Of a DNA stretch of 64,000 bases, positions 1 through 64,000 are shown piece after piece (positions within the stretch are counted from its first letter, which is position 1; every line of letters starts with the position of its first letter). Below the pieces are notes generated by a model that was given only the letters and a program-made list of their open reading frames with translations, was not told the DNA's origin and did not search any database. The translations under genes and the position numbers were made by a program. The stretch is from an uncultured Chloroflexia bacterium. Its GTDB lineage: Bacteria > Chloroflexota > Dehalococcoidia > UBA2979. The stretch covers positions 544,001 to 608,000 of the forward strand of contig CAVSIV010000001.1 of assembly GCA_963728205.1 (NCBI GenBank), in the 5' to 3' direction.

Positions 1-185
1 AGGCGGCGGGCTTCCTCGACACGGTCACGGGCGCGCTCGACGTGATCGACGGGCTTGGCAACGTGCCCGATCTCGCCGACCCGACGCCCCCGCTGCACGG
101 CGCCGTCTCCGGCGTCACCGACGCGATGAGCGGCCTGGGCGACGCGCTCGGCCCGCTGCGCGACGTGTTCGGGAGCGACTCGTGA
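1..185 (+). CDS. 3' end of an upstream CIS-locus gene (partial; possibly a DNA-circularisation-N/tube-initiator-type protein)
   Basis: Frame 3 reads AAGFLDTVTGALDVIDGLGNVPDLADPTPPLHGAVSGVTDAMSGLGDALGPLRDVFGSDS to TGA at 183-185 with host-like GC3 codons. It is missing from the ORF track because its start lies outside the window. The family guess is from memory of similar loci. Confidence 0.6.
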   Translation, partial: AAGFLDTVTGALDVIDGLGNVPDLADPTPPLHGAVSGVTDAMSGLGDALGPLRDVFGSDS

Positions 186-222
186 TCGCCCCGGCGCGCC
201 GCACGCGCGGGAGGAGCCGCTG

Positions 223-3200
223 ATGCCGGACGGCACGCTCACGGTCAGCCTGAACGACCTGCAGGGGGCGCTGAGCGGGGTGGTCGGTCTGCTCGGCGAG
301 GCCGACGCGAGCGGCGGCGGGACGAAGTTCGCCGGCGCCGCGAACGTCGCGAGCGCCGCGCCCGGCGACCAGGTGCAGCAGTTCGGCGCCACCTTCACGG
401 CGCAGGCGCAGGGGGCGCTCAGCTTCGACCCCGGCGCGATCGACCAGGCGACGACGCTGCTGACCCAGCTGCAGTCGCAGCCGGGCGTGCCGACCGATGC
501 CCTCGATCACTTCGTGGAGCGGCTGACCACCGCCGGCGACGCCTTCGGCGGCGACCTCGTCGGACACATCGAGGGCGCGCTGACCGCGATCCGCGGGCTC
601 TCCGGCGGCATCCCGACCGATCGCACGGCGGTCGTGAGCGCCCTGCTCGATCAGATCCTCTCGGTGATCGGCGCGCTCGACGGCCCCGAGGCCGCGCAGA
701 TCCGCGCGTGGGCGCAGTCGGTGCAGGAGATGCTTCGCCTCGTCGGGCCGCTGATCGAGCAGGCGAGCGCCGCCGGCGACCCGTCGTCGATCGCGGTCGC
801 CGTCAGCCGGCGCGCGCTCGAGAGCGCGCTCGAGGTCTTCGGATTCCCGCAGGTGCAGCGCCTGCTCACGCTCTTCGACGAGTTCCCGCTGAACGCGCTG
901 CCGTCGGCCCAGCTCGACGCGACCGGCGGCGCGCTCACCACCGTCTCGGCCGGCTACACGGCGCTCGCCGGGCTGGCATCCGCCCCGTACCCGCAGTTCC
1001 GCGACCAGGCCGTGGCGCTTGCGGCCGACATGGAGGCGCTGCGCGTCGCGCTGCGGCCGGTGCTCGGCGGCATCCGCCGCGTCGCCGACGCGCCGATCCT
1101 GCAGCCGGGCGCGCTCGAGGCGTTCCTGCGCCAGCACATCGACGAGGCGCTCGGCGTCCAGGTCACCGAGGCGCAGCGCATCGACGACCCGTTCCAGGCG
1201 CTCTTCGACCGCATCGACGCCGCCATCGACGGCATCGACCTCTCGGCGGTGCGCGACTCGGTGCTCGGCTTCTTCGAGCAGACGCGCAGCGCGATCGAGC
1301 AGCTCGACGTCCCGTCGCTCGCCGACACGCTCGCGACGCAGCTCCAGGCCGTCGACGGGGTGATCGGGGATCTCGAGTCCGGCGTGACCGGGACGCTCGA
1401 CGAGGTGCGGTCGTTCTTCGACGACGCGACCGCGCAGGTGCACACGCTCGCCGAGCAGGTCGGCAGCTTTGCCGGCGACGGCAGCTTCCACTTCGACGCC
1501 GAGGCGCAGCTGCGCGGCGCGCTCGTCGCGGCGCGCACCGCGATCGGCGGCGATCCCGCGAACCCGTCGGCGCCGAGCGTGCGCGGCACGCTCGAGCAGT
1601 TCCGCGACACGCTCGACGGCTTCCTCGGCCAGATCAACACGCTCCTCGGCGGCGTCGCCGGCGAGATCGACGGCGTGCGCAGCGCCGCCGTCGACGGCGT
1701 GAACGCGTTCCGCGACTTCGTCACGGGCCTCGACCTGCCGGGCAAGGTCGAGACGCTGCGCGACCAGGTGCAGGCGATCCTCGACCAGCTCGGGCCGATC
1801 GACTTCTCGGCGGTGGTCGACCCGGTCGTCGAGGGCATCAACGACAACACCGGCAAGCTGCGCGACATCGACACGTCGTCGCTCAACGAGCTGCTGCGGC
1901 AGGCGCTCGCGGCGGCGCTCGACGTCGTGATCAGCATCGACTTCACCGCCGACATCAGCGCGCCGCTCGACGAGGAGTTCCAGGCCGCGAAGGACGCCGC
2001 CGCGCAGCCGGTGGCCGAGCTGCAGCGACGCTACGAGGACGCCGTCGCTCAGCTCGACCAGCTGAGCCCCACGCAGCTGCTGGAGGGGCTCTTCCACGCC
2101 TTCGACACGATCGACGCGGCCGTCGGATCGCTCGATCTCACGAATCTGCTCGCGCCGCTCGACGCGCTGCACACGCAGTACCTCGTCGATCCCGTCGCCG
2201 CCCTCAAGCCGTCGACGCTGCTCCAGCCCGTGGTCGACGCGCAGCGCGCGGTCGTCGACCAGTTCGCATCGATCGACCCCGCGGCGCTGATCGCGCCGTT
2301 GACCGGGCAGCTCGACGCGTTCAAGTCCCAGGTCGCCGCGTTCGACGTCGCGCAGCCGGTCGAGGACCTGCGGCAGGCGGTCGCGAAGGTGCGATCGGAC
2401 ATCGGCGACCTGCACCCGTCCGACCTGCTCCAGCCGCTCGTCGACGACTTCGCGCGGCTCGAGGGGCTGCTCGACCAGTTGAGCCCCTCGGTGCTGATGG
2501 CGCCGGCCGCGCAGCTCGCGACCCCGCTGCTCGCCCTGCTCGATCGTGCCGACGAGGCGCTGATCACGGCGCTCCACGACCTCTTCCAGGCGCCGCTCGC
2601 CGCGCTCGACCGGCTGCGCCCGAGCACGCTCGCGCAGGAGCTCTCCGACAAGCTGAACCAGGTGATCGCGGCGATCCGCGGCATGAACCTGGCGTCGCGC
2701 TTCAACCAGCTGAAGGGCGCCCACTTCGACCTCATGGCGTCGGTGCAGGCGGGCGGAAGCCAGGCGCACCTCGGGTTGGTGATGATCCTCGACCCGCAGC
2801 GGCAGCTCGGCGCGATCGTCGACGCGCACAACGCGCTGCTCACGCGGCTCGAGCAGATCCGGGACGCGCTCGTCTTCCCCGACCTCGAGCCGCTCTTCGA
2901 GCAGGTGCAGACGCGGATGCTCGCGATGCTCCCGCCCTATGCCCGCGAGCTGCTCGACCGGGACACGTTCCTGCGCGTGATGCGGCTCGCCGACCCGACG
3001 CGCTTCCTCGGCGAGCTCGACACGCGCTTCCAGGCGCTGAAGGACAAGCTGATCCCGATCCGACCCGCCGACATCGCGGCGGAGCTCGACGCGTCGTACA
3101 ACGCGCTGCTCGCGGTCGTCGACGGGCTCGACATCGACGCGGCGCTGGGTCGCATCACCGACACGCTGAACCGCATCAAGGGCGTCGTCGCCGGCGTGCG

Positions 3201-3654
3201 CATCGACTTCGTGGCCGGCGATCTGCAGCACGCGTTGGACGACCTGCGTGCGGTGCTCGCGGCGCTCGACATCTCGCCGCTGCTCGATGAGCTCGACGGC
3301 ATCCACGGCGAGGTCGTGTCGGTGGTCGAGGAGACGCGGCCGTCGACGCTGCTCTCGAGCCTCGGCGCCACGCTCGCGACGGTGCAGGGCATCGTCTCGA
3401 GCGTGAACCCGCGCACGGCGCTGGGCGGGCCGCTGTCCGACGCGTGGAGCGCGGTGGAGGACGCGCTCGCCGGCGTCGACTTCTCGGTGCTGCTGCAGCC
3501 GCTGATCGACAAGCTCGACGAGCTCGAGGCGGCGTTCCGCGCCGCGCTCCAGCGCGTCGAGTCGGCGTTCGACGCGATGCTCAGCGCCGGCCGCGGCGCG
3601 CTCGCCGGGGGCGGCGGCGCCGGTGCCGCCGCGGGGGCAGGGGTGTCGCTGTGA
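223..3654 (+). CDS. Large all-alpha repetitive protein, tape-measure-like component of the CIS
   Basis: 1143 aa, GAGGAG RBS at 211-216. Leu/Ala/Asp-rich amphipathic helices with recurring L-x-P-x-x-L-L-x-P-[LV] units. It lies upstream of the hub/spike genes. Confidence 0.6.
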   Translation: MPDGTLTVSLNDLQGALSGVVGLLGEADASGGGTKFAGAANVASAAPGDQVQQFGATFTAQAQGALSFDPGAIDQATTLLTQLQSQPGVPTDALDHFVERLTTAGDAFGGDLVGHIEGALTAIRGLSGGIPTDRTAVVSALLDQILSVIGALDGPEAAQIRAWAQSVQEMLRLVGPLIEQASAAGDPSSIAVAVSRRALESALEVFGFPQVQRLLTLFDEFPLNALPSAQLDATGGALTTVSAGYTALAGLASAPYPQFRDQAVALAADMEALRVALRPVLGGIRRVADAPILQPGALEAFLRQHIDEALGVQVTEAQRIDDPFQALFDRIDAAIDGIDLSAVRDSVLGFFEQTRSAIEQLDVPSLADTLATQLQAVDGVIGDLESGVTGTLDEVRSFFDDATAQVHTLAEQVGSFAGDGSFHFDAEAQLRGALVAARTAIGGDPANPSAPSVRGTLEQFRDTLDGFLGQINTLLGGVAGEIDGVRSAAVDGVNAFRDFVTGLDLPGKVETLRDQVQAILDQLGPIDFSAVVDPVVEGINDNTGKLRDIDTSSLNELLRQALAAALDVVISIDFTADISAPLDEEFQAAKDAAAQPVAELQRRYEDAVAQLDQLSPTQLLEGLFHAFDTIDAAVGSLDLTNLLAPLDALHTQYLVDPVAALKPSTLLQPVVDAQRAVVDQFASIDPAALIAPLTGQLDAFKSQVAAFDVAQPVEDLRQAVAKVRSDIGDLHPSDLLQPLVDDFARLEGLLDQLSPSVLMAPAAQLATPLLALLDRADEALITALHDLFQAPLAALDRLRPSTLAQELSDKLNQVIAAIRGMNLASRFNQLKGAHFDLMASVQAGGSQAHLGLVMILDPQRQLGAIVDAHNALLTRLEQIRDALVFPDLEPLFEQVQTRMLAMLPPYARELLDRDTFLRVMRLADPTRFLGELDTRFQALKDKLIPIRPADIAAELDASYNALLAVVDGLDIDAALGRITDTLNRIKGVVAGVRIDFVAGDLQHALDDLRAVLAALDISPLLDELDGIHGEVVSVVEETRPSTLLSSLGATLATVQGIVSSVNPRTALGGPLSDAWSAVEDALAGVDFSVLLQPLIDKLDELEAAFRAALQRVESAFDAMLSAGRGALAGGGGAGAAAGAGVSL

Positions 3655-3673
3655 TGTCGCGGGAGGTGCGCTC

Positions 3674-6600
3674 GTGGCTGACGTGACCACCACCGTGCAC
3701 GTGCGCGTGTCCGCGTTCGACCCCGCGCAGCGCGCGCTGATCCCCGTGCCCGGTGCCGGCGTGCTCGTGGAGGATCGCGGCTGGCTGTGGGACCCCGATC
3801 TCTCGACGGGCAGCGACACCACGGACGCGTCGGGGCTCGTCGCGATCCCCATCACCTACGACGACGCCGGCGCCGACAAGCTCAACCCGTACTTCACGGT
3901 GAGCGTCCCCGCGGGCGTGCGGTCGGTGCCGGCCGGCGCCGACGCCGATCACACGTTCACGCTGCCCGACGAGTGGCAGACCCGCCACTACGTGACGCGG
4001 CGCGCGCGCAACATCCTCGACCACGCCGATCCGGGCAGCCCGCTCGAGATCTTCGTCGGCCTCCCGGCTCACCTGCGCGTCGCCTACTCGGACTTCGACG
4101 CCTCCGGCCGGCGCAACCCGTTCGCGCTGCCCGAGCACACCGCGCGCGTCCACCTCGCGGACTACGACACCTTCCTCTTCATCGACTTCCTCAACCCGGA
4201 CGACACGCTCACGGGCGTCGGCTACGACATCCCGGGCGACCGCATCGTCCCGGCCGGCGATCACGACGCGTACCCGTACTGCGACCTCTGGCCGACGGCG
4301 CCCTGCGCGCTCGACGGCGACCCGGGCCCCGATCCGCGCGCCTGGACCGACCCGCCGCGCTCACCGGTCGGCACGCTCGGCGGCGGCAGCTTCGACGCCG
4401 TCGGGCCGGTCGCGGTCGACGGGCACGGGTTCGTGTTCATGGTCGACGGCGGCGTCGTGCGCCGCTTCTACCCCGACGGCACGCTCTGCGAGACGATCCC
4501 GGCGCCGCCGTCCGGCGCGTTCAGCACGCCCGGCGGGCTCGCGCTCGATCGGAACCGCACGCTTTTCGTCGCGGACACCGGCAACGATCGCGTCGTCGTC
4601 TACACGCCCGACTGGCTCGACGGCGGCAGCGGGCGCTACGTCCACCTCACCGACGTCGGCAGCACGGGCACCGGCCCCCGCCAGTTCGATCACCCGGCGG
4701 GCCTGTGCGTGGTGCCGAACCGCGTGGTCGACGGCGCCGAGCTGCTCGCGGTCGCGGACCCCGGGAACCATCGCGTGCAGGTCTTCGGCATCGACGTTCT
4801 CGGCGCCGACTCCTCCGCGTCCCTGCAGGCGCAGCGCGCATTCTCGGTCGGCCTCTCGTTCGTCACGCAGTTCGGCGCCGCCGGCTCGGGCGCCGGCCAG
4901 TTCCAGGAGCCGGTCGGCGTATCGGCCGATCGCGATCGACGGCTGTTCGTCTGCGACCGGCAGCTGCACCGCGTGTCGCGCTGGACGCCGAACGGGAGTG
5001 CGACCACCTACACGCACGACGTCGACTGGGAGAAGAGCGGCGGCGGCAGCGGCGGTGGAGACGGCGAGTTCGACACCCCCGAGGGGATCGCCGTCGACGT
5101 GAAGAACCGCACCGTGTACGTCGCGGAGTCGGGCAACGGGCGCGTGCAGCGGCTCGACGCCGACTCGGGTGCGCACCTCGTGCACTGGATCGACGCCGAC
5201 ATCGCGGCGCTGGCCGGCGCGCTGGTCCCGCGCGGCGTCGCGGCGGACGCGCGCGGCGACGTCTACGTCGCCGACGGCGGGAACGGCCGCGTGGTGCGCG
5301 CTACGCCATTCGACCTCGACGGCACCCCGCGCGCCGACGGCGACGCGCCGCGCGTCGTGGCCTCGCCGTGGACGCCGCGCACCGAGCCCGACCACATGCG
5401 CGGGCCGGCGTACGTCGCCTTCGCGCCCGACGGCGCGCTGTGGGTGTCGGACACCGGGAACGATCGCGTGCTCGTCTACGCCCTGCACGAGGCCGCCCCG
5501 CCGGACGCGCCGGTCGTGGTGACGGACGGGCTCGCGCAGCCGGCCGGCATCGCGTTCGCTCCGGACGGCGCCGCGTTCGTGGTCGACGCCGGCAACGACC
5601 GCGTGCTCCCGTTCGACGCGTCGCGGGCGCCGCAGACCGCGCTCGGCGCGTCGGGCTCGGGCGCCGGCCAGTTCAGCCACCCGGCCGGCGTCGCATATGC
5701 GCAGCGCGCGACGCCGCTCCTGCTCGTCGCCGACCGCGGGAACGATCGCGTGCAGGTGCTCCAGGCGGACGGCACGTTCCTCGCGCCGATCACCACCGAC
5801 GGCACCACGGCGCTCTCCGCGCCGGAGGACGTCGCGGTCAACGACGCCGGGCAGGTGTTCGTCGCCGACACGGCGAACGGCCGGATCGTCCGCTTCGCCC
5901 TGCAGGCGGACGGCACCACGGTATTCGAGCGCGCCTTCCCGGTGCCGTCTCGCGCGGTGCCGGTCGTCGCGCCGTCGCCGTCGGGGGTCGCGTGGGGGCC
6001 GGACGGGTTCCTGCTCGTCACCGACCGCGCGCAGGAGATGGTGTTCCGGCTCAGCGCCGACGGGGATCTCGACGCGCACTGGGACCTCCGCGCGCTGCTC
6101 GGCCTGAGCGCCGGCAGCGGCGGCGCCCCCGACGTCATCTACCGGCCGGAGCTGGCGCGCCAGGTGCTGCTGTCCGCGCCCGCGCGCGCGGTGCTCAACG
6201 ACCGCGGGGTGATGGCGATCGCCGACGCCGGCCACGACCGGGTGCGGCTCGTGCGCGTCTTCAGCGACATCCGTGTCGAGCTCTTCGACCTCGGCGAAGG
6301 GCTGCCCGACATCTCGCTGCGCGCGATCACGAAGAACGACTGGCGCGCCGATCTCGGGCTGGAGCTCAACGTCGGCGACGTCAGCATCTTCGACGAGTCC
6401 CAGGATTTCGAGACGGAGCCCGAGGACGATTTCTCGGGTGACCGCTACGAGCGGTGGGAGGTGATCCGCGAGCGCAACGGATCGAACGCCGCGATCAACG
6501 TGATGCGGCTCGTCCGGCTCGTCCAGACCTGGTACCGCGAGCAGACGCGGCAGGATGACGCGGATCACCGCTGGGGCACCTCCGATCACGCGCGCACGCT

Positions 6601-7882
6601 CAACGTCGACCTGATCGCGAGCGAGGGGAGCTACCAGTTCCTCGACGTGAACATGGGCGAGCGGTCGCCCGACGGGCGGGGCTCCGACGCGTGGGACGAT
6701 CCCGTGGTCGCGCACGAGATGACGCACTGGGTCTTCTTCAAGGCGCTCGAGCCGTACCCGCCGTTCACGCTCGTCGGTCTCATCGACATCGGCCACTCGC
6801 ACACCGCCTCCACCATCAGCTCGTTCAACCAGGCGCTGACCGAGGGCTGGGCGAACTACGTCGAGCTGTTCTGGGGTTCGGAGTTCAGCAGCACCGACCG
6901 CGTCCGCGGCTTCCCGATGGCGCCCGCGCAGGGACTGACCGGGCTCGTGCCGCGCAGCAGCACCGCGTGGCGGCATCTCTTCGGCGGCTCGACCGCCACG
7001 ACGCTGCCGTCGTTCGACGACCCGGAGCGCGGCCTCGAGAACGAGGGGTACTTCGCGAACACGCTCTACCAGCTGCACCGCGCGCTGACGGACCCGGGCG
7101 TCGTCTTCGCGGACTCTCCGGCCTACTGGCACCACTTCAACACGCACGTCACCGACGCCGCCTCCGAGCGCTACGCGAACACGATCTGGGAGGCGCTGCG
7201 GCGCTTCGACCCCGACCCGCCGACGGCGGATCTCGATCACGGAACGGCCGTCTACCTGCGCAACGTGCTTGCGCAGTTCCACGCGAAACAGTCGGCGTTC
7301 GCGGAAATCGCGCAGTCGATCTTCGCGCTCAACAACCAGCTGATGCCCCTCATCGCGATCACCGAGGGCACGTCGACCACGACGCCGGGGACCGCGATCG
7401 GCCCCACCGTGACGCTCGCACCCGGCGACACGCGCGACCTGATCATCCAGGTGACGGATGCCACCGGCGCCCCGCTCGCCGCGCACAACCTGCACCTGGT
7501 CGTGGGCGACACCGCGCGCTACGCGCTCGTCGGCGGGCCGCCCCCGATCCACCACGGTCGGCGTCGCCCCGCGAGCGCTCCGCCGAGCACGACGGACCTG
7601 TACCGCGCCACGAACGTCAACGGGATCGTCCGCGTGCAGTTCACGGCGCCCGCGTTGCCGAGTGGCGCGACGAGCCTGACCGACACGCTGCGCGTCGAAT
7701 ACCAGCCCGACTTCGACACCGATGCGACCTTCGATCCCCCGGAGAAGGGCGACGACCGCGAGACGACGCTGCGCCGCCTCTACCTCTACGAGCTGCGCGG
7801 TGCCGCGAAGACGTGGGCCGGCGCCGGTCAGAACTTCGGCGCCACGGTCTCGACCACGCTCACGTTCGAGGTGTCGTCGTGA
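3674..7882 (+). CDS. NHL-repeat beta-propeller protein with C-terminal gluzincin-type (HEXXH...E) metallopeptidase and Ig-like domain
   Basis: GTG start after GGAGG (3662-3666). Many F-x-x-P-x-G-[IV]-A...[VI]-A-D-x-G-N-x-R-V NHL repeats. HEMTH at 6713-6727 and ALTEGWANY at ~6833-6859. No signal peptide. Confidence 0.85.
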   Translation: MADVTTTVHVRVSAFDPAQRALIPVPGAGVLVEDRGWLWDPDLSTGSDTTDASGLVAIPITYDDAGADKLNPYFTVSVPAGVRSVPAGADADHTFTLPDEWQTRHYVTRRARNILDHADPGSPLEIFVGLPAHLRVAYSDFDASGRRNPFALPEHTARVHLADYDTFLFIDFLNPDDTLTGVGYDIPGDRIVPAGDHDAYPYCDLWPTAPCALDGDPGPDPRAWTDPPRSPVGTLGGGSFDAVGPVAVDGHGFVFMVDGGVVRRFYPDGTLCETIPAPPSGAFSTPGGLALDRNRTLFVADTGNDRVVVYTPDWLDGGSGRYVHLTDVGSTGTGPRQFDHPAGLCVVPNRVVDGAELLAVADPGNHRVQVFGIDVLGADSSASLQAQRAFSVGLSFVTQFGAAGSGAGQFQEPVGVSADRDRRLFVCDRQLHRVSRWTPNGSATTYTHDVDWEKSGGGSGGGDGEFDTPEGIAVDVKNRTVYVAESGNGRVQRLDADSGAHLVHWIDADIAALAGALVPRGVAADARGDVYVADGGNGRVVRATPFDLDGTPRADGDAPRVVASPWTPRTEPDHMRGPAYVAFAPDGALWVSDTGNDRVLVYALHEAAPPDAPVVVTDGLAQPAGIAFAPDGAAFVVDAGNDRVLPFDASRAPQTALGASGSGAGQFSHPAGVAYAQRATPLLLVADRGNDRVQVLQADGTFLAPITTDGTTALSAPEDVAVNDAGQVFVADTANGRIVRFALQADGTTVFERAFPVPSRAVPVVAPSPSGVAWGPDGFLLVTDRAQEMVFRLSADGDLDAHWDLRALLGLSAGSGGAPDVIYRPELARQVLLSAPARAVLNDRGVMAIADAGHDRVRLVRVFSDIRVELFDLGEGLPDISLRAITKNDWRADLGLELNVGDVSIFDESQDFETEPEDDFSGDRYERWEVIRERNGSNAAINVMRLVRLVQTWYREQTRQDDADHRWGTSDHARTLNVDLIASEGSYQFLDVNMGERSPDGRGSDAWDDPVVAHEMTHWVFFKALEPYPPFTLVGLIDIGHSHTASTISSFNQALTEGWANYVELFWGSEFSSTDRVRGFPMAPAQGLTGLVPRSSTAWRHLFGGSTATTLPSFDDPERGLENEGYFANTLYQLHRALTDPGVVFADSPAYWHHFNTHVTDAASERYANTIWEALRRFDPDPPTADLDHGTAVYLRNVLAQFHAKQSAFAEIAQSIFALNNQLMPLIAITEGTSTTTPGTAIGPTVTLAPGDTRDLIIQVTDATGAPLAAHNLHLVVGDTARYALVGGPPPIHHGRRRPASAPPSTTDLYRATNVNGIVRVQFTAPALPSGATSLTDTLRVEYQPDFDTDATFDPPEKGDDRETTLRRLYLYELRGAAKTWAGAGQNFGATVSTTLTFEVSS

Positions 7883-7967
7883 CCCCCTCGGCGCGGGAGG
7901 CGCGTGTGGCGCGTGTGGCGCGATCGATCACGCGACGGCGGACGGGCCGGGTGCGGGAGGTGGCCGC

Positions 7968-9089
7968 GTGGTAGGACTGCCCGGCCTCGGCAGCTCTGCG
8001 CCGCCCGCGGTGCGGCGCCCGGTGTTCGCCGTCGGCAGCGGCGGCGCGGGCGGCGGTGCGCTCGGCGGGCTGGCGTCGGCGGCCGGCCTGCCGGCGCCGG
8101 GCGGCGCCAATCCCTGGCAGCGCAGCCTCGTCGCGCTCGCGATCGACACGGCGCCCGCGCCCGCCGTCGACGTCGCCGAGCTCTGGCTCGCCGCCGACGC
8201 AGAGGCGCCGAGCGTCGCCGTCGGCGACGCTCTCGCGGTGTCGCTCGGCTACGAGGACGAGGGCGCGCCGACCACCGTCTTCACCGGTACGGTCGACGCC
8301 GTGCGCCGCTCGGTCGCCGGCGCGCAGCAGGTCACGCTGACGAACGCCGGCGCGCTGCTCGGCCGCACGCGGGTCAACCAGAGCTACACGCAGCAATCCG
8401 CCGGACAAATCGTGAGCGACCTCGCGACGCGCGCCGGCGTGGACACGGGCGGGGTCGAGGACGGCATCGAGCTGCCGTTCTTCGTCGTCGACGACCGGCG
8501 CACGATGCTGGTGCACCTCGCCGGGCTCGCGCGTCGCTCGGGCTACCTGCTGACGGTCGGCCCCGACGGCGCGCTCGCGTTCGGCCCCCCGGACGCGGGC
8601 TCGGCCGTGCAGACCTTCACCTACGGCGTCGACGTCGTGGCGTTCGACGCGAGCGAGCAGGCGCCGACAATCGGCGCCGTCACCGCCGTGGGCGAGGGGG
8701 CGGCCGGGAGCGAGGGCCAGGACGCGTGGAGCTGGACGGTGAGCGACGCCGCCGGCGCGAGCGGCAGCGCCGGCAGCGGCGATCCCGCGCGCCTGGTGGT
8801 GGACCGCGCGCTGCGCTCGGCCGCCGCCGCGCGCACCGCGGCCGCCGGCATCGCCGACGCCGCCGCGCGCGTGAGCACGCGCGGGCGGCTGCTCGTCCCG
8901 GGGGCCGCGGCCGTCACCGTGGGCCACACCGTCGGCGTTGCCGGCGCCCCGGTGGACGCGCTGAACGGCGACTGGATCGCGCTCGCGGTGCGGCACCGCT
9001 TCGACAAGCAGACGGGGTTCCGGACGGTGATCGAGGTCGGCAAGGCCGGCGGCGGCGGGGCGGCCGGGGCGCTGGGAGGGCTGCTGTGA
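7968..9089 (+). CDS. Phage late control D / baseplate hub (gp27/VgrG N-terminal-like) protein
   Basis: GTG after GGAGG (7956-7960). Contains VSLGYEDE, VFTGTVD, NQSYTQQSAGQIVSDLA and GDWIALAVRHRFDKQTGFRTVIE, typical of gpD-like hubs. Directly upstream of the spike gene. Confidence 0.85.
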   Translation: MVGLPGLGSSAPPAVRRPVFAVGSGGAGGGALGGLASAAGLPAPGGANPWQRSLVALAIDTAPAPAVDVAELWLAADAEAPSVAVGDALAVSLGYEDEGAPTTVFTGTVDAVRRSVAGAQQVTLTNAGALLGRTRVNQSYTQQSAGQIVSDLATRAGVDTGGVEDGIELPFFVVDDRRTMLVHLAGLARRSGYLLTVGPDGALAFGPPDAGSAVQTFTYGVDVVAFDASEQAPTIGAVTAVGEGAAGSEGQDAWSWTVSDAAGASGSAGSGDPARLVVDRALRSAAAARTAAAGIADAAARVSTRGRLLVPGAAAVTVGHTVGVAGAPVDALNGDWIALAVRHRFDKQTGFRTVIEVGKAGGGGAAGALGGLL

Positions 9090-9736
9090 CGACCCTCACG
9101 CTCTACGACACCATCCGCCGCATCGTGATGGAGGAGCTCGCCGGGCTGCGCGGCGCCGAGCTCGGCGTCGTCGAGGATCAGCATCCGCACGCGAGCGACT
9201 CGGACACCGACAACTACGCGTGCACCGTGCGGCTGCGCGACTCCGACATCGTCCTGCCGCACGTCCCCGTGGCGACGCAGCGCCTGGGCACGGTCGCGAT
9301 CCCCGCCGTCGGCGACCTCGTGCTCGTGCAGTTCCTCGCGGGCGACGTGAACGCGCCGGTGATCACGGGACGGCTCTACGACGAGAACACGCGCCCGCCG
9401 GTGAACGAGGACGGCCACGCGGTGATCCACCTGCCGCCCGGCGCGGGCGACGACGACGCGGTGCACGTCGACCTGCGCAGCGGCGACACGCGCGAGCTGG
9501 TCCTCAAGCTCGGCTCGGGGCTCTCGCTCACGCTGCGCGACGACGACCCGGTCGTCGAGCTGAGCGTCGACGGCGGCAAGGCGACCGTGAAGATCGATCG
9601 CGACGGCGCCGTGCAGGTGGAGAGCCAGGGCAAGCTCGGCCTGAAGGGCGACGACGTCAAGATCGAGGGCTCGAGCGTCAGCGTCGAGGCGTCGGGGGAG
9701 CTCAAGCTCAAGGGTTCGACGGTCAACATCAACTGA
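9086..9736 (+). CDS. Baseplate assembly protein V / gp5-like spike (OB-fold plus beta-helix)
   Basis: GTGA overlap with the hub stop. IPAVGDLVLVQFLAGDVNAPVITGRLY is the gp5 OB-fold signature. C-terminal beta-strand repeats end LKGSTVNIN. Confidence 0.9.
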   Translation: MTTLTLYDTIRRIVMEELAGLRGAELGVVEDQHPHASDSDTDNYACTVRLRDSDIVLPHVPVATQRLGTVAIPAVGDLVLVQFLAGDVNAPVITGRLYDENTRPPVNEDGHAVIHLPPGAGDDDAVHVDLRSGDTRELVLKLGSGLSLTLRDDDPVVELSVDGGKATVKIDRDGAVQVESQGKLGLKGDDVKIEGSSVSVEASGELKLKGSTVNIN

Positions 9737-9775
9737 CTGCGCGCGGCGCGACGCGCGCGGCGAGGGGAGACGGCG

Positions 9776-10171
9776 ATGGGGCAGCCGGCGGCGAAGCAAG
9801 GCGACCAGGTGATCGGCACCGACATTCATATCGTGATGATCCCGTCGCCCGGCGGCCCGGTGCCGACGCCGCTGCCGCACCCGTTCGCGGGACAGCTCGA
9901 CGGCAGCCTGAGCTCGGACGTCAACATCGAGGGCAAGCCGGCCGCGGTGGTGGGGAGCACCGCGACGAACAGCCCGTCGCACGTGCCGCAGGGCGGTCCG
10001 TTCCAGAAGCCGCCCGCGAACCAGGGCACGGTCCAGCTCGGGAGCATGACCGTGAACATCAACGGCAAGGGCGCGGCGCGCGCCGGCGACATGGCGATGA
10101 CCTGCAACGACCCGGCGGATGCGCCCGTCGGCAGCGTCATCGCCGCCGGCACCGTCATGATCGGGGGATAG
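9776..10171 (+). CDS. PAAR domain spike-tip protein
   Basis: Contains PAAKQGD, GKPAAVVGS and GKGAARAGD PAAR-type motifs, with His and Cys candidates for the metal site. Confidence 0.92.
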   Translation: MGQPAAKQGDQVIGTDIHIVMIPSPGGPVPTPLPHPFAGQLDGSLSSDVNIEGKPAAVVGSTATNSPSHVPQGGPFQKPPANQGTVQLGSMTVNINGKGAARAGDMAMTCNDPADAPVGSVIAAGTVMIGG

Positions 10172-10176
10172 GCAAG

Positions 10177-10656
10177 ATGCCCGGCGACGCGCACCTGCTC
10201 TCCGACATCCGCATCGACCTCCGCGAGGCGACGCTGCGACCGGTGTACGGCGTCGGCGAAGAGCGTCGGCAGGTCACCACGCGCCAGGGGCCGCGCCGGA
10301 TCGTCGACTTCGCGACCACCGACGGCCGGGACAACCTGGGTCAGGCCGTCGCGCTGCGGCTCCTCACGCCGCGCGGGGAGCTGAGCGCGCTGGCGCACCC
10401 CGAGTACGGCTCCCGGCTCCACGAGCTGATCGGCCGGCCGAACACCGCCACGACGCGGGACCTCGTGCGGCTGTTCGTGCTCGAGAGCCTGCAGCGCGAG
10501 CCCCGCATCGCGCGCATCGTCGACCTCGTGATCACCGCGCGCGACACCGGCGACGCGACGGTGCGCAGCCTCGTCGACGTGGCGCTGCGCGTGCAGCCCG
10601 CGGACGCGCCGGCCGGGAACGTGGTCGACCTCGGCCCGTTCACGATCGCGCTCTAG
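10177..10656 (+). CDS. GPW/gp25 family baseplate protein
   Basis: GRDNLGQAVALRLLTPRGEL..HPEYGSRLHELIG and LQREPRI are gp25 signatures. ATG at 10177 follows the PAAR stop. Confidence 0.9.
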   Translation: MPGDAHLLSDIRIDLREATLRPVYGVGEERRQVTTRQGPRRIVDFATTDGRDNLGQAVALRLLTPRGELSALAHPEYGSRLHELIGRPNTATTRDLVRLFVLESLQREPRIARIVDLVITARDTGDATVRSLVDVALRVQPADAPAGNVVDLGPFTIAL

Positions 10657-10678
10657 CGAGCGAGAAGAGGAGCCGCCC

Positions 10679-12451
10679 GTGAGCTTTCGACGTCGCACGT
10701 TCCCCGAGGTGCTCGATGGCGTCCTGACCAGCGTCGTGGGCGGCGTCGCCGGCGAGACGCATCCGTTCCCGCCGACGGTCGACGGGAGCGCGCCGTACCA
10801 GCAGCAGCTCGAGCAGCCCCCGGTCGCGCAGATCGTGTCGGTCTGGGGCGGCCGCGACGGCCAGCCGCACCAGTTCCGCGCGGGCAGCGACTTCGAGCTG
10901 GCCGAGGACCGCCAGACGCTGAGCTGGCTCGAGGGCGCCGAGTTGCCCGATCCCGGCACGCTGATCGTGGTGAACTACCTCCCCGCCTCCGCGCAGGCCG
11001 ATGTGACCGACCTCCAGCCCGGCAGCGTCGTCCGCACGCTCGCCGAGTCGATCGCGCTGGAGATCGCGCGCCTCTCCGCGCAGCTCGAGGGCGTCTACCG
11101 CGACGGCTTCATCGACACCGCGAGCGGATCGGCGCTGGACAAGGTCGTCGCGCTGCTCGGCGTCGAACGCGTGAGCGGCGGCCGCGCGAGCGGCGACGTG
11201 CGCTTCACGCGCGTCGCCGGCGGTCGCGGCGCGATCACGATCCCCGCCGGCACGCGCCTGATGACCGCCGACGGCGAGATCGAGTACGAGACCACCGAGG
11301 CCGTGACGATGGCCGACGGCCAGAACGCGATCCGCGTGAGCGCCCGGGACATCGAGGCCAACGACCCGCTGCCCGCCGACGCGCTGACGGTGCTGCCGGC
11401 CCCGATCAGCGGGATCGGGGGCGTGACGAACCCGGCTCCGACCGCGCTCTCGGCGCGCGACGAGACCGATGCCGAGCTGCGCACACGCGCGAAGAGCTTC
11501 CTGTTCGGCAGCGAGCGAGCGACGCTCGGCGCGCTGCGCCGCGCGGTCGCGTGGCAGCAGATCGCGGCCGACGTCGAGGAGCTGGCGTCCGAGCCGGGCC
11601 ACGTGCGCATCACGCCGCACGTGGACGTGCTCGCGCCGGAGGCGGAGCAGCGGCTGCTCACGGCGATCAACGACACCCGCCCCGCGGGTGTCGTCGTCGA
11701 GCTCGCCGGCGCCGTGCCGCCGAAGCGCGTCGATCTCGAGCTGCGCCTCACCACCGCCGACGGGCTCACCGAGCCGCAGCTGCGCGCGGCGCAGCGCGCG
11801 GTGCGGGCGAGCATCGAGCAGTACTTCGCCGGGCTCCCCGCGCGCGAGGACGCGAGCGTGAACCGCATCGTCGGCCTGGCGCTCGGCGTGCCGGAGGTGA
11901 GCGACCTGCGGCTGCTCAGCGTGACCGTCGACGGCGCCGACGTGCTCGACGTCGAGGCCGGCCGGATCACGATCTCCGGGTTCCCGACGGTGCTCGGCGC
12001 GCTGCGCATCGCCGACCCGGCCCTGCCCACCGTGGTGAACGTCGCGGTGACCTACCCACAGGGCGAGGCGCCGCCGGACCAGCCGTCAATCGAAGCGGCG
12101 CTCACCGCGATGCTCGACTACCTGGACACGCTCAACGCCGGCGAGCCGGCCGCGGACGCGACGCCGTCCGAGCTCGCGCGTCGCTCGATCGGCTTCGGCA
12201 AGGTGCTGTGGTCGCTGCCGCTGCCGAACCACCCCGCGCAGCCGCTCGCGGCGTACGACGACGCGGCGTCGCCGCCGGCGCTGCCCGACGAGACGGCGGT
12301 CGCGCCCTACGCCGTCACCGTCACGTTCAGCCAGGAGAGCGGCGTCAGCCAGGTGCTGCAGGCGGCGGGCGACCCGCCGTACGCGCTCACGCCGTTCGAA
12401 CGAGTGCTGCTCGGCGAGGTCGTGGTCGCCGCGGAGTCCGCCGGTGCCTGA
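10679..12451 (+). CDS. Baseplate J/gp47 family protein
   Basis: GTG after GAGGAG. Contains PGSVVRTLAE, FIDTASGSALDKVVALLGVER, ITIPAGTRL, VTNPAPT..ARDETDAELRTRA and RPAGV. Confidence 0.92.
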   Translation: MSFRRRTFPEVLDGVLTSVVGGVAGETHPFPPTVDGSAPYQQQLEQPPVAQIVSVWGGRDGQPHQFRAGSDFELAEDRQTLSWLEGAELPDPGTLIVVNYLPASAQADVTDLQPGSVVRTLAESIALEIARLSAQLEGVYRDGFIDTASGSALDKVVALLGVERVSGGRASGDVRFTRVAGGRGAITIPAGTRLMTADGEIEYETTEAVTMADGQNAIRVSARDIEANDPLPADALTVLPAPISGIGGVTNPAPTALSARDETDAELRTRAKSFLFGSERATLGALRRAVAWQQIAADVEELASEPGHVRITPHVDVLAPEAEQRLLTAINDTRPAGVVVELAGAVPPKRVDLELRLTTADGLTEPQLRAAQRAVRASIEQYFAGLPAREDASVNRIVGLALGVPEVSDLRLLSVTVDGADVLDVEAGRITISGFPTVLGALRIADPALPTVVNVAVTYPQGEAPPDQPSIEAALTAMLDYLDTLNAGEPAADATPSELARRSIGFGKVLWSLPLPNHPAQPLAAYDDAASPPALPDETAVAPYAVTVTFSQESGVSQVLQAAGDPPYALTPFERVLLGEVVVAAESAGA

Positions 12452-15212
12452 GTACGAGGCGATCCGCGACCGCCTGCCGACGCTCTACCGTCCGCAGGAG
12501 GGCGATCCGGCGAGCGCCCGGCTGCCGCTGCGCGCCGCGGATCTCGCCGCCGTGAACGACGGCGCGCCGCCGGCAATCGCGGAGCGCGGCGACGGCTCGC
12601 TCGACCTCACGTTCGACGCGCCGACCGCGGTGCGCTCGCTCCGTTTCGCCGCCGGCGTCTCCCCCGGCACCGTCGTCACCGTCGAGTTGCGGCGCTTCCC
12701 CGCCGGCGTGCCCGCCGTGCTGCCGGCGGCGACCGCCCCGCTCGTGCGCCGCGTCGCCGGCTTCGCCGGCGACTTCGCCGATGCGCGCGTGAACGTCCGC
12801 CTCGTGCGGCCGGCGCTGTTCGAGACGTTCCTGCGCGGTGCCGCGCGTCCGCTCGACGAGCTCGGGCGCGAGGCCGCGGAGGTGATGCAGGCGCACTGGC
12901 TCGACTACGCCGACCGCGGCCTCTTCAGCCCGTACCTCGCGCGCGTCCACGAGCTCGCCGACGCCGCCCCGCCGGCCCGCGCCGACGCCGACGTCGTGAC
13001 GTTCCCGTTCCTCGACGACCTCCCCCGCCTCGGCTCGCTCATCCCGCTGCCCCCCTGGCGCGAGCCGCCCGCGAGCCGCGAGCGCGTCGAGGGGTACCGG
13101 CAGCGCATCCGTCGGATCGTCGCGCTCTACCGCCGCGGCGTCGGCACGCTGCCGGCCGTGCGCGCGATGGCGGAGGCGTCGCTCCCGGTCGACCTCACGG
13201 CGCCGGCGGGGCTGCGCGACCGCCCGCTCGGCGTCGAGGAGTTCGCGCCGCTCGTGCGCCGCGTGTTCCCCGCGCCGACGCGCGCGCAGCCCGACGCAAT
13301 CGTCGGTCCGCTGATGCGCTGGGCGATGACGAACGACGGCCTCGAGGCCGCGCCGCCCACGCTCTACGTCGAAGGCACGACGCCGGATTCCGGCGTCGAC
13401 CCGACGGCACGGCCGCTGCTCGAGCTCTTCAGCGCCGGCGGCAATCGCGTGCGGATCGGCATCGCCTACGAGGGCACGGTCGCGGCGGGGCAGGTGCTAC
13501 GCGTGCGGCCGGCGTACTCGTCGTGGCTGGCCGGCGACGGCGGGCTTGCCGTCGCGACCGCACTCCCCGCCGACGACGCGCCGGCGAGCCGTGCGGCGGC
13601 CGGGCCGTGGTCGGCCGCGCCCGGTGCGCCGGGCGGGCCCGTCACCGCGGTGCGCCAGGTCGCCAATCACAGCCTGTGGGCGGCGACCTTCGACGCCGGC
13701 GCCGGCACCGGCTCGCTGTGGCGCTTCGACGGGGCGACCTGGACCGAGGCGCTGCCCGGCCTGCCGGAGGTGCATGCCCTCGCCGCCGACGGCGACGACC
13801 TGCTCGTCGGCACGGCCTCGGGGCTGTTCCGGCTGCCGCTCTACCCGCCGGAAGGCGAGGCGTTCGCGCCGGCGCCAGCGCCCGGCGACCTCTCGGGGCC
13901 CGCCGTCCACGCGCTTCTCCGCGGCGCCGACGGCACCTGGTGGGTCGGGGCCGAGCAGGGTCTCGCGCGGCTCGGCGACGGCGACGTGCTCGACTGGTTC
14001 GGTCTCGGCGCCGTAGCCGAGACGGCCGTGCCCGTTTACGCGCTGTTCGAGGACGCGACGGGATCGCTCTACGTGGGAACGCAGCGCGGCCTGTTCGAGT
14101 ACCAGCCGTCACGCGGGCACTGGTACTGGTACGAGGGCCGCGAGCACAGCGAGAGCGCGCCGGACTGGCGTCCGTTCCGGCCCGAGGCGAGCGGCGACGA
14201 GCGCGGCTTCCCCGCGGAGGACGACGTCTTCCTGCCACCCGTGCGCGCCGTGCGCCGCGGACCCGACGCCGCGCTGTGGGTCGGCACCGACGCCGGCATC
14301 GCGCGCTACTACGCGCGGCCGGCGCGCGGCCTCGCCTACTCGACGTTGCTCGAGGCGTTCGCGGATCTCGCGGCGGGGCCGGTGACGGCGATCGAGGAGG
14401 ACGGCCGGCGCGGGCTCTGGTTCGCGACGACGCAGGGGCTGTTCCGGTACGACGGGCGCGACTTCTGGCAGGCGCAGTCCGGCGCCTTCGTGCGGCTGCC
14501 GCTCGGCAACGCGGTCGCCCCCGACCCGGAGGAGCCGCGCTTCTGGCGCTTCGATCGGGCCGGGGGGCACTGGCAGTCGCTCGACCCCGCGTCGCCGGGC
14601 GCGCTGTGGACCGCGTTCACCCCCGAGCCGCGGGGCACCGCCGAGCCCGCCGTGCGCGCGCTCGCCTGGACGGCCGGCGCCGCCGCCGATCTCGGCAGCT
14701 TCGACGGCGACGCGTTCACCTCGGACCCCGGGGCGACGCCGGCGGCGCTGCGAATGCGCTACAAGCCGACGGACGATCGCGTCGTCGACGGCGGCATCCC
14801 GGCGGTGCCGCTCCTCCCGGTGGGCGACTCCACCTGGCGCTACCTCGCGCTCGAGAGCACGTCCGACGCGGTGTCGCCGCGGCGCCCTGCGTGGACAATC
14901 GAGGGGCGGCTCCTCCCGCCGCCGGACGCGGCGCCGCCGCTCGAGGGCCGCTTTGGCCAGTCGCCGGCGGCGGAGTTCAGCGACTTCGACGACGCGGCGT
15001 TCGCGTTCCATCCGGCCGCCCGCGTGCGGTTCGAGTGGGAGGCGCGCCGGCCATTCACCGTCCTGGTGCGGCTGGGTCTGCTGGACGGGGAGGGGCAGAT
15101 CGCCCCCGCGGTGCTCGACCGCGTGTGGCAGGGCGTCGAGCAGGTGCGGCCGGCGGGCGTGCGCGCCCTGGTGGCAGTGGAAGACCGGCTGGTTCGAGGC
15201 GAAACCGGATAA
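12444..15212 (+). CDS. Baseplate wedge / P2 gpI-like tail protein with an inserted two-component-regulator-type beta-propeller
   Basis: Overlaps the J stop. N-terminal YRQRIRRIVALYRRGVGT and C-terminal VEQVRPAGV are gpI-like motifs. Between them are LWVGTDAGIARY, LWFATTQGLFRYDG and LYVGTQRGLFEY propeller blades. Confidence 0.75.
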   Translation: MPEYEAIRDRLPTLYRPQEGDPASARLPLRAADLAAVNDGAPPAIAERGDGSLDLTFDAPTAVRSLRFAAGVSPGTVVTVELRRFPAGVPAVLPAATAPLVRRVAGFAGDFADARVNVRLVRPALFETFLRGAARPLDELGREAAEVMQAHWLDYADRGLFSPYLARVHELADAAPPARADADVVTFPFLDDLPRLGSLIPLPPWREPPASRERVEGYRQRIRRIVALYRRGVGTLPAVRAMAEASLPVDLTAPAGLRDRPLGVEEFAPLVRRVFPAPTRAQPDAIVGPLMRWAMTNDGLEAAPPTLYVEGTTPDSGVDPTARPLLELFSAGGNRVRIGIAYEGTVAAGQVLRVRPAYSSWLAGDGGLAVATALPADDAPASRAAAGPWSAAPGAPGGPVTAVRQVANHSLWAATFDAGAGTGSLWRFDGATWTEALPGLPEVHALAADGDDLLVGTASGLFRLPLYPPEGEAFAPAPAPGDLSGPAVHALLRGADGTWWVGAEQGLARLGDGDVLDWFGLGAVAETAVPVYALFEDATGSLYVGTQRGLFEYQPSRGHWYWYEGREHSESAPDWRPFRPEASGDERGFPAEDDVFLPPVRAVRRGPDAALWVGTDAGIARYYARPARGLAYSTLLEAFADLAAGPVTAIEEDGRRGLWFATTQGLFRYDGRDFWQAQSGAFVRLPLGNAVAPDPEEPRFWRFDRAGGHWQSLDPASPGALWTAFTPEPRGTAEPAVRALAWTAGAAADLGSFDGDAFTSDPGATPAALRMRYKPTDDRVVDGGIPAVPLLPVGDSTWRYLALESTSDAVSPRRPAWTIEGRLLPPPDAAPPLEGRFGQSPAAEFSDFDDAAFAFHPAARVRFEWEARRPFTVLVRLGLLDGEGQIAPAVLDRVWQGVEQVRPAGVRALVAVEDRLVRGETG

Positions 15213-15231
15213 GCGAAGAAGAGGCGGAACC

Positions 15232-16764
15232 ATGGGAGCACTGGCAGACACGCTGGGCAACAGGGTCGCCGGCGACCTGATCCGGGCGGAAGACTGGAAC
15301 GCGCTGATCGCCGGCGTCGAAAACGCCGATCAGGCGCTGCAGACGCAGATCACCGACCTGGGGACACAGCTCGACACACGCATCGGCGCGGTCGAGGATC
15401 GCGTCACCGCGCTCGAGACGCAGGCGAGCCAGCTCGACGAGCGCGTGACCACCACGGAGGCGGCGCTCTCCACGCTCCAGGGCGTGGTCGACACGCTGCG
15501 CGGGCAGTTCCGGCGCGTGACGATGCAGACCGATCGGCTGCACTTCGCGATCGGCGAGATCGCGGAGATCACCGCCCGGATCACGGACCTCGGTGGGGCG
15601 CCCCTGACCTTCGCCGACGCCGCGACGCGGCCCTGGATCGACTTCGTCGCGGTCTGGGGGCAGCTCAAGCCGGTCCCCGGCTTCGAGGCGCTGGGCGGCG
15701 CCGGCGACCGCACGATCTCGGTGCGCGTCGACGCGAACGGGGTAGCCCGCGTGCGACTGCGCGCGGAGCACTCGCAAGGCCTCACGGACGAGGTCGAGAG
15801 CGAGGTGCAGACGTCGCTCGGCACGGTGCTGCAGAGCACGAACACGAGCATCGCGCAGACGATCCTCGCCGCGGCGACGCCGCAGGAGGCCGTCCAGCGC
15901 GGCGCCTTCCACGTCATCACCGGCGAGTACGATCGGACGGACGCGACGAGCGTGCGCACGTTCGCGGATGCCTATTACCTGCGCAATCCCATCGACATCT
16001 CCGGCAAGATCGCGCCGATCTTCCAGCACAGCTGGCAGGACTACCGCGCGACGGTGCTGGCGTTCGGGAAGAACGACAGCGACCCGCAGACGCCCGACGC
16101 GAGCATCGGGGTCTGCTCGATCCAGCTCACGTTCCGCGACTGGATCGGGCCGTGGCTGCACCTCGACTACATCAGCGGCGCCGACGCGCTCGCCGCCGGC
16201 TACGGGGCGCGGCTCGCCGGCCGGATCGACGGGGATCTCGCGGCCTCGGTGAGCCGCCTCAAGAGCGAGGTCGATGGGATCGTGCTGAACAAGGGCGTGA
16301 TCGCCAAGCAGCGCGACCTGCAGGCGATTCGCCACGCCGTCGGGCAGATGGAGGTCACGAACCCGCCGCCGTTCCTCAGCCGGCTGAAGGACTCGATGCG
16401 CGACGGCGTCGCGATGCAGCAGGTGCTGGAGTTCTCGCAGGCGACGTCGCTGGGCGACTCGGCCCCGACGACCGCGTTCAGCGCGTTCACCGACTCGTCG
16501 TCGCGGGTGGACACGCAGGCCGAGGCGGTGCGCACGGACCTGACGGGCTATGTGCAGAGCCAGGTGGCGGACGCGGAACAGCGGCTCCAGACCCACGTGG
16601 CGACGCAGCAGGAGACGCTGCGGCAGGACCTCCTGCGCACCGACGGACCGATCCTCGGCCTGCAGCGCTCGCTCGACGAGGTCTCGGGGCGCATCGGCGG
16701 CGTGCAGACCGCGCTGGACAAGAAGGCCGACATCACGATGATCGGCCGCTTCCTGCCCCAGTAA
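15232..16764 (+). CDS. CIS-associated coiled-coil protein (fibre/adaptor-like), paralog of the next gene
   Basis: ATG after GAGG. N-terminal VAGDLIRAEDWN motif, then a heptad coiled coil, an Ig-like segment and a C-terminal coiled coil. Confidence 0.7.
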   Translation: MGALADTLGNRVAGDLIRAEDWNALIAGVENADQALQTQITDLGTQLDTRIGAVEDRVTALETQASQLDERVTTTEAALSTLQGVVDTLRGQFRRVTMQTDRLHFAIGEIAEITARITDLGGAPLTFADAATRPWIDFVAVWGQLKPVPGFEALGGAGDRTISVRVDANGVARVRLRAEHSQGLTDEVESEVQTSLGTVLQSTNTSIAQTILAAATPQEAVQRGAFHVITGEYDRTDATSVRTFADAYYLRNPIDISGKIAPIFQHSWQDYRATVLAFGKNDSDPQTPDASIGVCSIQLTFRDWIGPWLHLDYISGADALAAGYGARLAGRIDGDLAASVSRLKSEVDGIVLNKGVIAKQRDLQAIRHAVGQMEVTNPPPFLSRLKDSMRDGVAMQQVLEFSQATSLGDSAPTTAFSAFTDSSSRVDTQAEAVRTDLTGYVQSQVADAEQRLQTHVATQQETLRQDLLRTDGPILGLQRSLDEVSGRIGGVQTALDKKADITMIGRFLPQ

Positions 16765-16781
16765 CGGAGGAGGTGCCACCC

Positions 16782-18458
16782 GTGGCACGCATCTACCTGG
16801 AACCCGGCGACGTCGGCGCCGCGGACGCGCGCATGGTGCTCGACTTCCTCAACGCCGCGACGTCGGCGGAGGAGATCGCCGCCGCCGTGGAGCTGCCGAA
16901 CGAGCTCGACATCGGCGTCCGGCTCGCACAGCGGCTGCTCGACCGCCGCGCGCAGCTCGGCTCGTTCACGACGCTCCAGCAGGTGGCGGACGTCCCGCTG
17001 ATCGGCCCGGAGCGCTTCACCGAGATCGTGACCACGCTCTCCGCGGCGCGACTCCCCCAGGGCGACGTGCCGGCGAACATCGGCGACGAGCTCCGCGCGC
17101 TGCGCCGCGATCTCGACGCGCTCCGCGGCGCCGCCGCGGCGCAGCCGTCGCTCACGTTGGAGACGCTGCAGGCGGAGCCGTACCTCGGGCAATCCGTGAA
17201 CGTCGTCGCCCGTGCGACCGCGCCCGGCGGTGAGCAACCGCTGATCGGCGCGACCGTCGTCGTCGCGACGACCTGGGGCCGGCTGCGCGGCGTCGAGGGC
17301 GTCCAGCTCCGCGACGCGCAGTCGCTGCGGCTGCGCACCGGCGTCGACGGTGCCGCGCGCGCGATTCTCCTGCCGCCGACGTCGGAGGACCTCACGGGCG
17401 TGCAGCAGTCCACGCTCGAGGTCGCGCTGCAGGGCCTCGACCCGGCGGCCATGACCCCCGTCGGGACCCAGGCCGGCCTGCAGGCGCTCGCCGAGCGCTA
17501 CCGCCGCGGAGGCGACGCACCGTTCCGGCGCGCCGTGGACATCTACTTCCGCGACTTCGCCGGCCGCGCGAGCGAGCCGTTGAACGTCCGCGACGCACTC
17601 GCGGCGTGGGCCTACTTCCAGGGCACGCTCGTGGCCTATCTCCCCAGCGCGGAGGTCGAGTCCTCCGTGCAGGCGACGGCCGTCCGGCCGCTGTGGGTGC
17701 GCGACTGGCTCGCGCCGTGGCTCGAGGTCCTGCAGTCGCTCGCCCACGAGGCCGCCGGGCTCGACACCGAGCTGGTCGACCTCGTCCGCACACACATCGC
17801 GGACGAAGGCGCCGGCACGGTGCTCAGTCGCGTCTACGGCCGCATCCACGACTTCGTCGACGACCAGGCAGGCGTCGTCGGGCAGTTCGTCGGCCGCAAA
17901 GTGGCGGAGCGCTCGCTGACGACCGTGCTGGACGCGGGCCTCGCGGATGCCACGCGCGAGCAGCGCGTCGCCCTCTTCCCCGGCGCCGAAGCCGGGACCC
18001 GCCTCCTCGATACCGCGCCCACGTCGGTGCTCGCAGGAATCGGCGACGCGCGGGCGGATCTGCGCCGGGACATCCAGCCGCGCATCGACGCCGGGATCGC
18101 CGGGGTGCAGTCGTCGATCTCCTCCGTCCAGTCGCAGCTGACCGATCGCGTCGCCGCGATCGAGACGAGCGTGAGCGCGAAGGCGGACGCCTCCCGCGTC
18201 GCCGCGCTCGAGAGCGCGGACCAGGCGCGCGCGGCGACGATCGCGACGATCACGTCCCAGATCGGTGACATCCAGACCGCGCTCGGCGGCAAGATCGACG
18301 CCTCGCAGTTCGAGGCGTTCCAGTCGAGCACGCAGGATCAGTTCGCCTCGCTGCAGCAGACCACGTCGCAGCTGGACACCACGGTGGGCACCCTGAACAC
18401 GTCGTTGAGCGGGCTGAACACCAACGTCACGGATCTGCGCCGGAGCATCGGGCAGTGA
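16782..18458 (+). CDS. ComEA-like helix-hairpin-helix domain plus coiled-coil CIS-associated protein
   Basis: GTG after GGAGGAGG. LNAATSAEEI...DIGVRLAQRLLDRRAQLGSFTTLQQVADVPLIGPERFTEI matches the ComEA (HhH)2 pattern. Long C-terminal heptad repeat. Confidence 0.8.
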   Translation: MARIYLEPGDVGAADARMVLDFLNAATSAEEIAAAVELPNELDIGVRLAQRLLDRRAQLGSFTTLQQVADVPLIGPERFTEIVTTLSAARLPQGDVPANIGDELRALRRDLDALRGAAAAQPSLTLETLQAEPYLGQSVNVVARATAPGGEQPLIGATVVVATTWGRLRGVEGVQLRDAQSLRLRTGVDGAARAILLPPTSEDLTGVQQSTLEVALQGLDPAAMTPVGTQAGLQALAERYRRGGDAPFRRAVDIYFRDFAGRASEPLNVRDALAAWAYFQGTLVAYLPSAEVESSVQATAVRPLWVRDWLAPWLEVLQSLAHEAAGLDTELVDLVRTHIADEGAGTVLSRVYGRIHDFVDDQAGVVGQFVGRKVAERSLTTVLDAGLADATREQRVALFPGAEAGTRLLDTAPTSVLAGIGDARADLRRDIQPRIDAGIAGVQSSISSVQSQLTDRVAAIETSVSAKADASRVAALESADQARAATIATITSQIGDIQTALGGKIDASQFEAFQSSTQDQFASLQQTTSQLDTTVGTLNTSLSGLNTNVTDLRRSIGQ

Positions 18459-20269
18459 ACGTCGACGCCGTCGCGAGCACGCCGGGCGCCGGCGCCGGGC
18501 CGCTCACCGCGCGGACGCTGCTCACCCCCGCCGGCGCCGCGCCGCGCGTCGTGTACCGCGACGTCTCGTACGTGCGGCTGGCGCCGGGTGCGCTCGCCGG
18601 GTCGCTCGCGCTGGACGCGGCCGCATGTGCCCTCGGCGGCGCCTTCACCAGCTACGACTTCGACGCGCTCGCGATCGCGGAGCCGACGCTGCAAGCCTCG
18701 ACGCGCAGCCTCGGCGGAGGCACGGTCGCGGTGGAGCTCGGCGCGCCGCGTCGCCTCCGTTCGATCCAGGTCGCTCACGGCAAGGTGCCGTCGACCGGGT
18801 ACACGCTCGAGGTCTACCGGCTCGACGGCGACACGCCGTCCGGCCAGCCGACCACGACCGCGACGAACGCGATCGAGACCGCCAACGTGGTCGGCGAGGC
18901 CGTCGTCGTCGGAGGTGCGGGCGGGGGCGACGTCGTGGCCGGGGCGACGGAGAACGCATACGTGCTCGAGGCCCGCCGCACCTTCTGGGTGGACTTCACC
19001 GATGCGCGCTTCGCGCTGCGGCTGAAGCAGCCCGGCGGGGGCTACGTCACGAGCCTTGCGCCCGGCGACGTCGACGTCGTCTCCGTGCGCAGCTACCCGT
19101 CGTCCCCGCGCGTGCGCGTCGCGTTCCCGCAGGACCCGGCCTCGCCGGTGGGCGACCCGACGGCCGCAGTTCCGGTGTGGCAGGCGGCCGGGGAGATTGG
19201 CGGCGCAGTGCCGGCGACCGCGGGCACCTTCGACGCCGCAGACGCGCTCGCCGACGCACTGGCGCGTGGCGCGGCCCGGCTGGCGGATGCCGTGCAAGCG
19301 TCGGCGTCGGCGGCGTCCCCGGTGCCGCCGCTCCCGCCGACGATCGACGTCGCGCTGGTGATCGAGTCCGACGCCCCCTGTCGCTTCCAGCCGGCGGGGT
19401 TCGCGGTCGCCTACCGCCCGGTGACGAGTGCATTCGCGAGCGGCGAGGAGAAGGCGACCGTGCGCTTCGCCGGCGCGGGCGCGGCGGCGAGCGCGCCGAG
19501 CGTGCGGCTCCCGGGCGGGGCGACCGTGGTGTCGGCCGAGCTGCGCGCGACGCCGAGCCTGCGCACCGGGCGGCCCGGCGGGGTCGACGCCGCGGCGGCA
19601 TCCGCGCCGCCCACGAGCCGCGCCGGCATCCGTGTCGGCGCCGGCCGGCAGGCGGCGCAGGTCGTGCAGCCCGACGCGGCGCTCGAGGCAACGGGGTTCC
19701 TCCTCGGCGTCATCCCGCTCGACGACGGCGTCGAGTTGCACGCCGCGCTCGTCGAGGACGCCGGCGGGGCGCCGGCCGGCCGCGTCCTCGCGGAGGGGAC
19801 GCTCGCGACGGGCGTGCCCGGGCGGCCGGCATGGCTGAGCTGGCGCCTCGACGCGCCGCTCGTCGTCACGACCGCGCGCCACTGGGTGCGGCTCGCGGCG
19901 GCCAGCGGAGAGGCGGTCTGGTTGAGCGCCGCCGGCTCCGGCCCGGCGTGCGCGCTGGCCGATGACGGCTCGACGCTCGCCACGCTCACGGACCGCGACC
20001 TGATGGTGCTCCCGGTCGTCGGCGCCGGAGCGAACGGCGGCCCGCCCGGCGACGCGGCGCCACGCCTGGACGTCGCGGGCATGTCCGTCAGCGCGAGCGC
20101 CGGCGCGGACGGCCGCCTGGTCTACGACCTGGCCGCCGCGTTGACTGCCGCGCTCACGGGGCAGCCGCCCGGCGCGGTCGTGGAGGTACCGCTGTCGTTC
20201 GCCTCGCCGGCGCCGGGTTCGCTCACGGTCTACCCGCCGCGAATCGAGTTCGAGCCAGCGACCGCGTGA
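18455..20269 (+). CDS. Hypothetical beta-rich protein of the CIS operon
   Basis: GTGA overlap with the previous stop, 604 aa, host-like codon usage. No recognised motif. Confidence 0.65.
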   Translation: MNVDAVASTPGAGAGPLTARTLLTPAGAAPRVVYRDVSYVRLAPGALAGSLALDAAACALGGAFTSYDFDALAIAEPTLQASTRSLGGGTVAVELGAPRRLRSIQVAHGKVPSTGYTLEVYRLDGDTPSGQPTTTATNAIETANVVGEAVVVGGAGGGDVVAGATENAYVLEARRTFWVDFTDARFALRLKQPGGGYVTSLAPGDVDVVSVRSYPSSPRVRVAFPQDPASPVGDPTAAVPVWQAAGEIGGAVPATAGTFDAADALADALARGAARLADAVQASASAASPVPPLPPTIDVALVIESDAPCRFQPAGFAVAYRPVTSAFASGEEKATVRFAGAGAAASAPSVRLPGGATVVSAELRATPSLRTGRPGGVDAAAASAPPTSRAGIRVGAGRQAAQVVQPDAALEATGFLLGVIPLDDGVELHAALVEDAGGAPAGRVLAEGTLATGVPGRPAWLSWRLDAPLVVTTARHWVRLAAASGEAVWLSAAGSGPACALADDGSTLATLTDRDLMVLPVVGAGANGGPPGDAAPRLDVAGMSVSASAGADGRLVYDLAAALTAALTGQPPGAVVEVPLSFASPAPGSLTVYPPRIEFEPATA

Positions 20270-20311
20270 TCACGCGGGGCCCGCGAGCCCCGCCGGATGA
20301 GGAGTCGCAGG

Positions 20312-21172
20312 ATGCCCGATGGATGGATGCCCGGCGTGGAGCATCTCCCGAACCCGGCGCACGGCTACGCGTCGCTCCCCGACGGGAGCATGCGCCCGAT
20401 CGCGATCGTCAACCACATCATGCAGGGCTTCAAACGCACCATCGATCGCGAGGTGCGGGCGGGAATCGCCGAGCTCTCCGAGCACTTCTCGATCGATCGC
20501 GACGGGAACATCACGCAGTACGTCGACATCTTCAGCGGGGCCTACCACGCCGGCCGTCTCGACCCCGGCGCGCCTCCGACCTGGCCCCGCTATCGGCCGA
20601 ACACGAACCCGAACCTCTACACCGTCGGCATCGAGCACGAGGGGTTCGCGGTGCAGCCGCTGTCGTACAAAGCCGACTACGTGTACACCGAGCAGCGCCC
20701 GTGGCCGGAGCCGATGGTGCTCGCGACGATCCGCGTCCAGCGATGGATCTTCGACACGCTCGGCGCGGCGGGAATGCCGCAGGAGCCGAGCCACCTGACG
20801 GTCATCGGGCACAATGAGATCGCGCCGATCTCACGGTTCTCGGACCCCGGTCCCCTGTGGCCGCGCGACCGGATCATCACGGCGCTGAAGCCGCAGGCGG
20901 TCGTCTCGCCGATGCCGTCGTTCACCGAGCTGGTGTACATCCGCGCGCTCGCGCAGTTCCTCGGATGGGAGAAGTTCGACTGCCAGCCGGTGCCCTGCGC
21001 GCGCGAGGCTCGCACCTACCACCTGACGTTCGAGGCGCCCGACCCGCCCGATCAGCAGCACGCGGATCTCGAGCGCCAGTACCTGCAGGCGCTCGGCTTC
21101 CAGTTCCACTACACGCGGATGCGCGTGAGCCCGCTGGAAGGGCGCCGCGGATACGAGCTCGACATCACGTAA
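20312..21172 (+). CDS. N-acetylmuramoyl-L-alanine amidase (Amidase_2/PGRP fold)
   Basis: ATG after GAGGAG. Motifs IVNH, HFSIDRDGNITQYVD, AYHAG, NLYTVGIEHEG and VIGHNEI...SDPG. No signal peptide. Confidence 0.9.
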   Translation: MPDGWMPGVEHLPNPAHGYASLPDGSMRPIAIVNHIMQGFKRTIDREVRAGIAELSEHFSIDRDGNITQYVDIFSGAYHAGRLDPGAPPTWPRYRPNTNPNLYTVGIEHEGFAVQPLSYKADYVYTEQRPWPEPMVLATIRVQRWIFDTLGAAGMPQEPSHLTVIGHNEIAPISRFSDPGPLWPRDRIITALKPQAVVSPMPSFTELVYIRALAQFLGWEKFDCQPVPCAREARTYHLTFEAPDPPDQQHADLERQYLQALGFQFHYTRMRVSPLEGRRGYELDIT

Positions 21173-21274
21173 CTGCAGTGACGCGCGGGGGCGCGCGGCG
21201 ACGGAGAACGACGCCGAGCGCGGGCGGCACGCGATGCCGCGAGTGTGCGGCCGGGTGGGTGGGAGTCGCGGGGC

Positions 21275-24200
21275 ATGCCCTACATCACGCTGGGACGCGA
21301 GGTCGTGCGCGGCACGATCTCGCGCGATCACTGGCGCGCCGACGTCACCCTGATGTGCTCCGACCGCTTCCCGGCCGGCGCCGCCGCGCGCCTCTTCGTC
21401 GAGATCCGCTGGCGCGCCCGCCGCGACGAGGGCGACGTCCCGGGGCTCCCGGAGGACGCGAAGCCGATCGTGCTCACGCTGCGCAAGCGCACGGCCGCCG
21501 CGACGGGGGACGTCCGGTTCGACGCCCGCGACGGGGCGACCACCCGCGGGTTCGTCGGCGACACCCGCGCGCTGCTCACGCTCTTCGCGCAGGCTCCCAC
21601 GAGCGGCGCAGAGCCCGACGTCGTGCTCGAGGTGCGCATCGAGGGCGACGTGGCCGGGAGCGTCCCGCTCTCGGTCGACGGCGGTGCCGCCGCGCCGGCG
21701 ACCGCCGTCGTCCTCCACGACGACACCGGCGCGGCGCCGGCGCACGACATCGTGCTGCACGAGGCGACCGTCGCGCTGCGCGCGGCGGCCGCGCCGGTCG
21801 CGCCGGGCGCCTTCCGCTGGGTGAGCGTGCGGCCGGACGCGCTCCCGCTCAGCGGCGGGCCGGAGGGCGAGCGGGTCGAGGTGCGCGGCGCGCTCGTGAG
21901 CGACGCCGTGGGCGACGCGCCGGTCTGCGTGCTGTTCACCCCTCGCGACGGCGGTCCGGCCGTGATGGCCGTCCACGCGGTCACCGTCGCGGAGACGCGG
22001 GTGCTTCTGGGCGACAGCGGCGAGGTGCCCGCGCCCGACCTGATCGGGGTCGGCGCCGGCGAGACCTTCCGCGCCGTGACGCGGCCGCCCGCGCTGGCGC
22101 AGGCGGTGTCGTGGCGCTTCGCCGCCGGGGCCGAGCGCACCCGCGTCGCCGGGCGCTCCGACCTTGCCGCCGCGCGGATCGAGGGGGTCCGCGCGAGCGC
22201 GGCCATGCACGACGTGCAGGCCGTCGCGACGATCGCGACGGGGCACGTGCCGGCGTCGCTCGCCGTGACGCATGACCTCACGGTGACGTCGGTGGTCGTG
22301 GTGCGCGCGGACGGGAGCGGGCTACCGGCGTTCGTGAACCTCGGGGAGACGGTGCCGGTGCTGGCGCGCGTCACGCCCGACGCGCTCGCTCGCGATGTCG
22401 CCTGGGCGGTGGTGCCGGGGCTCGGGAGCGCGGCCCGGGCGCGCGTGCAGCCCGTCGCGGGCGCGGACCGCGCGCGCAGCGCCGAGCTCGCGCCTGCGGC
22501 GTCCAGCGCCATCGACGCTCGCGACGACATCCGCCTCACTGCCGGCCTCGCCGGCGCCGACGGCGCGACGGTGGCGTCGACGGTCGTGTCCCACCCGTTC
22601 ACCGTGACGCTCGTCCGGCCGCTGCATCTCGCGGTGCCGCCGGCCGACCTCGCGACGTGGACGCTCCAGCAGGCGTACGGCCCGGGGACCGCCGGGGCGG
22701 CGTTCCACGACCGCGCGCTGTTGCGCACGACGGGTGCCGGGCGCGTCATCGCCGCCGCCGACGGGACGCTCTCGACGCATCCGCCCGGGGTCGGCGTGGC
22801 CGCGCCGCCCGACCCGGCGACGCCGGCCGGGCCGCCGCCGCCGGCGGTAACCCTCTACCTGCACCTGGCGCCGGCGATCCGGGACCGCGCCACCGGTTTC
22901 CACGCCCGCGCGGCGGGCCTCAACGGCGTCGCCGGCTTCGTGTACGACCACCTCGAGACGGCGTCGCTCGAGGCGGCGCTCGGCGATCTGCTCGACCGCG
23001 CCGAGGGCCCGGTCGCCGGGCTGGGCCGCGCGGAGCGCGTCGCGCTCCTGGTCGCCGGGCAGGCGACGGTCCCCGTCACGGGTGGCCACGCACTCGGTGC
23101 CGCCTCGCCGGACGGCGCCCCGGCCGGCCGCCGCGATCTCGGTCTGGGCGTGCTCGCCGACGACGGCGCCATCGACCCCGCGTTCGCGTACGACTGGATG
23201 CGCGACTTCGTCGCCGACGGCCAGCCTGCCGTGGACGCCTTTCTCGCCCTTGTGCCGCGCGGGTGGCCCGTCATTGACCCAACGCTCACGGTCGACCACG
23301 CGATCGACCTCACCGGCGACGCGCTCTACCCGATGGCCGTGCTCGCCGACCTCCGCCGGCGGTACGCGCTTACGACCGCGCAGTGGCGCACCGTCGGCGA
23401 CAATCAGAAGGCGCTCTGGCGGCGTCGGCTGCTGCGTCGCGCCGGGTTCGCGCCGGCCGGGGACACCGCGCCGCCGTTCGAGTTCGACGATCGCGACTGG
23501 CAGAACCTGTTTCAGCTGGAGGCGCTCGTCGAGTTCTACGTGAACTTCGACGACCCGCATCGGCCGCCGCCCCTCGTGGCCGGGGAGAACGAGCCGCGCC
23601 CCCCGCTGGAGGCTGACGGCGTGACGCCGACCCCGGGGTACCGGGCCATCGACCTCACCGGGGGCTGGCACATCGTCGTCGTCGACGCCTTCGGCGGGCG
23701 GCTGGCGGGCGCCGCGGCGACCGTCGCCGGCTCCGTCGTCACGCTCGACGGCGCGCCGGATCTCCGGCGCGTCAATCCCGGGTTCGACACCATCTACCTG
23801 CCGGGCGACCACGAGCGGCCGGGCGCAACCTACCGGGTCGCCGCCGCGAACCACGCCGCGTCGACGGTCACCGTCGACGGCGCCCCCGACTTCGCCGGCG
23901 GCACGTCGGCGTGGCACCTCCCGGCCGGCGTGAGCGGCGAGCTCCCCGCGCTCGCGTACAACCTCGGCCCGGGCGGGGCGCGAGGGTTCGACCACTACGA
24001 CGCGGCGCTCTTCGTCGTGAAGGACGGCGCCGTTCACGCGAAGTTCCGCTGGTCGAGCTACACGTCGCGCAACTACGCCGCCGGCAGCCAGCTCCTCTCG
24101 TCGCTGCGCGGCAACCGGCAGTACGACTTCGCGAGCTTCCGGTCGAACAGCGCCTTCATCAACTACGCGTTCAGCGTCGTCGACCACGGCGCCGCGTACG

Positions 24201-24604
24201 ACGGGGTGCGCGAGGCGCGCTTCTACTTCGCGACCCCGGTCACGGCCGACGCGGCCGCGCCGGGCGCGAATCCGAACGGCGGCGGCAAGACGCTGATCCG
24301 CATTCACAACGGCAACCACGGCAACCTCGCGCCCGGCGCGGCCGCGGCCGGCGGGACGGGATCGGCCGGGTGCATCGTGTCGCCGTCGTTCTACGACTTT
24401 CGCGACGTGATGATCACGCTCTTCCAGGCGGACCGGGTTGCCGCCGCCGGTGCGCCGGATCCGCACGTCGCGCAGCTGCAGGGCGCGGGCTCGGTGGCGA
24501 GCGGGGCACTGCTCGCCGCGAACACCGTCACCGCCGCGCAGTGGAACAACCGGCTCACCGGATCGTTCTGGGCGATCCGGCCGGACGAGCGGCCGCTCGG
24601 ATAG
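21275..24604 (+). CDS. Large modular protein: shared N-terminal module, Ig-like repeats, C-terminal L,D-transpeptidase-like (H...SxGC) domain
   Basis: 1109 aa. N-terminus is homologous to the next gene. C-terminal IRIHNGN...GSAGCIVSP, with His at 24305 and Cys at 24371. Confidence 0.7.
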   Translation: MPYITLGREVVRGTISRDHWRADVTLMCSDRFPAGAAARLFVEIRWRARRDEGDVPGLPEDAKPIVLTLRKRTAAATGDVRFDARDGATTRGFVGDTRALLTLFAQAPTSGAEPDVVLEVRIEGDVAGSVPLSVDGGAAAPATAVVLHDDTGAAPAHDIVLHEATVALRAAAAPVAPGAFRWVSVRPDALPLSGGPEGERVEVRGALVSDAVGDAPVCVLFTPRDGGPAVMAVHAVTVAETRVLLGDSGEVPAPDLIGVGAGETFRAVTRPPALAQAVSWRFAAGAERTRVAGRSDLAAARIEGVRASAAMHDVQAVATIATGHVPASLAVTHDLTVTSVVVVRADGSGLPAFVNLGETVPVLARVTPDALARDVAWAVVPGLGSAARARVQPVAGADRARSAELAPAASSAIDARDDIRLTAGLAGADGATVASTVVSHPFTVTLVRPLHLAVPPADLATWTLQQAYGPGTAGAAFHDRALLRTTGAGRVIAAADGTLSTHPPGVGVAAPPDPATPAGPPPPAVTLYLHLAPAIRDRATGFHARAAGLNGVAGFVYDHLETASLEAALGDLLDRAEGPVAGLGRAERVALLVAGQATVPVTGGHALGAASPDGAPAGRRDLGLGVLADDGAIDPAFAYDWMRDFVADGQPAVDAFLALVPRGWPVIDPTLTVDHAIDLTGDALYPMAVLADLRRRYALTTAQWRTVGDNQKALWRRRLLRRAGFAPAGDTAPPFEFDDRDWQNLFQLEALVEFYVNFDDPHRPPPLVAGENEPRPPLEADGVTPTPGYRAIDLTGGWHIVVVDAFGGRLAGAAATVAGSVVTLDGAPDLRRVNPGFDTIYLPGDHERPGATYRVAAANHAASTVTVDGAPDFAGGTSAWHLPAGVSGELPALAYNLGPGGARGFDHYDAALFVVKDGAVHAKFRWSSYTSRNYAAGSQLLSSLRGNRQYDFASFRSNSAFINYAFSVVDHGAAYDGVREARFYFATPVTADAAAPGANPNGGGKTLIRIHNGNHGNLAPGAAAAGGTGSAGCIVSPSFYDFRDVMITLFQADRVAAAGAPDPHVAQLQGAGSVASGALLAANTVTAAQWNNRLTGSFWAIRPDERPLG

Positions 24605-24607
24605 CCG

Positions 24608-24656
24608 GCCGCGCCTCGGCGCGCGTGCGCCGGGCCACGCGACGCCCGGGCGCGGC
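24608..24656 (+). terminator. GC-rich inverted repeat (possible terminator or mRNA-stabilising hairpin)
   Basis: GCCGCGCCTCGGCGCGCGTG ... CACGCGACGCCCGGGCGCGGC forms an imperfect ~20-bp stem just after the 24604 stop. No U-tract. Confidence 0.4.
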
Positions 24657-24706
24657 TATCCTGTGCCGAGGCCGGTCGTGATCCAGTGCAGGGTGAGGAG
24701 CGCGAC

Positions 24707-27700
24707 GTGGCCTACCGTCCGCACGCCGGCAGGAAGATCGTGCGGACGACGCTGACCCGCGACGACTGGGTCGCCAGCGTGACGCTCGCCTGCTCCGATC
24801 GCATTGCGGTCGGCGCGTCGTCGCCGCTCTTCGTCGAGGTGGCGTACCGCCACGAGCCCGCGCCGGGCGCCGACAGCGGCCACCCGGTCGATCTCACGTT
24901 CCGCTCGCTCGCCGCGGGCGGGGGCGAGATCCGGTTCGACGCCGCCGACGGCCCGACGACGCGACGCTTCGTCCGGCATGTCCGCACGGTGCTCACGCTC
25001 GTGGGCGTGACCGCCACCGCCGGCGCCGAGGCCGGCGTTGCGATCGATATCGCGATCGACGGGACCGTGAAGGAGAGCGTCCCCCTGTTCGTCGGCGCGC
25101 CGCTCGGCACGCTCGCGATCCGGGCCGCCGACGGCACGGCCGACGCGCCCGCGGAGGTCACGCTCGGCCAGACGCTGCCGCTGCGCGCCGTGCCCGACCC
25201 CGCCGCGCAGGGGACGTATCGCTGGATCGTCGTGACCGAGGACTCGCTCGCGGCCCACGGCGCGACCGACGCGGCCGCCGTCGTGCTCGGCGTGACCGGC
25301 GGCGCCGCGCTGCCCCGCACGGTGGGCTGCCTGTTCTCCCCGCCCGACGACGGTCCGCAGGTGTTCACGGTGCGCGCATTCGGCGTCCGCGCGACGCTGC
25401 TCGTCCGCACCCGCCTCGTCGGCACCGCCCCGGCACCGCTGGACGACGCCTGGGTGTACGTCCGCGACGGCGGCACGACCGTCGTGCTGCACACCGACCG
25501 CCGCGGCCGCGCGCGCTCCGCGCCCACCGGTTCCGAGCGCGCGGCGTCGTGGCTCTATACCGAGCCCTTCGGCGCGACCGCCGGCCACCCCGTGGAGATT
25601 GCCTTCAGCCGCGGCCGGAAGCCGATTCCCGACACACTCGTGCAGGCCGAGCTCGCGTTCCGGCGGCTCGACGTCGCGGCGGAAACCGCCGACGGCGACC
25701 TGGTCGGCGCGGTCACGATCCCGGAGACGCCGCTCGCGTTGACCCGACCGGGCGAGCTCACGATCTGGCCGTTGCTGCGCGAGCTGCCCGTGGACGCCTC
25801 GCTCACCGCCGGCCTCAACCAGGGCGCGGCGCTCTACGACGCGCACGGCAACCTCACGGAGCCCGAGGGCACGGTGGCGGCGCCGCCGCCGGCGAGGCCG
25901 CGCGAACGCGGGCTGGTCGTGGCGGGCACGGTCGATGCCGGCGCGACCGGCGCGCGCGTCCGGCTGATGCGCGACGACGGCACCGCGCTGCCGCTGCACG
26001 CCGGGTTCGCCGCCGCCGCGTCGGTGCTGGAGCTGCCCGCGACGATGGGCGCTCCGGCCGGGGCGACGCGGCCGTTCTCGGCGCTCATCGTGCTCGACGA
26101 CGCGGCCGCCGCATTCGGGCCGGTGCTGATCGTGGTGGACACCGTCGGGATCGCCCCGCCGCGCGTCGACGCCTTCGCGGTCCAGCTCTGCGGCGTGCAG
26201 CTCGCACTCGTCGACGACGCCGTCGCCGCCGCCGACGGCACACACGCCGGCCCGGTCCCCGGCGAGCCCGACGAGCTGAACACGATCGACTTCGGCCTGT
26301 CGCCGCAGGACAACCGCAACGACCTCACGCTCCAGGCGCGCGCGCGGCGCATGGTGAACTACGACATCCGCACGGGGACGCGCGCGTTCGACGAGACGGC
26401 GGCCGTCGGCCCCGGCAACCCGAACGTGCCAAAGCCGCAGATGCCGCTGTGGATGGGCGAGTGCCAGCTCGTCGGGATCGGGTGGGCGGATCTGCAATCG
26501 CTGATGCGCCACCGCGTGGCCTGGGTCAGCCGTGCGCCCGCGTGGTCGACGCTGGAGCTCAATCTCTCATGGCGGATCGAGCTGCGCTGGGACGGACCCG
26601 ACGTCAACTCGCCCACGTTCGCCGGACCGCCAGAGCTCATCCTGCGGTCGGGGCAGACCTACCAGTACAGCCTCGCGCTCGGCGGCGATGCGGCGCTCCG
26701 GGTTCCGTTCGACGCGCAGGGACGCCCTCTCGACGCCACCGGGGCGCCGCAGGCGCTGGATCACGGGGCGGTGCCGGCGCCGTTCACCGCCGCCCCGGCG
26801 CGCATCGCGTACCCGGTTGCCGCGCGACGGCTGCCGCGCCTCGTCGTGCAGGGCGAGCAGCGTGCGTGGGGACGGCAGGCCGGCGCCCCCCGGCGGGACT
26901 CCGTGATCGTCGAGTTCCAGCCCCGCGTCGAGGCCGGCGGCAGCGAGGCGATCCGCGGCGGAGATGGGGATCTCGCGCTGCAGAGCCTGCAGATCGATGG
27001 CGCCGCCGCCCCGCCGGGGCTCGAGCCGGACGGCGGCGGGGCGCCGGTCGCGCCCGCGGACGTGCGGCCGGCGCGCGTGCCGACGTTTCGCGTGCGCGGC
27101 ACCAACCCGGCGGCGCACGCCGCGGTCGAGCAGCTGATCGACGCGCTCGTGCGCCAGTACCACGACGCGCACGCTGCCGAGGCGCGCATCGCCACGCTCC
27201 CGCTCGCCGTCTGGCAGGAGACGGTGCGGCTGATCCTCGCGCACGAGAACGGCAACGACCGCCAGTTCTTCGACAACGCGAGCGGCCGCTACGCGTTCGC
27301 GTCGCGCGGCACGACCTTCTACTACGGGCACGAGCACCGCATGCCGTTGTTCGGCCCGCCGCACGGCTACGGGTTCGGGCAGCTCGACTTCGTGTTCGGC
27401 CGCGCCGCGAACGACGACGAGGTCTGGAGCTTCGTCGAGAACATCCAATCCGCGGTGCGGGTCGTGATGGAGGAGAAGGCCGCGGCCGCCTACCACGACA
27501 TGCACGGGCACTTCGCCGCGCCGGTCTCGCGGCGCGACCGGGCCGCGTACCGCCGCGAGGTCGTGCGGCGCTACAACGGCGGCACGGAGTTCCACTGGAA
27601 CGGCGCGGACTGGGAGATCCAGCCGGGCCTCGCGCAGTGGGCCAACGCGCACGATCACACGCAGGGGCCGAACCAGCGGCTGCGATACCCGCGACCGCGT

Positions 27701-27812
27701 GCTCGGCACCCACGTCGCCTACTACAACCCGTATCCGGCCGGCGCGGGGGCGGCGACGACGTTTCCGTGGCCGATCGCGTTCGCGGTCGGCCAGTTCGGC
27801 CCGGGGATCTGA
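24707..27812 (+). CDS. Large modular protein: shared N-terminal module plus C-terminal lysozyme-fold/lytic transglycosylase-like domain (+1 frameshift near 27692)
   Basis: GTG after GAGGAG. C-terminal LILAHENG..RQF, GYGFGQLD, WSFVENIQSA and RRYNGG follow the SLT motif order. After ...RLRYP the GC3-rich frame shifts and reads DRVLGTHVAYYNPYP...QFGPGI to TGA at 27810-27812. Confidence 0.7.
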
Positions 27813-27834
27813 GGGCGGCGCGGCGGGTCGGCGA

Positions 27835-28191
27835 TCAGCGGATGTGGATGTCCCGCCCGCCGCTGATGTTGATGTTCGTCTTGCCGTGCTGCACCACGTT
27901 GCCGCTGCCGCTCACGCTGATCGCCACCTGCTCGGCGTCGCGCGCGAGGGCGGGGTCGGCCGCCAGCGCGTGCTCGATGGCGGAGCGAATGCGCGGCTCG
28001 TCGTCCTCGTCCGTGCGCGTCTCAGCGCTCGCGCCGGCGGCGCCGCGGATGCGGTCCCAGAGCACCCCGAGCACATGCGCGCCGGCGTCGCCGACCCGTT
28101 CGGCGAGCTCGTCGCGCACCCGTTCCGCCGGGCGCCGTGCGAATGTCAGCAGGAGCGGCGCCAGCGCCGCCGCGATCTCGGCGATTCCCAT
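27835..28191 (-). CDS. Small helical protein (Bell-like) with a C-terminal amyloid/RHIM-like motif
   Basis: MGIAEIAAALAPLL...LWDRIRG...AIEHALAADPALARD followed by SVSGSGNVVQHGKTNINISGGRDIHIR. Confidence 0.7.
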   Translation of the reverse strand: MGIAEIAAALAPLLLTFARRPAERVRDELAERVGDAGAHVLGVLWDRIRGAAGASAETRTDEDDEPRIRSAIEHALAADPALARDAEQVAISVSGSGNVVQHGKTNINISGGRDIHIR

Positions 28192-28225
28192 GTCGCACCC
28201 CTCTCTCGGCCCATGCGGCGCCGGC

Positions 28226-28738
28226 TCAGTCCAGCGGCGAGCGTCCGCGCGCACGGCGTCCCGCCACCGACCGCGGATTGACGAGCGCGCGCACGAGCGA
28301 GCCGACCACCATCACGACGAAGCCCGCGAAGAACAACGCGCCGCCCACCGCGATACCCGGCGGGAAGCCGTCGGCCGCATCGCCGTGTGGCAGGGTGAAC
28401 AGCGTGTAGCCGAAGACCGCGAACCCCGACAACACGAGCAGGACACCCACGGTCACGATCGCGATGTAGAGCCGCGAGGGTGGCGGGTCGGGCTCGTCGA
28501 GCGCGGCGCGGATCGCCTTCGCGAGCGTCTCCGCGCTCGGCCCCTGGTAGTAGAGGTCGCCGATGCGGATGCCGCGCCCGCCGCTGATGTCGACGTTGTA
28601 GCGGCCGACCTGCACCTGGTTGTCGTCGCCGCGCACGGCGATCAGCGACCGGAGCCGATCGATGTCCGTGTCGCTGCTGCGGCCCGCCGCGATCCGGTCG
28701 AAGAGCGTGGCGAGTTCCGGGTCGACACCGTTTGCCAC
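28226..28738 (-). CDS. Two-TM membrane protein with an N-terminal EAD10-like domain carrying the same motif
   Basis: ELATLFDRIAAG..SDTDIDRLRSLI...NQVQVGRYNVDISGGRGIRIGDLYYQGPSAETL followed by two hydrophobic helices. Confidence 0.75.
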   Translation of the reverse strand: MANGVDPELATLFDRIAAGRSSDTDIDRLRSLIAVRGDDNQVQVGRYNVDISGGRGIRIGDLYYQGPSAETLAKAIRAALDEPDPPPSRLYIAIVTVGVLLVLSGFAVFGYTLFTLPHGDAADGFPPGIAVGGALFFAGFVVMVVGSLVRALVNPRSVAGRRARGRSPLD

Positions 28739-29050
28739 GGCAGCATCCCGTTCCCCGGCTCCAGGGGTTCATCATAACGAATGGTGCGCCCTCCGGGCCG
28801 AGGCCGTGCTCCGAAGGCCCGAGGCGCTGAGGAGTTCTCGCGACGGTTGCTCGGAGCAAGGGGCCGCGCGCCCTGCGCAGCGGGAGAGGGGACGCGCGCG
28901 TCCTGTGCGGTCGTGGTCCGTGTGGCGGCAGGAAGGGTGAAGGGAACAGCATCCGCGGACTTCGCGCGAGGTCGCATGCCGCGCTCCATCATGGTGGCCT
29001 CCAGACGGACTTCCTGGAGGGGCTCGAGCGCCCGTTGCGCAGCTCGCCCG

Positions 29051-29943
29051 CTAAACGAGGATCGATGCGGTCAGACAGTGGAGGGAGCCACCGAGCTTGC
29101 GGGTTGGGGACGCGATGAACGTCGGCCGGAACCCGTGCTCGCGCAGCGCCGCTTCCACGATGCGCCGGTCGTCGGACGGCGTGATGTCGTAGGTCGGCAC
29201 GAGCACATGGTCCCCGATCTGCACCCAGTTGAGCGGGCTTGCGTACCCGTCGCCGTCCGAGCGCAGGGGGAGCCGGATGATCTCGAGGGCGGCGAGGGCG
29301 TTCCGCAGCAGCGCTTCGATCGCGTGGCTCACGTGCCGGTCGGCGGTGTTCGCCGGCGGCCAGCCGACGGCGGCGACGTCGTCGCGCAGGAAGCGCACGT
29401 AGATGTCCGCGTGGCCGCTTGGCTCGCGCGCGAACGGTGGAAACACCAGCCAGCGCCGAATGCCGAGGGCCGGCGCATGCGCGTCGAGCGCCGGGCGGTC
29501 GAGCGCATTGTCGATCAGCACGGTTGCCGTCGAGAGCGCGACGCCGGCGGGACCGGCGACGACATTGCCATGTGCCAGCACGAGTGCGCACGGCTCCATC
29601 TCCCACGTGCTGATCTTCGCGAACACGCCGTCGTCGCCCGCGCGCCCGAAGTCGGGCAGACGAGGGAGAACCCACCGGATCTCCCCCGATGCGTCGTCGC
29701 GCAGCGGGATCGGCGAGCGATCGCGAATCCACGGGTGTCGTACGACGCCCCGAGAATGGAGAAGCGCTCCGGTTGGGCCTGTTTCGCGACGAACGCGCGA
29801 GCCCGGGCCGGGTCGGGCGTGATGAGGATGACCCCGACGTCGCGGGATGCCTCGACGGCGACGCGGCGGAGGAGCGGGAGCAACTCAGTCTCCGCGAACG
29901 GGACCATGAGCGCCGCCGGCTCAGCGTAGTCGGGCACGATCAC
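29051..29943 (-). pseudogene. Agmatine/peptidyl-arginine deiminase family protein, frameshifted at ~29733
   Basis: Motifs DT/PWIRD (split by a 1-nt deletion), HGNVV, GHADIYVRF, SPLNW and GGSLHCLT. The GTG start overlaps the upstream stop. The indel could be a sequencing error. Confidence 0.75.
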
Positions 29944-30389
29944 TCGGCCGCCGTTGCCCGCTGCACCGAGCCGGCCGTCCGGATCACGGTCGCCGGGTCG
30001 CCGGACTTCCGGATGAGCGCCATCGCGCAGACCGTCGCGCCATCTCCGGGCTCGACCGTGCCGCGGCCGACGGTCTCGCCGACCACCTCCCAGTCCTCCC
30101 CCGCGAGCGGCGAGCATGGGAGCACCTCGCCGCCCATCGCGATCGCGCGCGAGTCGTGATCGGTGAGCTTCACGCTAGTCGCGACCACAGCTCCGTCCGG
30201 ACACCACCCCGTCGGGCCACCCACCGCCACGGATCGGGCGTCGAGAGCCGCGGCAGCGCTGATACCCCAGCGTCCCGGGACACGCTGCGCCGCCTGCACC
30301 GTCGGGTCGACGAGCCCGGCGACCGACATGGACGCGAACGCCCCGGTCGCCGCGGCGAGGCTCGCGGCGATGCGCTTCGCCCTGTTCAT
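29940..30389 (-). CDS. Small secreted Cys-containing beta protein (paralog 1)
   Basis: Signal-like N-terminus, GAGGAG RBS, and a C...C...VCA pattern shared with 30837 and 31344. Confidence 0.65.
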   Translation of the reverse strand: MNRAKRIAASLAAATGAFASMSVAGLVDPTVQAAQRVPGRWGISAAAALDARSVAVGGPTGWCPDGAVVATSVKLTDHDSRAIAMGGEVLPCSPLAGEDWEVVGETVGRGTVEPGDGATVCAMALIRKSGDPATVIRTAGSVQRATAAE

Positions 30390-30836
30390 GCGGACTCCTC
30401 CTCTCCGGCCAGATCCTCGGCCGACCGCGCTCTCGAGCGTGGGCCCGGCCGGGATACGACGAGGACCACGTCCGAGGTCAACCCTGTCCGGTCGGTCGTG
30501 GGTCGCGAACCATGCATCAAGGTCGCCGCGAGCGCGCGTCCCCCCTCGGCGTCACCGCGAAATCCGTCACGGGCCTCGCACCGCGACGCACCTCGAGACG
30601 CCACCGGGAGCGGTTGCCGTCGCCGCTCCTCCCCCCTCCCCCCCGACGCCGTTGGCCCTGGACGGCGGCCTCGCCGGGTCGCAGGGAACCGAAGTCGGGG
30701 ACGCCGGGCCGCGGCGCCGGAGATCGGGCGCACGTCCGACGCGGGCGGCAGCTCCTTCTGACAACTTGACGGGGGGCGCCGCGCGGCGCGTACCCTCGCC
30801 GCCGTTTCCAGGGACGCGAGTCGAAAGGGGTCGTGC

Positions 30837-31286
30837 ATGCGAGCGCAGCCATCAATCATCTCCACGCGAAGCCGCATCCTCGGCGGCGTCGTGCTTGCAG
30901 CGATCGCGCTGCTGATGCTCGGCGGGCAGGCACGCGGTGGCCAGTATCTCAACACGATGGAGTCCACGGCGGCGCTGCACGGCCGCGCGGTCGATGTCAC
31001 CGTAATCGAAGGCTGCGACGCCACCCAGCGGCTCGCGCTGCGCGTGACGGCCACGCAGCGGCGCGTCGGCGCGGTCGCGCAGGGAACCGCGCAGACGACG
31101 TGCGCGGGTGACGCTCAGCACGTCGTCGTGCATCTGTACACGACCGGGGCGGTCGATTTCGTCCCGACGGCCGAGGCGCGCGAGGACCAGATCGTCGAAG
31201 TCTGCGCCCTGGCGACAACGATGACGCGCGGGAAGGTCGACGACAGCCACCAGTGGTGCAAGGACCTCGAGCTGGTCGCGTCGTGA
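30837..31286 (+). CDS. Small secreted Cys-containing beta protein (paralog 2)
   Basis: Signal peptide, then GC...VTATQ....AQG....CAG...VCALA...DSHQWCKDLELV. Confidence 0.75.
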   Translation: MRAQPSIISTRSRILGGVVLAAIALLMLGGQARGGQYLNTMESTAALHGRAVDVTVIEGCDATQRLALRVTATQRRVGAVAQGTAQTTCAGDAQHVVVHLYTTGAVDFVPTAEAREDQIVEVCALATTMTRGKVDDSHQWCKDLELVAS

Positions 31287-31343
31287 GGTGGCGTCGGGCA
31301 TCGGTAGCGACCGTGCCCGCGGGTGAGGCGATTGGAGGGACCC

Positions 31344-31781
31344 ATGACTGCAACAGGCTCGGCGGTTCGGCGCGCGGCGCTCGGGCTGCTGCTCGCAACG
31401 CTGGTGGTTGCGGTGACGGCGGCAGGGGCGAGTGCGATCCAGAAGCGGATCGACAAGACGACGCCGACGCTCACCGGTATCGACGGCGCGGCGCCCCTGA
31501 GCGCGAACGGCCGGCTTACGACCGTCTCGGGTGTGATCACCTGCGAGGGCGGCCGCGTCTTGATCCAGGTCGAGGTGACGCAGGGCGACGCCCGCGCGGA
31601 GGGCCACACGCAAGCGCTCTGCACGGGCGACACGCTCGCGTGGTCCGCGCTGGCAGTCGCGCGCCGCGGCGCTCGCTTCGAGGCGTCGACGGCCGAGGTC
31701 TGCGCCCGGGCATCGATGCCGGACCGCAACACCGTGGCCGACTCCTACCGGTGGTGCCGGGCGGTGACGCTGATCCGCTGA
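31344..31781 (+). CDS. Small secreted Cys-containing beta protein (paralog 3)
   Basis: GGAGG RBS, signal peptide ending ASA, then TC...VEVTQ...AEG....CTG...VCARA...DSYRWCRAVTLI. Confidence 0.75.
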   Translation: MTATGSAVRRAALGLLLATLVVAVTAAGASAIQKRIDKTTPTLTGIDGAAPLSANGRLTTVSGVITCEGGRVLIQVEVTQGDARAEGHTQALCTGDTLAWSALAVARRGARFEASTAEVCARASMPDRNTVADSYRWCRAVTLIR

Positions 31782-31892
31782 TCTGATTTCAACGGGCGGA
31801 ACGCCGGCGGCCTGATCCCGACGAGCGTGTGTTGCCGGGAGCGCGGCAGCCCTGGCTCCCTCTCCCACCGGCGGCCCGCCGCGTGCCGACGA

Positions 31893-32300
31893 CGTACCCG
31901 GCGGCGGGAGGATGTCGATCCCGTGACGGGCCGCCGCCGCGATGAGCCGAGGGACATCGGGCGGCGCGACGACCGGCGGCAGCGTGCGTGCCGTCGCGGG
32001 TTCGCCCACCTCCGCGGCGAAACGCTCGAACCCCGCGGGCGCAGTGATCTGCAGCACGCGGGCCGGCGCGCCGCCCACGACCGAGAACCCGTGCGGGATA
32101 CCCCGGGGCAGCAGGCCGAACGAGCCCGGAAGCGCCTCCCACTGCCGGTCGCCGCAGGAGACGGCGAGGGTACCGTCGAGGAGGTAGAACGCCTCTTCCT
32201 CCGAGCGGTGCGCGCGCGGAGGCGGTGCGAATCCGGGCGGAAGCTGCTGCTCGACAATCGTGAAGGCGCTGTCCGAGCCTGCGGCTCCCAGCAGATGCAC
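31893..32300 (-). pseudogene. Cupin (quercetin dioxygenase-like) remnant
   Basis: PPPRAHRSEEEAFYLLDG...PRGIPHGF cupin motifs with the first His replaced by Arg. The 5' end is missing and there is no stop at the expected C-terminus. Confidence 0.7.
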
Positions 32301-32590
32301 CCGACGGCACTCGTCTCACGGAACGTGGCGAAGCGGCGCAAGTCACCAAGCAGTCGATGGGCGCGCTCGTCGACCACCTCGAGGCGCGCGGCTACGTCGA
32401 CCGCACGCCCGATCCCCTCGACGGCCGTGCCCGGGTGATTCGCCTGACCGCGCGCGGGCCCGACGTCGAGCGTGCGGCCCGCGAGACGATAACCGAGGTG
32501 GAGGCGGAGTGGGCGCGACGGCTCGGCGCGCGACGCATGCAGCAGTTCCGCCGCACGCTCGAGGACCTTGCCCGGCAGATCGAGCGATGA
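32300..32590 (+). pseudogene. MarR family regulator, 5'-truncated
   Basis: PDGTRLTE...QVTKQSMGALVDHLEARGYVDRTPDPLDGRARVIRLTARG winged-helix motif. The N-terminal helix is absent. Confidence 0.75.
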
Positions 32591-32838
32591 GCTTTCCGGA
32601 CCGACTCGCGCTCGGCATTGGCCTGCTCGGGAACGTGATCACGGCCGCACTGTTCCTGCGCATGCTGCAGCGGCTCTTCCTCGGGCCGCTGCCCGACCGG
32701 TGGCGGCGCTTCCCCGACCTCGGGCGCGTCGAGGTCGCCACGCTGGGCACGCTGCTCGGCTTCGTCGTGCTGATTGGCGTCATGCCGGCATGGCTGCTCG
32801 ACGTCATCGACTCGTTCGCGCGAAGGCTCGTCGGGTGA
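32587..32838 (+). pseudogene. C-terminal fragment of a NuoM-like antiporter subunit
   Basis: VITAALFLRMLQRLFLGPLP...DLGRVEVATL...LIGVMPAWLLDVID resembles the NuoM C-terminus. Confidence 0.65.
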
Positions 32839-32906
32839 TGCTCACCGCCGCGCCGCCATCGTGGCTCGCGGGGGCCGCGGGGCCGCTCCCGGCGAGTGGC
32901 CGCGCG

Positions 32907-33220
32907 ATGACCGGGATGGCCGACGACGTCATCCCGGAGATCGTGTTCGTGGTGGGCGGGATCGCGGTGCTCGGCTACGCGCTTTTCACGTCGCGGCGCC
33001 GCCAGGCGCGAGCGGCGGTGGCCGCGCTGGCCGCGCTGGTCGTGACGGTGGTGGCCGCCGTCGTGACGGCGATGATGCCCGGCGGCGCGCAGCGCCTCAC
33101 CGTCTTCGACACCTATGCACGCGACGGCGCCGCGGAGTGGGCGAAGCTGATCGTGCTACTGCCGACGGCCGGGGTGATCGCACTCTCCGTGCGCTGGTTC
33201 GAGCGGGACGCCCGGCAACC
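32907..33220 (+). pseudogene. N-terminal fragment of a NuoN-like antiporter subunit
   Basis: IPEIVFVVGG...FDTYARDGAAEWAKLIVL resembles the NuoN N-terminus. The similarity breaks off after about 100 codons. Confidence 0.6.
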
Positions 33221-33557
33221 CACGGTAGTCCGCCGGCGGCCCTCAACAGGCCGGAGAGCCGCTCGCGAGTCGTCCGACGACCGCGTCGTCTGCCGTCGGC
33301 CGTCACTGTGGCTCACTGTTGGCCACTGGAGCGTCGTTTCAGTCGGCCCCGTTCCGAGGCCCCCGCGCCGCGGACGGCGGCCGTCGGCACGCATGTGGAC
33401 GCGGTGATGAAGGCCCGCTACACGCGTCCCGGGACTTCACCCGTGGCCGGCCGCGGCGCGGTGGGACGCAGACTGCGAACGCGCGCCCGAGTGATCCCAG
33501 TGGCAGGCCGCAGCGAGCAACTGACATACCGCCACGCGCAGTGGGGAATGCAGCTCC

Positions 33558-34115
33558 ATGAACGCTCGCGATACCTGGTTCCGGCGCGCGGCCTGGCGAC
33601 GAGCGGTCGCTCCAGGCGGCGGCCACTACGCGGCCGAGGTAGGCGGGTCCCCGCCCTCCGCAGGCGCGGTGCGCTGGGTCGCGGCCGGTCTGTCACTCGG
33701 GGCGGGCGGAATCCATTTTGCCGTGAGTCCCGAGCACTTTGCGGAGTACTGGCTCTTCGGCTGGCTCTTCGTGATCGCTGCGTGGTTCCAGGCCTGCTGG
33801 GCGCTCGCGATGGTCAGCAGCGGCACCCGCCGCGTCGCGCTGGCAGGGGCGGTCGTGAACATCGCGCTCGTCGCCGTCTATCTCTGGACGCGGCTCGTCT
33901 CCGTGCCGGTCGGTCCGGAGGCGGGCGAACCCGAGGCGGCGACGCTGCTCGGCGGCGCGGTGCTGATATTCGAAGTGCTGATTGTCGCGGCGGCGCTCTC
34001 CGTGGTGCGCGCTCCCCGCGAGGCGTCCGCTCCCGGCGCCACACCGGGACGGCTGCTGGGCGCGGCGGTGCTCTGCGTCATCGTCGGCGCCGCACTCGCG
34101 ATCGCTAGCACGTGA
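33558..34115 (+). CDS. Membrane protein with a His pair (IHFAVSPEH), possibly copper-related
   Basis: About five hydrophobic helices. Lies directly upstream of the cupredoxin. Confidence 0.7.
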   Translation: MNARDTWFRRAAWRRAVAPGGGHYAAEVGGSPPSAGAVRWVAAGLSLGAGGIHFAVSPEHFAEYWLFGWLFVIAAWFQACWALAMVSSGTRRVALAGAVVNIALVAVYLWTRLVSVPVGPEAGEPEAATLLGGAVLIFEVLIVAAALSVVRAPREASAPGATPGRLLGAAVLCVIVGAALAIAST

Positions 34116-34372
34116 CCGCTTCTTCCACCGCTCCTGGCCCGGCCGGTCGCAACTCCTCCCGCGACCGGCCGGGCGCCATCTCGTGAAGCGATCCGCGTTG
34201 CCGAACGGCTGACCCATGCTCGGGCCCCGTCGGGTGATCCGTGGCGCCGCTTGCGGCGAGTCATTGCCAGGGGACGGGACAAATCCGAAACGGCAGAGCA
34301 ATGGGGCGGCTGGTGGTCGCAACGCGCCGACGTTCCTCGATCGCTCCTCGCCGTGCAGTGGAGGAGGGCAAG

Positions 34373-35488
34373 ATGTCAGGGAACCCCGTCGGCCTCGCCA
34401 TCCGCGAGGGAGGGGGGCGCGGACGGCGCGCCGCCTGGTTGCTGGCGGCATGCGTCGCCATCACGGCGACCGTTCTGTTGCTGGTCGCCGGTCGTGCGAG
34501 CGCCGCGAACGCAGCGGTGAGCGCCGCAGGCTCGGGCGCGGCTGCGCGCTTCAATCCCAATACCGTGACGGTCGCCTCCGGAGACACCGTCAACTTCGAC
34601 TGGGTGAGCGGCACGCACACGGCGACGGCCGTCAACGGCGCCTTCGACTTCCAGGTGACGAGTGGGAGTCCCACGAACACGTGGACGGCAGGCGCGCCGG
34701 GCACCTACTACTTCTACTGCGCGGTCCACGCCACCGCGGCCGAGGCCACAGAGGCGCACGTGCAGGCGAACGACGCGATGGTCGGCAAGGTCGTGGTCAC
34801 GGCGGCCGCGAGCGGCACGCCTACGCCCACGCCGACGGCGACCGCGGCGCCGAGTGCCACGGCCACGCCGGCGGCGACGCCCGCGGGCAGCGCCACGCCC
34901 GTCGCCGCGGCCGACTTCACGCAGTTCGGCTTCCCCACGGTGGGTGGCTCAATCCAGCTCGCGGCCGGCCAGGGCGGCACGGTCTCGGCCGGCAACCAGA
35001 CGGTCACGATCAATCCCGGAACGTTCGCGACGCCGGTCACCTTCGACCTGCTCACGGGCGACGTCGCGACGTTCCAGCCGCTCGCGGATCCCGACGACAC
35101 GGTGATCGGGGCCTTCGCGTTCCGCGTCACGGGACCCAGCGGGCTCATCCGCACGTTCGCGAAGCCCGTGCACTACGCGATCACGAGCGCACAGGTCGCG
35201 GCGGGCGGCAGCATCTACAACACGACGGCGACCAATCCGCCGCAGGCGAGCGAGAACGCGAAGCCGCCAGTGGTCGCCGGGCAAACGCTGACGCATGACT
35301 TCACGGGTGCCGCCGTCGGTTGGTTCACGACGGCACCGGCCCCGGGGTCGGTGGCGCCCGCACCGGCCACGACGGGGAACGCGGGGCTGCTCGGAGCAGC
35401 GCAGCCGGTGGCTTTCGCCTGGTTGCTGGGCGCGCTGGCGCTCGCGACCGTCGTGGGCGGACGCCTGCTGCTCCGCCGGCGGCGCTAG
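34373..35488 (+). CDS. Secreted plastocyanin/azurin-family cupredoxin with Pro/Thr linker and C-terminal PxTG-TM-basic anchor
   Basis: FNPNTVTVASGDTV..W...H and PGTYYFYCAVH...MVGKVVV give type-1 Cu ligands. PTPTPTATA linker; PATTGN followed by a TM helix and RRRR. Confidence 0.85.
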   Translation: MSGNPVGLAIREGGGRGRRAAWLLAACVAITATVLLLVAGRASAANAAVSAAGSGAAARFNPNTVTVASGDTVNFDWVSGTHTATAVNGAFDFQVTSGSPTNTWTAGAPGTYYFYCAVHATAAEATEAHVQANDAMVGKVVVTAAASGTPTPTPTATAAPSATATPAATPAGSATPVAAADFTQFGFPTVGGSIQLAAGQGGTVSAGNQTVTINPGTFATPVTFDLLTGDVATFQPLADPDDTVIGAFAFRVTGPSGLIRTFAKPVHYAITSAQVAAGGSIYNTTATNPPQASENAKPPVVAGQTLTHDFTGAAVGWFTTAPAPGSVAPAPATTGNAGLLGAAQPVAFAWLLGALALATVVGGRLLLRRRR

Positions 35489-35974
35489 GCGGCGGAGGGT
35501 CCCGCCGGACGGGCCGGACCCTCGGGCGCCCGCGCGTCGGCGCTCGCTGCGCCGGCCGCACGTCCGGGCAGGAGCCGCGTCGAGTTGAGGATGAAGGTCA
35601 GCTCCGACGACACCTGGACGGCAACTGGTAGGTAGACATGAGCGAGACCAGGCCGCTCATCCAGTAGCGCGTCCGCGGCGCGCTCGCTCACCAGGTTGAC
35701 TTCCCTGCTCGGTCAAGCTCGTTGCTGTCGCTTCGGCGGCGACGGGCTTGGCCGGTCTCTTGACGGGCCTTATTGCGCCGGGATCCCGCCGGACCTCCAG
35801 CTTCGATCGTGCTTCCCGTGATCCCACGCCCGCCCATGGGCGCCCGCCACGGGATGATCGCGCTGGATGGCGTCCCTGAAGAGGGACGGAAGGCAATCGT
35901 CTGCACCCGCCGACTCAGAGGCGATCGCGTCGCCCGGACCTTCCGCCGACGAGCGCGTCGGCGCGGAAGGGACG

Positions 35975-37138
35975 TCAGGGGCAGGTCGTCCCCTGGACCT
36001 CGCATCCGTTGGAGAAGTTGCCATCGCAGTCGATGAAGCCCGGCGCACACGCGACGATCACACAGTTGCCATTGGTGCACCCGGTGCTGGCGTTCGGTGC
36101 GAAGCAGACATTGCCGCAGCTGCCGCAGTTGTTCGGGTCGGTCGTCAGGTCGAAGCCGTTGTCGACCACGCCGTCGCAGTCGTCGTCGAGTCCATTGCAC
36201 ACCTCGGGTTGCGGAAGCACCTCGCCGAGGCACGCTCCCCACTGGCCGGTGCTATCGCAGATCTGGGTTCCGCTCCGACAGATGCCGACGTTCGCCGTTC
36301 CAGCCGGACCCGAGTAGCAGGGCCGTGTCGCGCCCGGGGTGCAGACGCCGGTGGCCACGCAGGTTCCGCTCACGCAAGCCTGGCCGCTCGGGCAGGCAGC
36401 GCCGCAGGACCCGCAGTTGTTCACGTCGGTCGACGTGTTGACGCACACGCCGTTGCACAGAACTTCGCCGGCCGGGCACTCCTGCACGCACGTGCCGTTC
36501 TGACACACTTCCGCCGCCGGGCAATCCGCGTCCGTGGTGCAGCCGACGCACACGCCCGCGCCGTTGCAGGAACCGGCCGGGCAAGCCGTCCCCGCGGGTG
36601 CGGGAGCGAAGCCGCACGTCCCGCTCACACAGGTGGCCGTGAGGCAGGGGGCGGTGGACTGCGCGCAGTCGGCCGGTGTCGTGCACTGGCTCTGAACGCA
36701 GGCGCCGTTGGAGCACGTTGTCCCCGCGGCGCAGACGGTGCCGCAGGCGCCGCAGTTGCTGTTGTCGCTCTCGGTGTCGATACACGCGCCGTTGCACCAC
36801 GTCTGGCCGGTGGGGCAGACGGGGTTGCACGTGCACGTGACCTGGACGCACACGCCGTTGCGGCACACCGAGTCGTGGGAGCACGAGTTGCCGCACGCGC
36901 CGCAGTTGTCGCTGTTCGAGGTGAGGTCCCGGCACAACCCGCCGCATTCGGTCAGCCCGGGCGGGCAGCCCCTGCCGGGCGGCGATGGCGGAGGCGCCGC
37001 CCAGGCGGGCTTGCCTCCCAGCACCGTTGCGCCGACGCCGATGCCCAGGGCAGCGAGGGCTCGGCTCAGCATCCTGCGCCGTCCGATGCCCTCGGGCTCG
37101 GCCACAGCTCGGGCCAGGTCGTCGAAGCGATTACTCAT
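35975..37138 (-). CDS. Tat-signal cysteine-rich repeat protein
   Basis: GIGRRRMLSRALAALG...AWA leader. 54 Cys by hand count, four NCG[AS]CG units and one EVCNGLDDDCDGVVD motif. Confidence 0.85.
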   Translation of the reverse strand: MSNRFDDLARAVAEPEGIGRRRMLSRALAALGIGVGATVLGGKPAWAAPPPSPPGRGCPPGLTECGGLCRDLTSNSDNCGACGNSCSHDSVCRNGVCVQVTCTCNPVCPTGQTWCNGACIDTESDNSNCGACGTVCAAGTTCSNGACVQSQCTTPADCAQSTAPCLTATCVSGTCGFAPAPAGTACPAGSCNGAGVCVGCTTDADCPAAEVCQNGTCVQECPAGEVLCNGVCVNTSTDVNNCGSCGAACPSGQACVSGTCVATGVCTPGATRPCYSGPAGTANVGICRSGTQICDSTGQWGACLGEVLPQPEVCNGLDDDCDGVVDNGFDLTTDPNNCGSCGNVCFAPNASTGCTNGNCVIVACAPGFIDCDGNFSNGCEVQGTTCP

Positions 37139-38625
37139 GCTGATACCTCAACTCGCTGGTCCTGCAGGAGGGCCAGAACGGCGGGGGCGCCGACGCTCAG
37201 GCCACTGGCGACATGCCCGTCAGGGTCGACCCGCACCGCGATCGGTGTGCCGCCGGCGCCATAGGACGACATGACCGCGCCCGCGGCGTCAAGCAGCACG
37301 GTCGAGGCGAAGCCCTGGGCCGCCGTCGCCGCCGCGTCTCCGGTGGTAACGACCAACAGCTCGGGTGCGCGGGACGCGCGGCTCCGCTGCTCCCAGGACA
37401 GCACGTCGGGCAGCATGCGCTGGCAGAAGCCGCAGCCGGGGTTCCAGAACAGCAGCACGACGTCGCGGCCGCGGGACTCTGACAGCGCGACTTCGCCGCC
37501 GCCTATCGTGGGCAGGCGGAAGTCGGGGGCGAGGGCGCCGACGCGCAAGCCCTGCGGTGATGGCGCCGGAGCCGCCGCCGGGGCCGGGCGGAGCTGCAGC
37601 GGCACTCCCCTCGTCACCCGCTCCACCAGGGCCGTGATGGCCGGCCCACCCGACGTCACCGGCGACGCGATGTGCCCTCGGACGTCGACGAGTACCGCGC
37701 CGGGCGTGCCGTTGTAGCGGTAGGCGGTCGCCACCTGGCGATTGGGGTCGAGCAGGACGTCGGCCAGGCCGTGCTCGGCCGCCTTGGCCCGGTTCTTGTC
37801 GACCGCGCCGCTGCTGACGAGGACCACCCGCAGCCGGTTGGCGTGCTCACGCTGCCAACGCGCGATGTCGGGCGCGAGCGTGGTGCACGGGCCGCAGCCG
37901 GGGTCGGAGAACACCAGCAGGACGGGCTTGCCTCCGGTCCGCAAGCCGGCCAACGTCACGGTCGCTCCCTGCAGGCCCTCGAGCGAGAACGAAGGGGCGT
38001 CCAATCCGACTGGAAGGCCGTCGGACTGGGGGTGCTGGTGGGGCGGAGCGGGCTGGCCGGTCGCCACCGCCGGTCGCTGCTCGAGCTGCTCAACTCGGCG
38101 CAGGAGGCGGCCGTGCTGGCGCAGCAGGAGGAACAGCGCCCACGTCTGCGCCCCGACCACGCCGCTGAGCACGGTCAGCGCGCTGCCGACGACGAGTTGC
38201 GTCGCGGTGAAGTCGGTCAGGCTGCGCCCGCCGCCGGAGGCGGCCACCGCGGCAGCTGCGGCGAGCAGCGCGGCGTTGCGCATGAGGCTCCAGCCTGAAA
38301 TCGGCCCATTCGAGAGGGCGCCAAAGCAGTTGCAATCCGGCCGTCGGCCGCGAGCCAGGTTGACGGCCAGCAGTCCGCTGAAGGCCAGGAGAGCCATCGC
38401 GCCGAGGATGCCCGCCAGCCGAGCGGTCGAGGCCGGGATCAACAGGATCGCGACGGCCAGCTCGAAGACGGGCAACCCGACGGCCGCTACGCCCGCCAAC
38501 GGACCCGGTACACCCAGCTCCGTCGCAGCCCGGCGGGTTCCGACCCGGTGGTTCGCCTTGGCCGCGCCCGACACTGCAAACACGGCGGCAAGCACGAGCC
38601 TCAGCCCAAGCATTCCCGTCGCCAT
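37135..38625 (-). CDS. MauE/DoxX membrane domain fused to two thioredoxin-like (MauD/TlpA) domains
   Basis: LRLVLAAVFAVSGAAK and PDCNCFG (MauE). GLPVGLDAPSF..FSDPGCGPC and GLRVGALAPDF..FWNPGCGFC redoxin domains. Confidence 0.9.
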   Translation of the reverse strand: MATGMLGLRLVLAAVFAVSGAAKANHRVGTRRAATELGVPGPLAGVAAVGLPVFELAVAILLIPASTARLAGILGAMALLAFSGLLAVNLARGRRPDCNCFGALSNGPISGWSLMRNAALLAAAAAVAASGGGRSLTDFTATQLVVGSALTVLSGVVGAQTWALFLLLRQHGRLLRRVEQLEQRPAVATGQPAPPHQHPQSDGLPVGLDAPSFSLEGLQGATVTLAGLRTGGKPVLLVFSDPGCGPCTTLAPDIARWQREHANRLRVVLVSSGAVDKNRAKAAEHGLADVLLDPNRQVATAYRYNGTPGAVLVDVRGHIASPVTSGGPAITALVERVTRGVPLQLRPAPAAAPAPSPQGLRVGALAPDFRLPTIGGGEVALSESRGRDVVLLFWNPGCGFCQRMLPDVLSWEQRSRASRAPELLVVTTGDAAATAAQGFASTVLLDAAGAVMSSYGAGGTPIAVRVDPDGHVASGLSVGAPAVLALLQDQRVEVSA

Positions 38626-38950
38626 GCGTCCGCCTTCGGCCGATACAGCCCCGTCGTGGTGGCGCCGCATGCTAGCAACGCCTCAGCCCCCTGCCAACAA
38701 CGCACCGCGACGCCGCCGCGTTCTCGGCGATTCATTCGCGTCCGTCGCCACGACGACAACGGACGCAAACGGCCGCTTCGAGCGGTCGTCGACACGCTCC
38801 TCCCGGCCCCCTGCCCCAGCAGCATCAGTCAGTACAATCTGGCCGCGCACGTGGTCGCACTTCGAATGGCCGAAATCGACTTCCCGCTCGGGTAGGCTCA
38901 CCCTTGAAGCAACCCGGATCATTCTGTGCGAGGTCCGCAGGGAGCGCGAC

Positions 38951-39448
38951 GTGTTTGAGACAGCGAGCGAACTGGCGGCGCTCCAGGCGCTGCTCGACCG
39001 AAGCTTCGGCGCGAGCGGCGAGCACATGCGCGGAATCGTCACGGCCGAGCGTCGGCTGACGGCGGTGCAGGTCGCGAACTACCTTCAGGGCGTGAAGCAC
39101 GTGTCGTTCGGCACGGTGAGCAGCAACTGTGAGCCGTTCGTCTCGCCGCTCGACGGCTGGTTCCTGCACGGCCAGTTCATCGTGAGCACCGCAGCGAAGG
39201 CCGTTCGGGCGAGGCACGTGCGGCGAAAGCCGGCCGTGAGTCTCGCCCACGTCGTCGGCGACGACATCGGCATCTGGGTGCACGGAAGGGCACGGATCGC
39301 CGGGAGAGGTGATCCGCTCGTCGACGAATACGACCGCGTCGCGACAGAAACGTACGGGAGCAGCCCGTTCGGCTGGGGCGACGTCGTGGTCATGCCGATC
39401 GAACCGCGGGTGATGTTCGCCTACGCGCCCGATCCCGCGAAGTACTGA
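38951..39448 (+). CDS. Pyridoxamine 5'-phosphate oxidase-like (split barrel) protein
   Basis: GTG after GGAG. FGTVSSNCEPFVSPLDG...KAVRARHVRRKPAVSL. Confidence 0.8.
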   Translation: MFETASELAALQALLDRSFGASGEHMRGIVTAERRLTAVQVANYLQGVKHVSFGTVSSNCEPFVSPLDGWFLHGQFIVSTAAKAVRARHVRRKPAVSLAHVVGDDIGIWVHGRARIAGRGDPLVDEYDRVATETYGSSPFGWGDVVVMPIEPRVMFAYAPDPAKY

Positions 39449-39667
39449 GCGATTGCATCGTGAGGGATTGCCGGGAAGGTGGGGACGCGCGGATCTCCTC
39501 CGCGCGGAAGATCCAGGGCGCCCCACGATCTCGCAGTAGTGTCCCCGACGCCGAAGGCGACGAGGGGCTCGGCCCTGCCGTCGGTCCCAGTGCTTAGACT
39601 CTGACCGGCCTGAAATGCAGCCGTTCACGACCCATCCGACGGACTTCGCCCACGAAGGGACCGCCCA

Positions 39668-40309
39668 TTGGCTGTACGCGTCGATCTGAACATCTCGCTC
39701 GACGGTTTCGCGACGACGACCGATCAGACGCCAGAGGACCCGTTCGGGCGGGACTGGCAGCGTCTCGTCCACGCCTACGTCGCGACCCGTACGTTCCGAA
39801 CTCGCGTCCTGCACGATACTTCTGGCGAAGGTACGACGGGTGTCGACGACGAGTACGCGCAGGCGTACTTCGCCGACCTCGGAGCGGAGATCATGGGTGC
39901 CGGCATGTTCGGGCTGCACAACTACCCGGACGACCCCGACTGGCGCGGTTGGTGGGGAGACGAGCCGCCGTTCCGGGTACCGGTCTTCGTGCTCACTCAC
40001 ACCCCGCGCAAGTCCATCGAAATGGCCGGTGGAACGACATTCCACTTTCTCTCCGCGACCCCCGCCGAAGCGCTCGATCACGCGCTCCGCGCCGCAAACG
40101 GCAAGGACGTCCGGATCGGCGGGGGCCCGACCGTAGTCCGCGAGTTCCTGAAGGCCGGTCTTGTCGACCAACTCCACGTCGCGATCGCGCCGATCGTGCT
40201 GGCGCGCGGCATCCGCCTCTGGGACGACCTGCGGGGGCTCGAGTCCGGATTCGCGGTGAAGGCGGAAACGGCGCCGAGCGGGACGATTCATCTCACGTTC
40301 CGCCGCTGA
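39668..40309 (+). CDS. Dihydrofolate reductase family (RibD C-terminal) protein
   Basis: ISLDGF, GAEIMGAGMF, WWGDEPPFRVPVFVLTH, DVRIGGG and AGLVDQLH. Confidence 0.9.
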   Translation: MAVRVDLNISLDGFATTTDQTPEDPFGRDWQRLVHAYVATRTFRTRVLHDTSGEGTTGVDDEYAQAYFADLGAEIMGAGMFGLHNYPDDPDWRGWWGDEPPFRVPVFVLTHTPRKSIEMAGGTTFHFLSATPAEALDHALRAANGKDVRIGGGPTVVREFLKAGLVDQLHVAIAPIVLARGIRLWDDLRGLESGFAVKAETAPSGTIHLTFRR

Positions 40310-40452
40310 GGGCGCGGACACGGCCCGAAGCCGGGAGGAAGAGGCCGCCATGCCGGGAATCCTCCAGCGAACGGGAGCCCGTTGCAGGCCGCTAGCGGTA
40401 CGATTCCCGCCGTCGCTTGGGCGCGCACGGTTCCGCGCTGATGAGAGGGGCC

Positions 40453-41307
40453 CTAGGGTCGGTTCGCCCGTTCGATCGGGAAGCCGACGATCGAGCCCCA
40501 CTCCGTCCACGAGCCGTCGTAAACGCGAACGTTCGACCAGCCGAGGAGGCGACTCGCGGCGAACCAGCCAAGCGACGCTCGATGCGAGAGACGACAGTAG
40601 GTCACCACGTCCAGCTCGGGGGTCGCACCGACCGAACGTAGCTGCCCCTCAATCGCATCGGCATCGAGGAACACCCCTTCCTCGTCGAGCAGGTGCTCGA
40701 AGTACAGGTGCCGGGCGCCCGGAATCCTCCCGGCTCGCTCCGCGCCGTGGTCGACCGCGTACGAGGAAGGCGAGACGCGAGCGCCCTCCCATTCCTCGTC
40801 CGTGCGCATGTCGATCAGGACGCGCGCGGGATCGTCCAGGTGTGCTCGCACGTCGTCGCGTCCGACCTCCGCTGCAATGCCCGCGGGGCCCGGCGTGACT
40901 TGCGCTGCCACCGGTGGGCCACTGGGTTCGCGGGTTACGGCGAACCCTTGCGACAGCCAGCGCGCGCGCCCACCGTCAAGGACACTCGCGACGTGATCTA
41001 GGCCGGTCAGTGCGAGCACCCAGTAGGCGTACGTAGCGAATTGAATTGGGTCTCCCACCAGGACGACGTGTGAACGGTCGGAGATCCCGAGCTCACCGAG
41101 TCGGCGCGCCATCTCTTCGGCCGCCGGGAATGCTCGGTCACGCTCGTCCCAGCAGAGTGCCTTCCACCACGCGAAGCGCGCACCTCGAATGTGTCCTTCG
41201 CGAAAGTACCGGGCTTGGGGCTCGGGCTCTGACGACACCTCGACGACAACCAGGTCGGGGTCGTCCAGACGATCGTTTAGCCACTCGGCCGTCACCAGTG
41301 GGTGCAT
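40453..41307 (-). CDS. Two-domain rhodanese sulfurtransferase
   Basis: LVTAEWL, GHIRGA, GRIPGA, YCRLSHRAS active loop and VRVYDGSWTEW. Confidence 0.92.
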   Translation of the reverse strand: MHPLVTAEWLNDRLDDPDLVVVEVSSEPEPQARYFREGHIRGARFAWWKALCWDERDRAFPAAEEMARRLGELGISDRSHVVLVGDPIQFATYAYWVLALTGLDHVASVLDGGRARWLSQGFAVTREPSGPPVAAQVTPGPAGIAAEVGRDDVRAHLDDPARVLIDMRTDEEWEGARVSPSSYAVDHGAERAGRIPGARHLYFEHLLDEEGVFLDADAIEGQLRSVGATPELDVVTYCRLSHRASLGWFAASRLLGWSNVRVYDGSWTEWGSIVGFPIERANRP

Positions 41308-42007
41308 TTGCTGTACTCCTCGCCAGCACCGCGCCTGATCCGCGGGCGGCGGCGACGTGCCTGTGCCGCCTGGCACGGCGGCTCCCGGGTTCATCGTTGC
41401 CGATGCGACGCGAGCGATCGTAGGACCGGGTGCGCCGAGCGTGAACTTCACGATCGCGCGATCGTCGCGGCGACCGCTCGCCCCGCGTCCATCGGCGGCG
41501 CCGTGCTCCATCGGCTCGCAGCTGCCGGGCCGCGCGGTCGGCGAGCCGGCTCCGGTCGTCGCCGTCGGATCGCGCTCGGTCGCTCGTGGGCGCGTGAGTC
41601 CTCGCATGCGATCGCAGGCACTCGTTTGTCCTCGGCGTCCTCGCCCGACCTATCTGCAGGCTTCGACGCCGCTCGGCGAGGCGCCGCCGACGCGAACGGC
41701 GTCGAAGCAGGTACCAGGCGACTCCACGTCGCAGTCAAAGGAGGCCGCCCCGCAGCCAGGCGGCCGGCCGCGTAACCCACGGCGTCCGCGGCGAGGGCGG
41801 TCCGGACCGTCGCACGGTCGACGCGCGGGGTTGTGCCCTCGCCGCGAACGCGCGGCAGTCGGCACGATGCCGTCGTCGTTCCCCACGGCGCAGGCCCCAA
41901 GCACAGGGACGGCCGCGGGCATCGGACTCGGACGAACGTCCGAGGCGACGTGGCGGCGTGGGCGGGTAGCATCGGCGCTGACATGGCGCGACGTGAGGAG
42001 GACCGAT

Positions 42008-43462
42008 ATGACGGGGGAAGGGGCGGGCGAGCGACGTGCGCTGGTGATCGGCGGCAGCATGGGCGGCCTCCTTGCCGCGCGCGCACTGTCCGATCACTTC
42101 GGCTACGTCGGCATCGTCGAACGCGATGCGTTTCCGCAAATCGGGGAGAATCGCCGCGGCGTGCCGCAGGGGCATCACACGCACGGCCTGCTCTCGCGGG
42201 GCGCGGCAATCCTCGAGCAGATGCTGCCGGGACTGAGCGACGAGGTCGTCGCGGACGGCGGCCTGCGCGGCGACCCGGGCCTGCGTGGGCGATGGGTGGT
42301 CGACGGGCGCCCCATACGCCGGGTCGTGACCGGTCGCGAAGGGCTGCTCGTCAGCCGCCCGCGGCTCGAGGGGCACGTGCGGCGCCGTGTGCTCGAGCTG
42401 CCGTCGGTCGAGGCGCTGACGGGTTGCGCCGCGCGAGGGCTCGCGATGTCGGACGACGGTCGGCGCGTGGTCGGGCTGCGCGTGCAGCGCGAGGGCGCGG
42501 TGGAGGAAGTCGTGCCCGCCGACCTGGTCGTCGACGCGACCGGACGGGGGTCGCAGAGCCCGCGCTGGCTGGAGGCAGTCGGCTTCCCGCCTCCCGGCGA
42601 GGAGCGGGTCGAGGTCGACATCCGGTACATGACGCGCCTCTACCGTCGTCGTCCCGAACACCTCGTCGGCGATCGCTTCGTCCTGCTCGCCGCGACGCCG
42701 CCGAGCGGCCGCGCGGGATTCGTGACCGCGATCGAGGGGATGCGGTGGATGGTCACGCTGCAGACCTACCTCGGCGAGCGGCTGCCCAGCGACGACGCGG
42801 GGTTCCGCGCGTTCGCGGCCTCGCTGCCGGCGCCGGACATCGCTGCAGTCCTAGACGACGCGGAGCCGTGCAGCGACGCGGTGGCATACCACTACCCGGC
42901 GAGTCAGCGCCGGCGCTACGACCGGCTGCGCCGGTTTCCGGAGGGCTATCTCGTGTTCGGTGACGCGGTCTGCAGCTTCAATCCTGTGTACGGGCAGGGG
43001 ATGAGCATGGCCGCCATCGAAGCCGCAGCGCTCGACGACTGTCTCCGCCGTGGTGCGCGCGACACCCTGGCCCACCGCTTCTTCCAGGCGATTGCGCGGC
43101 CGATTGAGTCCGCGTGGCGGGCGTCGGCCGAGAGCGATCTGCGGTTTCCCGCCGTGACTGGCCGCCGGCCGCTGCGCGTCCGCCTCGCAAATCGCTACGC
43201 AGATCGTCTGGCACGCGTCGCAGAGCGTGACCACGCAGTGGCGGCCGCGGTGCTCGCGCTCATCAACCTCGAAGCCGGCCCCGAGGCGGTGATGCGCCCG
43301 ACGATTCTGTGGCGCGCGCTCTTCGGCGCCTCGCGGGGTGCCCCCGCCGTGGACGAGACGCGAGAAGGCGCGTGGATGGCGGTGCGCGACGTGCTCGGCG
43401 ATGTGGAGCGTCAGTCGTCCGAAGCTGAGCCGGGGGCTGACACCCGCGCGGCGGCCGGGTAG
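42008..43462 (+). CDS. FAD-dependent monooxygenase/oxidoreductase
   Basis: ATG after GAGGAGGA. VIGGSMGGLLAA, GVPQGHH, ADLVVDATGRGS and GDAVCSFNPVYGQGMS. Confidence 0.9.
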   Translation: MTGEGAGERRALVIGGSMGGLLAARALSDHFGYVGIVERDAFPQIGENRRGVPQGHHTHGLLSRGAAILEQMLPGLSDEVVADGGLRGDPGLRGRWVVDGRPIRRVVTGREGLLVSRPRLEGHVRRRVLELPSVEALTGCAARGLAMSDDGRRVVGLRVQREGAVEEVVPADLVVDATGRGSQSPRWLEAVGFPPPGEERVEVDIRYMTRLYRRRPEHLVGDRFVLLAATPPSGRAGFVTAIEGMRWMVTLQTYLGERLPSDDAGFRAFAASLPAPDIAAVLDDAEPCSDAVAYHYPASQRRRYDRLRRFPEGYLVFGDAVCSFNPVYGQGMSMAAIEAAALDDCLRRGARDTLAHRFFQAIARPIESAWRASAESDLRFPAVTGRRPLRVRLANRYADRLARVAERDHAVAAAVLALINLEAGPEAVMRPTILWRALFGASRGAPAVDETREGAWMAVRDVLGDVERQSSEAEPGADTRAAAG

Positions 43463-43757
43463 CGCGGCGCGCAACCCGCTGGGCTCCCTCGGTCGTGTTC
43501 CGGAAGCTCTCGTGCATCACGCTTTCCCGTGCACGAGCAGTCAGTGGCGCGCAGGATGGCGGGGCCGTCGCGTCGCGGCCGCGTAGCTCGCAAGCCGACT
43601 GAGGGGTGTCCGGCGTCGCGAGCTTCATCGCGTTCGGTGCGGGCTTCGCCTTGGCTGCGGCCCGTGGCTTGGCGCCCGCCTTCCCCGTGCGCTTGGTCGG
43701 CGCTGTCGGCGCCTCGCCGGGCGGGTCCGCGGCTTACGAGCGCGAGGACTGCTCTGG

Positions 43758-44129
43758 TCAGGGCGCGGCGTGCTGCCAGACGCCGAGCACGTTCCCTGCG
43801 GGGTCGCGGAAGTGCGCGATCCACAGGTCGCCCTCGGCGCGAGGCTCCTCGAGTTGCTCACCGCCTTCGTCGACGATCGCTCTCAGAGCCGCATCAATGC
43901 GATCGACGTAGATGAAAGCCGTCACGCCGCCTCGATCGGCTGCGGGTCGGTCGCTCACCCATCCGCCAATCAGGTCCCCGGACGCGTCATCGAAGCTCCA
44001 GCGATCACCCTCTCCTCGGATGCTCCAGCCGAAGACTCGCTGGTAGAACGCGGCCGACCGCGCAACGTCAGTCGCGGGGATCTCGAGATAGGAGACCTTG
44101 CCGTGGCGCTGAAGGGGATTGTCGTTCAT
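43758..44129 (-). CDS. VOC/glyoxalase family protein
   Basis: YLEIPATDVARSAAFYQRVFGW and FRDPAGNVLGVWQ. Confidence 0.9.
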   Translation of the reverse strand: MNDNPLQRHGKVSYLEIPATDVARSAAFYQRVFGWSIRGEGDRWSFDDASGDLIGGWVSDRPAADRGGVTAFIYVDRIDAALRAIVDEGGEQLEEPRAEGDLWIAHFRDPAGNVLGVWQHAAP

Positions 44130-44453
44130 GGCGCGGGTCGATCTTGATTCGGTCATCGGGGCAGGCCATCCGGTCATGCGGGAGCCAGCGGATGCTAGCA
44201 CCACGCCGACACGATGCCGTCATCGTGTGCCAGCGCTCGCGTGCCAGCGTTCGCGTGCCGGCGTGACGATCGCGCCCGTGATCCGATGCGGGTGTGCCCC
44301 GCGCCGCGAGTGTTCAGCTCCGCGTCCGCGGCTCCCCGCGGCGTAAGGCACCTGCGACACCGCGATACCTGGGAGAGCAGTGCGCAGAGGCGCAAGAAGG
44401 TCTGAGCCTGCCGCACCGTCCGAGTCCGCTCGGCGGTTGGTTCGGCCGGATCA

Positions 44454-44900
44454 TCACGTCCCCCGGTTCGTGGGAAAGCGGGGTGGATGGGGCTCACTTG
44501 CCTTTTCGCCAGCGGGCGTTCCATGTCTAGCGACTTGCCCCAGCCCCTTCCCGAGAAGGGCGGTGACCCAGGCGACTGGGACGATGAACAACAGTGATTC
44601 GACGAGGACCACGGCGAGCGGTTGCCTCGACGGAAAGAACCGGGTTTCCGCCACGATCTGCGGGAGCAGCGAAGCGACCCAGGTTTCGAGGGCGAGCAGC
44701 CAACAGTGTCGGGGCTGACGCACAGCTGCGATCCCGGCGACGACAAGCGGCGGCACTACAAGACCCAGGAGGGCGAGCGTAGTCCGCGAACCAAAGGTGC
44801 CGAAGGCCACCGGGATCTGTGCGAGTGCCAAGATCACCAAGAAAGGGACTTCCGCGAGCATGTGTGATATCGGGGAGGGCAGCCGCTCGCGGGATCGCAT
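44454..44900 (-). CDS. Hypothetical membrane protein
   Basis: GGAGGAG RBS before the ATG and about four hydrophobic segments. Confidence 0.55.
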   Translation of the reverse strand: MRSRERLPSPISHMLAEVPFLVILALAQIPVAFGTFGSRTTLALLGLVVPPLVVAGIAAVRQPRHCWLLALETWVASLLPQIVAETRFFPSRQPLAVVLVESLLFIVPVAWVTALLGKGLGQVARHGTPAGEKASEPHPPRFPTNRGT

Positions 44901-45095
44901 GTGCTCCTCCGGCCCCGCGCGTGCAGGGTCGTCCTGTTTCTGTCAGGCTCACGGGCCCTTCGGTCAGGCCGGAATGATGCTCTCGCTACACCATGCCATC
45001 GCCGGCACCTTGCTCAGGCGGGCGTCACCATGAAGGAACCAAGCAGCCGTCGCGATGGGAGGCCGCAACCCACGGGACCGATTCCGACGCCGTCG

Positions 45096-45815
45096 TTAAC
45101 CAACCGGCGCTGCCCGCCCGATTCTTCTCCGCAGCAGCACGATCGCCAGCGCCGCCATCCACAGCAGCCACGCACCGTAGGAGACGCGCTCGACAGCACC
45201 CATCCACGGAGTCGCCTCCCCGGCCGCCACGGCGGACGTCGTTGTCGCCACGTACGCTCCGGCTGCGAGGGTGGTGATGGCCATCGCGATCGAGAAGTAT
45301 CGGAAGCGCACGCCGAGAGCAGTGGCGCTCGCGCCGATCTCGGTAATGATGAAGAGGACCGCCACCATACCGAGCACCATGTGCCCTACATCGTTGGCAC
45401 CACCGGCGCCCTCCGCTAGTTCCTCGCGCGACGTCATCGGGAACAGAAGCCACAGGGGGAACATGATCGCCTGCGCGACGAGAATGCCGCCCGCCAGGCG
45501 CAGCGCGCGGCGCGCGCCTGCGACCCGCCACACGCCGATCCCGAAGCCGAGCACGAGCAACGTGAAGACGGGCATCATCGCGGTCAGGAACGCCCTCGAC
45601 GGAGCACCGGTCCCCGACAGTTCGCTGATTGCCTGATCGGCGCGGCTGTAGCCGTCGTACACGGAGGCCGCGATTACGTCGTTGGCAATGATGTAGCCGA
45701 CGCCGTATCCGATCCCGCAAGCGAGCAGAACGGTGTTGATCACGCCTGTCGTGCTTCGCGGTGAAGGCTTGCCGCCTGGCGCGCGCAGCGCTGGCCGCCG
45801 CACTGACATTGACAT
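45096..45815 (-). CDS. DUF998-like membrane protein
   Basis: GYSRADQAISELSGTGAP, several TM helices, a conserved His and GAVERV. Confidence 0.8.
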   Translation of the reverse strand: MSMSVRRPALRAPGGKPSPRSTTGVINTVLLACGIGYGVGYIIANDVIAASVYDGYSRADQAISELSGTGAPSRAFLTAMMPVFTLLVLGFGIGVWRVAGARRALRLAGGILVAQAIMFPLWLLFPMTSREELAEGAGGANDVGHMVLGMVAVLFIITEIGASATALGVRFRYFSIAMAITTLAAGAYVATTTSAVAAGEATPWMGAVERVSYGAWLLWMAALAIVLLRRRIGRAAPVG

Positions 45816-45954
45816 GATCGCGCACTCCGAGTGCACACTCGTTCCGATTGGAGCCCGCAGCTTCGCTCGGGCAAGCGAGCGTCCGTCAGAGTCGTTCGTC
45901 CTCCGATTTCGAGGACACGCGGTGCCGGTCGGGCCGTTGCGCGTCCGGACAGCA

Positions 45955-46120
45955 GCACTTTCATCCGATAGCCGCCCGAAGGGCTCTGGTAGATCAGCAC
46001 GTTCGGGCCAAACCAGGTCCACAACCCGCTCCGGGACTCCGTCTGTTCCCAGACCTGCCCGTTACACAGCGAGTGGATGTTCCAGGCGTTCAGGCCGGTG
46101 AACTGTCCGCTGATGCATTT
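45955..46120 (-). pseudogene. Remnant of a small beta domain (I-x-G-x-F-x-G...L-x-NGQVW-x-Q type)
   Basis: CISGQFTGLNAWNIHSLCNGQVWEQT...PNVLIYQSPSGGYRMKV reads like a recurring hypothetical domain but has no clean start or stop. Confidence 0.4.
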
Positions 46121-46133
46121 CGGCCCCGCTCCC

Positions 46134-46742
46134 TCATGGAGTCGCGGTGATCGCCAAGGGCAACGCGATGGCCCGTGCGGGATCATCCCCGACCAGCAAG
46201 GTTGCTTGGGCGGCGTTCGCCGCTAGCGCGAAGTCCACTTCGCCCGTCTTCGTAGTTCCACCGTCCACGAGCTCATCGAGGAGGTTCGTTGGCGCACTCG
46301 TGTCAGTGCCGTCGCGCAATCGGAAGGTCGCGCTCCAGAAGTTCGCCGGGTAGCGGTTCTCGTTGGTCATGCGCACCGTCAAGGTGAGCCGCAGCTCGCC
46401 CGGATTTCCCGGACGGGCAACCGCCGACAGGATCGCGTAATGGGCATCGCCGACGATGGCGGTGCCGCCGCTCGGCAGGCTCACCTGATAGGCGGTGGCG
46501 CCGGCGGTCGTCGCGGTCCCCACTGCCGCGCCGGCGCCACCGGGTCCATCACTGCGACCCGGCGCCGTGGTCGCAACGAGCGCGCGTGGCGTGGGGGCCA
46601 CACTCGCCGTCGGCCGCAACTGCTGCATGGCGACAACGAATCCGGTGATCGCGGTGAGCAAGGCTGCGATCGCCGTCAGGATCCCCGGCAGCGTCTGCCA
46701 CCAGCTCCGGTCACCGCGGCCGCCGCTTCCGCTCTCCGTCAT
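46134..46742 (-). CDS. Membrane-anchored protein with an extracytoplasmic Ig-like (DUF4352-like) domain
   Basis: SWWQTLPGILTAIAALLTAITG anchor, low-complexity linker and LTVRMTNE...FRL...GTTKTGEVDF. Confidence 0.7.
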   Translation of the reverse strand: MTESGSGGRGDRSWWQTLPGILTAIAALLTAITGFVVAMQQLRPTASVAPTPRALVATTAPGRSDGPGGAGAAVGTATTAGATAYQVSLPSGGTAIVGDAHYAILSAVARPGNPGELRLTLTVRMTNENRYPANFWSATFRLRDGTDTSAPTNLLDELVDGGTTKTGEVDFALAANAAQATLLVGDDPARAIALPLAITATP

Positions 46743-46884
46743 CGCTCGACACTCCCCGGCTCCGGCCGACGCACCGGCTCGGCCCGCGCCCGATGCGACC
46801 GGACGGGAGTCTACGTCATGCCGATGAGGGACAAGGGGGCACGGCGTGCAAGCGGCTGGCTCGCGCCCACGCCGACGGCGCATT

Positions 46885-47170
46885 TGCTGATGTCGAGGAC
46901 GAGCAGCGCCTCTCCGAGATCGATGCCCAGCTCACGGTCCTGCGTCCCATCGAGCTGGACGCGGTACAGGCTGTCGCAGATCGTCTGAAGGACTTGCCGC
47001 GGCTCTGGCGGCTTGCCACCAATGCCGAGCGGCGGCACCTCGTACAACCGCTGCTCCGGCAGGTCTTGGTGGACCTGCACACCAGGCAAGTCACGGGTCT
47101 GGTGCCTCTGCCGGCGTTCCGCCTGCTTCTGGAAAAGGCGGTTGTCCGGCCGAGTCGGACCGCGGTGGAG
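46885..47170 (+). pseudogene. C-terminal remnant of a large serine recombinase
   Basis: RLSEIDAQL...LKDLPRLWRLATNAERRHLVQPLLRQVLVD is typical of the LSR C-terminal tail. The frame runs into the tRNA 3' end. Confidence 0.65.
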
Positions 47171-47174
47171 GTTT

Positions 47175-47250
47175 TGGTGGACCCGAGGGGGCTCGAACCC
47201 CTGACCTCCACACTGCCAGTGTGGCGCTCTCCCAGCTGAGCTACGGGCCC
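47175..47250 (-). tRNA. tRNA-Ala(GGC)
   Basis: GGGCCCGTAGCTCAGCTGGGAGAGCGCCACACTGGCAGTGTGGAGGTCAGGGGTTCGAGCCCCCTCGGGTCCACCA: 76-nt cloverleaf, anticodon GGC, G3:U70 pair, encoded CCA. Confidence 0.98.
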
Positions 47251-47436
47251 GCGGGAAGAACAGGTTAGCGGAGCGCCCCGGGTACGCGCGAGCCGTCACG
47301 CGCTCCCTCCCCGTCCGGATCGGCTGAGGCGACCAGAGCGGCGCGCGTGGCTCCGCTCCGGCCCCGTCCCGCTAGGATGCGCACGCGTGGCTGCTCTCCG
47401 AGCAGCCGGCACCGGCGGGCGGAGGAAGGGCCGGAG

Positions 47437-48936
47437 ATGCCCGGAGCGATGCTCGACTTCCCCGATGCCGACGACTACGCGCGCGTGCGCGACGTGTTTC
47501 GTGCCGCGGGATACACCGACGAGGCCGTCGCGACGACCCTCCGCGACGAGGAGCTCCCGGCGGGGATGCAGAAGCGCCTGCCGGTCCTGCTCGCTCGCAC
47601 GCGCGCCGGCACCCCCCTGCACACGCTGATTCGGCTCTTCGTCCTGGGCGCGGGCGCCAATCCCGAAGCCGTCGCGGCGGCGCTGGCCCCGATGACCCCG
47701 GCGCAGTGGGTCGAGCGCGGGTTGCTCGAAGCGCACGACGGCGAGCTTCGCGCCACCCTCCAGGTCCGCTGCTACCAGGACCTGCTCGTCGCGTGGGACT
47801 TCTCGCTCGAGACGCGAGGCGTGCTGCACCCGGATTATGTGATGGGGATCAGCGCCAGCACCCTCAGCCTCGCCGGGCTGACGGTGCGGCGCCCGGTCGA
47901 CTCGACGCTCGACCTCGGCACGGGCTCGGGCTTCCAGGCCTTCATGGCCGCACGGCACAGCCGGCGCGTCGTCGCGGTCGACAAGAACCCGCGCGCGGTG
48001 CAGGTCGCGCGCTTCAACGCACGCCTCAACGCGCTCGACCACGTCGAGTGCCGCGAAGGCGATCTCTTCGCGCCGGTCGTCGGGGAGCGCTTCGACCTGA
48101 TCGTGTCGAATCCGCCGTTCATCGTCTCGCCGGACAACGCGTACTTCTTCCTGCACGGCGGCATGAAGGGCGACGAGGTCTGCCAGCGGATCGCCCGCGA
48201 GGCCCCGGCGCTGCTGAACGCCGGCGGCTCCTGCCAGTTCCTCGCGAACTGGGCCGTCCTGCGCGGCGTGGACTGGGAGGAGCGGCTGCGGTCGTGGTTC
48301 GCGGACTCGGGCTGCGACGTCTGGGTGCTGCGACGCGGTGAGCAGACCGTGGACCGGTACGCGGCGACCTGGATCGAGACCGGCGAGCAGCGCGTCGCGT
48401 CCGATCGGTACGCGGGCGCCTTCCGCGAGTGGATGGAGTACTACGAGCGCGAGGGGATCGAAGCCGTCGGCGCCGGTGTGATCACGATGCGCCGCTCGTC
48501 CACTCGCGCCCCGTGGTTCCGGGTGACCGAGGGGCCGTCGGCGATGAGCTTCCCGTCGGGCGGGGACGTGGCGCAGCTGATGGACGCGCTCGGCGCGCTG
48601 GCGACGACCGACGACGACGCGCTGCTCGAGTGGCGGCCGGCGGTCTCGGACGCCGTGCGGCTCCGACGCGAGTATCGGATCGCGCCCGGCGGTGGATGGG
48701 AGCTCGAGGCGGGTCAGCTGCGGCGCATCCGTGGCTTGCAGTACGAGGGTGCGATCGACGCCTACGGCGCGGAGCTCGTCGGTCGGCTCGACGGGCGCCG
48801 CACGCTCCGGTCCGTGATCGACGAACTGGCGGCCGAGACCGGCGTCGAGACCTCGGCCGTCCGCGACGCGGCCATTCCAATCGTGCGGCACCTGGTCGAG
48901 CAGGGGTTCCTGCTCCCGGGCGCGCCCGGCCCCTAG
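47437..48936 (+). CDS. Class I SAM-dependent methyltransferase (HemK/MTS-like, NPPF motif)
   Basis: LDLGTGSG, EGDLFAPV and FDLIVSNPPF, with N- and C-terminal extensions. Confidence 0.9.
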   Translation: MPGAMLDFPDADDYARVRDVFRAAGYTDEAVATTLRDEELPAGMQKRLPVLLARTRAGTPLHTLIRLFVLGAGANPEAVAAALAPMTPAQWVERGLLEAHDGELRATLQVRCYQDLLVAWDFSLETRGVLHPDYVMGISASTLSLAGLTVRRPVDSTLDLGTGSGFQAFMAARHSRRVVAVDKNPRAVQVARFNARLNALDHVECREGDLFAPVVGERFDLIVSNPPFIVSPDNAYFFLHGGMKGDEVCQRIAREAPALLNAGGSCQFLANWAVLRGVDWEERLRSWFADSGCDVWVLRRGEQTVDRYAATWIETGEQRVASDRYAGAFREWMEYYEREGIEAVGAGVITMRRSSTRAPWFRVTEGPSAMSFPSGGDVAQLMDALGALATTDDDALLEWRPAVSDAVRLRREYRIAPGGGWELEAGQLRRIRGLQYEGAIDAYGAELVGRLDGRRTLRSVIDELAAETGVETSAVRDAAIPIVRHLVEQGFLLPGAPGP

Positions 48937-49409
48937 CGCTTGGTGTTCCCCCGCAGATCCCACCCGGCGGAGACGGGAGCGCCGTTGCCGCCCCTGGCGT
49001 CCTGCGGCCTGTACTCGTACTCGATCTTCGCAAAGTTCAGCGACACCGATTCCTCGGGGACGGATTCGGTCGCGCCGGCCTCGTTGTAGCTGGAGACGAC
49101 GACATCGGACAGGGTGATCTGCAGGTACTCCACCGGGATCTCGCCGGACCGGCGCACCGTGAGGACGGCATCCTTCAGGTGGCTGCCGCTCGCGCATGCC
49201 TCCATCAGGCGTGGGGACGCGACGCTCACCCGCGACGTGAAGGTGAAGTCCTGGAACGAGGGCCGTCCTGCGGCCGCTGCGCCGGCGCTGCGCGAGATTG
49301 CCTGCGAGAGCCCCCAGCTGAACGACTCGACCTCGATCTCGTCCTTGTGCTTGTCGTCCTGGCTCTCGCCCGAGATGCCGTCGAGCTTGAGGAACATGTC
49401 CGCGGCCAT
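48933..49409 (-). CDS. hcp: Type VI secretion tube protein Hcp (TssD), orphan
   Basis: MFLKLDGISGESQDDKHKDEIEVESFSWG, ASPRLMEACASG, EESVSLNFAKIEYEY and GWDL. Confidence 0.93.
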   Translation of the reverse strand: MAADMFLKLDGISGESQDDKHKDEIEVESFSWGLSQAISRSAGAAAAGRPSFQDFTFTSRVSVASPRLMEACASGSHLKDAVLTVRRSGEIPVEYLQITLSDVVVSSYNEAGATESVPEESVSLNFAKIEYEYRPQDARGGNGAPVSAGWDLRGNTKR

Positions 49410-49411
49410 GG

Positions 49412-49948
49412 CTACAGTGCCTCCGTCTGCAGTGAGAGGGTGATGGTGGCGGTGCCGTCGCCGCCGAGCTCGCTATGGCCCTGGCGAATCAGGTACGAGC
49501 CGCGCGCTCCGACGTAGCGCCCCGTGCCGCCGACGATGGCGAACTCGTCCTCGCTGTCGAGGCCGTCCCCCGTCCGCCCGAGCCCCATGATTGCGCCGTC
49601 CGGGAGGGTGATGACGTGGTGCTCGAGGCTGGCGAGCGCCCCGAAGCGCTGGCCGGCGTTCATGCTGATGTACGTGCCCGCGAACTCGCCAATCGGCGCC
49701 TCGGCATCCGGGCGCGGGAAGAGCGCACCGGACACGAGCATCCGCTGACCGACCTCGGGCAGCTGCCCGGCCGCCAGCTCGCGGGATTGCACGTGCCAGT
49801 CGCGCCCGTGCAGGACCATCGCGTTCCCTGCCGGCGTCCCCGCGGGTGTCGACGGCGCTCGGTCGAACGCCCCCATCGTGCCGACGCCGACGAGGCCGCC
49901 CGCGAACAGCAGACCGCGCTTGAGTAACGACCGTCTCGATTCCGACAT
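49412..49948 (-). CDS. Tat-signal dirigent/allene-oxide-cyclase-like beta-barrel protein
   Basis: SRRSLLKRGLL twin-arginine leader, LPDGAIMGLG and FAIVGGTGRYVGARG. Confidence 0.75.
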   Translation of the reverse strand: MSESRRSLLKRGLLFAGGLVGVGTMGAFDRAPSTPAGTPAGNAMVLHGRDWHVQSRELAAGQLPEVGQRMLVSGALFPRPDAEAPIGEFAGTYISMNAGQRFGALASLEHHVITLPDGAIMGLGRTGDGLDSEDEFAIVGGTGRYVGARGSYLIRQGHSELGGDGTATITLSLQTEAL

Positions 49949-50034
49949 CTTCTGCCTCGGCTCTCGCGCAAGTACGACCATGGTTCTAGCAGCGTGCGTC
50001 CTGTCGCGGGGCGCCGCAGAATCTCAAGAATTCG

Positions 50035-50295
50035 TCAGAAAACGCGGCGGCGCGCCCGGCGCTCCGCCGGCCGCATCAGCCGCGCGTGCGCGCGGCGGTA
50101 CGCGGCCGACTCCCGGCGCGGGTCGTCCGCGAGGTCGGGCAGCTCGACCAGCGTCATCGCGTCGCGCCAGAAATGGGCGCGCGAGAGGGTGAGCGCGAAG
50201 CAGCCGTCCGCGACGGGTGGAGCGGCTACGACGGCCCCGTCCAGGGCGTCCGCCACACGCGCGGCTACGGCGCCGGCGGCGAGGTGTACCCGTAC
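50035..50295 (-). CDS. Small hypothetical protein
   Basis: GC3-rich reading frame; start uncertain. Confidence 0.35.
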   Translation of the reverse strand, partial: VRVHLAAGAVAARVADALDGAVVAAPPVADGCFALTLSRAHFWRDAMTLVELPDLADDPRRESAAYRRAHARLMRPAERRARRRVF

Positions 50296-50416
50296 ATCTG
50301 GCTGAACGCCCAGCGAGCGAAGCCGACCGCACCGCGCAGGCGGAGCACGGGCCAGGCGGTGCATGGCCCCCTGGCCCGTGCGTGCTTCTCGTGGCCGGCG
50401 GCGCGGCGGCTGCGGC

Positions 50417-52795
50417 TCAGAGCGCGCCCTGCCCCTGCGGGAGCCGATCGACCCAGTCCTCCAGCCCGATCTCCGCGAGCACCTCCCGCGCGTCGCCGCC
50501 CACCGGCGACGCCGCGGCGCCGGCGCGCACGGGCGTGCGCGACAGGCGCGCCGCCGGCCCGGTGGTGGTGACGGTGCCGGCGCCGCGGTGCGCGCGCGTC
50601 AGCGACAGCCCGTGTGCGACCGCCCACGGGTCATCCATGAGTTCGCGCGTGTCGACGACCACCGCGTGCGCGCCGATGCCGGCGGCGACCAGCCGCGGCA
50701 CCCACGCCGCCACCGGCGCGGCGGCGAAGCGCGCCTCGAGCGCGGCCGAGAGCGCGTCGCCGCGCAGCGCGACGTCGAGCCCGCGCATGCCCTCCACGCC
50801 GGCCAGCGCCGGCAGGTCCGCCTCCCGCGCGCCGACGAAGAGCCAGCCGTCGCTCGCGGCGTATCCGCGGTGCAGCGGCCCGGCGCCGACGGCGTCCGTG
50901 CCGCGCGGCTCGTCCCAGGTCTTGCCGGCGAAGTCGAGCATGAACGGCGACTGCAGCACGGTGGCCGTGTAGGCGAGGGCGGCGTCGACGTGCTGGCCCT
51001 GGCCGGTGGCGCGGCGGTGCAGGAGGGCGAGTGCCGTGGCGTACGCGCCGAGGTAGCCCGTCCCGTAGTCGTTCACCGCGTAGTTCTGCAGCCGCGGCTG
51101 GCCGTCGCCGCCGAAGCGCTCCTGCATGCCGGTCGCGGCCTGCGCGATCTGCTCGTGCCCGGCGCGCTCCGCGAACGGGCCGATCTGGCCGTACGTGTTG
51201 ATCGACGTGTAGATGATGTCGGGCCGCCGCGCGCGCACCTGCTCGTACCCGACGCCGAGGTGCTCCGCGACGCCCTTGCGGAAGTTCTGCACGACGACGT
51301 CGGCGCGATCGACGAGACGCCAGAACACCTCGAGCCCCTCCGGCTCGGCGAGATTGAGCAGGATGTCGCGCTTCCCGCGGTTCACGTCGAGGTGGAAGGT
51401 GTCGTTGGGCGGGCGCATCGGCGGCTGGATCTTCACGACGTCGGCGCCGTACTCGGCGAGGGTGCGGCCGCACGTGGGGCCGGCGAGCACCATGCAGAGG
51501 TCGAGGACGCGCACCCCGTCGAGCGCGGCCCGCATCGTCGCGTCCGCGCCGGCGGCGCCGTTCGCTCCGTTGGTCGCGCTCGCGCCGCGGCGAGCGGCGC
51601 GCATGCCGCTTTCTGCCGGCGATGGAGACGCGGCAGACGTGGCGCCAGCAGCGGGCGTTACGCCCGCCGCTCGCCGCGGCGCGGAAGCGTCGTCGAGCTC
51701 CGCGAGGATCGCGTCGCGGTCGGCATCCGGCTGCGACGCGGGCCCCTTGATGCGTGGCGGCGTGAGCGACAACCGTGCCGGCACGCCGGGCTGCCGGACG
51801 CGGCCCAGCCGTGGGTCGTCGAGCTCGACGATCGTCTCCGATGCGACCGCGTGCGGGTGCGTGAGCCACTCGGCGCTCGGCCGGCACACCGCGCACTCGC
51901 CGCCGGCGTCGGCGACGAGCGCCTCCCACTGGTCCGCGGTGCGCGTCTTGAAGAGCGCGCGCGCACGCTCGCCGAGCTCGCGCACGAGCTCTGGGTCGGC
52001 CGCGAGGCGGTCGCGGTCGAGCATGCCCTCGGCGATCCACCCGCCGACGCCGGCCGCCTCGAGCACTGCCTCCGTGCGCTTGTTGCCCGTGTGGAACATC
52101 ACCCAACGGCCGTCGGCGCACTCGAACTGCGTGGTGAGCGAGAGCGCGCCGAGTGGGAACCCGCGCTCCGGCGCGTCGTGGATGCGCAGGCCGTTGTAGC
52201 CGATGGCGCCGAACATCGCGTCGAACAGCGGCACCTCGATGCGCTGCCCGGCTCCGTCCCGGTCGCGCGCGACGAGCGCCATCGCGACCGCGACGGCCGC
52301 CTGGATGGCGGCGTACGTCGAGGCGACCGGCACCGCGGTGTAGAGCGGTGGCCCCGGCTCTCGTCCGGTGCGGTTGCGGCGGTAGAGGCCGGACGCCGCG
52401 GAGACGACACCCTCCCACGCGCGCGTCCCGGCGCGCGGGTCGTCAGCCGCGAAGCCCGGCAGCGAGCAGTAGACGAGCCGCGGGTCCGCGGCGCACAGCG
52501 CTTCGGCCCCGAGCCCGAAGCGGTCCATCACGCCCGGCCGGAAGTTCTCGACGACCACGTCGGCCGACGCCACGAGCCGGCGCGCGAGGTCGCGGTCGGT
52601 GTCGCGCGCGAGGTCGAGCACGATCGACCGCTTGCCGCGATTGAACGCCGCATTGGCCGGCGCGTCCCACCGCGGGCCGCCCGGCGGGTCGACACGGACG
52701 ACGTCGGCACCCTGATCGCCGAGCAGCTGCGCGGCGAGCGGCCCGGCGATGTACTGGCCGAAGTCGATGACGCGAACGCCGTCGAGCGCACCCAT
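50417..52795 (-). CDS. Tandem double-domain CoA-transferase family III (CaiB/BaiF)
   Basis: Two copies of ALDGVRV[IL]D...AGP....L...GADVV, NRGKR and ADVVV[EQ]NFR joined by an Ala-rich linker. GGAGGAGG RBS. Confidence 0.92.
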   Translation of the reverse strand: MGALDGVRVIDFGQYIAGPLAAQLLGDQGADVVRVDPPGGPRWDAPANAAFNRGKRSIVLDLARDTDRDLARRLVASADVVVENFRPGVMDRFGLGAEALCAADPRLVYCSLPGFAADDPRAGTRAWEGVVSAASGLYRRNRTGREPGPPLYTAVPVASTYAAIQAAVAVAMALVARDRDGAGQRIEVPLFDAMFGAIGYNGLRIHDAPERGFPLGALSLTTQFECADGRWVMFHTGNKRTEAVLEAAGVGGWIAEGMLDRDRLAADPELVRELGERARALFKTRTADQWEALVADAGGECAVCRPSAEWLTHPHAVASETIVELDDPRLGRVRQPGVPARLSLTPPRIKGPASQPDADRDAILAELDDASAPRRAAGVTPAAGATSAASPSPAESGMRAARRGASATNGANGAAGADATMRAALDGVRVLDLCMVLAGPTCGRTLAEYGADVVKIQPPMRPPNDTFHLDVNRGKRDILLNLAEPEGLEVFWRLVDRADVVVQNFRKGVAEHLGVGYEQVRARRPDIIYTSINTYGQIGPFAERAGHEQIAQAATGMQERFGGDGQPRLQNYAVNDYGTGYLGAYATALALLHRRATGQGQHVDAALAYTATVLQSPFMLDFAGKTWDEPRGTDAVGAGPLHRGYAASDGWLFVGAREADLPALAGVEGMRGLDVALRGDALSAALEARFAAAPVAAWVPRLVAAGIGAHAVVVDTRELMDDPWAVAHGLSLTRAHRGAGTVTTTGPAARLSRTPVRAGAAASPVGGDAREVLAEIGLEDWVDRLPQGQGAL

Positions 52796-53038
52796 GGCGA
52801 CCTCCTCCATCCACACGCGGCCGCGGCATCATAGCGAGCCCGCGGCGACGGATTCGCCTCCGCGGCCGCGAACGGGGCGGTGGCGCGCGGCCGCGCGGGC
52901 TCCTCATCCGGCTGACGCCGAGCCGTTCGCCGTAATCGGTTGCAAGCAGGCTGCAACGGAAGTCTGCGCGCTGTGACGCGTCTCTCCCGGCGGCCCGCCT
53001 ACGCTCGGCGCGCCAGATCACCGGGAGGAGGCGGCATC

Positions 53039-53386
53039 ATGCACGCCACAATCGGAGCACTCGCACGGCGCCGGCACAGCCCACGGCCCGATCGGGCGCA
53101 TGCTCGCGCGGTGACCGCGCCGGGCGCGGCGCCGTCCCGCGCGCCGGCCACGCCCGCGTTCGAAGAGCTGTCCGAGATCGTCCGTGCGGCCGGCGGTCCG
53201 CTCGACGCGCTCGACCTGATCAGCGTCGCCGCGTCGACCGCCGGGCCGCCGTCACTGCATCTCGAGGTTGCGTTCGCGCCGGCCGGGACGATGCCCGCGG
53301 ACGGGCTGCGGCGCGACATCGAGTTCCGTGTCCGGGCGGTGCTCCCGCACGCCAGAGTCGGCGTCTCCCTGGTTCGCGCCCCGTAG
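53039..53386 (+). CDS. Hypothetical protein (weak NifU-C-like pattern, no Cys)
   Basis: GGAGGAGG RBS; ELSEIVRAAGG..LDLISV...MP..GLRRDIEFRVRAVLP. Confidence 0.5.
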   Translation: MHATIGALARRRHSPRPDRAHARAVTAPGAAPSRAPATPAFEELSEIVRAAGGPLDALDLISVAASTAGPPSLHLEVAFAPAGTMPADGLRRDIEFRVRAVLPHARVGVSLVRAP

Positions 53387-53502
53387 GCCTGACCGGGACA
53401 TCCCATGGGTCCGACTTCCGACAGGCCGCAAGCACTCTGCGATGCGCCCGCCCGAGATCACGATGCGCGTGTCGCGGCCCGCCGCGTATGCTCGGGATCG
53501 CT

Positions 53503-53554
53503 CCGGCGGCGGCGCCCAAGGGGTCCCAACCCCAGCCGGTTCAACCGCCGCCGG
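53503..53554. terminator. Inverted repeat between convergent genes
   Basis: Perfect CCGGCGGCGG/CCGCCGCCGG stem with an inner GGGG/CCCC hairpin, between stops at 53386 (+) and 53566 (-). Confidence 0.4.
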
Positions 53555-53565
53555 GGTTCCCACGC

Positions 53566-53979
53566 TCAGTCCGGCAGACGCCGCTGGTGATCATGCGGGG
53601 CTCCGTTGCCGGGGCGCCGGTGGTCGGCCATGCAGCGCCGGAGCTCGTCGCAGAGCGCCGCGATATCGAAGGGCTTGCGCAGCGAGCCATCCGCGTGCAG
53701 TTCGTAGCATGCCTGCGCCGCGTCGTCCGCCGACACGATCAGCACCGGCGACTCGACGTGCCGCGCGCGCATCTCCCGATAGAACGCGCGACCGTCCATG
53801 ATCGGCAGGTGCAGGTCCAGAATGATCGCCGACGGCTCCGGCCCGCGCTCGAGCTCGTCGAGCGCCGCCCGGCCGTTCTCCGCCGATACCGACACGTAGC
53901 CTTCATCGGCAAGAACATCGCGCATCAACTGTGACACGGATGGGTCGTCCTCGACGATCAGGATCATCTCGCGAGTCAT
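53566..53979 (-). CDS. Stand-alone response regulator receiver (CheY-like)
   Basis: ILIVEDD, IILDLHLPIMDG, VLIVSA and LRKPFD. Confidence 0.92.
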   Translation of the reverse strand: MTREMILIVEDDPSVSQLMRDVLADEGYVSVSAENGRAALDELERGPEPSAIILDLHLPIMDGRAFYREMRARHVESPVLIVSADDAAQACYELHADGSLRKPFDIAALCDELRRCMADHRRPGNGAPHDHQRRLPD

Positions 53980-54135
53980 GAGTCATCCCGTAATTCCCCG
54001 CCAGCGATCCACGTTCGCTCGCGATAGGTCCATCTCGCATACATCGTGCGCGGAAGGACGTCGCGGACCTATCGCGATTTGCCGGTTCATGATTTACATA
54101 ACATCGTGTTCTGGCCGGCGACGGCCGGATTCGCC

Positions 54136-54936
54136 TCAGGCGGGGAGGCCCTGCCAGGTGCGCCGGCCGTCGACCATCGCGAATCTGCCCAGGCTCGGGA
54201 CGGGGTGGCTGATAGCGAGCAGCGCATCGGTGCCGTCAATTTGCCCTGCCAGCGCGCGCCGCGTGCGCACCGTCGCCTCGTGGTCGTCGTCCCAGGTCGT
54301 CGCCCAGTCGGGCTCCGCGATGTCGATCGCGCTGATGAAGGCGTCGCCCAGCACGTAACCGCGCTCCCCTTGCGACGAGACGACGAGCGCGGTGTGGCCG
54401 GCGGTGTGGCCGGGCGCGGCGAGCGTGGTGATCGACGGCGTCACCGCGTGATGTCCGTCGACGAGCTCGAGCACGCCCAGCGTCGCCAGCGGCGCGACGT
54501 CGCGACTGAAGGTGCGCGGCGGGCGCGGCTCGCGGTTGTTCAGGACGTCCCAGTCGATGCGCGGCACGAGGTAGCGGGCGCGAGGGAACGTCGGCCGGCC
54601 GGTCTCGCGGTCGACGTTCCAGCCGGTGTGGTCCCAGTGCAGGTGCGTGAACACGACGGTGTCGACGTCGCCGGGCGTGGCGCCGGCCGCGCTCAGCTCG
54701 CGCAGGAGCGCGCTGTCGCGCTCGGGGCCGCCGCCCGTGTCGATGAGCACGGTGCGTCCGTCCGCGTGGAGCAGGAACGCGGAGAAGTTGATCGCGAAGC
54801 GGCCCTCGGCGTCGAGCAGGTCGGCGTAGCGTGCGAGGCCGTCGCCGGCGGACGCGTAGATCTGCGCGGCCGGCGGGCCGCCGGTGAGGTCGAGCAGTGC
54901 CGCGATCTCGACGTCGCCGATGTGCGCGCGTTGCAT
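54136..54936 (-). CDS. MBL-fold metallo-hydrolase (AHL-lactonase-like)
   Basis: LIDTG, THLHWDHTGW, PGHTAGH and GDA. Confidence 0.92.
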   Translation of the reverse strand: MQRAHIGDVEIAALLDLTGGPPAAQIYASAGDGLARYADLLDAEGRFAINFSAFLLHADGRTVLIDTGGGPERDSALLRELSAAGATPGDVDTVVFTHLHWDHTGWNVDRETGRPTFPRARYLVPRIDWDVLNNREPRPPRTFSRDVAPLATLGVLELVDGHHAVTPSITTLAAPGHTAGHTALVVSSQGERGYVLGDAFISAIDIAEPDWATTWDDDHEATVRTRRALAGQIDGTDALLAISHPVPSLGRFAMVDGRRTWQGLPA

Positions 54937-55059
54937 GAGTTGCCTCCCCGGCACAGCCGGGGCCGGCGCCCCGGGCGGGGCGCAGCTTCGCAGAACGCGG
55001 CGGGGGACGCGACTCGCGCCGCCCCGCCGCGCACCGGCGCGAGTGACCGCGGGGGCGCG

Positions 55060-55357
55060 CTACGAGGTGCCGTTCTGGGGCGGCGTCTCCTTGGGCCGGA
55101 TCGTGAGCTGGTCCTGCTCGCGCGCCCGTCACGGTCAGCACGGCGTCGCCGAGGCGCTCGTCGATCGACGGCTCCACCAGCAGGACGTCGCGCTGGTCGT
55201 TCGCGATCACGCGGTCGCCGACGTGCTGCTGATCGACCATCAGCGCGAGCTCGCCCTCGTCGGTGGCCGCGAGCCGAATGCACTGCTCCGCGTCCGCACC
55301 GCTCTCCTCGAGGATCCCGGCAAGCCGGTCGATCGCTCCGCTGCTGACTTCGAGCAT
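55060..55357 (-). CDS. HesB/IscA-like small protein lacking the Cys ligands (apparent +1 frameshift ~55120)
   Basis: MLEVSSGAIDRLAGIL...CIRLA...LALMVDQQHVGDRVI...VLLVEPSIDERLGDAVLTV. The shifted frame ends EQDQLTIRPKETPPQNGTS-TAG. Confidence 0.65.
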
Positions 55358-55485
55358 CTGGTGCCTCCATTCCGCGACGCGCGAAGGGGCGCGCGCCGCC
55401 GCGACGGGTGCGCGCGATGCGCAGGACACCCGTTCATCCACCGTATCGCCGCGCGCAAACGCGGCCATGGCGGAGCGCTCGGCGA

Positions 55486-57009
55486 CTAGCGGTAGAGGCT
55501 GAGGTCGCCGCGCCAGGCGAGCCGCTCGGCGCTGCGCGGGTCGTCCTCCACGCGGCAGGGCACGTCGAACACCATCGTCGCCCGACGCTCGGGGTCCCAC
55601 GCCGGCCACGGCGGCAGGCCCTCGCGGTTCGGGTCGGCGTTGCGCGCGAAGTCCGCCCATGCCCGCGACATCACCGCCGCCAGCGCGAACTTGTCGTCGC
55701 GCTCGCCGGTCATTGGCGCGATCGCGGTGTTGTCGAAGACGAACGGGATCTCCATCGCGTGGGCGGCCTTGAACAGCCCGCCGAGGAAGTCGCTCTCCCA
55801 CGTGAAGAAGTACATGTAGGTGGGCGCGGCGCCGGCGGCGGCGCGCAGCTCTGCGACGCGGTTCGCCGCGAGCCGCCGCGCCTCGCTGGAGATGCCGACC
55901 CAGAGGTCCCACGGCGTGTCGTCGGGCCGGTGCTCGCGATAGACCGCGAGGATCTCCTGCCAGCGGTCGCCGAGCATCTTCTGCAGCTCGTCGTGCAGCT
56001 CCGCCTCGGTCAGCTTGCGACGCTTCGGGTGGCGCGCCATGAACAGCGCCATCTCGTCCTTGTTCGTCCCGAGCAGCAGCGGCACGCCGAGCGACGGCGG
56101 GGCCGGCGCGTCCACGTGCGGGTGGTAGGGGAAGTACGTCGAATCGATGGTCGGCGCGCACTGGAATCCGTCGAATTCTTTCTGCGCGCGGGCGTACGCC
56201 GCGGTAAGCGCGTCCATCGGCATTGCCTGCAGGCCCGCGACGTCGCCCTCGGCGAGGCCGGCGGTCCGGATCAGGCAGCGCGCGAAGTCGGTGGCCTTTG
56301 CCGGGTCGGTCGCGTTGAGCATCACGCTGCTCTGCACGATTGCGCGGTGGAAGAGGCCCTCGGCCGACGGCATCGCGAGCAGCGCGCACACCTTCCGGCC
56401 GCCGCCCGACTCCCCGAAGATCGTGACGTTGCCCGGGTCTCCCCCGAATGCCGCGATGTGCTCGCGCACCCAGCGCAGCGCCTCCACGCAGTCGAGCATC
56501 CCCGCCACGCCAGAGCCCGCGAAGGCGTCGCCGGCGAGGTCGGCGAGGTGCAGGTAGCCGAAGACGTTCAGCCGGTGGTTGATGGTCACGACCACGACGT
56601 CGCCGCGGGTGGCGAGCCGCGTGCCGTCGTACCAGCCCTCGGAGCCGGCGCCCTCGGCGAAGCCTCGGCCGTGCAGCCAGACCATCACGGGGCGGCGCGC
56701 GTCGTCGCTCGCGGGCGTCCAGATGTTGAGCACGAGGCAGTCCTCGCCCGGCTCCACCTGCGGCATCGGGCCGACGGTCCGCGAGTCGCCGAGGCTGCCC
56801 TCGACCAGCGAGCCCCGCTGCGGCGAGATGTGGCCGTGGCGCGTGGCGTCGAACGCGCCGCTCCACGGCGCCGCCGGCTGAGGCGGCAGGAAGCGGCCGC
56901 CGGCGGTCGTGGCGCCATACGGCACGCCGAGGAAGACCTCGACCCCGTCGCGTGCGACGCCGCGCACGGCGCCCAGCCCGGTCTGCACGATCCGCTCGTC
57001 GTCCGCCAT
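55486..57009 (-). CDS. Carboxylesterase type B (para-nitrobenzyl esterase-like)
   Basis: FLGVPYG, EDCLVLNIWTP, FGGDPGNVTIFGESGGG, GTNKDE and AAHAMEIPFVF. Confidence 0.95.
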   Translation of the reverse strand: MADDERIVQTGLGAVRGVARDGVEVFLGVPYGATTAGGRFLPPQPAAPWSGAFDATRHGHISPQRGSLVEGSLGDSRTVGPMPQVEPGEDCLVLNIWTPASDDARRPVMVWLHGRGFAEGAGSEGWYDGTRLATRGDVVVVTINHRLNVFGYLHLADLAGDAFAGSGVAGMLDCVEALRWVREHIAAFGGDPGNVTIFGESGGGRKVCALLAMPSAEGLFHRAIVQSSVMLNATDPAKATDFARCLIRTAGLAEGDVAGLQAMPMDALTAAYARAQKEFDGFQCAPTIDSTYFPYHPHVDAPAPPSLGVPLLLGTNKDEMALFMARHPKRRKLTEAELHDELQKMLGDRWQEILAVYREHRPDDTPWDLWVGISSEARRLAANRVAELRAAAGAAPTYMYFFTWESDFLGGLFKAAHAMEIPFVFDNTAIAPMTGERDDKFALAAVMSRAWADFARNADPNREGLPPWPAWDPERRATMVFDVPCRVEDDPRSAERLAWRGDLSLYR

Positions 57010-57257
57010 GACGCACCCCCTCGGCGCTCCGTCCGCCGGCACGCTAGCACAGCGCGTACGCTTCGAGCGGCGCGTGATCACCGTGCCGCTCGTCACCCCG
57101 CACCACCCCGCTTCGTCTCCGCCCGCGTGTCCCGGCCGCCCCGCCGCCGGGCCTCTTGACGATGTGCCCGCGGCAGGGGAATGTGCGCCGACTCGCTCGC
57201 GCGAGGAGGGTTGAAGCGGTCGCCGCAGAGCGGCCGCGGGGGTCGGAAGGAAGGATC

Positions 57258-57842
57258 GTGGACGGGTATCGCATCGCGCTGTTCGTGCATCTGCTGTCGC
57301 TGCTCGTGGCGACGGCCGCGGCGGGCATCACGCACCTTGCCGAGCGCCGGCTCCACGGCGCCACCACCGCGGCCGAGGCCCGGCAGTGGCACGGCATCGT
57401 GATGGGTACGGCACAGGTGTTCCCCGTCGCGGTGGTGGGCCTCGTGCTCAGCGGCGCCTACATGGTCCATCGCGCCTGGACGTGGAACACCGGGTTCGTC
57501 GACGCCGGGCTGCTGGCGGCCGTGCTCCTGATGGTCAGCGGCATCGTTCTCGGGCGCCGGGGTACCGCCGCGAAGGCCGAGTTCGAGCGCGTCGGCGCGG
57601 GTCCGCTCGACGCGCGCGCGCAGGCGGCCGCCCGCGATGGCTTCGCGGAGGCGCTCTCCTGGGCGAACACGATGCTCGCCCTCGCCGTGGTGTTCGTGAT
57701 GGTGACGAAGCCCGCGCTGCCCGGGGCACTCGCGGAGCTCGTGCTCGGCGTCCTCGCCGGCGTGGCCATCGCGCGCCTCGGCGCGCGGGAGCCGCAGGTC
57801 GGCCTCGGCCCGGACGCGTCGTTCGAGCTCGAGGAGGCCTAG
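57258..57842 (+). CDS. DUF2269-like membrane protein
   Basis: LFVHLL, several TM helices and VFVMVTKP. Confidence 0.75.
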   Translation: MDGYRIALFVHLLSLLVATAAAGITHLAERRLHGATTAAEARQWHGIVMGTAQVFPVAVVGLVLSGAYMVHRAWTWNTGFVDAGLLAAVLLMVSGIVLGRRGTAAKAEFERVGAGPLDARAQAAARDGFAEALSWANTMLALAVVFVMVTKPALPGALAELVLGVLAGVAIARLGAREPQVGLGPDASFELEEA

Positions 57843-58012
57843 CCGCACCCACGGGCCTGGTTCGAGCGGCGCTCGCAGCAAGCGCCGCTCGCCGGTCCCG
57901 CTGCCGCGCCACGCCACTCGCTCCGCATGCGGCCGCCGCTCGCCCGCACGTGGGCGCTGCGTATACTGCGCGCTCGCGGGAGTACGTCCGCCAGTCGCCG
58001 GGGAGGGTGCGC

Positions 58013-59203
58013 ATGACCACGCCGCTCGAGGGAATCAAGGTCGTCGATCTGTCCCGGCTCGCCCCGGGCCCCTATTGCTCGATGCTCCTCGGCGACCTCG
58101 GCGCGGACGTCCTGCTGGTGGAGGCGCCGGCCGGCGCGATCCAGGGCGGCTTCGGCGGGGGCGGCGGCGACGACGCGGCCGCGCAGCGCCGCCGCGCGCA
58201 CAACGCGCTCGCCCGCAACAAGCGCTCGATCGTCGTGAACCTCAAGGAGGAGGCGGGGCGGCACATCGTGCGGCAGCTGGCCGCCGACGCCGACGTCTTC
58301 CTCGAGGGCTTCCGCCCCGGCGTGACCGAGCGGCTCGGCGTCGGCTACGACCAGATCCGCCACGCGAACCCGCGCATCGTCTACTGCTCGCTGTCCGGCT
58401 ACGGCCAGAGCGGCCCGTATCACGACATGGTCGGGCACGACATCAACTACATCTCGGTCGGCGGCGCGCTGGCCGGCATCGGCCGGCCCGAGGCGAAGCC
58501 GTCCATCCCCTACAACACCATCGCCGACTTCGCCGGCGGCGGGCTGATGTCGGCCTTCGCGATCCTCGCGGCGCTGATCGCGCGCGATCGCACCGGCAAG
58601 GGCCAGTACGTCGACATGGCGATGTCCGACGGCGTGCTCTACCTGCTCGCGAGCCAGACGGGCGGCGTGCTGGCCGGCGGCGATCCGCCGCGGCCCGGCG
58701 CGCGCGGACTCGGGGGCGGGTCGCCGCACTACGACGTCTACGAGTGCGCCGACGGCAAGTACGTCTCGCTCGGCTCGCTCGAGCCGCAGTTCTGGGCGGC
58801 GCTGTGCGACGTTGCCGGCCGTCCGGACATGAAGGCGCACGAGTTCGACGGCGAGGGCCACCAGGAGTTCGCCGAGCATCTCACGCGCATGTTCAAGACG
58901 AAGACGCGCGACGAGTGGTTCAAGGAGCTGCGCGGCATCGAGCTGTGCGTGGCGCCGGTGCTCGACGTCGCCGAGGCGCTGGCGAACGAGCACAACCGCG
59001 CGCGGCAGATGGTCGTCGACGTGAACGATCCGCAGGTGGGCGTGGTACGCCAGGTCGGCATCGGCCCGAAGTTCTCGGAGACGCCGGGCCGCGTGCGCAC
59101 GACCGCGCCGGCGCCCGGTCAGCACACCGACGCGGTGCTGAAGTCGATCGGTTACGCGGCCGCGGACATCGCGAGCCTGCGCGAGCGCGGCGTCATCGGG
59201 TAG
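58013..59203 (+). CDS. CoA-transferase family III (alpha-methylacyl-CoA racemase-like)
   Basis: PLEGIKVVDLSRLAPGPY, RNKRS, EGFRPGV, GHDINY and ADFAGGG. Confidence 0.95.
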   Translation: MTTPLEGIKVVDLSRLAPGPYCSMLLGDLGADVLLVEAPAGAIQGGFGGGGGDDAAAQRRRAHNALARNKRSIVVNLKEEAGRHIVRQLAADADVFLEGFRPGVTERLGVGYDQIRHANPRIVYCSLSGYGQSGPYHDMVGHDINYISVGGALAGIGRPEAKPSIPYNTIADFAGGGLMSAFAILAALIARDRTGKGQYVDMAMSDGVLYLLASQTGGVLAGGDPPRPGARGLGGGSPHYDVYECADGKYVSLGSLEPQFWAALCDVAGRPDMKAHEFDGEGHQEFAEHLTRMFKTKTRDEWFKELRGIELCVAPVLDVAEALANEHNRARQMVVDVNDPQVGVVRQVGIGPKFSETPGRVRTTAPAPGQHTDAVLKSIGYAAADIASLRERGVIG

Positions 59204-59370
59204 GAGAGCTTCGCCGCCGTCGCCGCGCGTTCCCGCTCGACCGGCGTCGAGCGGCAGCCCGGGAGGGTGCCGATCCCTCCCCCAACCGGAGGTGCCCGCG
59301 CACCCGTGCGGCACGCATCGGCGCTCTGCCAACCGCCGCTCGACGCCAGTCGAGCGCCTCCGCCGTCGCC

Positions 59371-59991
59371 CTAGGGCGCGATCACCGTTCGCGAGAACTG
59401 CAGGCTGGTGAGCGCGTTCCAGATCGACTCCGCGAGGAAGGGGCCTGGCGCGAGCTGGTTCGTGCCGGTCGACAGCAGCGCCATGCCGATCGCCCACACC
59501 GCGAAACCGGCCGCGTTCGCGAGCATCGGCACGCCGCCCGAGAGGCCGCTGACCTTCTCGAGCGCGGCCTGCGTGCACAGCACCCACGCCACGACCGCGA
59601 GCAGGCCGGTGCCGAACGAGATCGGCGGGATGACCATCAGCACGCCCAGGGCGAGCGGCGCCGACGCGAACCCCGCGGCGCGCACGAGTTCGTCGACGCG
59701 CACGCTGGTGCGCGCGAGCCGCTGCATCACGGCGTAGACCACGAGCAGCCAGACGAGCCAGAGCGCGACCGAGAACATCGAGCCGAGCAGCACGCTTTTC
59801 ACGAAGACGGCGCCCGTCTCGCCGAGCCCGCTGGTGAGCCACCACAGCCAGCCGCCGAGCCCGAGCATGAAGGTGGACACGGCGACGATCGCCAGCGCGG
59901 GCACAGTGGCGGAACGGTCGGCGCGAATGTCGTCGAAGACGCGAACGTCCAGCAGCGCGAGGCGCTGCAGGTAGTGGCTCGTGGTGCGCAC
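59371..59991 (-). CDS. Yip1-like membrane protein
   Basis: LDVRVFDDIRADRSAT..AL.IV, ELVRAAGFASAP and five TM helices. Start uncertain. Confidence 0.7.
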   Translation of the reverse strand: MRTTSHYLQRLALLDVRVFDDIRADRSATVPALAIVAVSTFMLGLGGWLWWLTSGLGETGAVFVKSVLLGSMFSVALWLVWLLVVYAVMQRLARTSVRVDELVRAAGFASAPLALGVLMVIPPISFGTGLLAVVAWVLCTQAALEKVSGLSGGVPMLANAAGFAVWAIGMALLSTGTNQLAPGPFLAESIWNALTSLQFSRTVIAP

Positions 59992-60219
59992 GTCGAGCAG
60001 TGAGGCGGTCAGGGTCGCCCTCCCAGCCGGGGAGACTGGACGAGAGTGTACAACAGCAGAGGCGCGCAAGCACCTGATTAGTTACGGGGCGCGGCCCGCT
60101 TCAGGCGCGCCGTGAGTCCCGCGCACCTCACGCCGCGAGAGGTGGCGACCTCCCGGCTGCGGAGTCGGCTCTTGCCCACGGCGCGCCTGAAGCGCGCCCC
60201 CGCCCGCCCGTGCGCGGCG

Positions 60220-60954
60220 TCAGCGTAGAGGCCGCTTCGACGGCAGGCCGGCGCGGCGCGGGTAACGGTCGTCCAGCGGCCCCGTACGTCGCACGAGCAG
60301 CACCAGCTGCTCGTAGGGCCCCGGCGGGAGCGGCAACGGGCGCGCCGCCAGCGGCTCGCCGCCGAGCGCCGCGATCGCCGCGCTCGCCTCGGCGAGCTCG
60401 TCGCGCGCGCGGCTGCCCTTCGGCGCGGCGAGCACGCCGCCCTCGCACAGCAGCGGCAGCGCGTACTCCACGAGCACCGCCAGCGGCGCGAGCGCCCGCG
60501 CCACCACGACATCGAACGCCGCGCGCAGCGCCGGGTCGCGCCCGGCGTCCTCCGCGCGGGTGTGTCGGACGTCCACGTCATCGAGCCCGAGCTCGCGTGC
60601 CGCGAGCTCGAGGAACGCCGCCCGGCGAGCGTGCGACTCCACGAGCGTCAGCCGCAGCGCCGGCTCCACGATGCGCATCGGCAGCCCGGGGAACCCGCCG
60701 CCCGGCCCCAGGTCCGCCACCCGCGCCGCCGCACCGGCGACGAGCACCCCCGCCTCGCGCAGCACGGCGAGCAGCGCCAGCGACTCGCCGAAGTGCCGTC
60801 GCTCGACCTCGTCCGGATCGGTCACGGTCGTCAGGCCGGCGCGCTCGTTCCACTCGAGCAGCAGGTCGCGGTAGCGTGCAAACGCCGCGCACTGGGCGTC
60901 GCTCAGCGCCAGGCCGAGCCGGGCCGCGTCGGCGGGCAGCAGCGAGAGCGTCAC
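60220..60954 (-). CDS. rsmG: 16S rRNA (guanine(527)-N7)-methyltransferase
   Basis: LLEWNERAGLT, RHFGESL, DLGPGGGFPGLP, RAED, VVARALA and RRAGLPSKRPL. Confidence 0.93.
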   Translation of the reverse strand: MTLSLLPADAARLGLALSDAQCAAFARYRDLLLEWNERAGLTTVTDPDEVERRHFGESLALLAVLREAGVLVAGAAARVADLGPGGGFPGLPMRIVEPALRLTLVESHARRAAFLELAARELGLDDVDVRHTRAEDAGRDPALRAAFDVVVARALAPLAVLVEYALPLLCEGGVLAAPKGSRARDELAEASAAIAALGGEPLAARPLPLPPGPYEQLVLLVRRTGPLDDRYPRRAGLPSKRPLR

Positions 60955-61126
60955 GGCGTGGCTCCGGTCGAGGTGCTCGCGCACGGCGCGGCGCAGGTTT
61001 GACAGGGGCGGCCGCGTTGGTCCTAGACTGCATTCGGCAATGAGGTAGGGCAACCGGCGCCTTCGCCGAGCCTCTCGCCACATACACACACTGAAACATC
61101 GGGATCACCACGCAAAGGACCGCCCA

Positions 61127-61936
61127 ATGGCGGAGCCGATTGGCGCTGGCGAAGCGCTGACGCACTTCCTGAACTCGCTCGAGCCCGAGACGGCCCGTGC
61201 CGACCGCGACGAGGTCGAGCGTTTCGTCGAGTGGTTCGGCACCGCGCGCCCGCTCGCCGAGCTCACGGGCGACGACGTCGCGCGCTACCACCAGGAGCGC
61301 TCCGCGGCGAACGGCGAAGCGGCCGAGCCCGCGCACGTGGAGCCGCTGCGCGCGTTCCTCGCGTACTGCTCGCGCATGGCCTTCACCGACGACAACCTGG
61401 TTCCGCGCCTTAACCTCGGCGACGGCGCCGGCGGCGCGCGAGGCGGCGCGGGCGCCGTGGAGGAGCTGGCCGGTGAGGCCTATCACGTCACGCTCGAGGG
61501 CCTGCAGGGCCTCGAGCGCCAGCTGGAGGAGCTGAAGGCCGAGCGCCCGGCGATCGCGGAGAAGCTCCGCGCGGCGATGGCCGACAAGGATTTCCGCGAG
61601 AACGCGCCGCTCGACGCCGCCCGTGACGAGCAGGCGCATCTCGAGGCGCGCATCCGCGACACGGAGCAGCGCCTGCGCCGCGCGGTGATCATCGATCGCG
61701 ACGCGAAGCGCGGCCGCGCGAATGTCGGCTCGACCGTGAAGCTCCTGAACCTCGACCGCCAGCGCGAGCAGACCTTCACCCTCGTGAGTCCCACCGAGGT
61801 CGACCCGGCGAAGGGCCGCATCTCGATCGAGTCCCCGGTCGGCGTCGCCGTGCGCGATCGCTCCGTCGGGGACGAAGTGACCGTGCAGGCGCCATCGGGC
61901 CCGATCAACTTCCGCCTGATCGAGGTGGTCGACTAG
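61127..61936 (+). CDS. greA: Transcription elongation factor GreA with N-terminal helical extension
   Basis: TLEGLQGLERQLEELK, DFRENAPLDAAR and ISIESPVG. Confidence 0.92.
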   Translation: MAEPIGAGEALTHFLNSLEPETARADRDEVERFVEWFGTARPLAELTGDDVARYHQERSAANGEAAEPAHVEPLRAFLAYCSRMAFTDDNLVPRLNLGDGAGGARGGAGAVEELAGEAYHVTLEGLQGLERQLEELKAERPAIAEKLRAAMADKDFRENAPLDAARDEQAHLEARIRDTEQRLRRAVIIDRDAKRGRANVGSTVKLLNLDRQREQTFTLVSPTEVDPAKGRISIESPVGVAVRDRSVGDEVTVQAPSGPINFRLIEVVD

Positions 61937-61972
61937 CGGCCGTTGCGGTGCGCGTGTCCGCGCGTGCAGCGG

Positions 61973-62563
61973 CTAGCCCAATCGCCCGAGCAGCCCCAGC
62001 GAGCGCTGCACGACCAGCGCCGTCGCTTGAGCGTCGTAGGCGGGCAGCGAGCTGTCCGTGAACAGATGCCTGTCCCCCGGGTAGACGAACAGCTCCGCCA
62101 GCTCCGTCCCGACCGTCTCGACCAGTGCGCGGGCGGCGTCGAGGTCGCCCTCGAGCGCGAAGAACGGGTCCTGGTCCATGCCGTGGATCTGCACCGGGAC
62201 GCCGTCGGGCCACGGGCCGATCGCCCATTCGCCGGTGATGGGAAGACACGCCTCGTAGAGGAGCGCCCCCCGCGCGCCGGGCCGGGTCTGCGCGAGTCGC
62301 TGCGCCGTGCCGGAGCCCATCGAGATGCCGGCGTACACCAGTCCCGCGGGCAGCTGCGCCACGGCTCGGTCAGCGCGCCGGTCGAGCTCCTCGTGACCGA
62401 TGCGCCGCGCCAACGCGAGGCCGTCCTCGATGGACCCCGGTCGCTCGCCGTCGAACACGTCCGGCGTGTGCACGGTGTGCCCGCCGGCGCGCAGCGCCTC
62501 GGCCAGCGCGCGGACGCCGTCGGTGAGTCCCTGGATGTGGTGGAACAGCACGACCTCGGCCAT
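61973..62563 (-). CDS. Dienelactone hydrolase family protein
   Basis: LFHHIQGLT, AGISMG nucleophile elbow and YPGDRHLF. Confidence 0.9.
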   Translation of the reverse strand: MAEVVLFHHIQGLTDGVRALAEALRAGGHTVHTPDVFDGERPGSIEDGLALARRIGHEELDRRADRAVAQLPAGLVYAGISMGSGTAQRLAQTRPGARGALLYEACLPITGEWAIGPWPDGVPVQIHGMDQDPFFALEGDLDAARALVETVGTELAELFVYPGDRHLFTDSSLPAYDAQATALVVQRSLGLLGRLG

Positions 62564-62565
62564 CG

Positions 62566-63483
62566 CTACCCCCCGAGCAGCAGCCGGTCGAGCACCATCG
62601 CGGCGAACAGCAGCGCGAGGTACGACGTCGAGTACCGGAACATCGCGCGCGTCCCCCCGGTGCCGGGCGACCGGTAGATCCTGACCGCGTACCAGATGAA
62701 GCCCGCCCCGCCGGCGATCGCCACCACGAGGTAGAGCACGCCGAGCCGCGCCACCGCCCCGAAGATCAGCGACAGCGCGGCCGTCAGGATCGCGTAGAGG
62801 ATGATCTGGCGCTTCGTCTCGCGTTCACCCACGACCGTCGGCATCATCGGGATGCTGGCCGCCCGGTAGTCATCGGCGAGCCCGAGCGCGAGGGCCCAGA
62901 AGTGCGGCGGCTGCCAGTAGAAGACGAGCAGGAAGAGCAGCACGCCCTGCAGCCCGATGTGCCCGGTGACAGCCGTCCAGCCGATCAGCGGCGGCGCGGC
63001 GCCGGCGGCCCCCCCGAGCACGGTGTTGTGCACCGTCGTGCGCTTCAGGTACAGCGTGTAGACGACCGTGTAGAAGAGGAACGCGGCGACCGCGAGCGCC
63101 GCCGAGAGCAGGTTCACGGTCAACGCCAGCCAGATCCCCGAAGCGACCCCCTGGGCGATGCCGAAGATCAGCGCGTGCCGCGCCGGGATGGCGCCGCGCG
63201 GAATCGGGCGGTTGCGCGTGCGCCGCATGATCGCGTCGATGTCGCGGTCGATGTACATGTTGACCGCACCGGCGCCGCCGGCGGCGAGCATGCCGCCGAT
63301 CAGCGTCGCGATCACGAGCCACGTGCTCGGCCAGCCGCTCTCGGCCAGCACCATCGCCGGCACCGTCGTGATCAACAGCAGCAGGATGATCGACGGCTTG
63401 GTCAGCGTGAAGTAGTCGCGGAGCAGCGCGCCCGTCGAGCGACGGGCGATGGGCGACGCGACGACATTCGCCTCGCTATGCAC
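62566..63483 (-). CDS. ctaB: Protoheme IX farnesyltransferase (heme O synthase)
   Basis: LTKP, NMYIDRDIDAIMRRTRNRP, YTLYLKR and WQPPHFWAL. Confidence 0.95.
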   Translation of the reverse strand: MHSEANVVASPIARRSTGALLRDYFTLTKPSIILLLLITTVPAMVLAESGWPSTWLVIATLIGGMLAAGGAGAVNMYIDRDIDAIMRRTRNRPIPRGAIPARHALIFGIAQGVASGIWLALTVNLLSAALAVAAFLFYTVVYTLYLKRTTVHNTVLGGAAGAAPPLIGWTAVTGHIGLQGVLLFLLVFYWQPPHFWALALGLADDYRAASIPMMPTVVGERETKRQIILYAILTAALSLIFGAVARLGVLYLVVAIAGGAGFIWYAVRIYRSPGTGGTRAMFRYSTSYLALLFAAMVLDRLLLGG

Positions 63484-64000
63484 GCGCGTGGCTGGCTTCG
63501 CGCGGCGCCGCCTTGGCAGGTTCGGCGGCCGGCTCGGGGCCGGGACGGTACTGCCCCGCGATGGTGAGCACGATCAGCACGCCCCACGTTGCGCTGCCGA
63601 GCACGAGGTGCAGCACGCGCGCCCACTCCGAGAAGTGGCTGAAGATGTTCAGCCCGCCGCTCACGATCTGCAGCACGAAGAGCGCGCCCACGAGGAAGGC
63701 GCCGCGCCGGATCCACTGGCCCGGCTCGAGCCAGCGCCACGCCGCGTAGACGAGCGCGATGATGGCGAGCGAGTCGAGGGCGACGAGCAGCCGGTGCGCC
63801 CACTGGATGGACTGCATGCGCCCGCCATCGACGAACGGGATCGGCGCCTGCGTGCAGCCCGGCCACGTCGTGCACGCGTAGCCGGCCGCGTTGCCCACGA
63901 CGTACGTACCGGCCACGACGACCACGGCCGTTGCCACCGCCGCCACCCCGGCCACGGCGATGAACCGGCGCCGCACCGGCGTGCGCACCACGGTCCGGCC
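63476..64000 (-). CDS. ctaA: COX15/CtaA heme A synthase-like protein (3' part; start beyond the window)
   Basis: AGYACTTWPGC, IQWAHR, LQIVSG and LHLVLG; adjacent to ctaB. Confidence 0.85.
   Translation of the reverse strand, partial: GRTVVRTPVRRRFIAVAGVAAVATAVVVVAGTYVVGNAAGYACTTWPGCTQAPIPFVDGGRMQSIQWAHRLLVALDSLAIIALVYAAWRWLEPGQWIRRGAFLVGALFVLQIVSGGLNIFSHFSEWARVLHLVLGSATWGVLIVLTIAGQYRPGPEPAAEPAKAAPREASHARA

Follow-up and report, generated by a model that had tools for sequence, protein, structure and literature searches.

A folded N-terminal module common to putative polymorphic effectors of a phage-like CIS lineage

Cargo choice and loading represent the least understood step of extracellular contractile injection systems (eCIS). 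Constant N-terminal domains that precede variable C-terminal parts have been described in several related contexts. According to the available text on RIX (PMC10435454) and MIX (PMC10673891), such domains mark effectors of the T6SS with many interchangeable C-terminal toxins, and are either fused to the toxin or carried by a separate adaptor. For eCIS cargo, namely, PVC Pdp1/Pnf, Afp18 and AlgoCIS Cgo1/2, the accessible parts of the sources describe a constant N-terminus needed for loading and a variable C-terminus; the known loading N-termini are disordered, hydrophilic and ATPase-dependent, and large cargo is loaded unfolded (bioRxiv 10.64898/2026.05.27.728243; PMC11297309). In the portion of the literature available on eCIS fibres, a constant N-terminal anchor with a variable C-terminus is the rule: the conserved N-terminal domains eBAP1-5 fix variable C-termini to the baseplate, eBAP1 and eBAP2 being helical bundles of ~50 aa, eBAP4 the N-terminus of the tCIS crown protein (PDB 7b5h) and eBAP5 the domain DUF6519 (PMC12923769).

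The common N-terminal module and its family

The window, i.e., the whole analysed stretch of 64,000 nucleotides, contains two large tandem genes, the second of which starts ~100 nt past the end of the first (Table 1). A preliminary description of this DNA had proposed that the two proteins share an unnamed N-terminal module of ~235 aa, lack signal peptides and diverge completely behind the module. Every peptide pair quoted there was found in the translations of genes 1 and 2, and BLASTP comparison of 21275-21990 with 24707-25385 gave 97/232 identities (42%) at E = 3e-39. In the full-length comparison the best other segment had E = 0.13; since no other significant similarity was detected, the proteins diverge completely after ~residue 240, the module being ~240 aa long in both genes. 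No hydrophobic signal-like stretch is present at either N-terminus, as read from the translations. The database copy of gene 1, P0003, starts at the same ATG (21275).

Table 1. Coordinates of the features discussed (window numbering)
Feature	Position	Strand	Description
CIS core locus	223..15212	+	Pfam hits; collinear with L001 and L007 at 40-73% identity
Amidase_2 gene	20297..21172	+	directly upstream of gene 1; Pfam PF01510, E = 4.8e-15; PHROG endolysin families match too
Gene 1	21275..24604	+	1109 aa: module, Ig-like linker (probable), YkuD-like cassette; ORF and GC3 frame agree
Gene 1 module, domain A	21275..21679	+	aa 1-135; alignment of 9 modules; AF2 block pLDDT 91-98
Gene 1 module, domain B	21704..21994	+	aa 144-240, second beta-sandwich; alignment and AF2
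Gene 1 linker	21995..22609	+	aa 241-445; probably further Ig-like repeats
Gene 1 cassette	22610..24604	+	aa 446-1109 (~660 aa); C-terminal part YkuD-like
Gene 2, in-frame part	24707..27691	+	995 aa: module and cassette up to the frameshift
Gene 2 N-terminal module	24707..25429	+	aa 1-241, profile match to residues 1-241
Gene 2 cassette	25390..27812	+	from ~aa 228-245 to end, ~790 aa; last ~245 aa lysozyme/SLT-like from ~27074
Gene 2 frameshift site	27691..27693	+	last ~39 codons in +1 frame, stop 27810-27812; three-frame translation

The common N-terminal unit was retained, and its description as one domain was revised: the alignment and the predicted structure (AF2, mean pLDDT 94.1, pTM 0.90) divide it into two beta-sandwich domains, A (~1-135) and B (~144-240), and the whole module is predicted to be all-beta. 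In the alignment of 9 modules, domain A is the universally conserved part; conservation starts at Met1 and peaks within the first ~20 residues. Residues 3-12 form a beta-strand of domain A in the model, where the first 10-residue block has pLDDT 91. Domain A is always present and domain B, an Ig-like sandwich, usually; the latter is missing from the cyanobacterial relatives L004-L007, in which domain A alone is kept.

No sequence match for the module was found in Pfam, NCBIfam, PHROGs, PDB sequences or the phage and plasmid collections, in agreement with its description as unnamed; the module profile gave nothing at E <= 10 against PDB sequences, including those of solved CIS and fibre proteins. 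The fold search returned generic tandem Ig-like matches only (TM <= 0.40 in PDB and <= 0.32 in BFVD), with no CIS component among them. Accordingly, a fold of a generic kind is combined with a sequence family that matches no known Ig or adhesin domain in these databases.

The search with the module profile retrieved 82 representative proteins at E <= 1e-3, 75 of them at <= 1e-10, and together with the gene 1 protein of the window 83 proteins were examined. In 76 of these, the module is N-terminal, its start being among the first 25 residues. Domain A occurs at N-termini only; five of the 82 hits (P0115, P0119, P0121, P0122 and P0123) match the domain B part alone or match internally. No further copies of the module were found elsewhere in the window or in the related loci.

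The expectation that the module is joined to many different C-termini was confirmed by this search: 54 proteins with tails of >= 150 aa fall into seven mutually unrelated classes (25, 8, 7, 5, 3, 3 and 3 proteins), so the C-terminus varies among homologues. The tails comprise Amidase_3, PG_binding_1, PLD, esterase-like, NHL and unrecognised kinds. Pfam analysis of 59 of the 82 hits detected Amidase_3 (5), PG_binding_1 (5), PETase-like (4), NHL (2), PLD (1) and Rieske (1) domains, none inside the module, while 40 of the 59 had no match. In the largest tail class (25/54), which may be structural, no toxin domain is recognisable. The NHL, CarboxypepD_reg and PG_binding_1 tails are binding-type domains and would be in keeping with a fibre or anchor protein.

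On the module tree (81 rows), the tail classes are scattered, and well-supported branches force at least four changes for the gene-2 class, at least four for Amidase_3, at least three for the large class and at least two for the gene-1 class; the modules of genes 1 and 2 are not sisters. A module-only protein of 458 aa is encoded in L003, with three similar clusters elsewhere (forms of 455-483 aa), which suggests an adaptor form working in trans. Two features of polymorphic toxins are therefore found in the family, namely, a constant N-terminal domain with unrelated C-termini, and cassette exchange together with sharing of cassettes with other delivery types.

The C-terminal cassettes of genes 1 and 2

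The probable assignment of the gene 1 linker to Ig-like repeats is based on its sequence: aa 314-390 (P0001 numbering) and domain B of gene 2 show weak similarity (E = 0.13), and the module profile gives a second, non-significant match. The cassette behind it corresponds to the whole of the stand-alone 747-aa protein P0138, from residue 1 to the end, with 47% identity; the UniRef name of this homologue is ‘YkuD domain-containing protein’. The module is present in 6 of the 36 homologues of the cassette. H1011 and S1030-x-G1032-C1033, followed by a hydrophobic residue, are invariant in 29 aligned gene-1-type sequences. The motif of L,D-transpeptidases is given as HXX14-17[S/T]HGCh in the part of the preprint available (bioRxiv 10.1101/2020.02.18.954545); in gene 1 the H-to-S spacing is 18 residues, and Ala occupies the expected His of [S/T]HGC. 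Pfam YkuD matched neither gene 1, nor its C-terminal piece, nor any of the 34 homologues scanned, and the PDB profile search of the cassette gave nothing relevant.

The junction of the gene 2 cassette is constant at residues ~228-245, most of 41 homologues starting to align at residues 199-245. The module was found on 10 of 42 gene-2-type homologues, while in six proteins the cassette stands behind Rhs/YD regions and in four behind OmpA/PG_binding_1 regions. Both tails of the window are thus complete cassettes, which occur elsewhere as stand-alone proteins (both) or behind Rhs/YD or OmpA regions, and the module family illustrates how toxin cassettes pass from one delivery context to another (Rhs, OmpA-type and CIS). 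For the gene 2 homologue P0027, the Atlas leads comprise a feature score of 0.93 to an SLT-bearing cluster and TM of 0.38-0.58 to unnamed, SLT, SLT_4 and Phage_lysozyme2 clusters; neither a Pfam nor a PDB profile match to an SLT/lysozyme family HMM or solved structure was obtained for the tail.

Regarding the tails as swapped cell-wall enzymes, the preliminary description was right about the swap, and its enzymatic part found no counterpart among curated models, since Pfam gave nothing for either tail, also at E <= 10 on six in-frame pieces; motifs and Atlas leads make the cell-wall enzyme label probable. Gene 2 had also been presented as a large protein at 24707-27812. The end coordinate holds as the end of a frame-shifted reading and the frame itself is not intact: the starting frame stays open as far as 28777, six of six homologues switch at ~27691 to the +1 frame and follow it to the stop, and past ~27830 the coding strand, as judged by GC3, is the minus strand.

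The CIS locus and its relatives

The core locus begins with genes for a 1143-aa tape-measure-like protein and a 1406-aa NHL protein, followed by the gpD-like hub (7968-9089), gpV spike (9086-9736), PAAR (9776-10171), gp25 (10177-10656), Baseplate_J (10679-12451) and a 922-aa baseplate protein. The set of gpD hub, gpV spike, PAAR, gp25 sheath initiator and Baseplate_J was detected by Pfam in the window, L001, L003, L004 and L007, and these matches are the reason for the label ‘contractile’. The window opens shortly upstream of the tape-measure-like gene, and no sheath or tube genes were seen in it or in the fetched flanks; among the ORFs upstream in L001 and L007, Pfam matched none and PHROG gave a single weak match.

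Seven related loci, belonging to MAGs of Gemmatimonadota and Cyanobacteria, were recovered, all through the module itself, and six of them have informative flanks. As anticipated, all six loci with readable flanks, found via the module, are collinear CIS baseplate loci with the module gene inside. The module gene precedes the genes for hub, spike, PAAR, gp25 and Baseplate_J in L001, L003, L004 and L007, with the hub gene directly behind it in L001 and L007. It follows the giant NHL gene in L001, L005, L006 and L007, where the upstream sequence is readable, and its start overlaps the NHL stop in L005, L006 and L007. In the window, the two copies are located at the end of the locus, behind the amidase gene.

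No immunity gene was found directly downstream of gene 1 or gene 2, the latter being followed by convergent EAD10 genes; a missing immunity gene is atypical for polymorphic toxins. The ORFs scanned from 223 to about 43000, in a locus that runs past the left end of the window, gave no AAA+ ATPase match. DUF4157 is absent from genes 1 and 2, 59 family members and the neighbouring ORFs scanned with Pfam.

Proposed role of the module and comparison with known systems

On balance, genes 1 and 2 probably represent a small unnamed family of polymorphic effectors of one phage-like CIS lineage, in which a folded module docks interchangeable cassettes. Because one folded domain is joined to different interchangeable cassettes across the family, the module probably fastens cargo to the injection machine, and it is best read as a new folded domain by which polymorphic CIS effectors are marked or docked. 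Domain A would dock the protein non-covalently on the particle, most likely at the hub/spike/PAAR assembly, a site proposed because the module gene normally adjoins those genes. Firing would then carry into the target whatever is fused behind the module. The variable part would be a complete toxin cassette drawn from a general pool of such cassettes: in gene 1, ~660 aa with a putative terminal YkuD-like (L,D-transpeptidase/carboxypeptidase-like) His/Cys domain, and in gene 2, ~790 aa with a putative terminal lysozyme/SLT-like domain. Both cassettes may attack peptidoglycan in the periplasm or wall of the target and would be harmless in the producer cytoplasm, which would fit the absence of signal peptides and immunity genes.

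The module could instead belong to a permanent structural protein, a lysin or fibre-like protein that stays attached to the particle and is anchored in its baseplate or spike through the module. Its counterparts would be the virion-associated peptidoglycan hydrolases of phages, or eCIS fibres that carry an anchor domain at the N-terminus; the C-termini would bind the target wall or digest it locally to aid penetration, and would not be injected. Such a role, which we consider unlikely though worth weighing, is consistent with the position of the module gene in relatives among structural genes, between tape-measure-like/NHL genes and the hub, including the overlap with the NHL stop, with the many binding-type tails (PG_binding_1, NHL, CarboxypepD_reg and Ig-like repeats), with the largest tail class, which lacks a toxin-like domain, and with the anchor rule of eCIS fibres as given in the source available (PMC12923769). 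However, PLD and esterase-like tails and a cassette common to Rhs C-termini point to toxins and not to receptor binding, both cassettes of the window also occur as stand-alone proteins, the two copies of the window lie behind the amidase at the locus end, the usual position of cargo, and the module has no similarity to solved CIS or fibre proteins.

It is improbable that the first residues of the module are a loading signal of classical eCIS lumen cargo, recognised by a Pvc15/Alg15-like AAA+ ATPase that unfolds the protein into the tube. The peak of conservation in the first ~20 residues and the N-terminal loading of known eCIS cargo, unfolded when large, agree with such a signal, but the signals described in the accessible sources are disordered and hydrophilic, whereas strands start at residue 3 of the AF2 model; the lack of DUF4157, and of an ATPase match among the locus ORFs scanned between 223 and 28000, also argues against it. 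Finally, the module might have no role in the CIS and be an Ig-like domain of a generic kind that heads secreted or surface enzymes and lies near tail-like genes by chance. Such a domain would agree with the generic fold and with the five hits confined to domain B or internal, but is highly improbable given the same collinear locus in six of six informative cases from two phyla, the absence of signal peptides and the strictly N-terminal domain A.

If the module is indeed a docking domain of polymorphic effectors, it provides a simple handle for searching two environmental phyla for effectors of this unstudied CIS lineage, including the 25-cluster tail class without assigned function, links stand-alone proteins of ~740-900 aa from myxobacteria and others to a toxin role, and offers a defined fusion point at ~residue 240 for cargo re-targeting. 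A further-reaching version is tentative: the folded tandem beta-sandwich may represent a new principle of cargo attachment that works without an unfolding ATPase in an uncharacterised phage-like CIS lineage of Gemmatimonadota/Cyanobacteria, domain A clipping folded cassettes onto the hub/spike in cis, or in trans via module-only adaptors of ~460 aa. Any stand-alone toxin would then be recruitable by a single fusion at one junction, with the module serving as a portable tag through which cargo is loaded onto a new class of programmable injection particles.

Similar to MIX, FIX and RIX, the module family includes both fused and module-only forms. Unlike them, its machine is a phage-like CIS locus (gpD, gpV, gp25 and Baseplate_J) and not a T6SS, it has no detectable sequence relation to curated families, being set apart from MIX, FIX and RIX by description, and its loci belong to Gemmatimonadota and Cyanobacteria MAGs. 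With eCIS cargo, the module proteins share the encoding in a CIS locus, the constant N-terminus and the variable C-terminus; they differ in the confidently predicted two-domain beta structure without DUF4157 and in the lack of an ATPase in the visible part of the locus.

Comparison with eBAP1, 2, 4 and 5, the four domains covered, revealed no sequence or fold match. The module is predicted to be all-beta, in contrast to eBAP1 and eBAP2; its profile has no PDB match that would relate it to eBAP4, 7b5h not being among the 50 fold matches listed, and DUF6519, characteristic of eBAP5, was not detected by Pfam in genes 1 and 2 or the family members scanned. Unlike the receptor-binding domains of eBAP fibres, the tails of the module are putative enzyme or toxin cassettes.

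Tae5/Tlde1 are YkuD-related L,D-carboxypeptidases of T6SS. Like these effectors, gene 1 has an invariant His and then S-x-G-C with a hydrophobic residue, resembling the L,D-transpeptidase motif; it differs in having Ala for His, in lacking a Pfam YkuD match and in the position of the domain at the end of a ~660-aa cassette, the rest of which has no assigned function. The whole cassette of gene 2 is also the C-terminal part of six Rhs/YD-repeat proteins, as in polymorphic toxins of this type, whereas in gene 2 the Rhs shell is replaced by the module as the N-terminal part.

The gene pair and its locus

Two neighbouring large genes of the window, designated gene 1 and gene 2, encode proteins with related N-termini (97 of 232 residues identical, 42%; E = 3e-39, BLASTP of the N-terminal pieces), and full-length BLASTP found no other significant similarity beyond this region. 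The shared N-terminus followed by complete divergence, as proposed in the preliminary description, is thereby confirmed, and every peptide pair quoted there was found in the translations. The common N-terminal part of about 240 aa, the module, comprises domains A and B; the remainder of each protein is referred to as its tail, or cassette. The locus has a G+C content of 72–77%, and third-position GC delineates one continuous series of genes on the plus strand, which spans 223 to about 27800.

Features of the locus in the window
Feature	Position	Strand	Remarks
Tape-measure-like protein	223-3654	+	1143 aa
NHL giant	3662-7882	+	
gpD-like hub	7968-9089	+	
gpV spike	9086-9736	+	
PAAR	9776-10171	+	
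gp25	10177-10656	+	
Baseplate_J	10679-12451	+	
922-aa protein	12444-15212	+	
Three further ORFs	about 15232-20269	+	
Amidase_2 (N-acetylmuramoyl-L-alanine amidase)	20297-21172	+	directly upstream of gene 1; matches phage endolysin families
Gene 1	21275-24604	+	ATG start, 1109 aa; start identical in P0003, the database copy
Gene 2	24707-27812	+	GTG start; end is the frame-shifted stop
EAD10 (Effector-associated domain 10, PF19954) protein	27835-28254	-	E = 3.5e-5
EAD10 protein	28226-28738	-	E = 1.2e-16

The end of gene 2 originally placed at 27812 holds as the stop of a frame-shifted reading, but not in the gene's own frame, which is open to 28777 and for which a 1356-aa protein (P0006) is on record. 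The coding signal, judged by third-position GC, switches at about 27800. Six of six homologues align in frame with gene 2 to 27691 and, resuming at 27693 or later, in the +1 frame, and because these +1-frame alignments reach the homologues' own C-termini, adjoining the stop at 27810-27812, this stop is taken as the end of the gene. The frameshift is either biological or an assembly error. Both EAD10 genes are convergent with gene 2 and antisense to its run-on frame.

Genes for sheath and tube were seen neither in the window nor in the flanking sequence of related loci, and we therefore infer the contractile nature of the system from the baseplate gene set. No AAA+ ATPase of the Pvc15/Alg15 type was found among the locus ORFs scanned (223-28000); the locus extends past the left end of the window. 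Relatives of the spike protein in annotated collections were limited to distant matches from haloarchaeal contractile injection systems (CIS), a virus and VgrG (27–40% identity), the closest being gpV-like genes on plasmids of Haloferax and Halogeometricum, one haloarchaeal virus and T6SS VgrG; accordingly, the spike protein led to no annotated locus related to this type. The module itself gave no tblastn match among phages (50,697 records) or plasmids (72,556 records).

A scan of species-representative genomes for the module revealed seven loci (L001–L007), two in MAGs of Gemmatimonadota and five in cyanobacterial MAGs. L002 is a 4-kb contig with the module gene alone, and the context was read from the other six, where the module gene is invariably part of this locus type. 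In L001, L005, L006 and L007 it follows the NHL giant, overlapping it by 4 nt in all but L001, and it precedes the genes of hub, spike, PAAR, gp25 and Baseplate_J in L001, L003, L004 and L007. L001 and L007 encode their core proteins in the same order as the window, with 40–73% identity to the window's. In the window, the NHL giant and the hub are separated by an 86-nt gap (7882-7968) without a module gene (compare 9910-10001 in L001 and 10001 in L007), and the two module genes are located at the distal end of the locus, about 12 kb past this gap, after the Amidase_2 gene. The latter may encode a lysin for release or else a third effector aimed at the wall. No further or remnant copy of the module was found in the window or in the related loci.

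The NHL-repeat protein (1400–1460 aa) is conserved in this locus type (5564-9910 in L001 and 5628-10004 in L007), and its gene comes after the tape-measure-like gene and ahead of the place where the module gene usually lies.

L003 encodes a module-only protein of 458 aa (874-2250), consisting of the module and CarboxypepD_reg; the stop of its gene overlaps with the beginning of an ORF of 1259 aa (2250-6029). The latter contains a hydrophobic stretch and, near its end, a PD-(D/E)xK-like motif recognized by eye, and gave no Pfam or PHROG match; neither it nor the 224-aa protein of L003 has BLAST similarity to the tape-measure-like, NHL or distal genes of the window. Three similar clusters of module-only proteins occur elsewhere. 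The 458-aa protein may represent an adaptor form with the 1259-aa protein as separate cargo.

Structure and distribution of the module

Nine modules were aligned, two from the window and seven from the related loci. All nine share a conserved domain A (about aa 1-135), whose conservation begins at Met1 and is strongest in the N-terminal strand (consensus G-x-E-I-V-R-G-T-I-x-R-D-x-W); four cyanobacterial relatives lack domain B (about aa 144-240). The AlphaFold2 model, built on a 36-sequence alignment (mean pLDDT 94.1, pTM 0.90), predicts an all-beta module of two sandwiches with strands from residue 3. Foldseek searches with the two-domain model returned only generic tandem Ig-like matches of low TM (top query-normalised values 0.40 in PDB and 0.32 in BFVD), and no CIS or phage-tail component was prominent among them.

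Pfam, NCBIfam and PHROGs contained no match to the module or to either whole protein, and Pfam searches at E <= 10 with in-frame pieces of both proteins (26200-27050 excluded) were likewise negative. The module profile had no match at E <= 10 among PDB chains; nothing relevant was found in PDB sequences with both whole proteins, the profiles of both cassettes or a cyanobacterial 920-aa protein. No account of the module was found in the full-text literature, where word matching cannot find an unnamed domain and an earlier description is possible.

A word-indexed search limited to proteins of 615–1959 aa found three proteins with the module, and an exhaustive search of 1.84 billion representatives with the module profile retrieved 82 at E <= 1e-3 (75 at <= 1e-10, 51 at <= 1e-30), from 70 to 1894 aa long. 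Together with P0003, 83 proteins were examined. In 76 of them the start of the module falls among residues 1-25, in most at residue 1; five (P0115, P0119, P0121, P0122 and P0123) match in the domain B part only or internally, and P0114 and P0116, both very short fragments, were under the length cut. Tails of at least 150 residues follow the module in 54 proteins, and all-against-all BLAST divides them into seven unrelated groups of 25, 8, 7, 5, 3, 3 and 3 members, so the profile search proposed in the preliminary description did find one module with many C-termini; grouping by the last 250 residues alone gives 15 groups.

Among the 59 profile matches scanned with Pfam, PG_binding_1 and Amidase_3 were found in five proteins each (some Amidase_3 matches being slightly below the curated cut-off), a PETase-like alpha/beta hydrolase in four (mostly below cut-off), CarboxypepD_reg in four, NHL repeats behind the module in two (P0052, P0084), and PLD and Rieske in one each. 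Forty have no Pfam match at all, and none has one within the module. The 392-aa protein P0098 combines the module with a Rieske [2Fe-2S] domain (E = 1e-6), which is at odds with a toxin or lysin role.

Tails, their exchange and possible activities

Residues 446-1109 of gene 1 match P0138, a 747-aa protein of Archangium minus, over its full length, from residue 1 to the end, at 47% identity. This tail is common to 36 proteins, mostly stand-alone proteins of about 740 aa, and is preceded by the module in six. The gene 2 tail is common to 42 proteins, with the module in ten, with Rhs/YD repeats in six and with OmpA and PG_binding_1 in four. In most of its 41 homologues, similarity begins at residues 199-245 of gene 2, corresponding to residues 3-19 of stand-alone proteins, about 770-814 of Rhs proteins and about 620-644 of the OmpA type; in five shorter homologues it begins later. 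Residue 240 or so therefore marks a genuine module boundary. Judged from these alignments, each of the two tails is a complete and portable unit.

The phylogeny of 81 modules was estimated by maximum likelihood (quick method, SH-aLRT support), with matches shorter than 170 aa, P0001, P0119 and P0121 omitted and with P0002, a duplicate of P0006, included. On the resulting tree the tail classes cluster without being monophyletic. Branches with good support require at least four changes for the gene-2 class and for Amidase_3, three or more for the large class, and two or more for each of the gene-1, PG_binding and esterase/NHL classes; different tails are carried by some well-supported sister groups (for example, P0084 versus P0093; P0083/P0086 versus P0031/P0039). 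Gene 1 is sister to P0004 (support 95), and gene 2 stands alone on a long branch. Since the two window modules are not sisters, an origin of the pair by recent in-place tandem duplication and subsequent swap was rejected.

In the gene 1 cassette, His1011 and Ser1030-x-Gly1032-Cys1033 are invariant in 29 aligned cassettes. An excerpt on the YkuD-related T6SS effector Tae5 quotes HXX14-17[S/T]HGCh as the L,D-transpeptidase motif (bioRxiv 10.1101/2020.02.18.954545); the invariant His and S-x-G-C are alike, but gene 1 has Ala for the second His. P0138 is named a YkuD domain-containing protein in UniRef, Pfam YkuD matched neither gene 1 nor 34 scanned homologues, and scores for this tail in the Atlas, a protein-cluster resource, were uninformative (<= 0.84).

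Invariant residues of the gene 2 tail include the Glu of H-E-x-G and the stretch G-P-P-H-G-Y-G-F-G-Q-L-D, which together have what we take to be the look of a lysozyme or lytic-transglycosylase motif. Its C-terminal domain was queried in the Atlas through the stored homologue P0027, 52% identical over the domain, whose feature score was 0.93 against a cluster with SLT on 12% of members. Structure matches of P0027 had TM 0.38–0.58, the best two being unnamed clusters, and those to the SLT, SLT_4 and Phage_lysozyme2 clusters 0.38–0.47. Comparison of the gene 2 tail profile with the C-terminus of the L001 protein in hhalign gave a 17-residue match centred on an H-E-x-G-G motif, with a probability of 0.5%, which does not establish homology.

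A YkuD-like activity of the gene 1 tail and a lysozyme/SLT-like activity of the gene 2 tail are thus leads only. A wall-directed theme is plausible in the family, given its other members with Amidase_3 and PG_binding_1, but would not be exclusive, because PLD and esterase-like tails also occur.

Proposed role and relation to known systems

The module, chiefly domain A, probably ties these proteins to the CIS particle, with the tails as interchangeable effectors. Docking would take place on the hub/spike/PAAR assembly, a site favoured because the module gene normally sits there, because the domain is predicted to be folded, and because the disordered signal and DUF4157, hallmarks of lumen loading, are both absent. 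The absence of signal peptides and immunity genes would fit wall-directed enzymes, harmless in the producer's cytoplasm.

The main rival, a permanently attached lysin or fibre-like protein on the same anchor, is possible but rather unlikely: tail fibres of extracellular CIS (eCIS) do possess conserved N-terminal anchors, eBAP1-5, according to an excerpt of PMC12923769, but the module is unlike each of the four compared (eBAP1, 2, 4 and 5). Lumen cargo of the classical eCIS kind is improbable, as the module model and Pfam searches lack both of its hallmarks. A module without any role in a CIS is the least credible reading; the anticipated link to similar CIS loci held at all six loci with readable context, leaving only L002, where the gene is alone on its contig.

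As an effector anchor, the module would follow a principle of known systems, a constant N-terminal marker with variable toxins, described for T6SS MIX and RIX in excerpts of PMC10673891 and PMC10435454, respectively, and shared by T6SS FIX and by eCIS cargo with its loading sequence and DUF4157. Loading signals of eCIS lumen cargo are disordered, as stated in excerpts of bioRxiv 10.64898/2026.05.27.728243 and PMC11297309, whereas the module is predicted to be folded and lacks DUF4157. What appears to be new here is the domain itself, its folded nature, and a CIS lineage with hosts among Gemmatimonadota and Cyanobacteria.

What the first reader, a model, noticed from the sequence alone, without database searches (positions are those of the whole stretch)
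27835..28738. Two-gene module sharing an amyloid/RHIM-like motif: membrane receptor plus Bell-like effector
Seen: the upstream 2-TM protein has NQVQVGRYNVDISGGRGIRIGD near its N-terminus (~28557-28622). The next small helical protein ends in NVVQHGKTNINISGGRDIHIR (~27838-27900). The DNA is also similar (ggatgccgcgcccgccgctgatgtcgacgtt vs ggatgtcccgcccgccgctgatgttgatgtt). Established: bacterial amyloid signalling pairs put one motif at the C-terminus of a helical Bell-domain effector and a matching one at the N-terminus of a neighbouring NLR; EAD10-type domains act as homotypic adaptors in conflict systems. Inference: here the partner is a small membrane protein instead of an NLR. This suggests an envelope-sensing prion-like cell-death switch. 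It directly abuts the CIS operon and could even supply the missing lysis trigger.
Basis: partly seen in the sequence, partly recalled or inferred. Interest (0 to 1): 0.75.

Follow-up and report, generated by a model that had tools for sequence, protein, structure and literature searches.

The report
Shared-motif membrane and helical protein pair
Two adjacent small genes share a short beta-strand motif that is the core of a known bacterial immune adaptor domain (EAD10) and resembles RHIM-like amyloid signalling motifs, but the partner carrying the full domain is a two-pass membrane protein instead of the usual NLR-type ATPase.

Summary
Gene A (28226-28738, minus strand, 170 aa) has a full N-terminal EAD10 domain (Pfam 60.9 bits) followed by a two-helix membrane hairpin. 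Gene B starts 34 nt downstream (27835-28191, 118 aa). It is a predicted four-helix protein whose low-confidence C-terminal tail is a truncated copy of the EAD10 beta core. The shared motif is homology, not chance (0 of 5000 shuffles), and occurs only twice in the 64 kb.

B belongs to a small family with the same build. A's membrane module recurs in a ~206-aa family, where it is fused to a B-like helical N-terminus. Three cyanobacterial plasmid loci show the same layout, with a caspase carrying the C-terminal core motif near an N-terminal EAD10 protein. In one of them that partner is a multi-pass membrane protein. By eye the core resembles published BASS3 (RHIM-like) motifs.

Not shown: amyloid behaviour, which protein acts first, envelope sensing, or any link to the neighbouring contractile-injection genes, which lie on the other strand. 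No orthologous pair was found elsewhere.

Verdict: a new variant of a known kind (EAD/BASS-type coupled pair with a membrane partner). Interest 0.55.

The parts
28226..28738 (-). Gene A, 170 aa: N-terminal EAD10 domain plus a C-terminal two-helix membrane hairpin
   Evidence: ORF. GC3 0.90. Pfam EAD10 E 1.2e-16. AlphaFold model with mean pLDDT 76.5.
28508..28717 (-). EAD10 domain of A (residues 8-77): two helices, a three-strand beta core, one helix
   Evidence: Pfam PF19954, 60.9 bits, profile positions 6-75 of 77. Model: H7-17, H23-32, E40-44, E47-51, E57-61, H69-81, with the strands at pLDDT 58-64. Close to cyanobacterial EAD10 domains: SW 181, 148 and 119 against about 26 +/- 5 for shuffles.
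28559..28630 (-). Shared motif, copy in A (residues 37-60, GDDNQVQVGRYNVDISGGRGIRIG)
   Evidence: A motif HMM scores it 60 bits.
28397..28480 (-). TM helix 1 of A (residues 87-114)
   Evidence: Hydropathy. AlphaFold helix at pLDDT about 90. Part of the module homologous to the P0001 family: hhalign 98%, E 2.9e-13.
28280..28360 (-). TM helix 2 of A (residues 127-153), followed by an Arg-rich tail
28198..28207 (-). Ribosome-binding-site-like GAGAGAGGGG, six bases before B's ATG
   Evidence: Read directly from the sequence.
27835..28191 (-). Gene B, 118 aa: four-helix body with a hydrophobic N-terminal helix and a C-terminal motif tail
   Evidence: ORF. AlphaFold H3-18, H22-53, H64-78, H80-95, with the tail 97-118 below pLDDT 50. 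Full HMMER search gave 10 hits at E <= 0.001, of which 6 (P0002-P0007, 113-136 aa, E 4.9e-25 to 2.7e-5) end in the same motif and 5 of those also begin with the same hydrophobic helix.
28138..28185 (-). N-terminal hydrophobic helix of B (residues 3-18, within GIAEIAAALAPLLLTFA)
   Evidence: Conserved in 6 of the 7 aligned family rows; P0006 lacks this segment.
27838..27909 (-). Shared motif, copy in B (residues 95-118, GSGNVVQHGKTNINISGGRDIHIR), ending at the stop codon
   Evidence: Pfam EAD10 profile positions 31-57: 23.7 bits in the whole protein, 27.0 bits for the tail alone. Motif HMM 55 bits.

Best explanation
A and B form a two-gene unit coupled through a shared EAD10 / BASS3-like beta motif.

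Shown:
- A is an inner-membrane protein. Its EAD10 domain and Arg-rich tail are expected to face the cytoplasm, held by a two-helix hairpin.
- B is a small soluble helical protein with a hydrophobic first helix. Its low-confidence C-terminal tail is a truncated copy of A's beta core.
- The same layout recurs in EAD10 loci elsewhere: an effector with the core motif at its C-terminus next to a partner with full EAD10 at its N-terminus.

Inferred:
- The two motifs stack homotypically, most likely by amyloid-like templating, as shown experimentally for Bell/NLR BASS pairs and for Bab/Agp.
- Clustering of A in the membrane nucleates the fold and converts B's tail. This brings B to the membrane and releases its N-terminal helix, so the membrane is permeabilised.
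- The outcome is regulated cell death or abortive infection.
- In this scheme A takes the place normally held by a STAND/NLR or TGP sensor.

The ~206-aa P0001 family carries a B-like helical N-terminus and A's membrane module in a single chain. It looks like the all-in-one counterpart of the split pair.
For: - A is a bona fide EAD10 protein and B's tail matches the profile's central part.
- The A-B similarity is beyond chance and also extends into the helices before the motif: 44 against 23.6 +/- 4.3, 1 of 3000 shuffles.
- The genes are collinear with a 34-nt gap and B has its own RBS.
- B's motif lies in a tail below pLDDT 50, outside the helical body.
- B's family: 6 relatives of 113-136 aa end in the same motif, and 5 of them share the N-terminal helix. 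Two more distant hits carry other G/N/Q-rich tails.
- Only two motif copies occur in 64 kb.
- All 3 cyanobacterial EAD10 loci inspected hold a caspase whose C-terminal tail hits EAD10 profile positions 28-62 (22.3, 20.0 and 12.9 bits). It lies adjacent to or within three genes of an N-terminal full-EAD10 protein. That partner is a NACHT or P-loop protein in 2 loci and a multi-TM protein, 12 nt downstream, in 1.
- A's 2-TM module is homologous to the P0001 family (hhalign 98%, E 2.9e-13).
- That family's N-terminal helical region aligns in register with B's: score 28.1 against column shuffles of 13.1 +/- 2.3, max 19.6, 0 of 40.
- BASS3 instances printed in the supplement of PMC8086366 (README: C03 == BASS3) read ...GKYNVAISGGQGNQVGD..., against A's GRYNVDISGGRGIRIGD.
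- Literature read as passages or sections: EADs are proposed homotypic coupling adaptors, often with the second copy in the adjacent gene (PMC7159879). BASS pairs form prions and fibrils (preprint 10.1101/2020.01.06.895854, abstract and sections 5-7 and 9). Bab/Agp uses such a motif for abortive infection (preprint 10.1101/2024.11.07.622273, section 4).
Against: - No orthologous A+B pair was found anywhere, so conservation of the linkage is untested.
- A was the only EAD10 protein with this 2-TM module. All 25 of the 71 hits whose sequences were read are P0001-type over the part they cover (5 are N-terminally truncated), and none has an EAD10 N-terminus.
- In A's monomer model the motif folds as a three-strand meander between helices, at pLDDT 58-64. 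EAD10 may therefore be a small globular adaptor rather than an amyloid former.
- Pfam RHIM gave no hit, although HMMER's filters drop most hits above E of about 0.1.
- B's fold matches no solved or viral structure, and no Bell profile was available.
- A has no evident sensor domain.
- P0001-family genes stand alone beside unrelated neighbours in 3 of 3 loci. The 2-TM module could therefore be an effector rather than a sensor or anchor.
- The BASS3 likeness is by eye only.
Confidence: 0.5

Rival explanations
1. Both A and B are effectors (a 2-TM membrane perforator and a helical pore former). [quoted passage not shown] This is the general EAD model.
For: Kaur et al. list EAD10 among the EADs that 'primarily recruit other effectors', and say further copies can lie elsewhere in the genome (PMC7159879, passages). 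In the Nostoc plasmid locus several EAD10 proteins (caspase, CHAT, NACHT, NTPase) sit together. A's 2-TM module gives weak hits to membrane-effector-like families (Saf_2TM E 0.24, DUF7937 E 0.0021). P0001-family genes stand alone like self-contained effectors.
Against: No third motif copy and no NTPase with EAD10 occurs within the 64 kb. The rest of the genome could not be seen. A-B similarity extends beyond the core, consistent with a local duplication that couples these two proteins specifically.
Confidence: 0.25
2. A is a membrane toxin or effector and B is its regulator. B caps or sequesters A's EAD10 through the shared motif (antitoxin-like), or chaperones it.
For: The unit is compact, co-oriented and has a 34-nt gap. 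B is small and soluble, with no segment above the TM hydropathy threshold.
Against: B's conserved hydrophobic N-terminal helix and its Bell-like build fit an executioner better than an inhibitor. In the 3 analogous loci the protein with the C-terminal motif is an effector (caspase).
Confidence: 0.1
3. The pair is an accessory of the neighbouring contractile injection system (membrane adaptor, firing or lysis trigger).
For: The pair lies next to a PAAR / baseplate / amidase cluster. Streptomyces CIS needs a membrane protein, CisA, for firing and cell death (PMC12237407, abstract and passages).
Against: The pair is on the opposite strand in convergent orientation, so it is not in the same operon. 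A is unlike CisA, which is 468 aa, single-pass and has a periplasmic domain. The cluster has its own Amidase_2 gene. No co-occurrence data exist.
Confidence: 0.07
4. The pair is a non-conflict function: a membrane-anchored scaffold and a soluble partner that co-polymerise for a housekeeping or developmental role.
For: Nothing specific. No defence-library hit was found (PADLOC, 0 families for 5 of 5 proteins).
Against: In the literature EAD10 is described only in conflict systems. The analogous loci carry caspases, CHAT and NACHT proteins.
Confidence: 0.05

Closest known systems
EAD10 (Pfam PF19954) effector-associated adaptor domain of NTP-dependent conflict systems (Kaur, Burroughs, Iyer, Aravind 2020, 2021)
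   Same: A carries a full, terminal EAD10 with predicted mixed alpha+beta character. A second, related copy lies in the adjacent gene, as in the 'EAD coupling' principle.
   Different: No core NTPase, vWA or TGP component with EAD10 occurs in the window. The second copy is only the beta core plus divergent helices. The full copy is fused to a 2-TM hairpin.
Bell-domain / NLR gene pairs with bacterial amyloid signalling sequences, especially BASS3, the RHIM-like family (Dyrka et al. 2020)
   Same: A 118-aa helical protein (just under the published ~120-140 aa) with a hydrophobic N-terminal helix and a C-terminal motif of about 24 residues. It is matched by an N-terminal motif in the collinear neighbour, with a short intergenic gap. 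The motif is rich in G, N, Q, V and I and lacks P and L. The core reads like the first two-thirds of printed BASS3 instances.
   Different: The partner is a 170-aa membrane protein, not an NB-ARC/NACHT protein. Gene order is partner first. In A the motif is embedded in a 70-residue domain with flanking helices. The ...HNTQxNxF end of BASS3 is absent. Bell homology is not demonstrated.
Bab/Agp abortive-infection pair of E. coli ECOR25 (BASS11; Ibarlosa et al. 2024 preprint)
   Same: A small Bell-related protein whose N-terminal helix is needed for killing and which has a C-terminal amyloid motif. It is activated by an adjacent protein carrying the same motif at its N-terminus. TGP proteins of this architecture can carry EAD10 in that N-terminal slot (Kaur 2021).
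   Different: Agp is a 1094-aa TPR-GreA/B-C-PIN sensor. The motif family (BASS11) could not be compared, because figures and supplements were not available.
Calothrix sp. PCC 7716 plasmid p4: caspase plus EAD10-multi-TM protein
   Same: An effector with the core motif at its C-terminus, directly followed (12 nt) by a protein with N-terminal EAD10 and membrane helices. The two motif copies share the same insertion variant.
   Different: The effector is a caspase. The membrane protein is 407 aa, with about four hydrophobic segments and a ~200-aa Asn-rich tail. The gene order is reversed.
P0001 family
   Same: The same 2-TM module (FGYTLFT ... PPGI ... FFAGFV). Its N-terminal helical region aligns in register with B's, and a conserved N/Q/G-rich segment lies just before the membrane module.
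   Different: All parts are in one chain. There is no detectable EAD10 (hhalign E 0.096 against A 1-85). The genes stand alone.

Membership tests
EAD10 (PF19954) | Profile match above Pfam's gathering score | tested here: met
   A scores 60.9 bits against 24.1, covering profile positions 6-75 of 77. B as a whole protein scores 23.7 bits, just under the cut-off, but its last 41 residues alone score 27.0 bits, covering only positions 31-57.
EAD10 (PF19954) | Terminal position in the protein, with a second copy in an adjacent gene (EAD coupling) | tested here: met
   A's copy is N-terminal and B's is C-terminal. The genes are 34 nt apart on one strand.
EAD10 (PF19954) | A cognate copy on a core sensor or regulator (STAND NTPase, vWA-MoxR/VMAP, GAP1, TGP) | tested here: not met
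   Within the 64 kb there are only two motif copies, and none of the 38 ORFs scanned is an NTPase carrying EAD10. The rest of the genome cannot be tested.
Bell/BASS-NLR amyloid signalling pair | [quoted passage not shown] | tested here: met
Bell/BASS-NLR amyloid signalling pair | The partner has NLR architecture (NB-ARC or NACHT plus repeats) | tested here: not met
   A is EAD10 plus two TM helices, with no NTPase domain.
Bell/BASS-NLR amyloid signalling pair | The small protein's body is homologous to the Bell domain | tested here: inconclusive
   Its size (118 aa, just under the ~120-140 aa described), hydrophobic first helix and helical-bundle model fit the description. No Pfam, PDB or Foldseek hit was found. 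The Atlas gives only a lead: 6 of 30 hits belong to the HetE-N family set, which 11% of the listed cluster's members carry, score 0.92. No Bell profile was available.
Bell/BASS-NLR amyloid signalling pair | The motif belongs to a described BASS family | tested here: inconclusive
   The likeness to BASS3 instances in the supplement of PMC8086366 was judged by eye.
Bell/BASS-NLR amyloid signalling pair | The motif forms amyloid or prion and cross-seeds | not testable with these tools
   This needs ThT, electron microscopy, ssNMR or foci assays.
RHIM (Pfam PF12721) | Profile match, and the I/V-Q-I/V-G core tetrad | tested here: not met
   RHIM was not listed for A, B or the canonical EAD10 proteins, even at E <= 10, although HMMER's filters drop most weak hits. 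A has IRIG and B has IHIR. The relative P0003 and the Nostoc EAD10 have IQIG.
SAVED-fused 2TM / other named TM effector modules | Profile match | tested here: not met
   Saf_2TM E 0.24 (11.7 bits against 29.5). DUF7937 E 0.0021 (17.4 against 31). PADLOC gave no hit.
CisA (CIS membrane adaptor of Streptomyces) | A single-pass protein of about 468 aa with a periplasmic solute-binding-like domain, encoded after the baseplate genes on the same strand | tested here: not met
   A is 170 aa with two TM helices and an outside loop of about 12 residues, and lies on the opposite strand.

The most novel reading that the evidence does not exclude
A minimal, NTPase-free amyloid-type death switch. A two-pass membrane protein nucleates a RHIM/BASS3-like fold when the membrane is perturbed. 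It then converts a Bell-like executioner encoded next to it. As a corollary, the EAD10 'adaptor domain' of the Aravind classification and the BASS3/RHIM amyloid motif of the Saupe/Dyrka classification would be the same module. The C-terminal, sub-threshold core copies on caspases and other effectors would then be its overlooked effector-side half.
Probability: 0.22. Interest if true: 0.75.

Novelty: new variant of a known kind. Interest (0 to 1): 0.55.

Why it matters
Known bacterial amyloid-signalling pairs use large cytoplasmic sensors (NLRs or Agp). A pair whose motif-bearing partner is a 170-aa membrane hairpin would show that the same coupling logic can be driven from the membrane. It would also be a very small system in which to test how templating is triggered.

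The data further suggest that Pfam EAD10 hides a BASS3/RHIM-like core. Truncated C-terminal copies of this core score just under the Pfam cut-off here, on B and on three cyanobacterial caspases. Profile-based annotation therefore misses the effector side. In the paper library searched, only two papers contain both 'EAD10' and 'amyloid'. The passages of those papers that I read do not equate EAD10 with an amyloid motif.

Tried and rejected
- **Complex prediction.** Complex prediction on A(1-85) with B(60-118), each with its alignment, gave no verdict: score 0.00 against a mark of 0.32, with the partner's own fold uncertain. This is not evidence either way.
- **Fold and structure searches.** Foldseek of the B model against PDB and BFVD, and of the A model against PDB, gave nothing below E 0.4. 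A sequence profile of the B family against PDB gave nothing.
- **Defence and sequence-pair searches.** PADLOC returned 0 families for 5 proteins. BLASTP of A against B found no alignment; the signal needs Smith-Waterman or an HMM.
- **Genome scans.** The first scan of genome contigs with B-family patterns had 598 pattern matches and 0 relatives. A first attempt with a broader alignment was rejected for lack of a conserved stretch.
- **Plasmid and phage searches.** tblastn of B against plasmids and phages, and of A against phages, found nothing.
- **P0001 mid-motif.** hhalign of the P0001 family against A's EAD10 part gave nothing (E 0.096). I do not claim that the family's mid-motif is EAD10.
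- **Other checks.** The promoter/terminator scan found 0 sites. Rfam gave only a chance-level miRNA hit. There is no GC anomaly around the pair. The held supplements of Kaur 2020 do not contain 'EAD10'.
- **Left unchecked.** bioRxiv supplements and figures (BASS logos, BASS11 alignment) could not be seen.
Full report
**1. Observation**

The window has 72.9% G+C. On the minus strand lie two ORFs with high third-position G+C (0.90 each).
- A is 28226..28738: 170 aa, GTG start.
- B is 27835..28191: 118 aa, ATG start, preceded by GAGAGAGGGG six bases upstream. A's stop and B's start are 34 nt apart.

Over the 24-residue core, 13 of 24 residues are identical and 12 of those 13 use the same codon. 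The repeat finder lists the corresponding 85-nt direct repeat (27838-27922 / 28559-28643, 74% identity) as the top repeat of the region.

The similarity is not chance.
- Smith-Waterman A vs B scores 82. Shuffles give mean 30, sd 5, max 62 (0 of 5000).
- The core alone scores 63 against 21 +/- 4.4 (0 of 3000).
- The helices before the core alone score 44 against 23.6 +/- 4.3 (1 of 3000), pairing A 8-33 with B 40-72.
- Default BLASTP saw nothing.

**2. Anatomy**

A:
- Residues 8-77 match Pfam EAD10 (PF19954) over profile positions 6-75 of 77, at 60.9 bits against a cut-off of 24.1.
- The AlphaFold model was built on alignment A6 (18 rows). It gives two helices, three short strands (40-44, 47-51, 57-61; pLDDT 58-64), one helix, then two long helices (87-114, 127-153; pLDDT about 90) and an Arg-rich tail.
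- Hydropathy agrees with two TM segments.
- With no signal peptide and a positively charged tail, both ends should be cytoplasmic. This topology is an inference. The outside loop is about 12 residues.

B:
- The AlphaFold model (alignment A2, 7 rows) gives four helices (3-18, 22-53, 64-78, 80-95; pLDDT 75-88) and a tail (97-118) below pLDDT 50 that carries the motif.
- Helix 1 is hydrophobic (mean KD 1.86) but not TM-like by the 19-residue window.
- B's tail matches EAD10 profile positions 31-57. It scores 23.7 bits in the whole protein and 27.0 bits when the last 41 residues are scanned alone.

B is therefore a hydrophobic N-terminal helix, helices partly alignable with EAD10's, and the EAD10 beta core. 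It ends at the stop codon without EAD10's last helix.

**3. What the motif is**

A's EAD10 is canonical. Against the first 80 residues of three cyanobacterial plasmid proteins, Smith-Waterman scores are 181, 148 and 119, with shuffles at about 26 +/- 5 (0 of 1500 each). The core reads N.[IV]Q[IV]G[KR]YN[VI].I..G..I.IGD in those proteins and in A.

Kaur et al. describe EAD10 as a small, non-enzymatic domain of predicted mixed alpha+beta character. They propose that it couples components homotypically, often with the second copy in the adjacent gene (PMC7159879, passages). They also found it at the N-terminus of TPR-GreA/B-C-PIN proteins (PMC8195603, passages). The E. coli protein Agp has that same architecture. 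It carries at its N-terminus an experimentally validated amyloid motif, BASS11, shared with the small Bell-related protein Bab (preprint 10.1101/2024.11.07.622273, section 4 and passages).

The supplement of PMC8086366 prints BASS instances, and its README maps class C03 to BASS3, the RHIM-like family. Several C03 entries read ...[GA]KY.V......G[VI]Q[VI]GD... One reads GKYNVAISGGQGNQVGD, against A's GRYNVDISGGRGIRIGD.

This likeness is by eye. I could not build a profile from those sequences. Pfam's RHIM model did not appear for A, B or the canonical EAD10 proteins. In the paper library only two papers hold both 'EAD10' and 'amyloid', and the passages of those papers that I read do not equate the two.

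**4. Relatives**

The B family:
- The word-index search for B found nothing.
- A full HMMER search of 1.84 billion representatives found 10 proteins at E <= 0.001.
- Six of them (P0002-P0007, 113-136 aa, E 4.9e-25 to 2.7e-5) end in G..N.VQ.G..NI.I.GG..I.IG. Five of these also begin with the same hydrophobic helix (M[GD].AE.AA.LAP.L..F); P0006 lacks it.
- Two (P0009, P0010) have a similar body but other G/N/Q-rich tails.
- Two long proteins are repeat-driven hits.
- The tails of the six close relatives hit the middle of the EAD10 profile. One is above the cut-off (P0007, 26.5 bits).
- The ESM Atlas places B at 0.94 among unnamed Actinomycetota clusters of about 120-137 aa. 24 of its 30 hits fall in the set without a Pfam family and 6 in a set where HetE-N is carried by 11% of the listed cluster's members. 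This is a lead only.

The P0001 family:
- The word-index search for A found one protein, P0001, sharing only the membrane module.
- Searching with the A+P0001 alignment gave 71 proteins, mostly about 206 aa.
- I read the sequences of 25 of the 71. All are of one type over the part they cover, and 5 of them are N-terminally truncated. None has an EAD10 N-terminus.
- The type has a hydrophobic N-terminal helix (MPIDGGLVVGYLTAALL...), helices, a nearly invariant N.VYAQMNVQAFDHG.A.G segment, and then A's 2-TM module.
- hhalign of this family (54 rows) against A gives 98% probability, E 2.9e-13, over A 94-156.
- Against the B family it gives only 22%, E 9.7e-4. The match covers 66 columns with the N-terminal halves in register. 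The score of 28.1 exceeds 40 of 40 column shuffles (13.1 +/- 2.3, max 19.6) and the reversed control (14.6). MAFFT also aligns the two families collinearly.
- I read the family as a probable single-chain counterpart of the pair (B-like body plus A-like membrane module). Homology of the N-terminal part is suggestive, not established.
- Its middle segment is not detectably EAD10.
- In the three genome loci recovered (Acidimicrobiales/Actinomycetota MAGs), the gene stands alone among unrelated metabolic or transposase genes.

**5. Is the pair linked elsewhere?**

No orthologous pair was found.
- The B-pattern scan of 185,579 species genomes gave 0 relatives.
- Plasmid and phage tblastn gave nothing for B.

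Analogous pairs do exist. tblastn of A against plasmids hit 5 cyanobacterial records. I inspected 3 of them, and all 3 hold a caspase whose C-terminal tail matches EAD10 profile positions 28-62, below the cut-off (22.3, 20.0 and 12.9 bits).
- Nostoc pn3: the caspase is followed by EAD10-NTPase, EAD10-NACHT and EAD10-CHAT genes.
- Tolypothrix: the caspase lies two genes from, and on the opposite strand to, an EAD10-P-loop gene.
- Calothrix p4: the caspase is followed after 12 nt by a 407-aa protein with N-terminal EAD10 (69.6 bits), about four hydrophobic segments and an Asn-rich tail. The two motif copies share the same insertion variant.

So the layout 'effector with C-terminal core, partner with N-terminal full EAD10' recurs, and a membrane protein can be that partner.

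**6. Surroundings**

A motif HMM finds only A (60 bits) and B (55 bits) in all six frames of the 64 kb. The next hit scores 2.5 bits. None of the 38 larger ORFs scanned is an NTPase carrying EAD10.

Upstream of A there is a 310-nt gap and a PAD_porph-like gene (29054-29884, minus strand).

Downstream, a plus-strand cluster converges on B. It holds a PAAR protein (9737-10168), a baseplate wedge protein (10532-12448) and an Amidase_2 / endolysin-like protein (20270-21169). It also holds large ORFs without family hits. Its last gene stops at 27810-27812, about 22 nt from B's stop. The pair is thus not in the CIS operon.

A does not resemble CisA, the 468-aa single-pass CIS adaptor of Streptomyces (PMC12237407, abstract and passages). 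The proposed CIS lysis-trigger role has no support beyond adjacency.

**7. Mechanism**

Shown:
- There are two co-oriented genes.
- One is a membrane protein whose EAD10 domain should face the cytoplasm.
- The other is a soluble helical protein whose exposed tail copies the EAD10 core.
- The same layout occurs in recognised conflict loci.

Inferred:
- The two cores associate homotypically. By analogy with BASS pairs, they probably do so through templated beta stacking.
- This recruits B to A at the membrane and activates B's body. B's conserved hydrophobic first helix then inserts, with membrane damage and cell death as the output.
- A takes the sensor/nucleator place.
- Its trigger is unknown. 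A change in membrane state that clusters A is the simplest guess.

I give the whole scheme 0.5. Within it I rate coupling through the motif at about 0.7, amyloid-type templating at about 0.4-0.5, and A acting upstream of B at about 0.35.

The main rival (0.25) is the general EAD model. There, both proteins are effectors docked to an EAD10-bearing NTPase encoded elsewhere. The other rivals are a toxin-regulator pair (0.1), a CIS accessory (0.07) and a non-conflict scaffold (0.05).

Points against my reading:
- A's core is modelled as a small meander within a domain, not a free tail.
- There is no RHIM or Bell profile hit.
- A has no sensor domain.
- Conservation of the pair is untested.
- P0001-family genes look self-sufficient, so the 2-TM module may itself be the membrane-active part.

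**8. Comparison and novelty**

The pair works like a Bell/BASS-NLR or Bab/Agp pair, and it is a member of the EAD10 domain family on A's side. It fails the NLR-partner criterion of the BASS pairs and the core-NTPase criterion of EAD systems within this window. Bell membership is undecided.

I file it as a new variant of a known kind. Its interest lies in three points:
- the membrane partner;
- the possible single-chain relative;
- the hint that EAD10 and BASS3/RHIM-type motifs are one module, whose effector-side copies escape Pfam thresholds.

**9. Limits**

- The complex prediction gave no verdict (see Tried and rejected).
- Figures and bioRxiv supplements (BASS logos, BASS11 alignment, Bell alignments) were not available.
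- The source genome beyond 64 kb is unknown.

Noticed in passing
window 27600-27812 (+): The last plus-strand gene of the CIS-side cluster changes its high-GC3 frame near 27650-27700. It ends ...FGPGI* at 27810-27812 in a frame different from the long ORF 24605.., which runs on as an antisense artefact to 28777. This is a probable frameshift (real or a sequencing error) near the gene's 3' end.
   Followed up: partly
P0001 and 70 further proteins; loci L003:1545-2159, L004:5001-5615, L005:5001-5618: An unnamed family of about 206 aa in Acidimicrobiales/Actinomycetota MAGs. It has a hydrophobic N-terminal helix, helices, a nearly invariant N.VYAQMNVQAFDHG.A.G segment and a 2-TM module. No Pfam family matches (5 of 54 members give weak NNH1 hits, best E 0.044). 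The genes stand alone, and in L005 they lie between transposase genes.
   Followed up: partly
L002:3955-6209 (Calothrix sp. PCC 7716 plasmid p4): A caspase with a C-terminal EAD10-core tail is followed after 12 nt by an EAD10 protein with about four membrane segments and an Asn-rich C-terminal region. The two motif copies share an insertion variant (..IG.IG.A....G).
   Followed up: partly
L001:925-10307 (Nostoc sp. UHCC 0926 plasmid pn3); L006:4238-6618 (Tolypothrix sp. PCC 7712 plasmid): Caspases carry sub-threshold C-terminal EAD10 core copies (22.3 and 20.0 bits against a cut-off of 24.1) within two to three genes of full N-terminal EAD10 on NTPase, NACHT and CHAT proteins. Pfam's cut-off misses these effector-side copies.
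   Followed up: partly
window 20270-21172 (+): An Amidase_2 / endolysin-like gene sits inside the PAAR-baseplate cluster, among very large ORFs (130-3651, 3506-7879 with NHL repeats, 18269-20266, 21182-24601, 24605-27690) that have no phage or CIS family hit.
   Followed up: no
window 48936-50023 (-): An Hcp-type tube protein gene (T6SS_HCP, E 4.4e-40) lies about 20 kb from the baseplate cluster, next to a Dirigent / allene-oxide-cyclase-like gene.
   Followed up: no
window 35978-38682 (-): A protein with three Stig1-like cysteine-rich stretches lies next to a MauE-double-thioredoxin/AhpC fusion protein.
   Followed up: no
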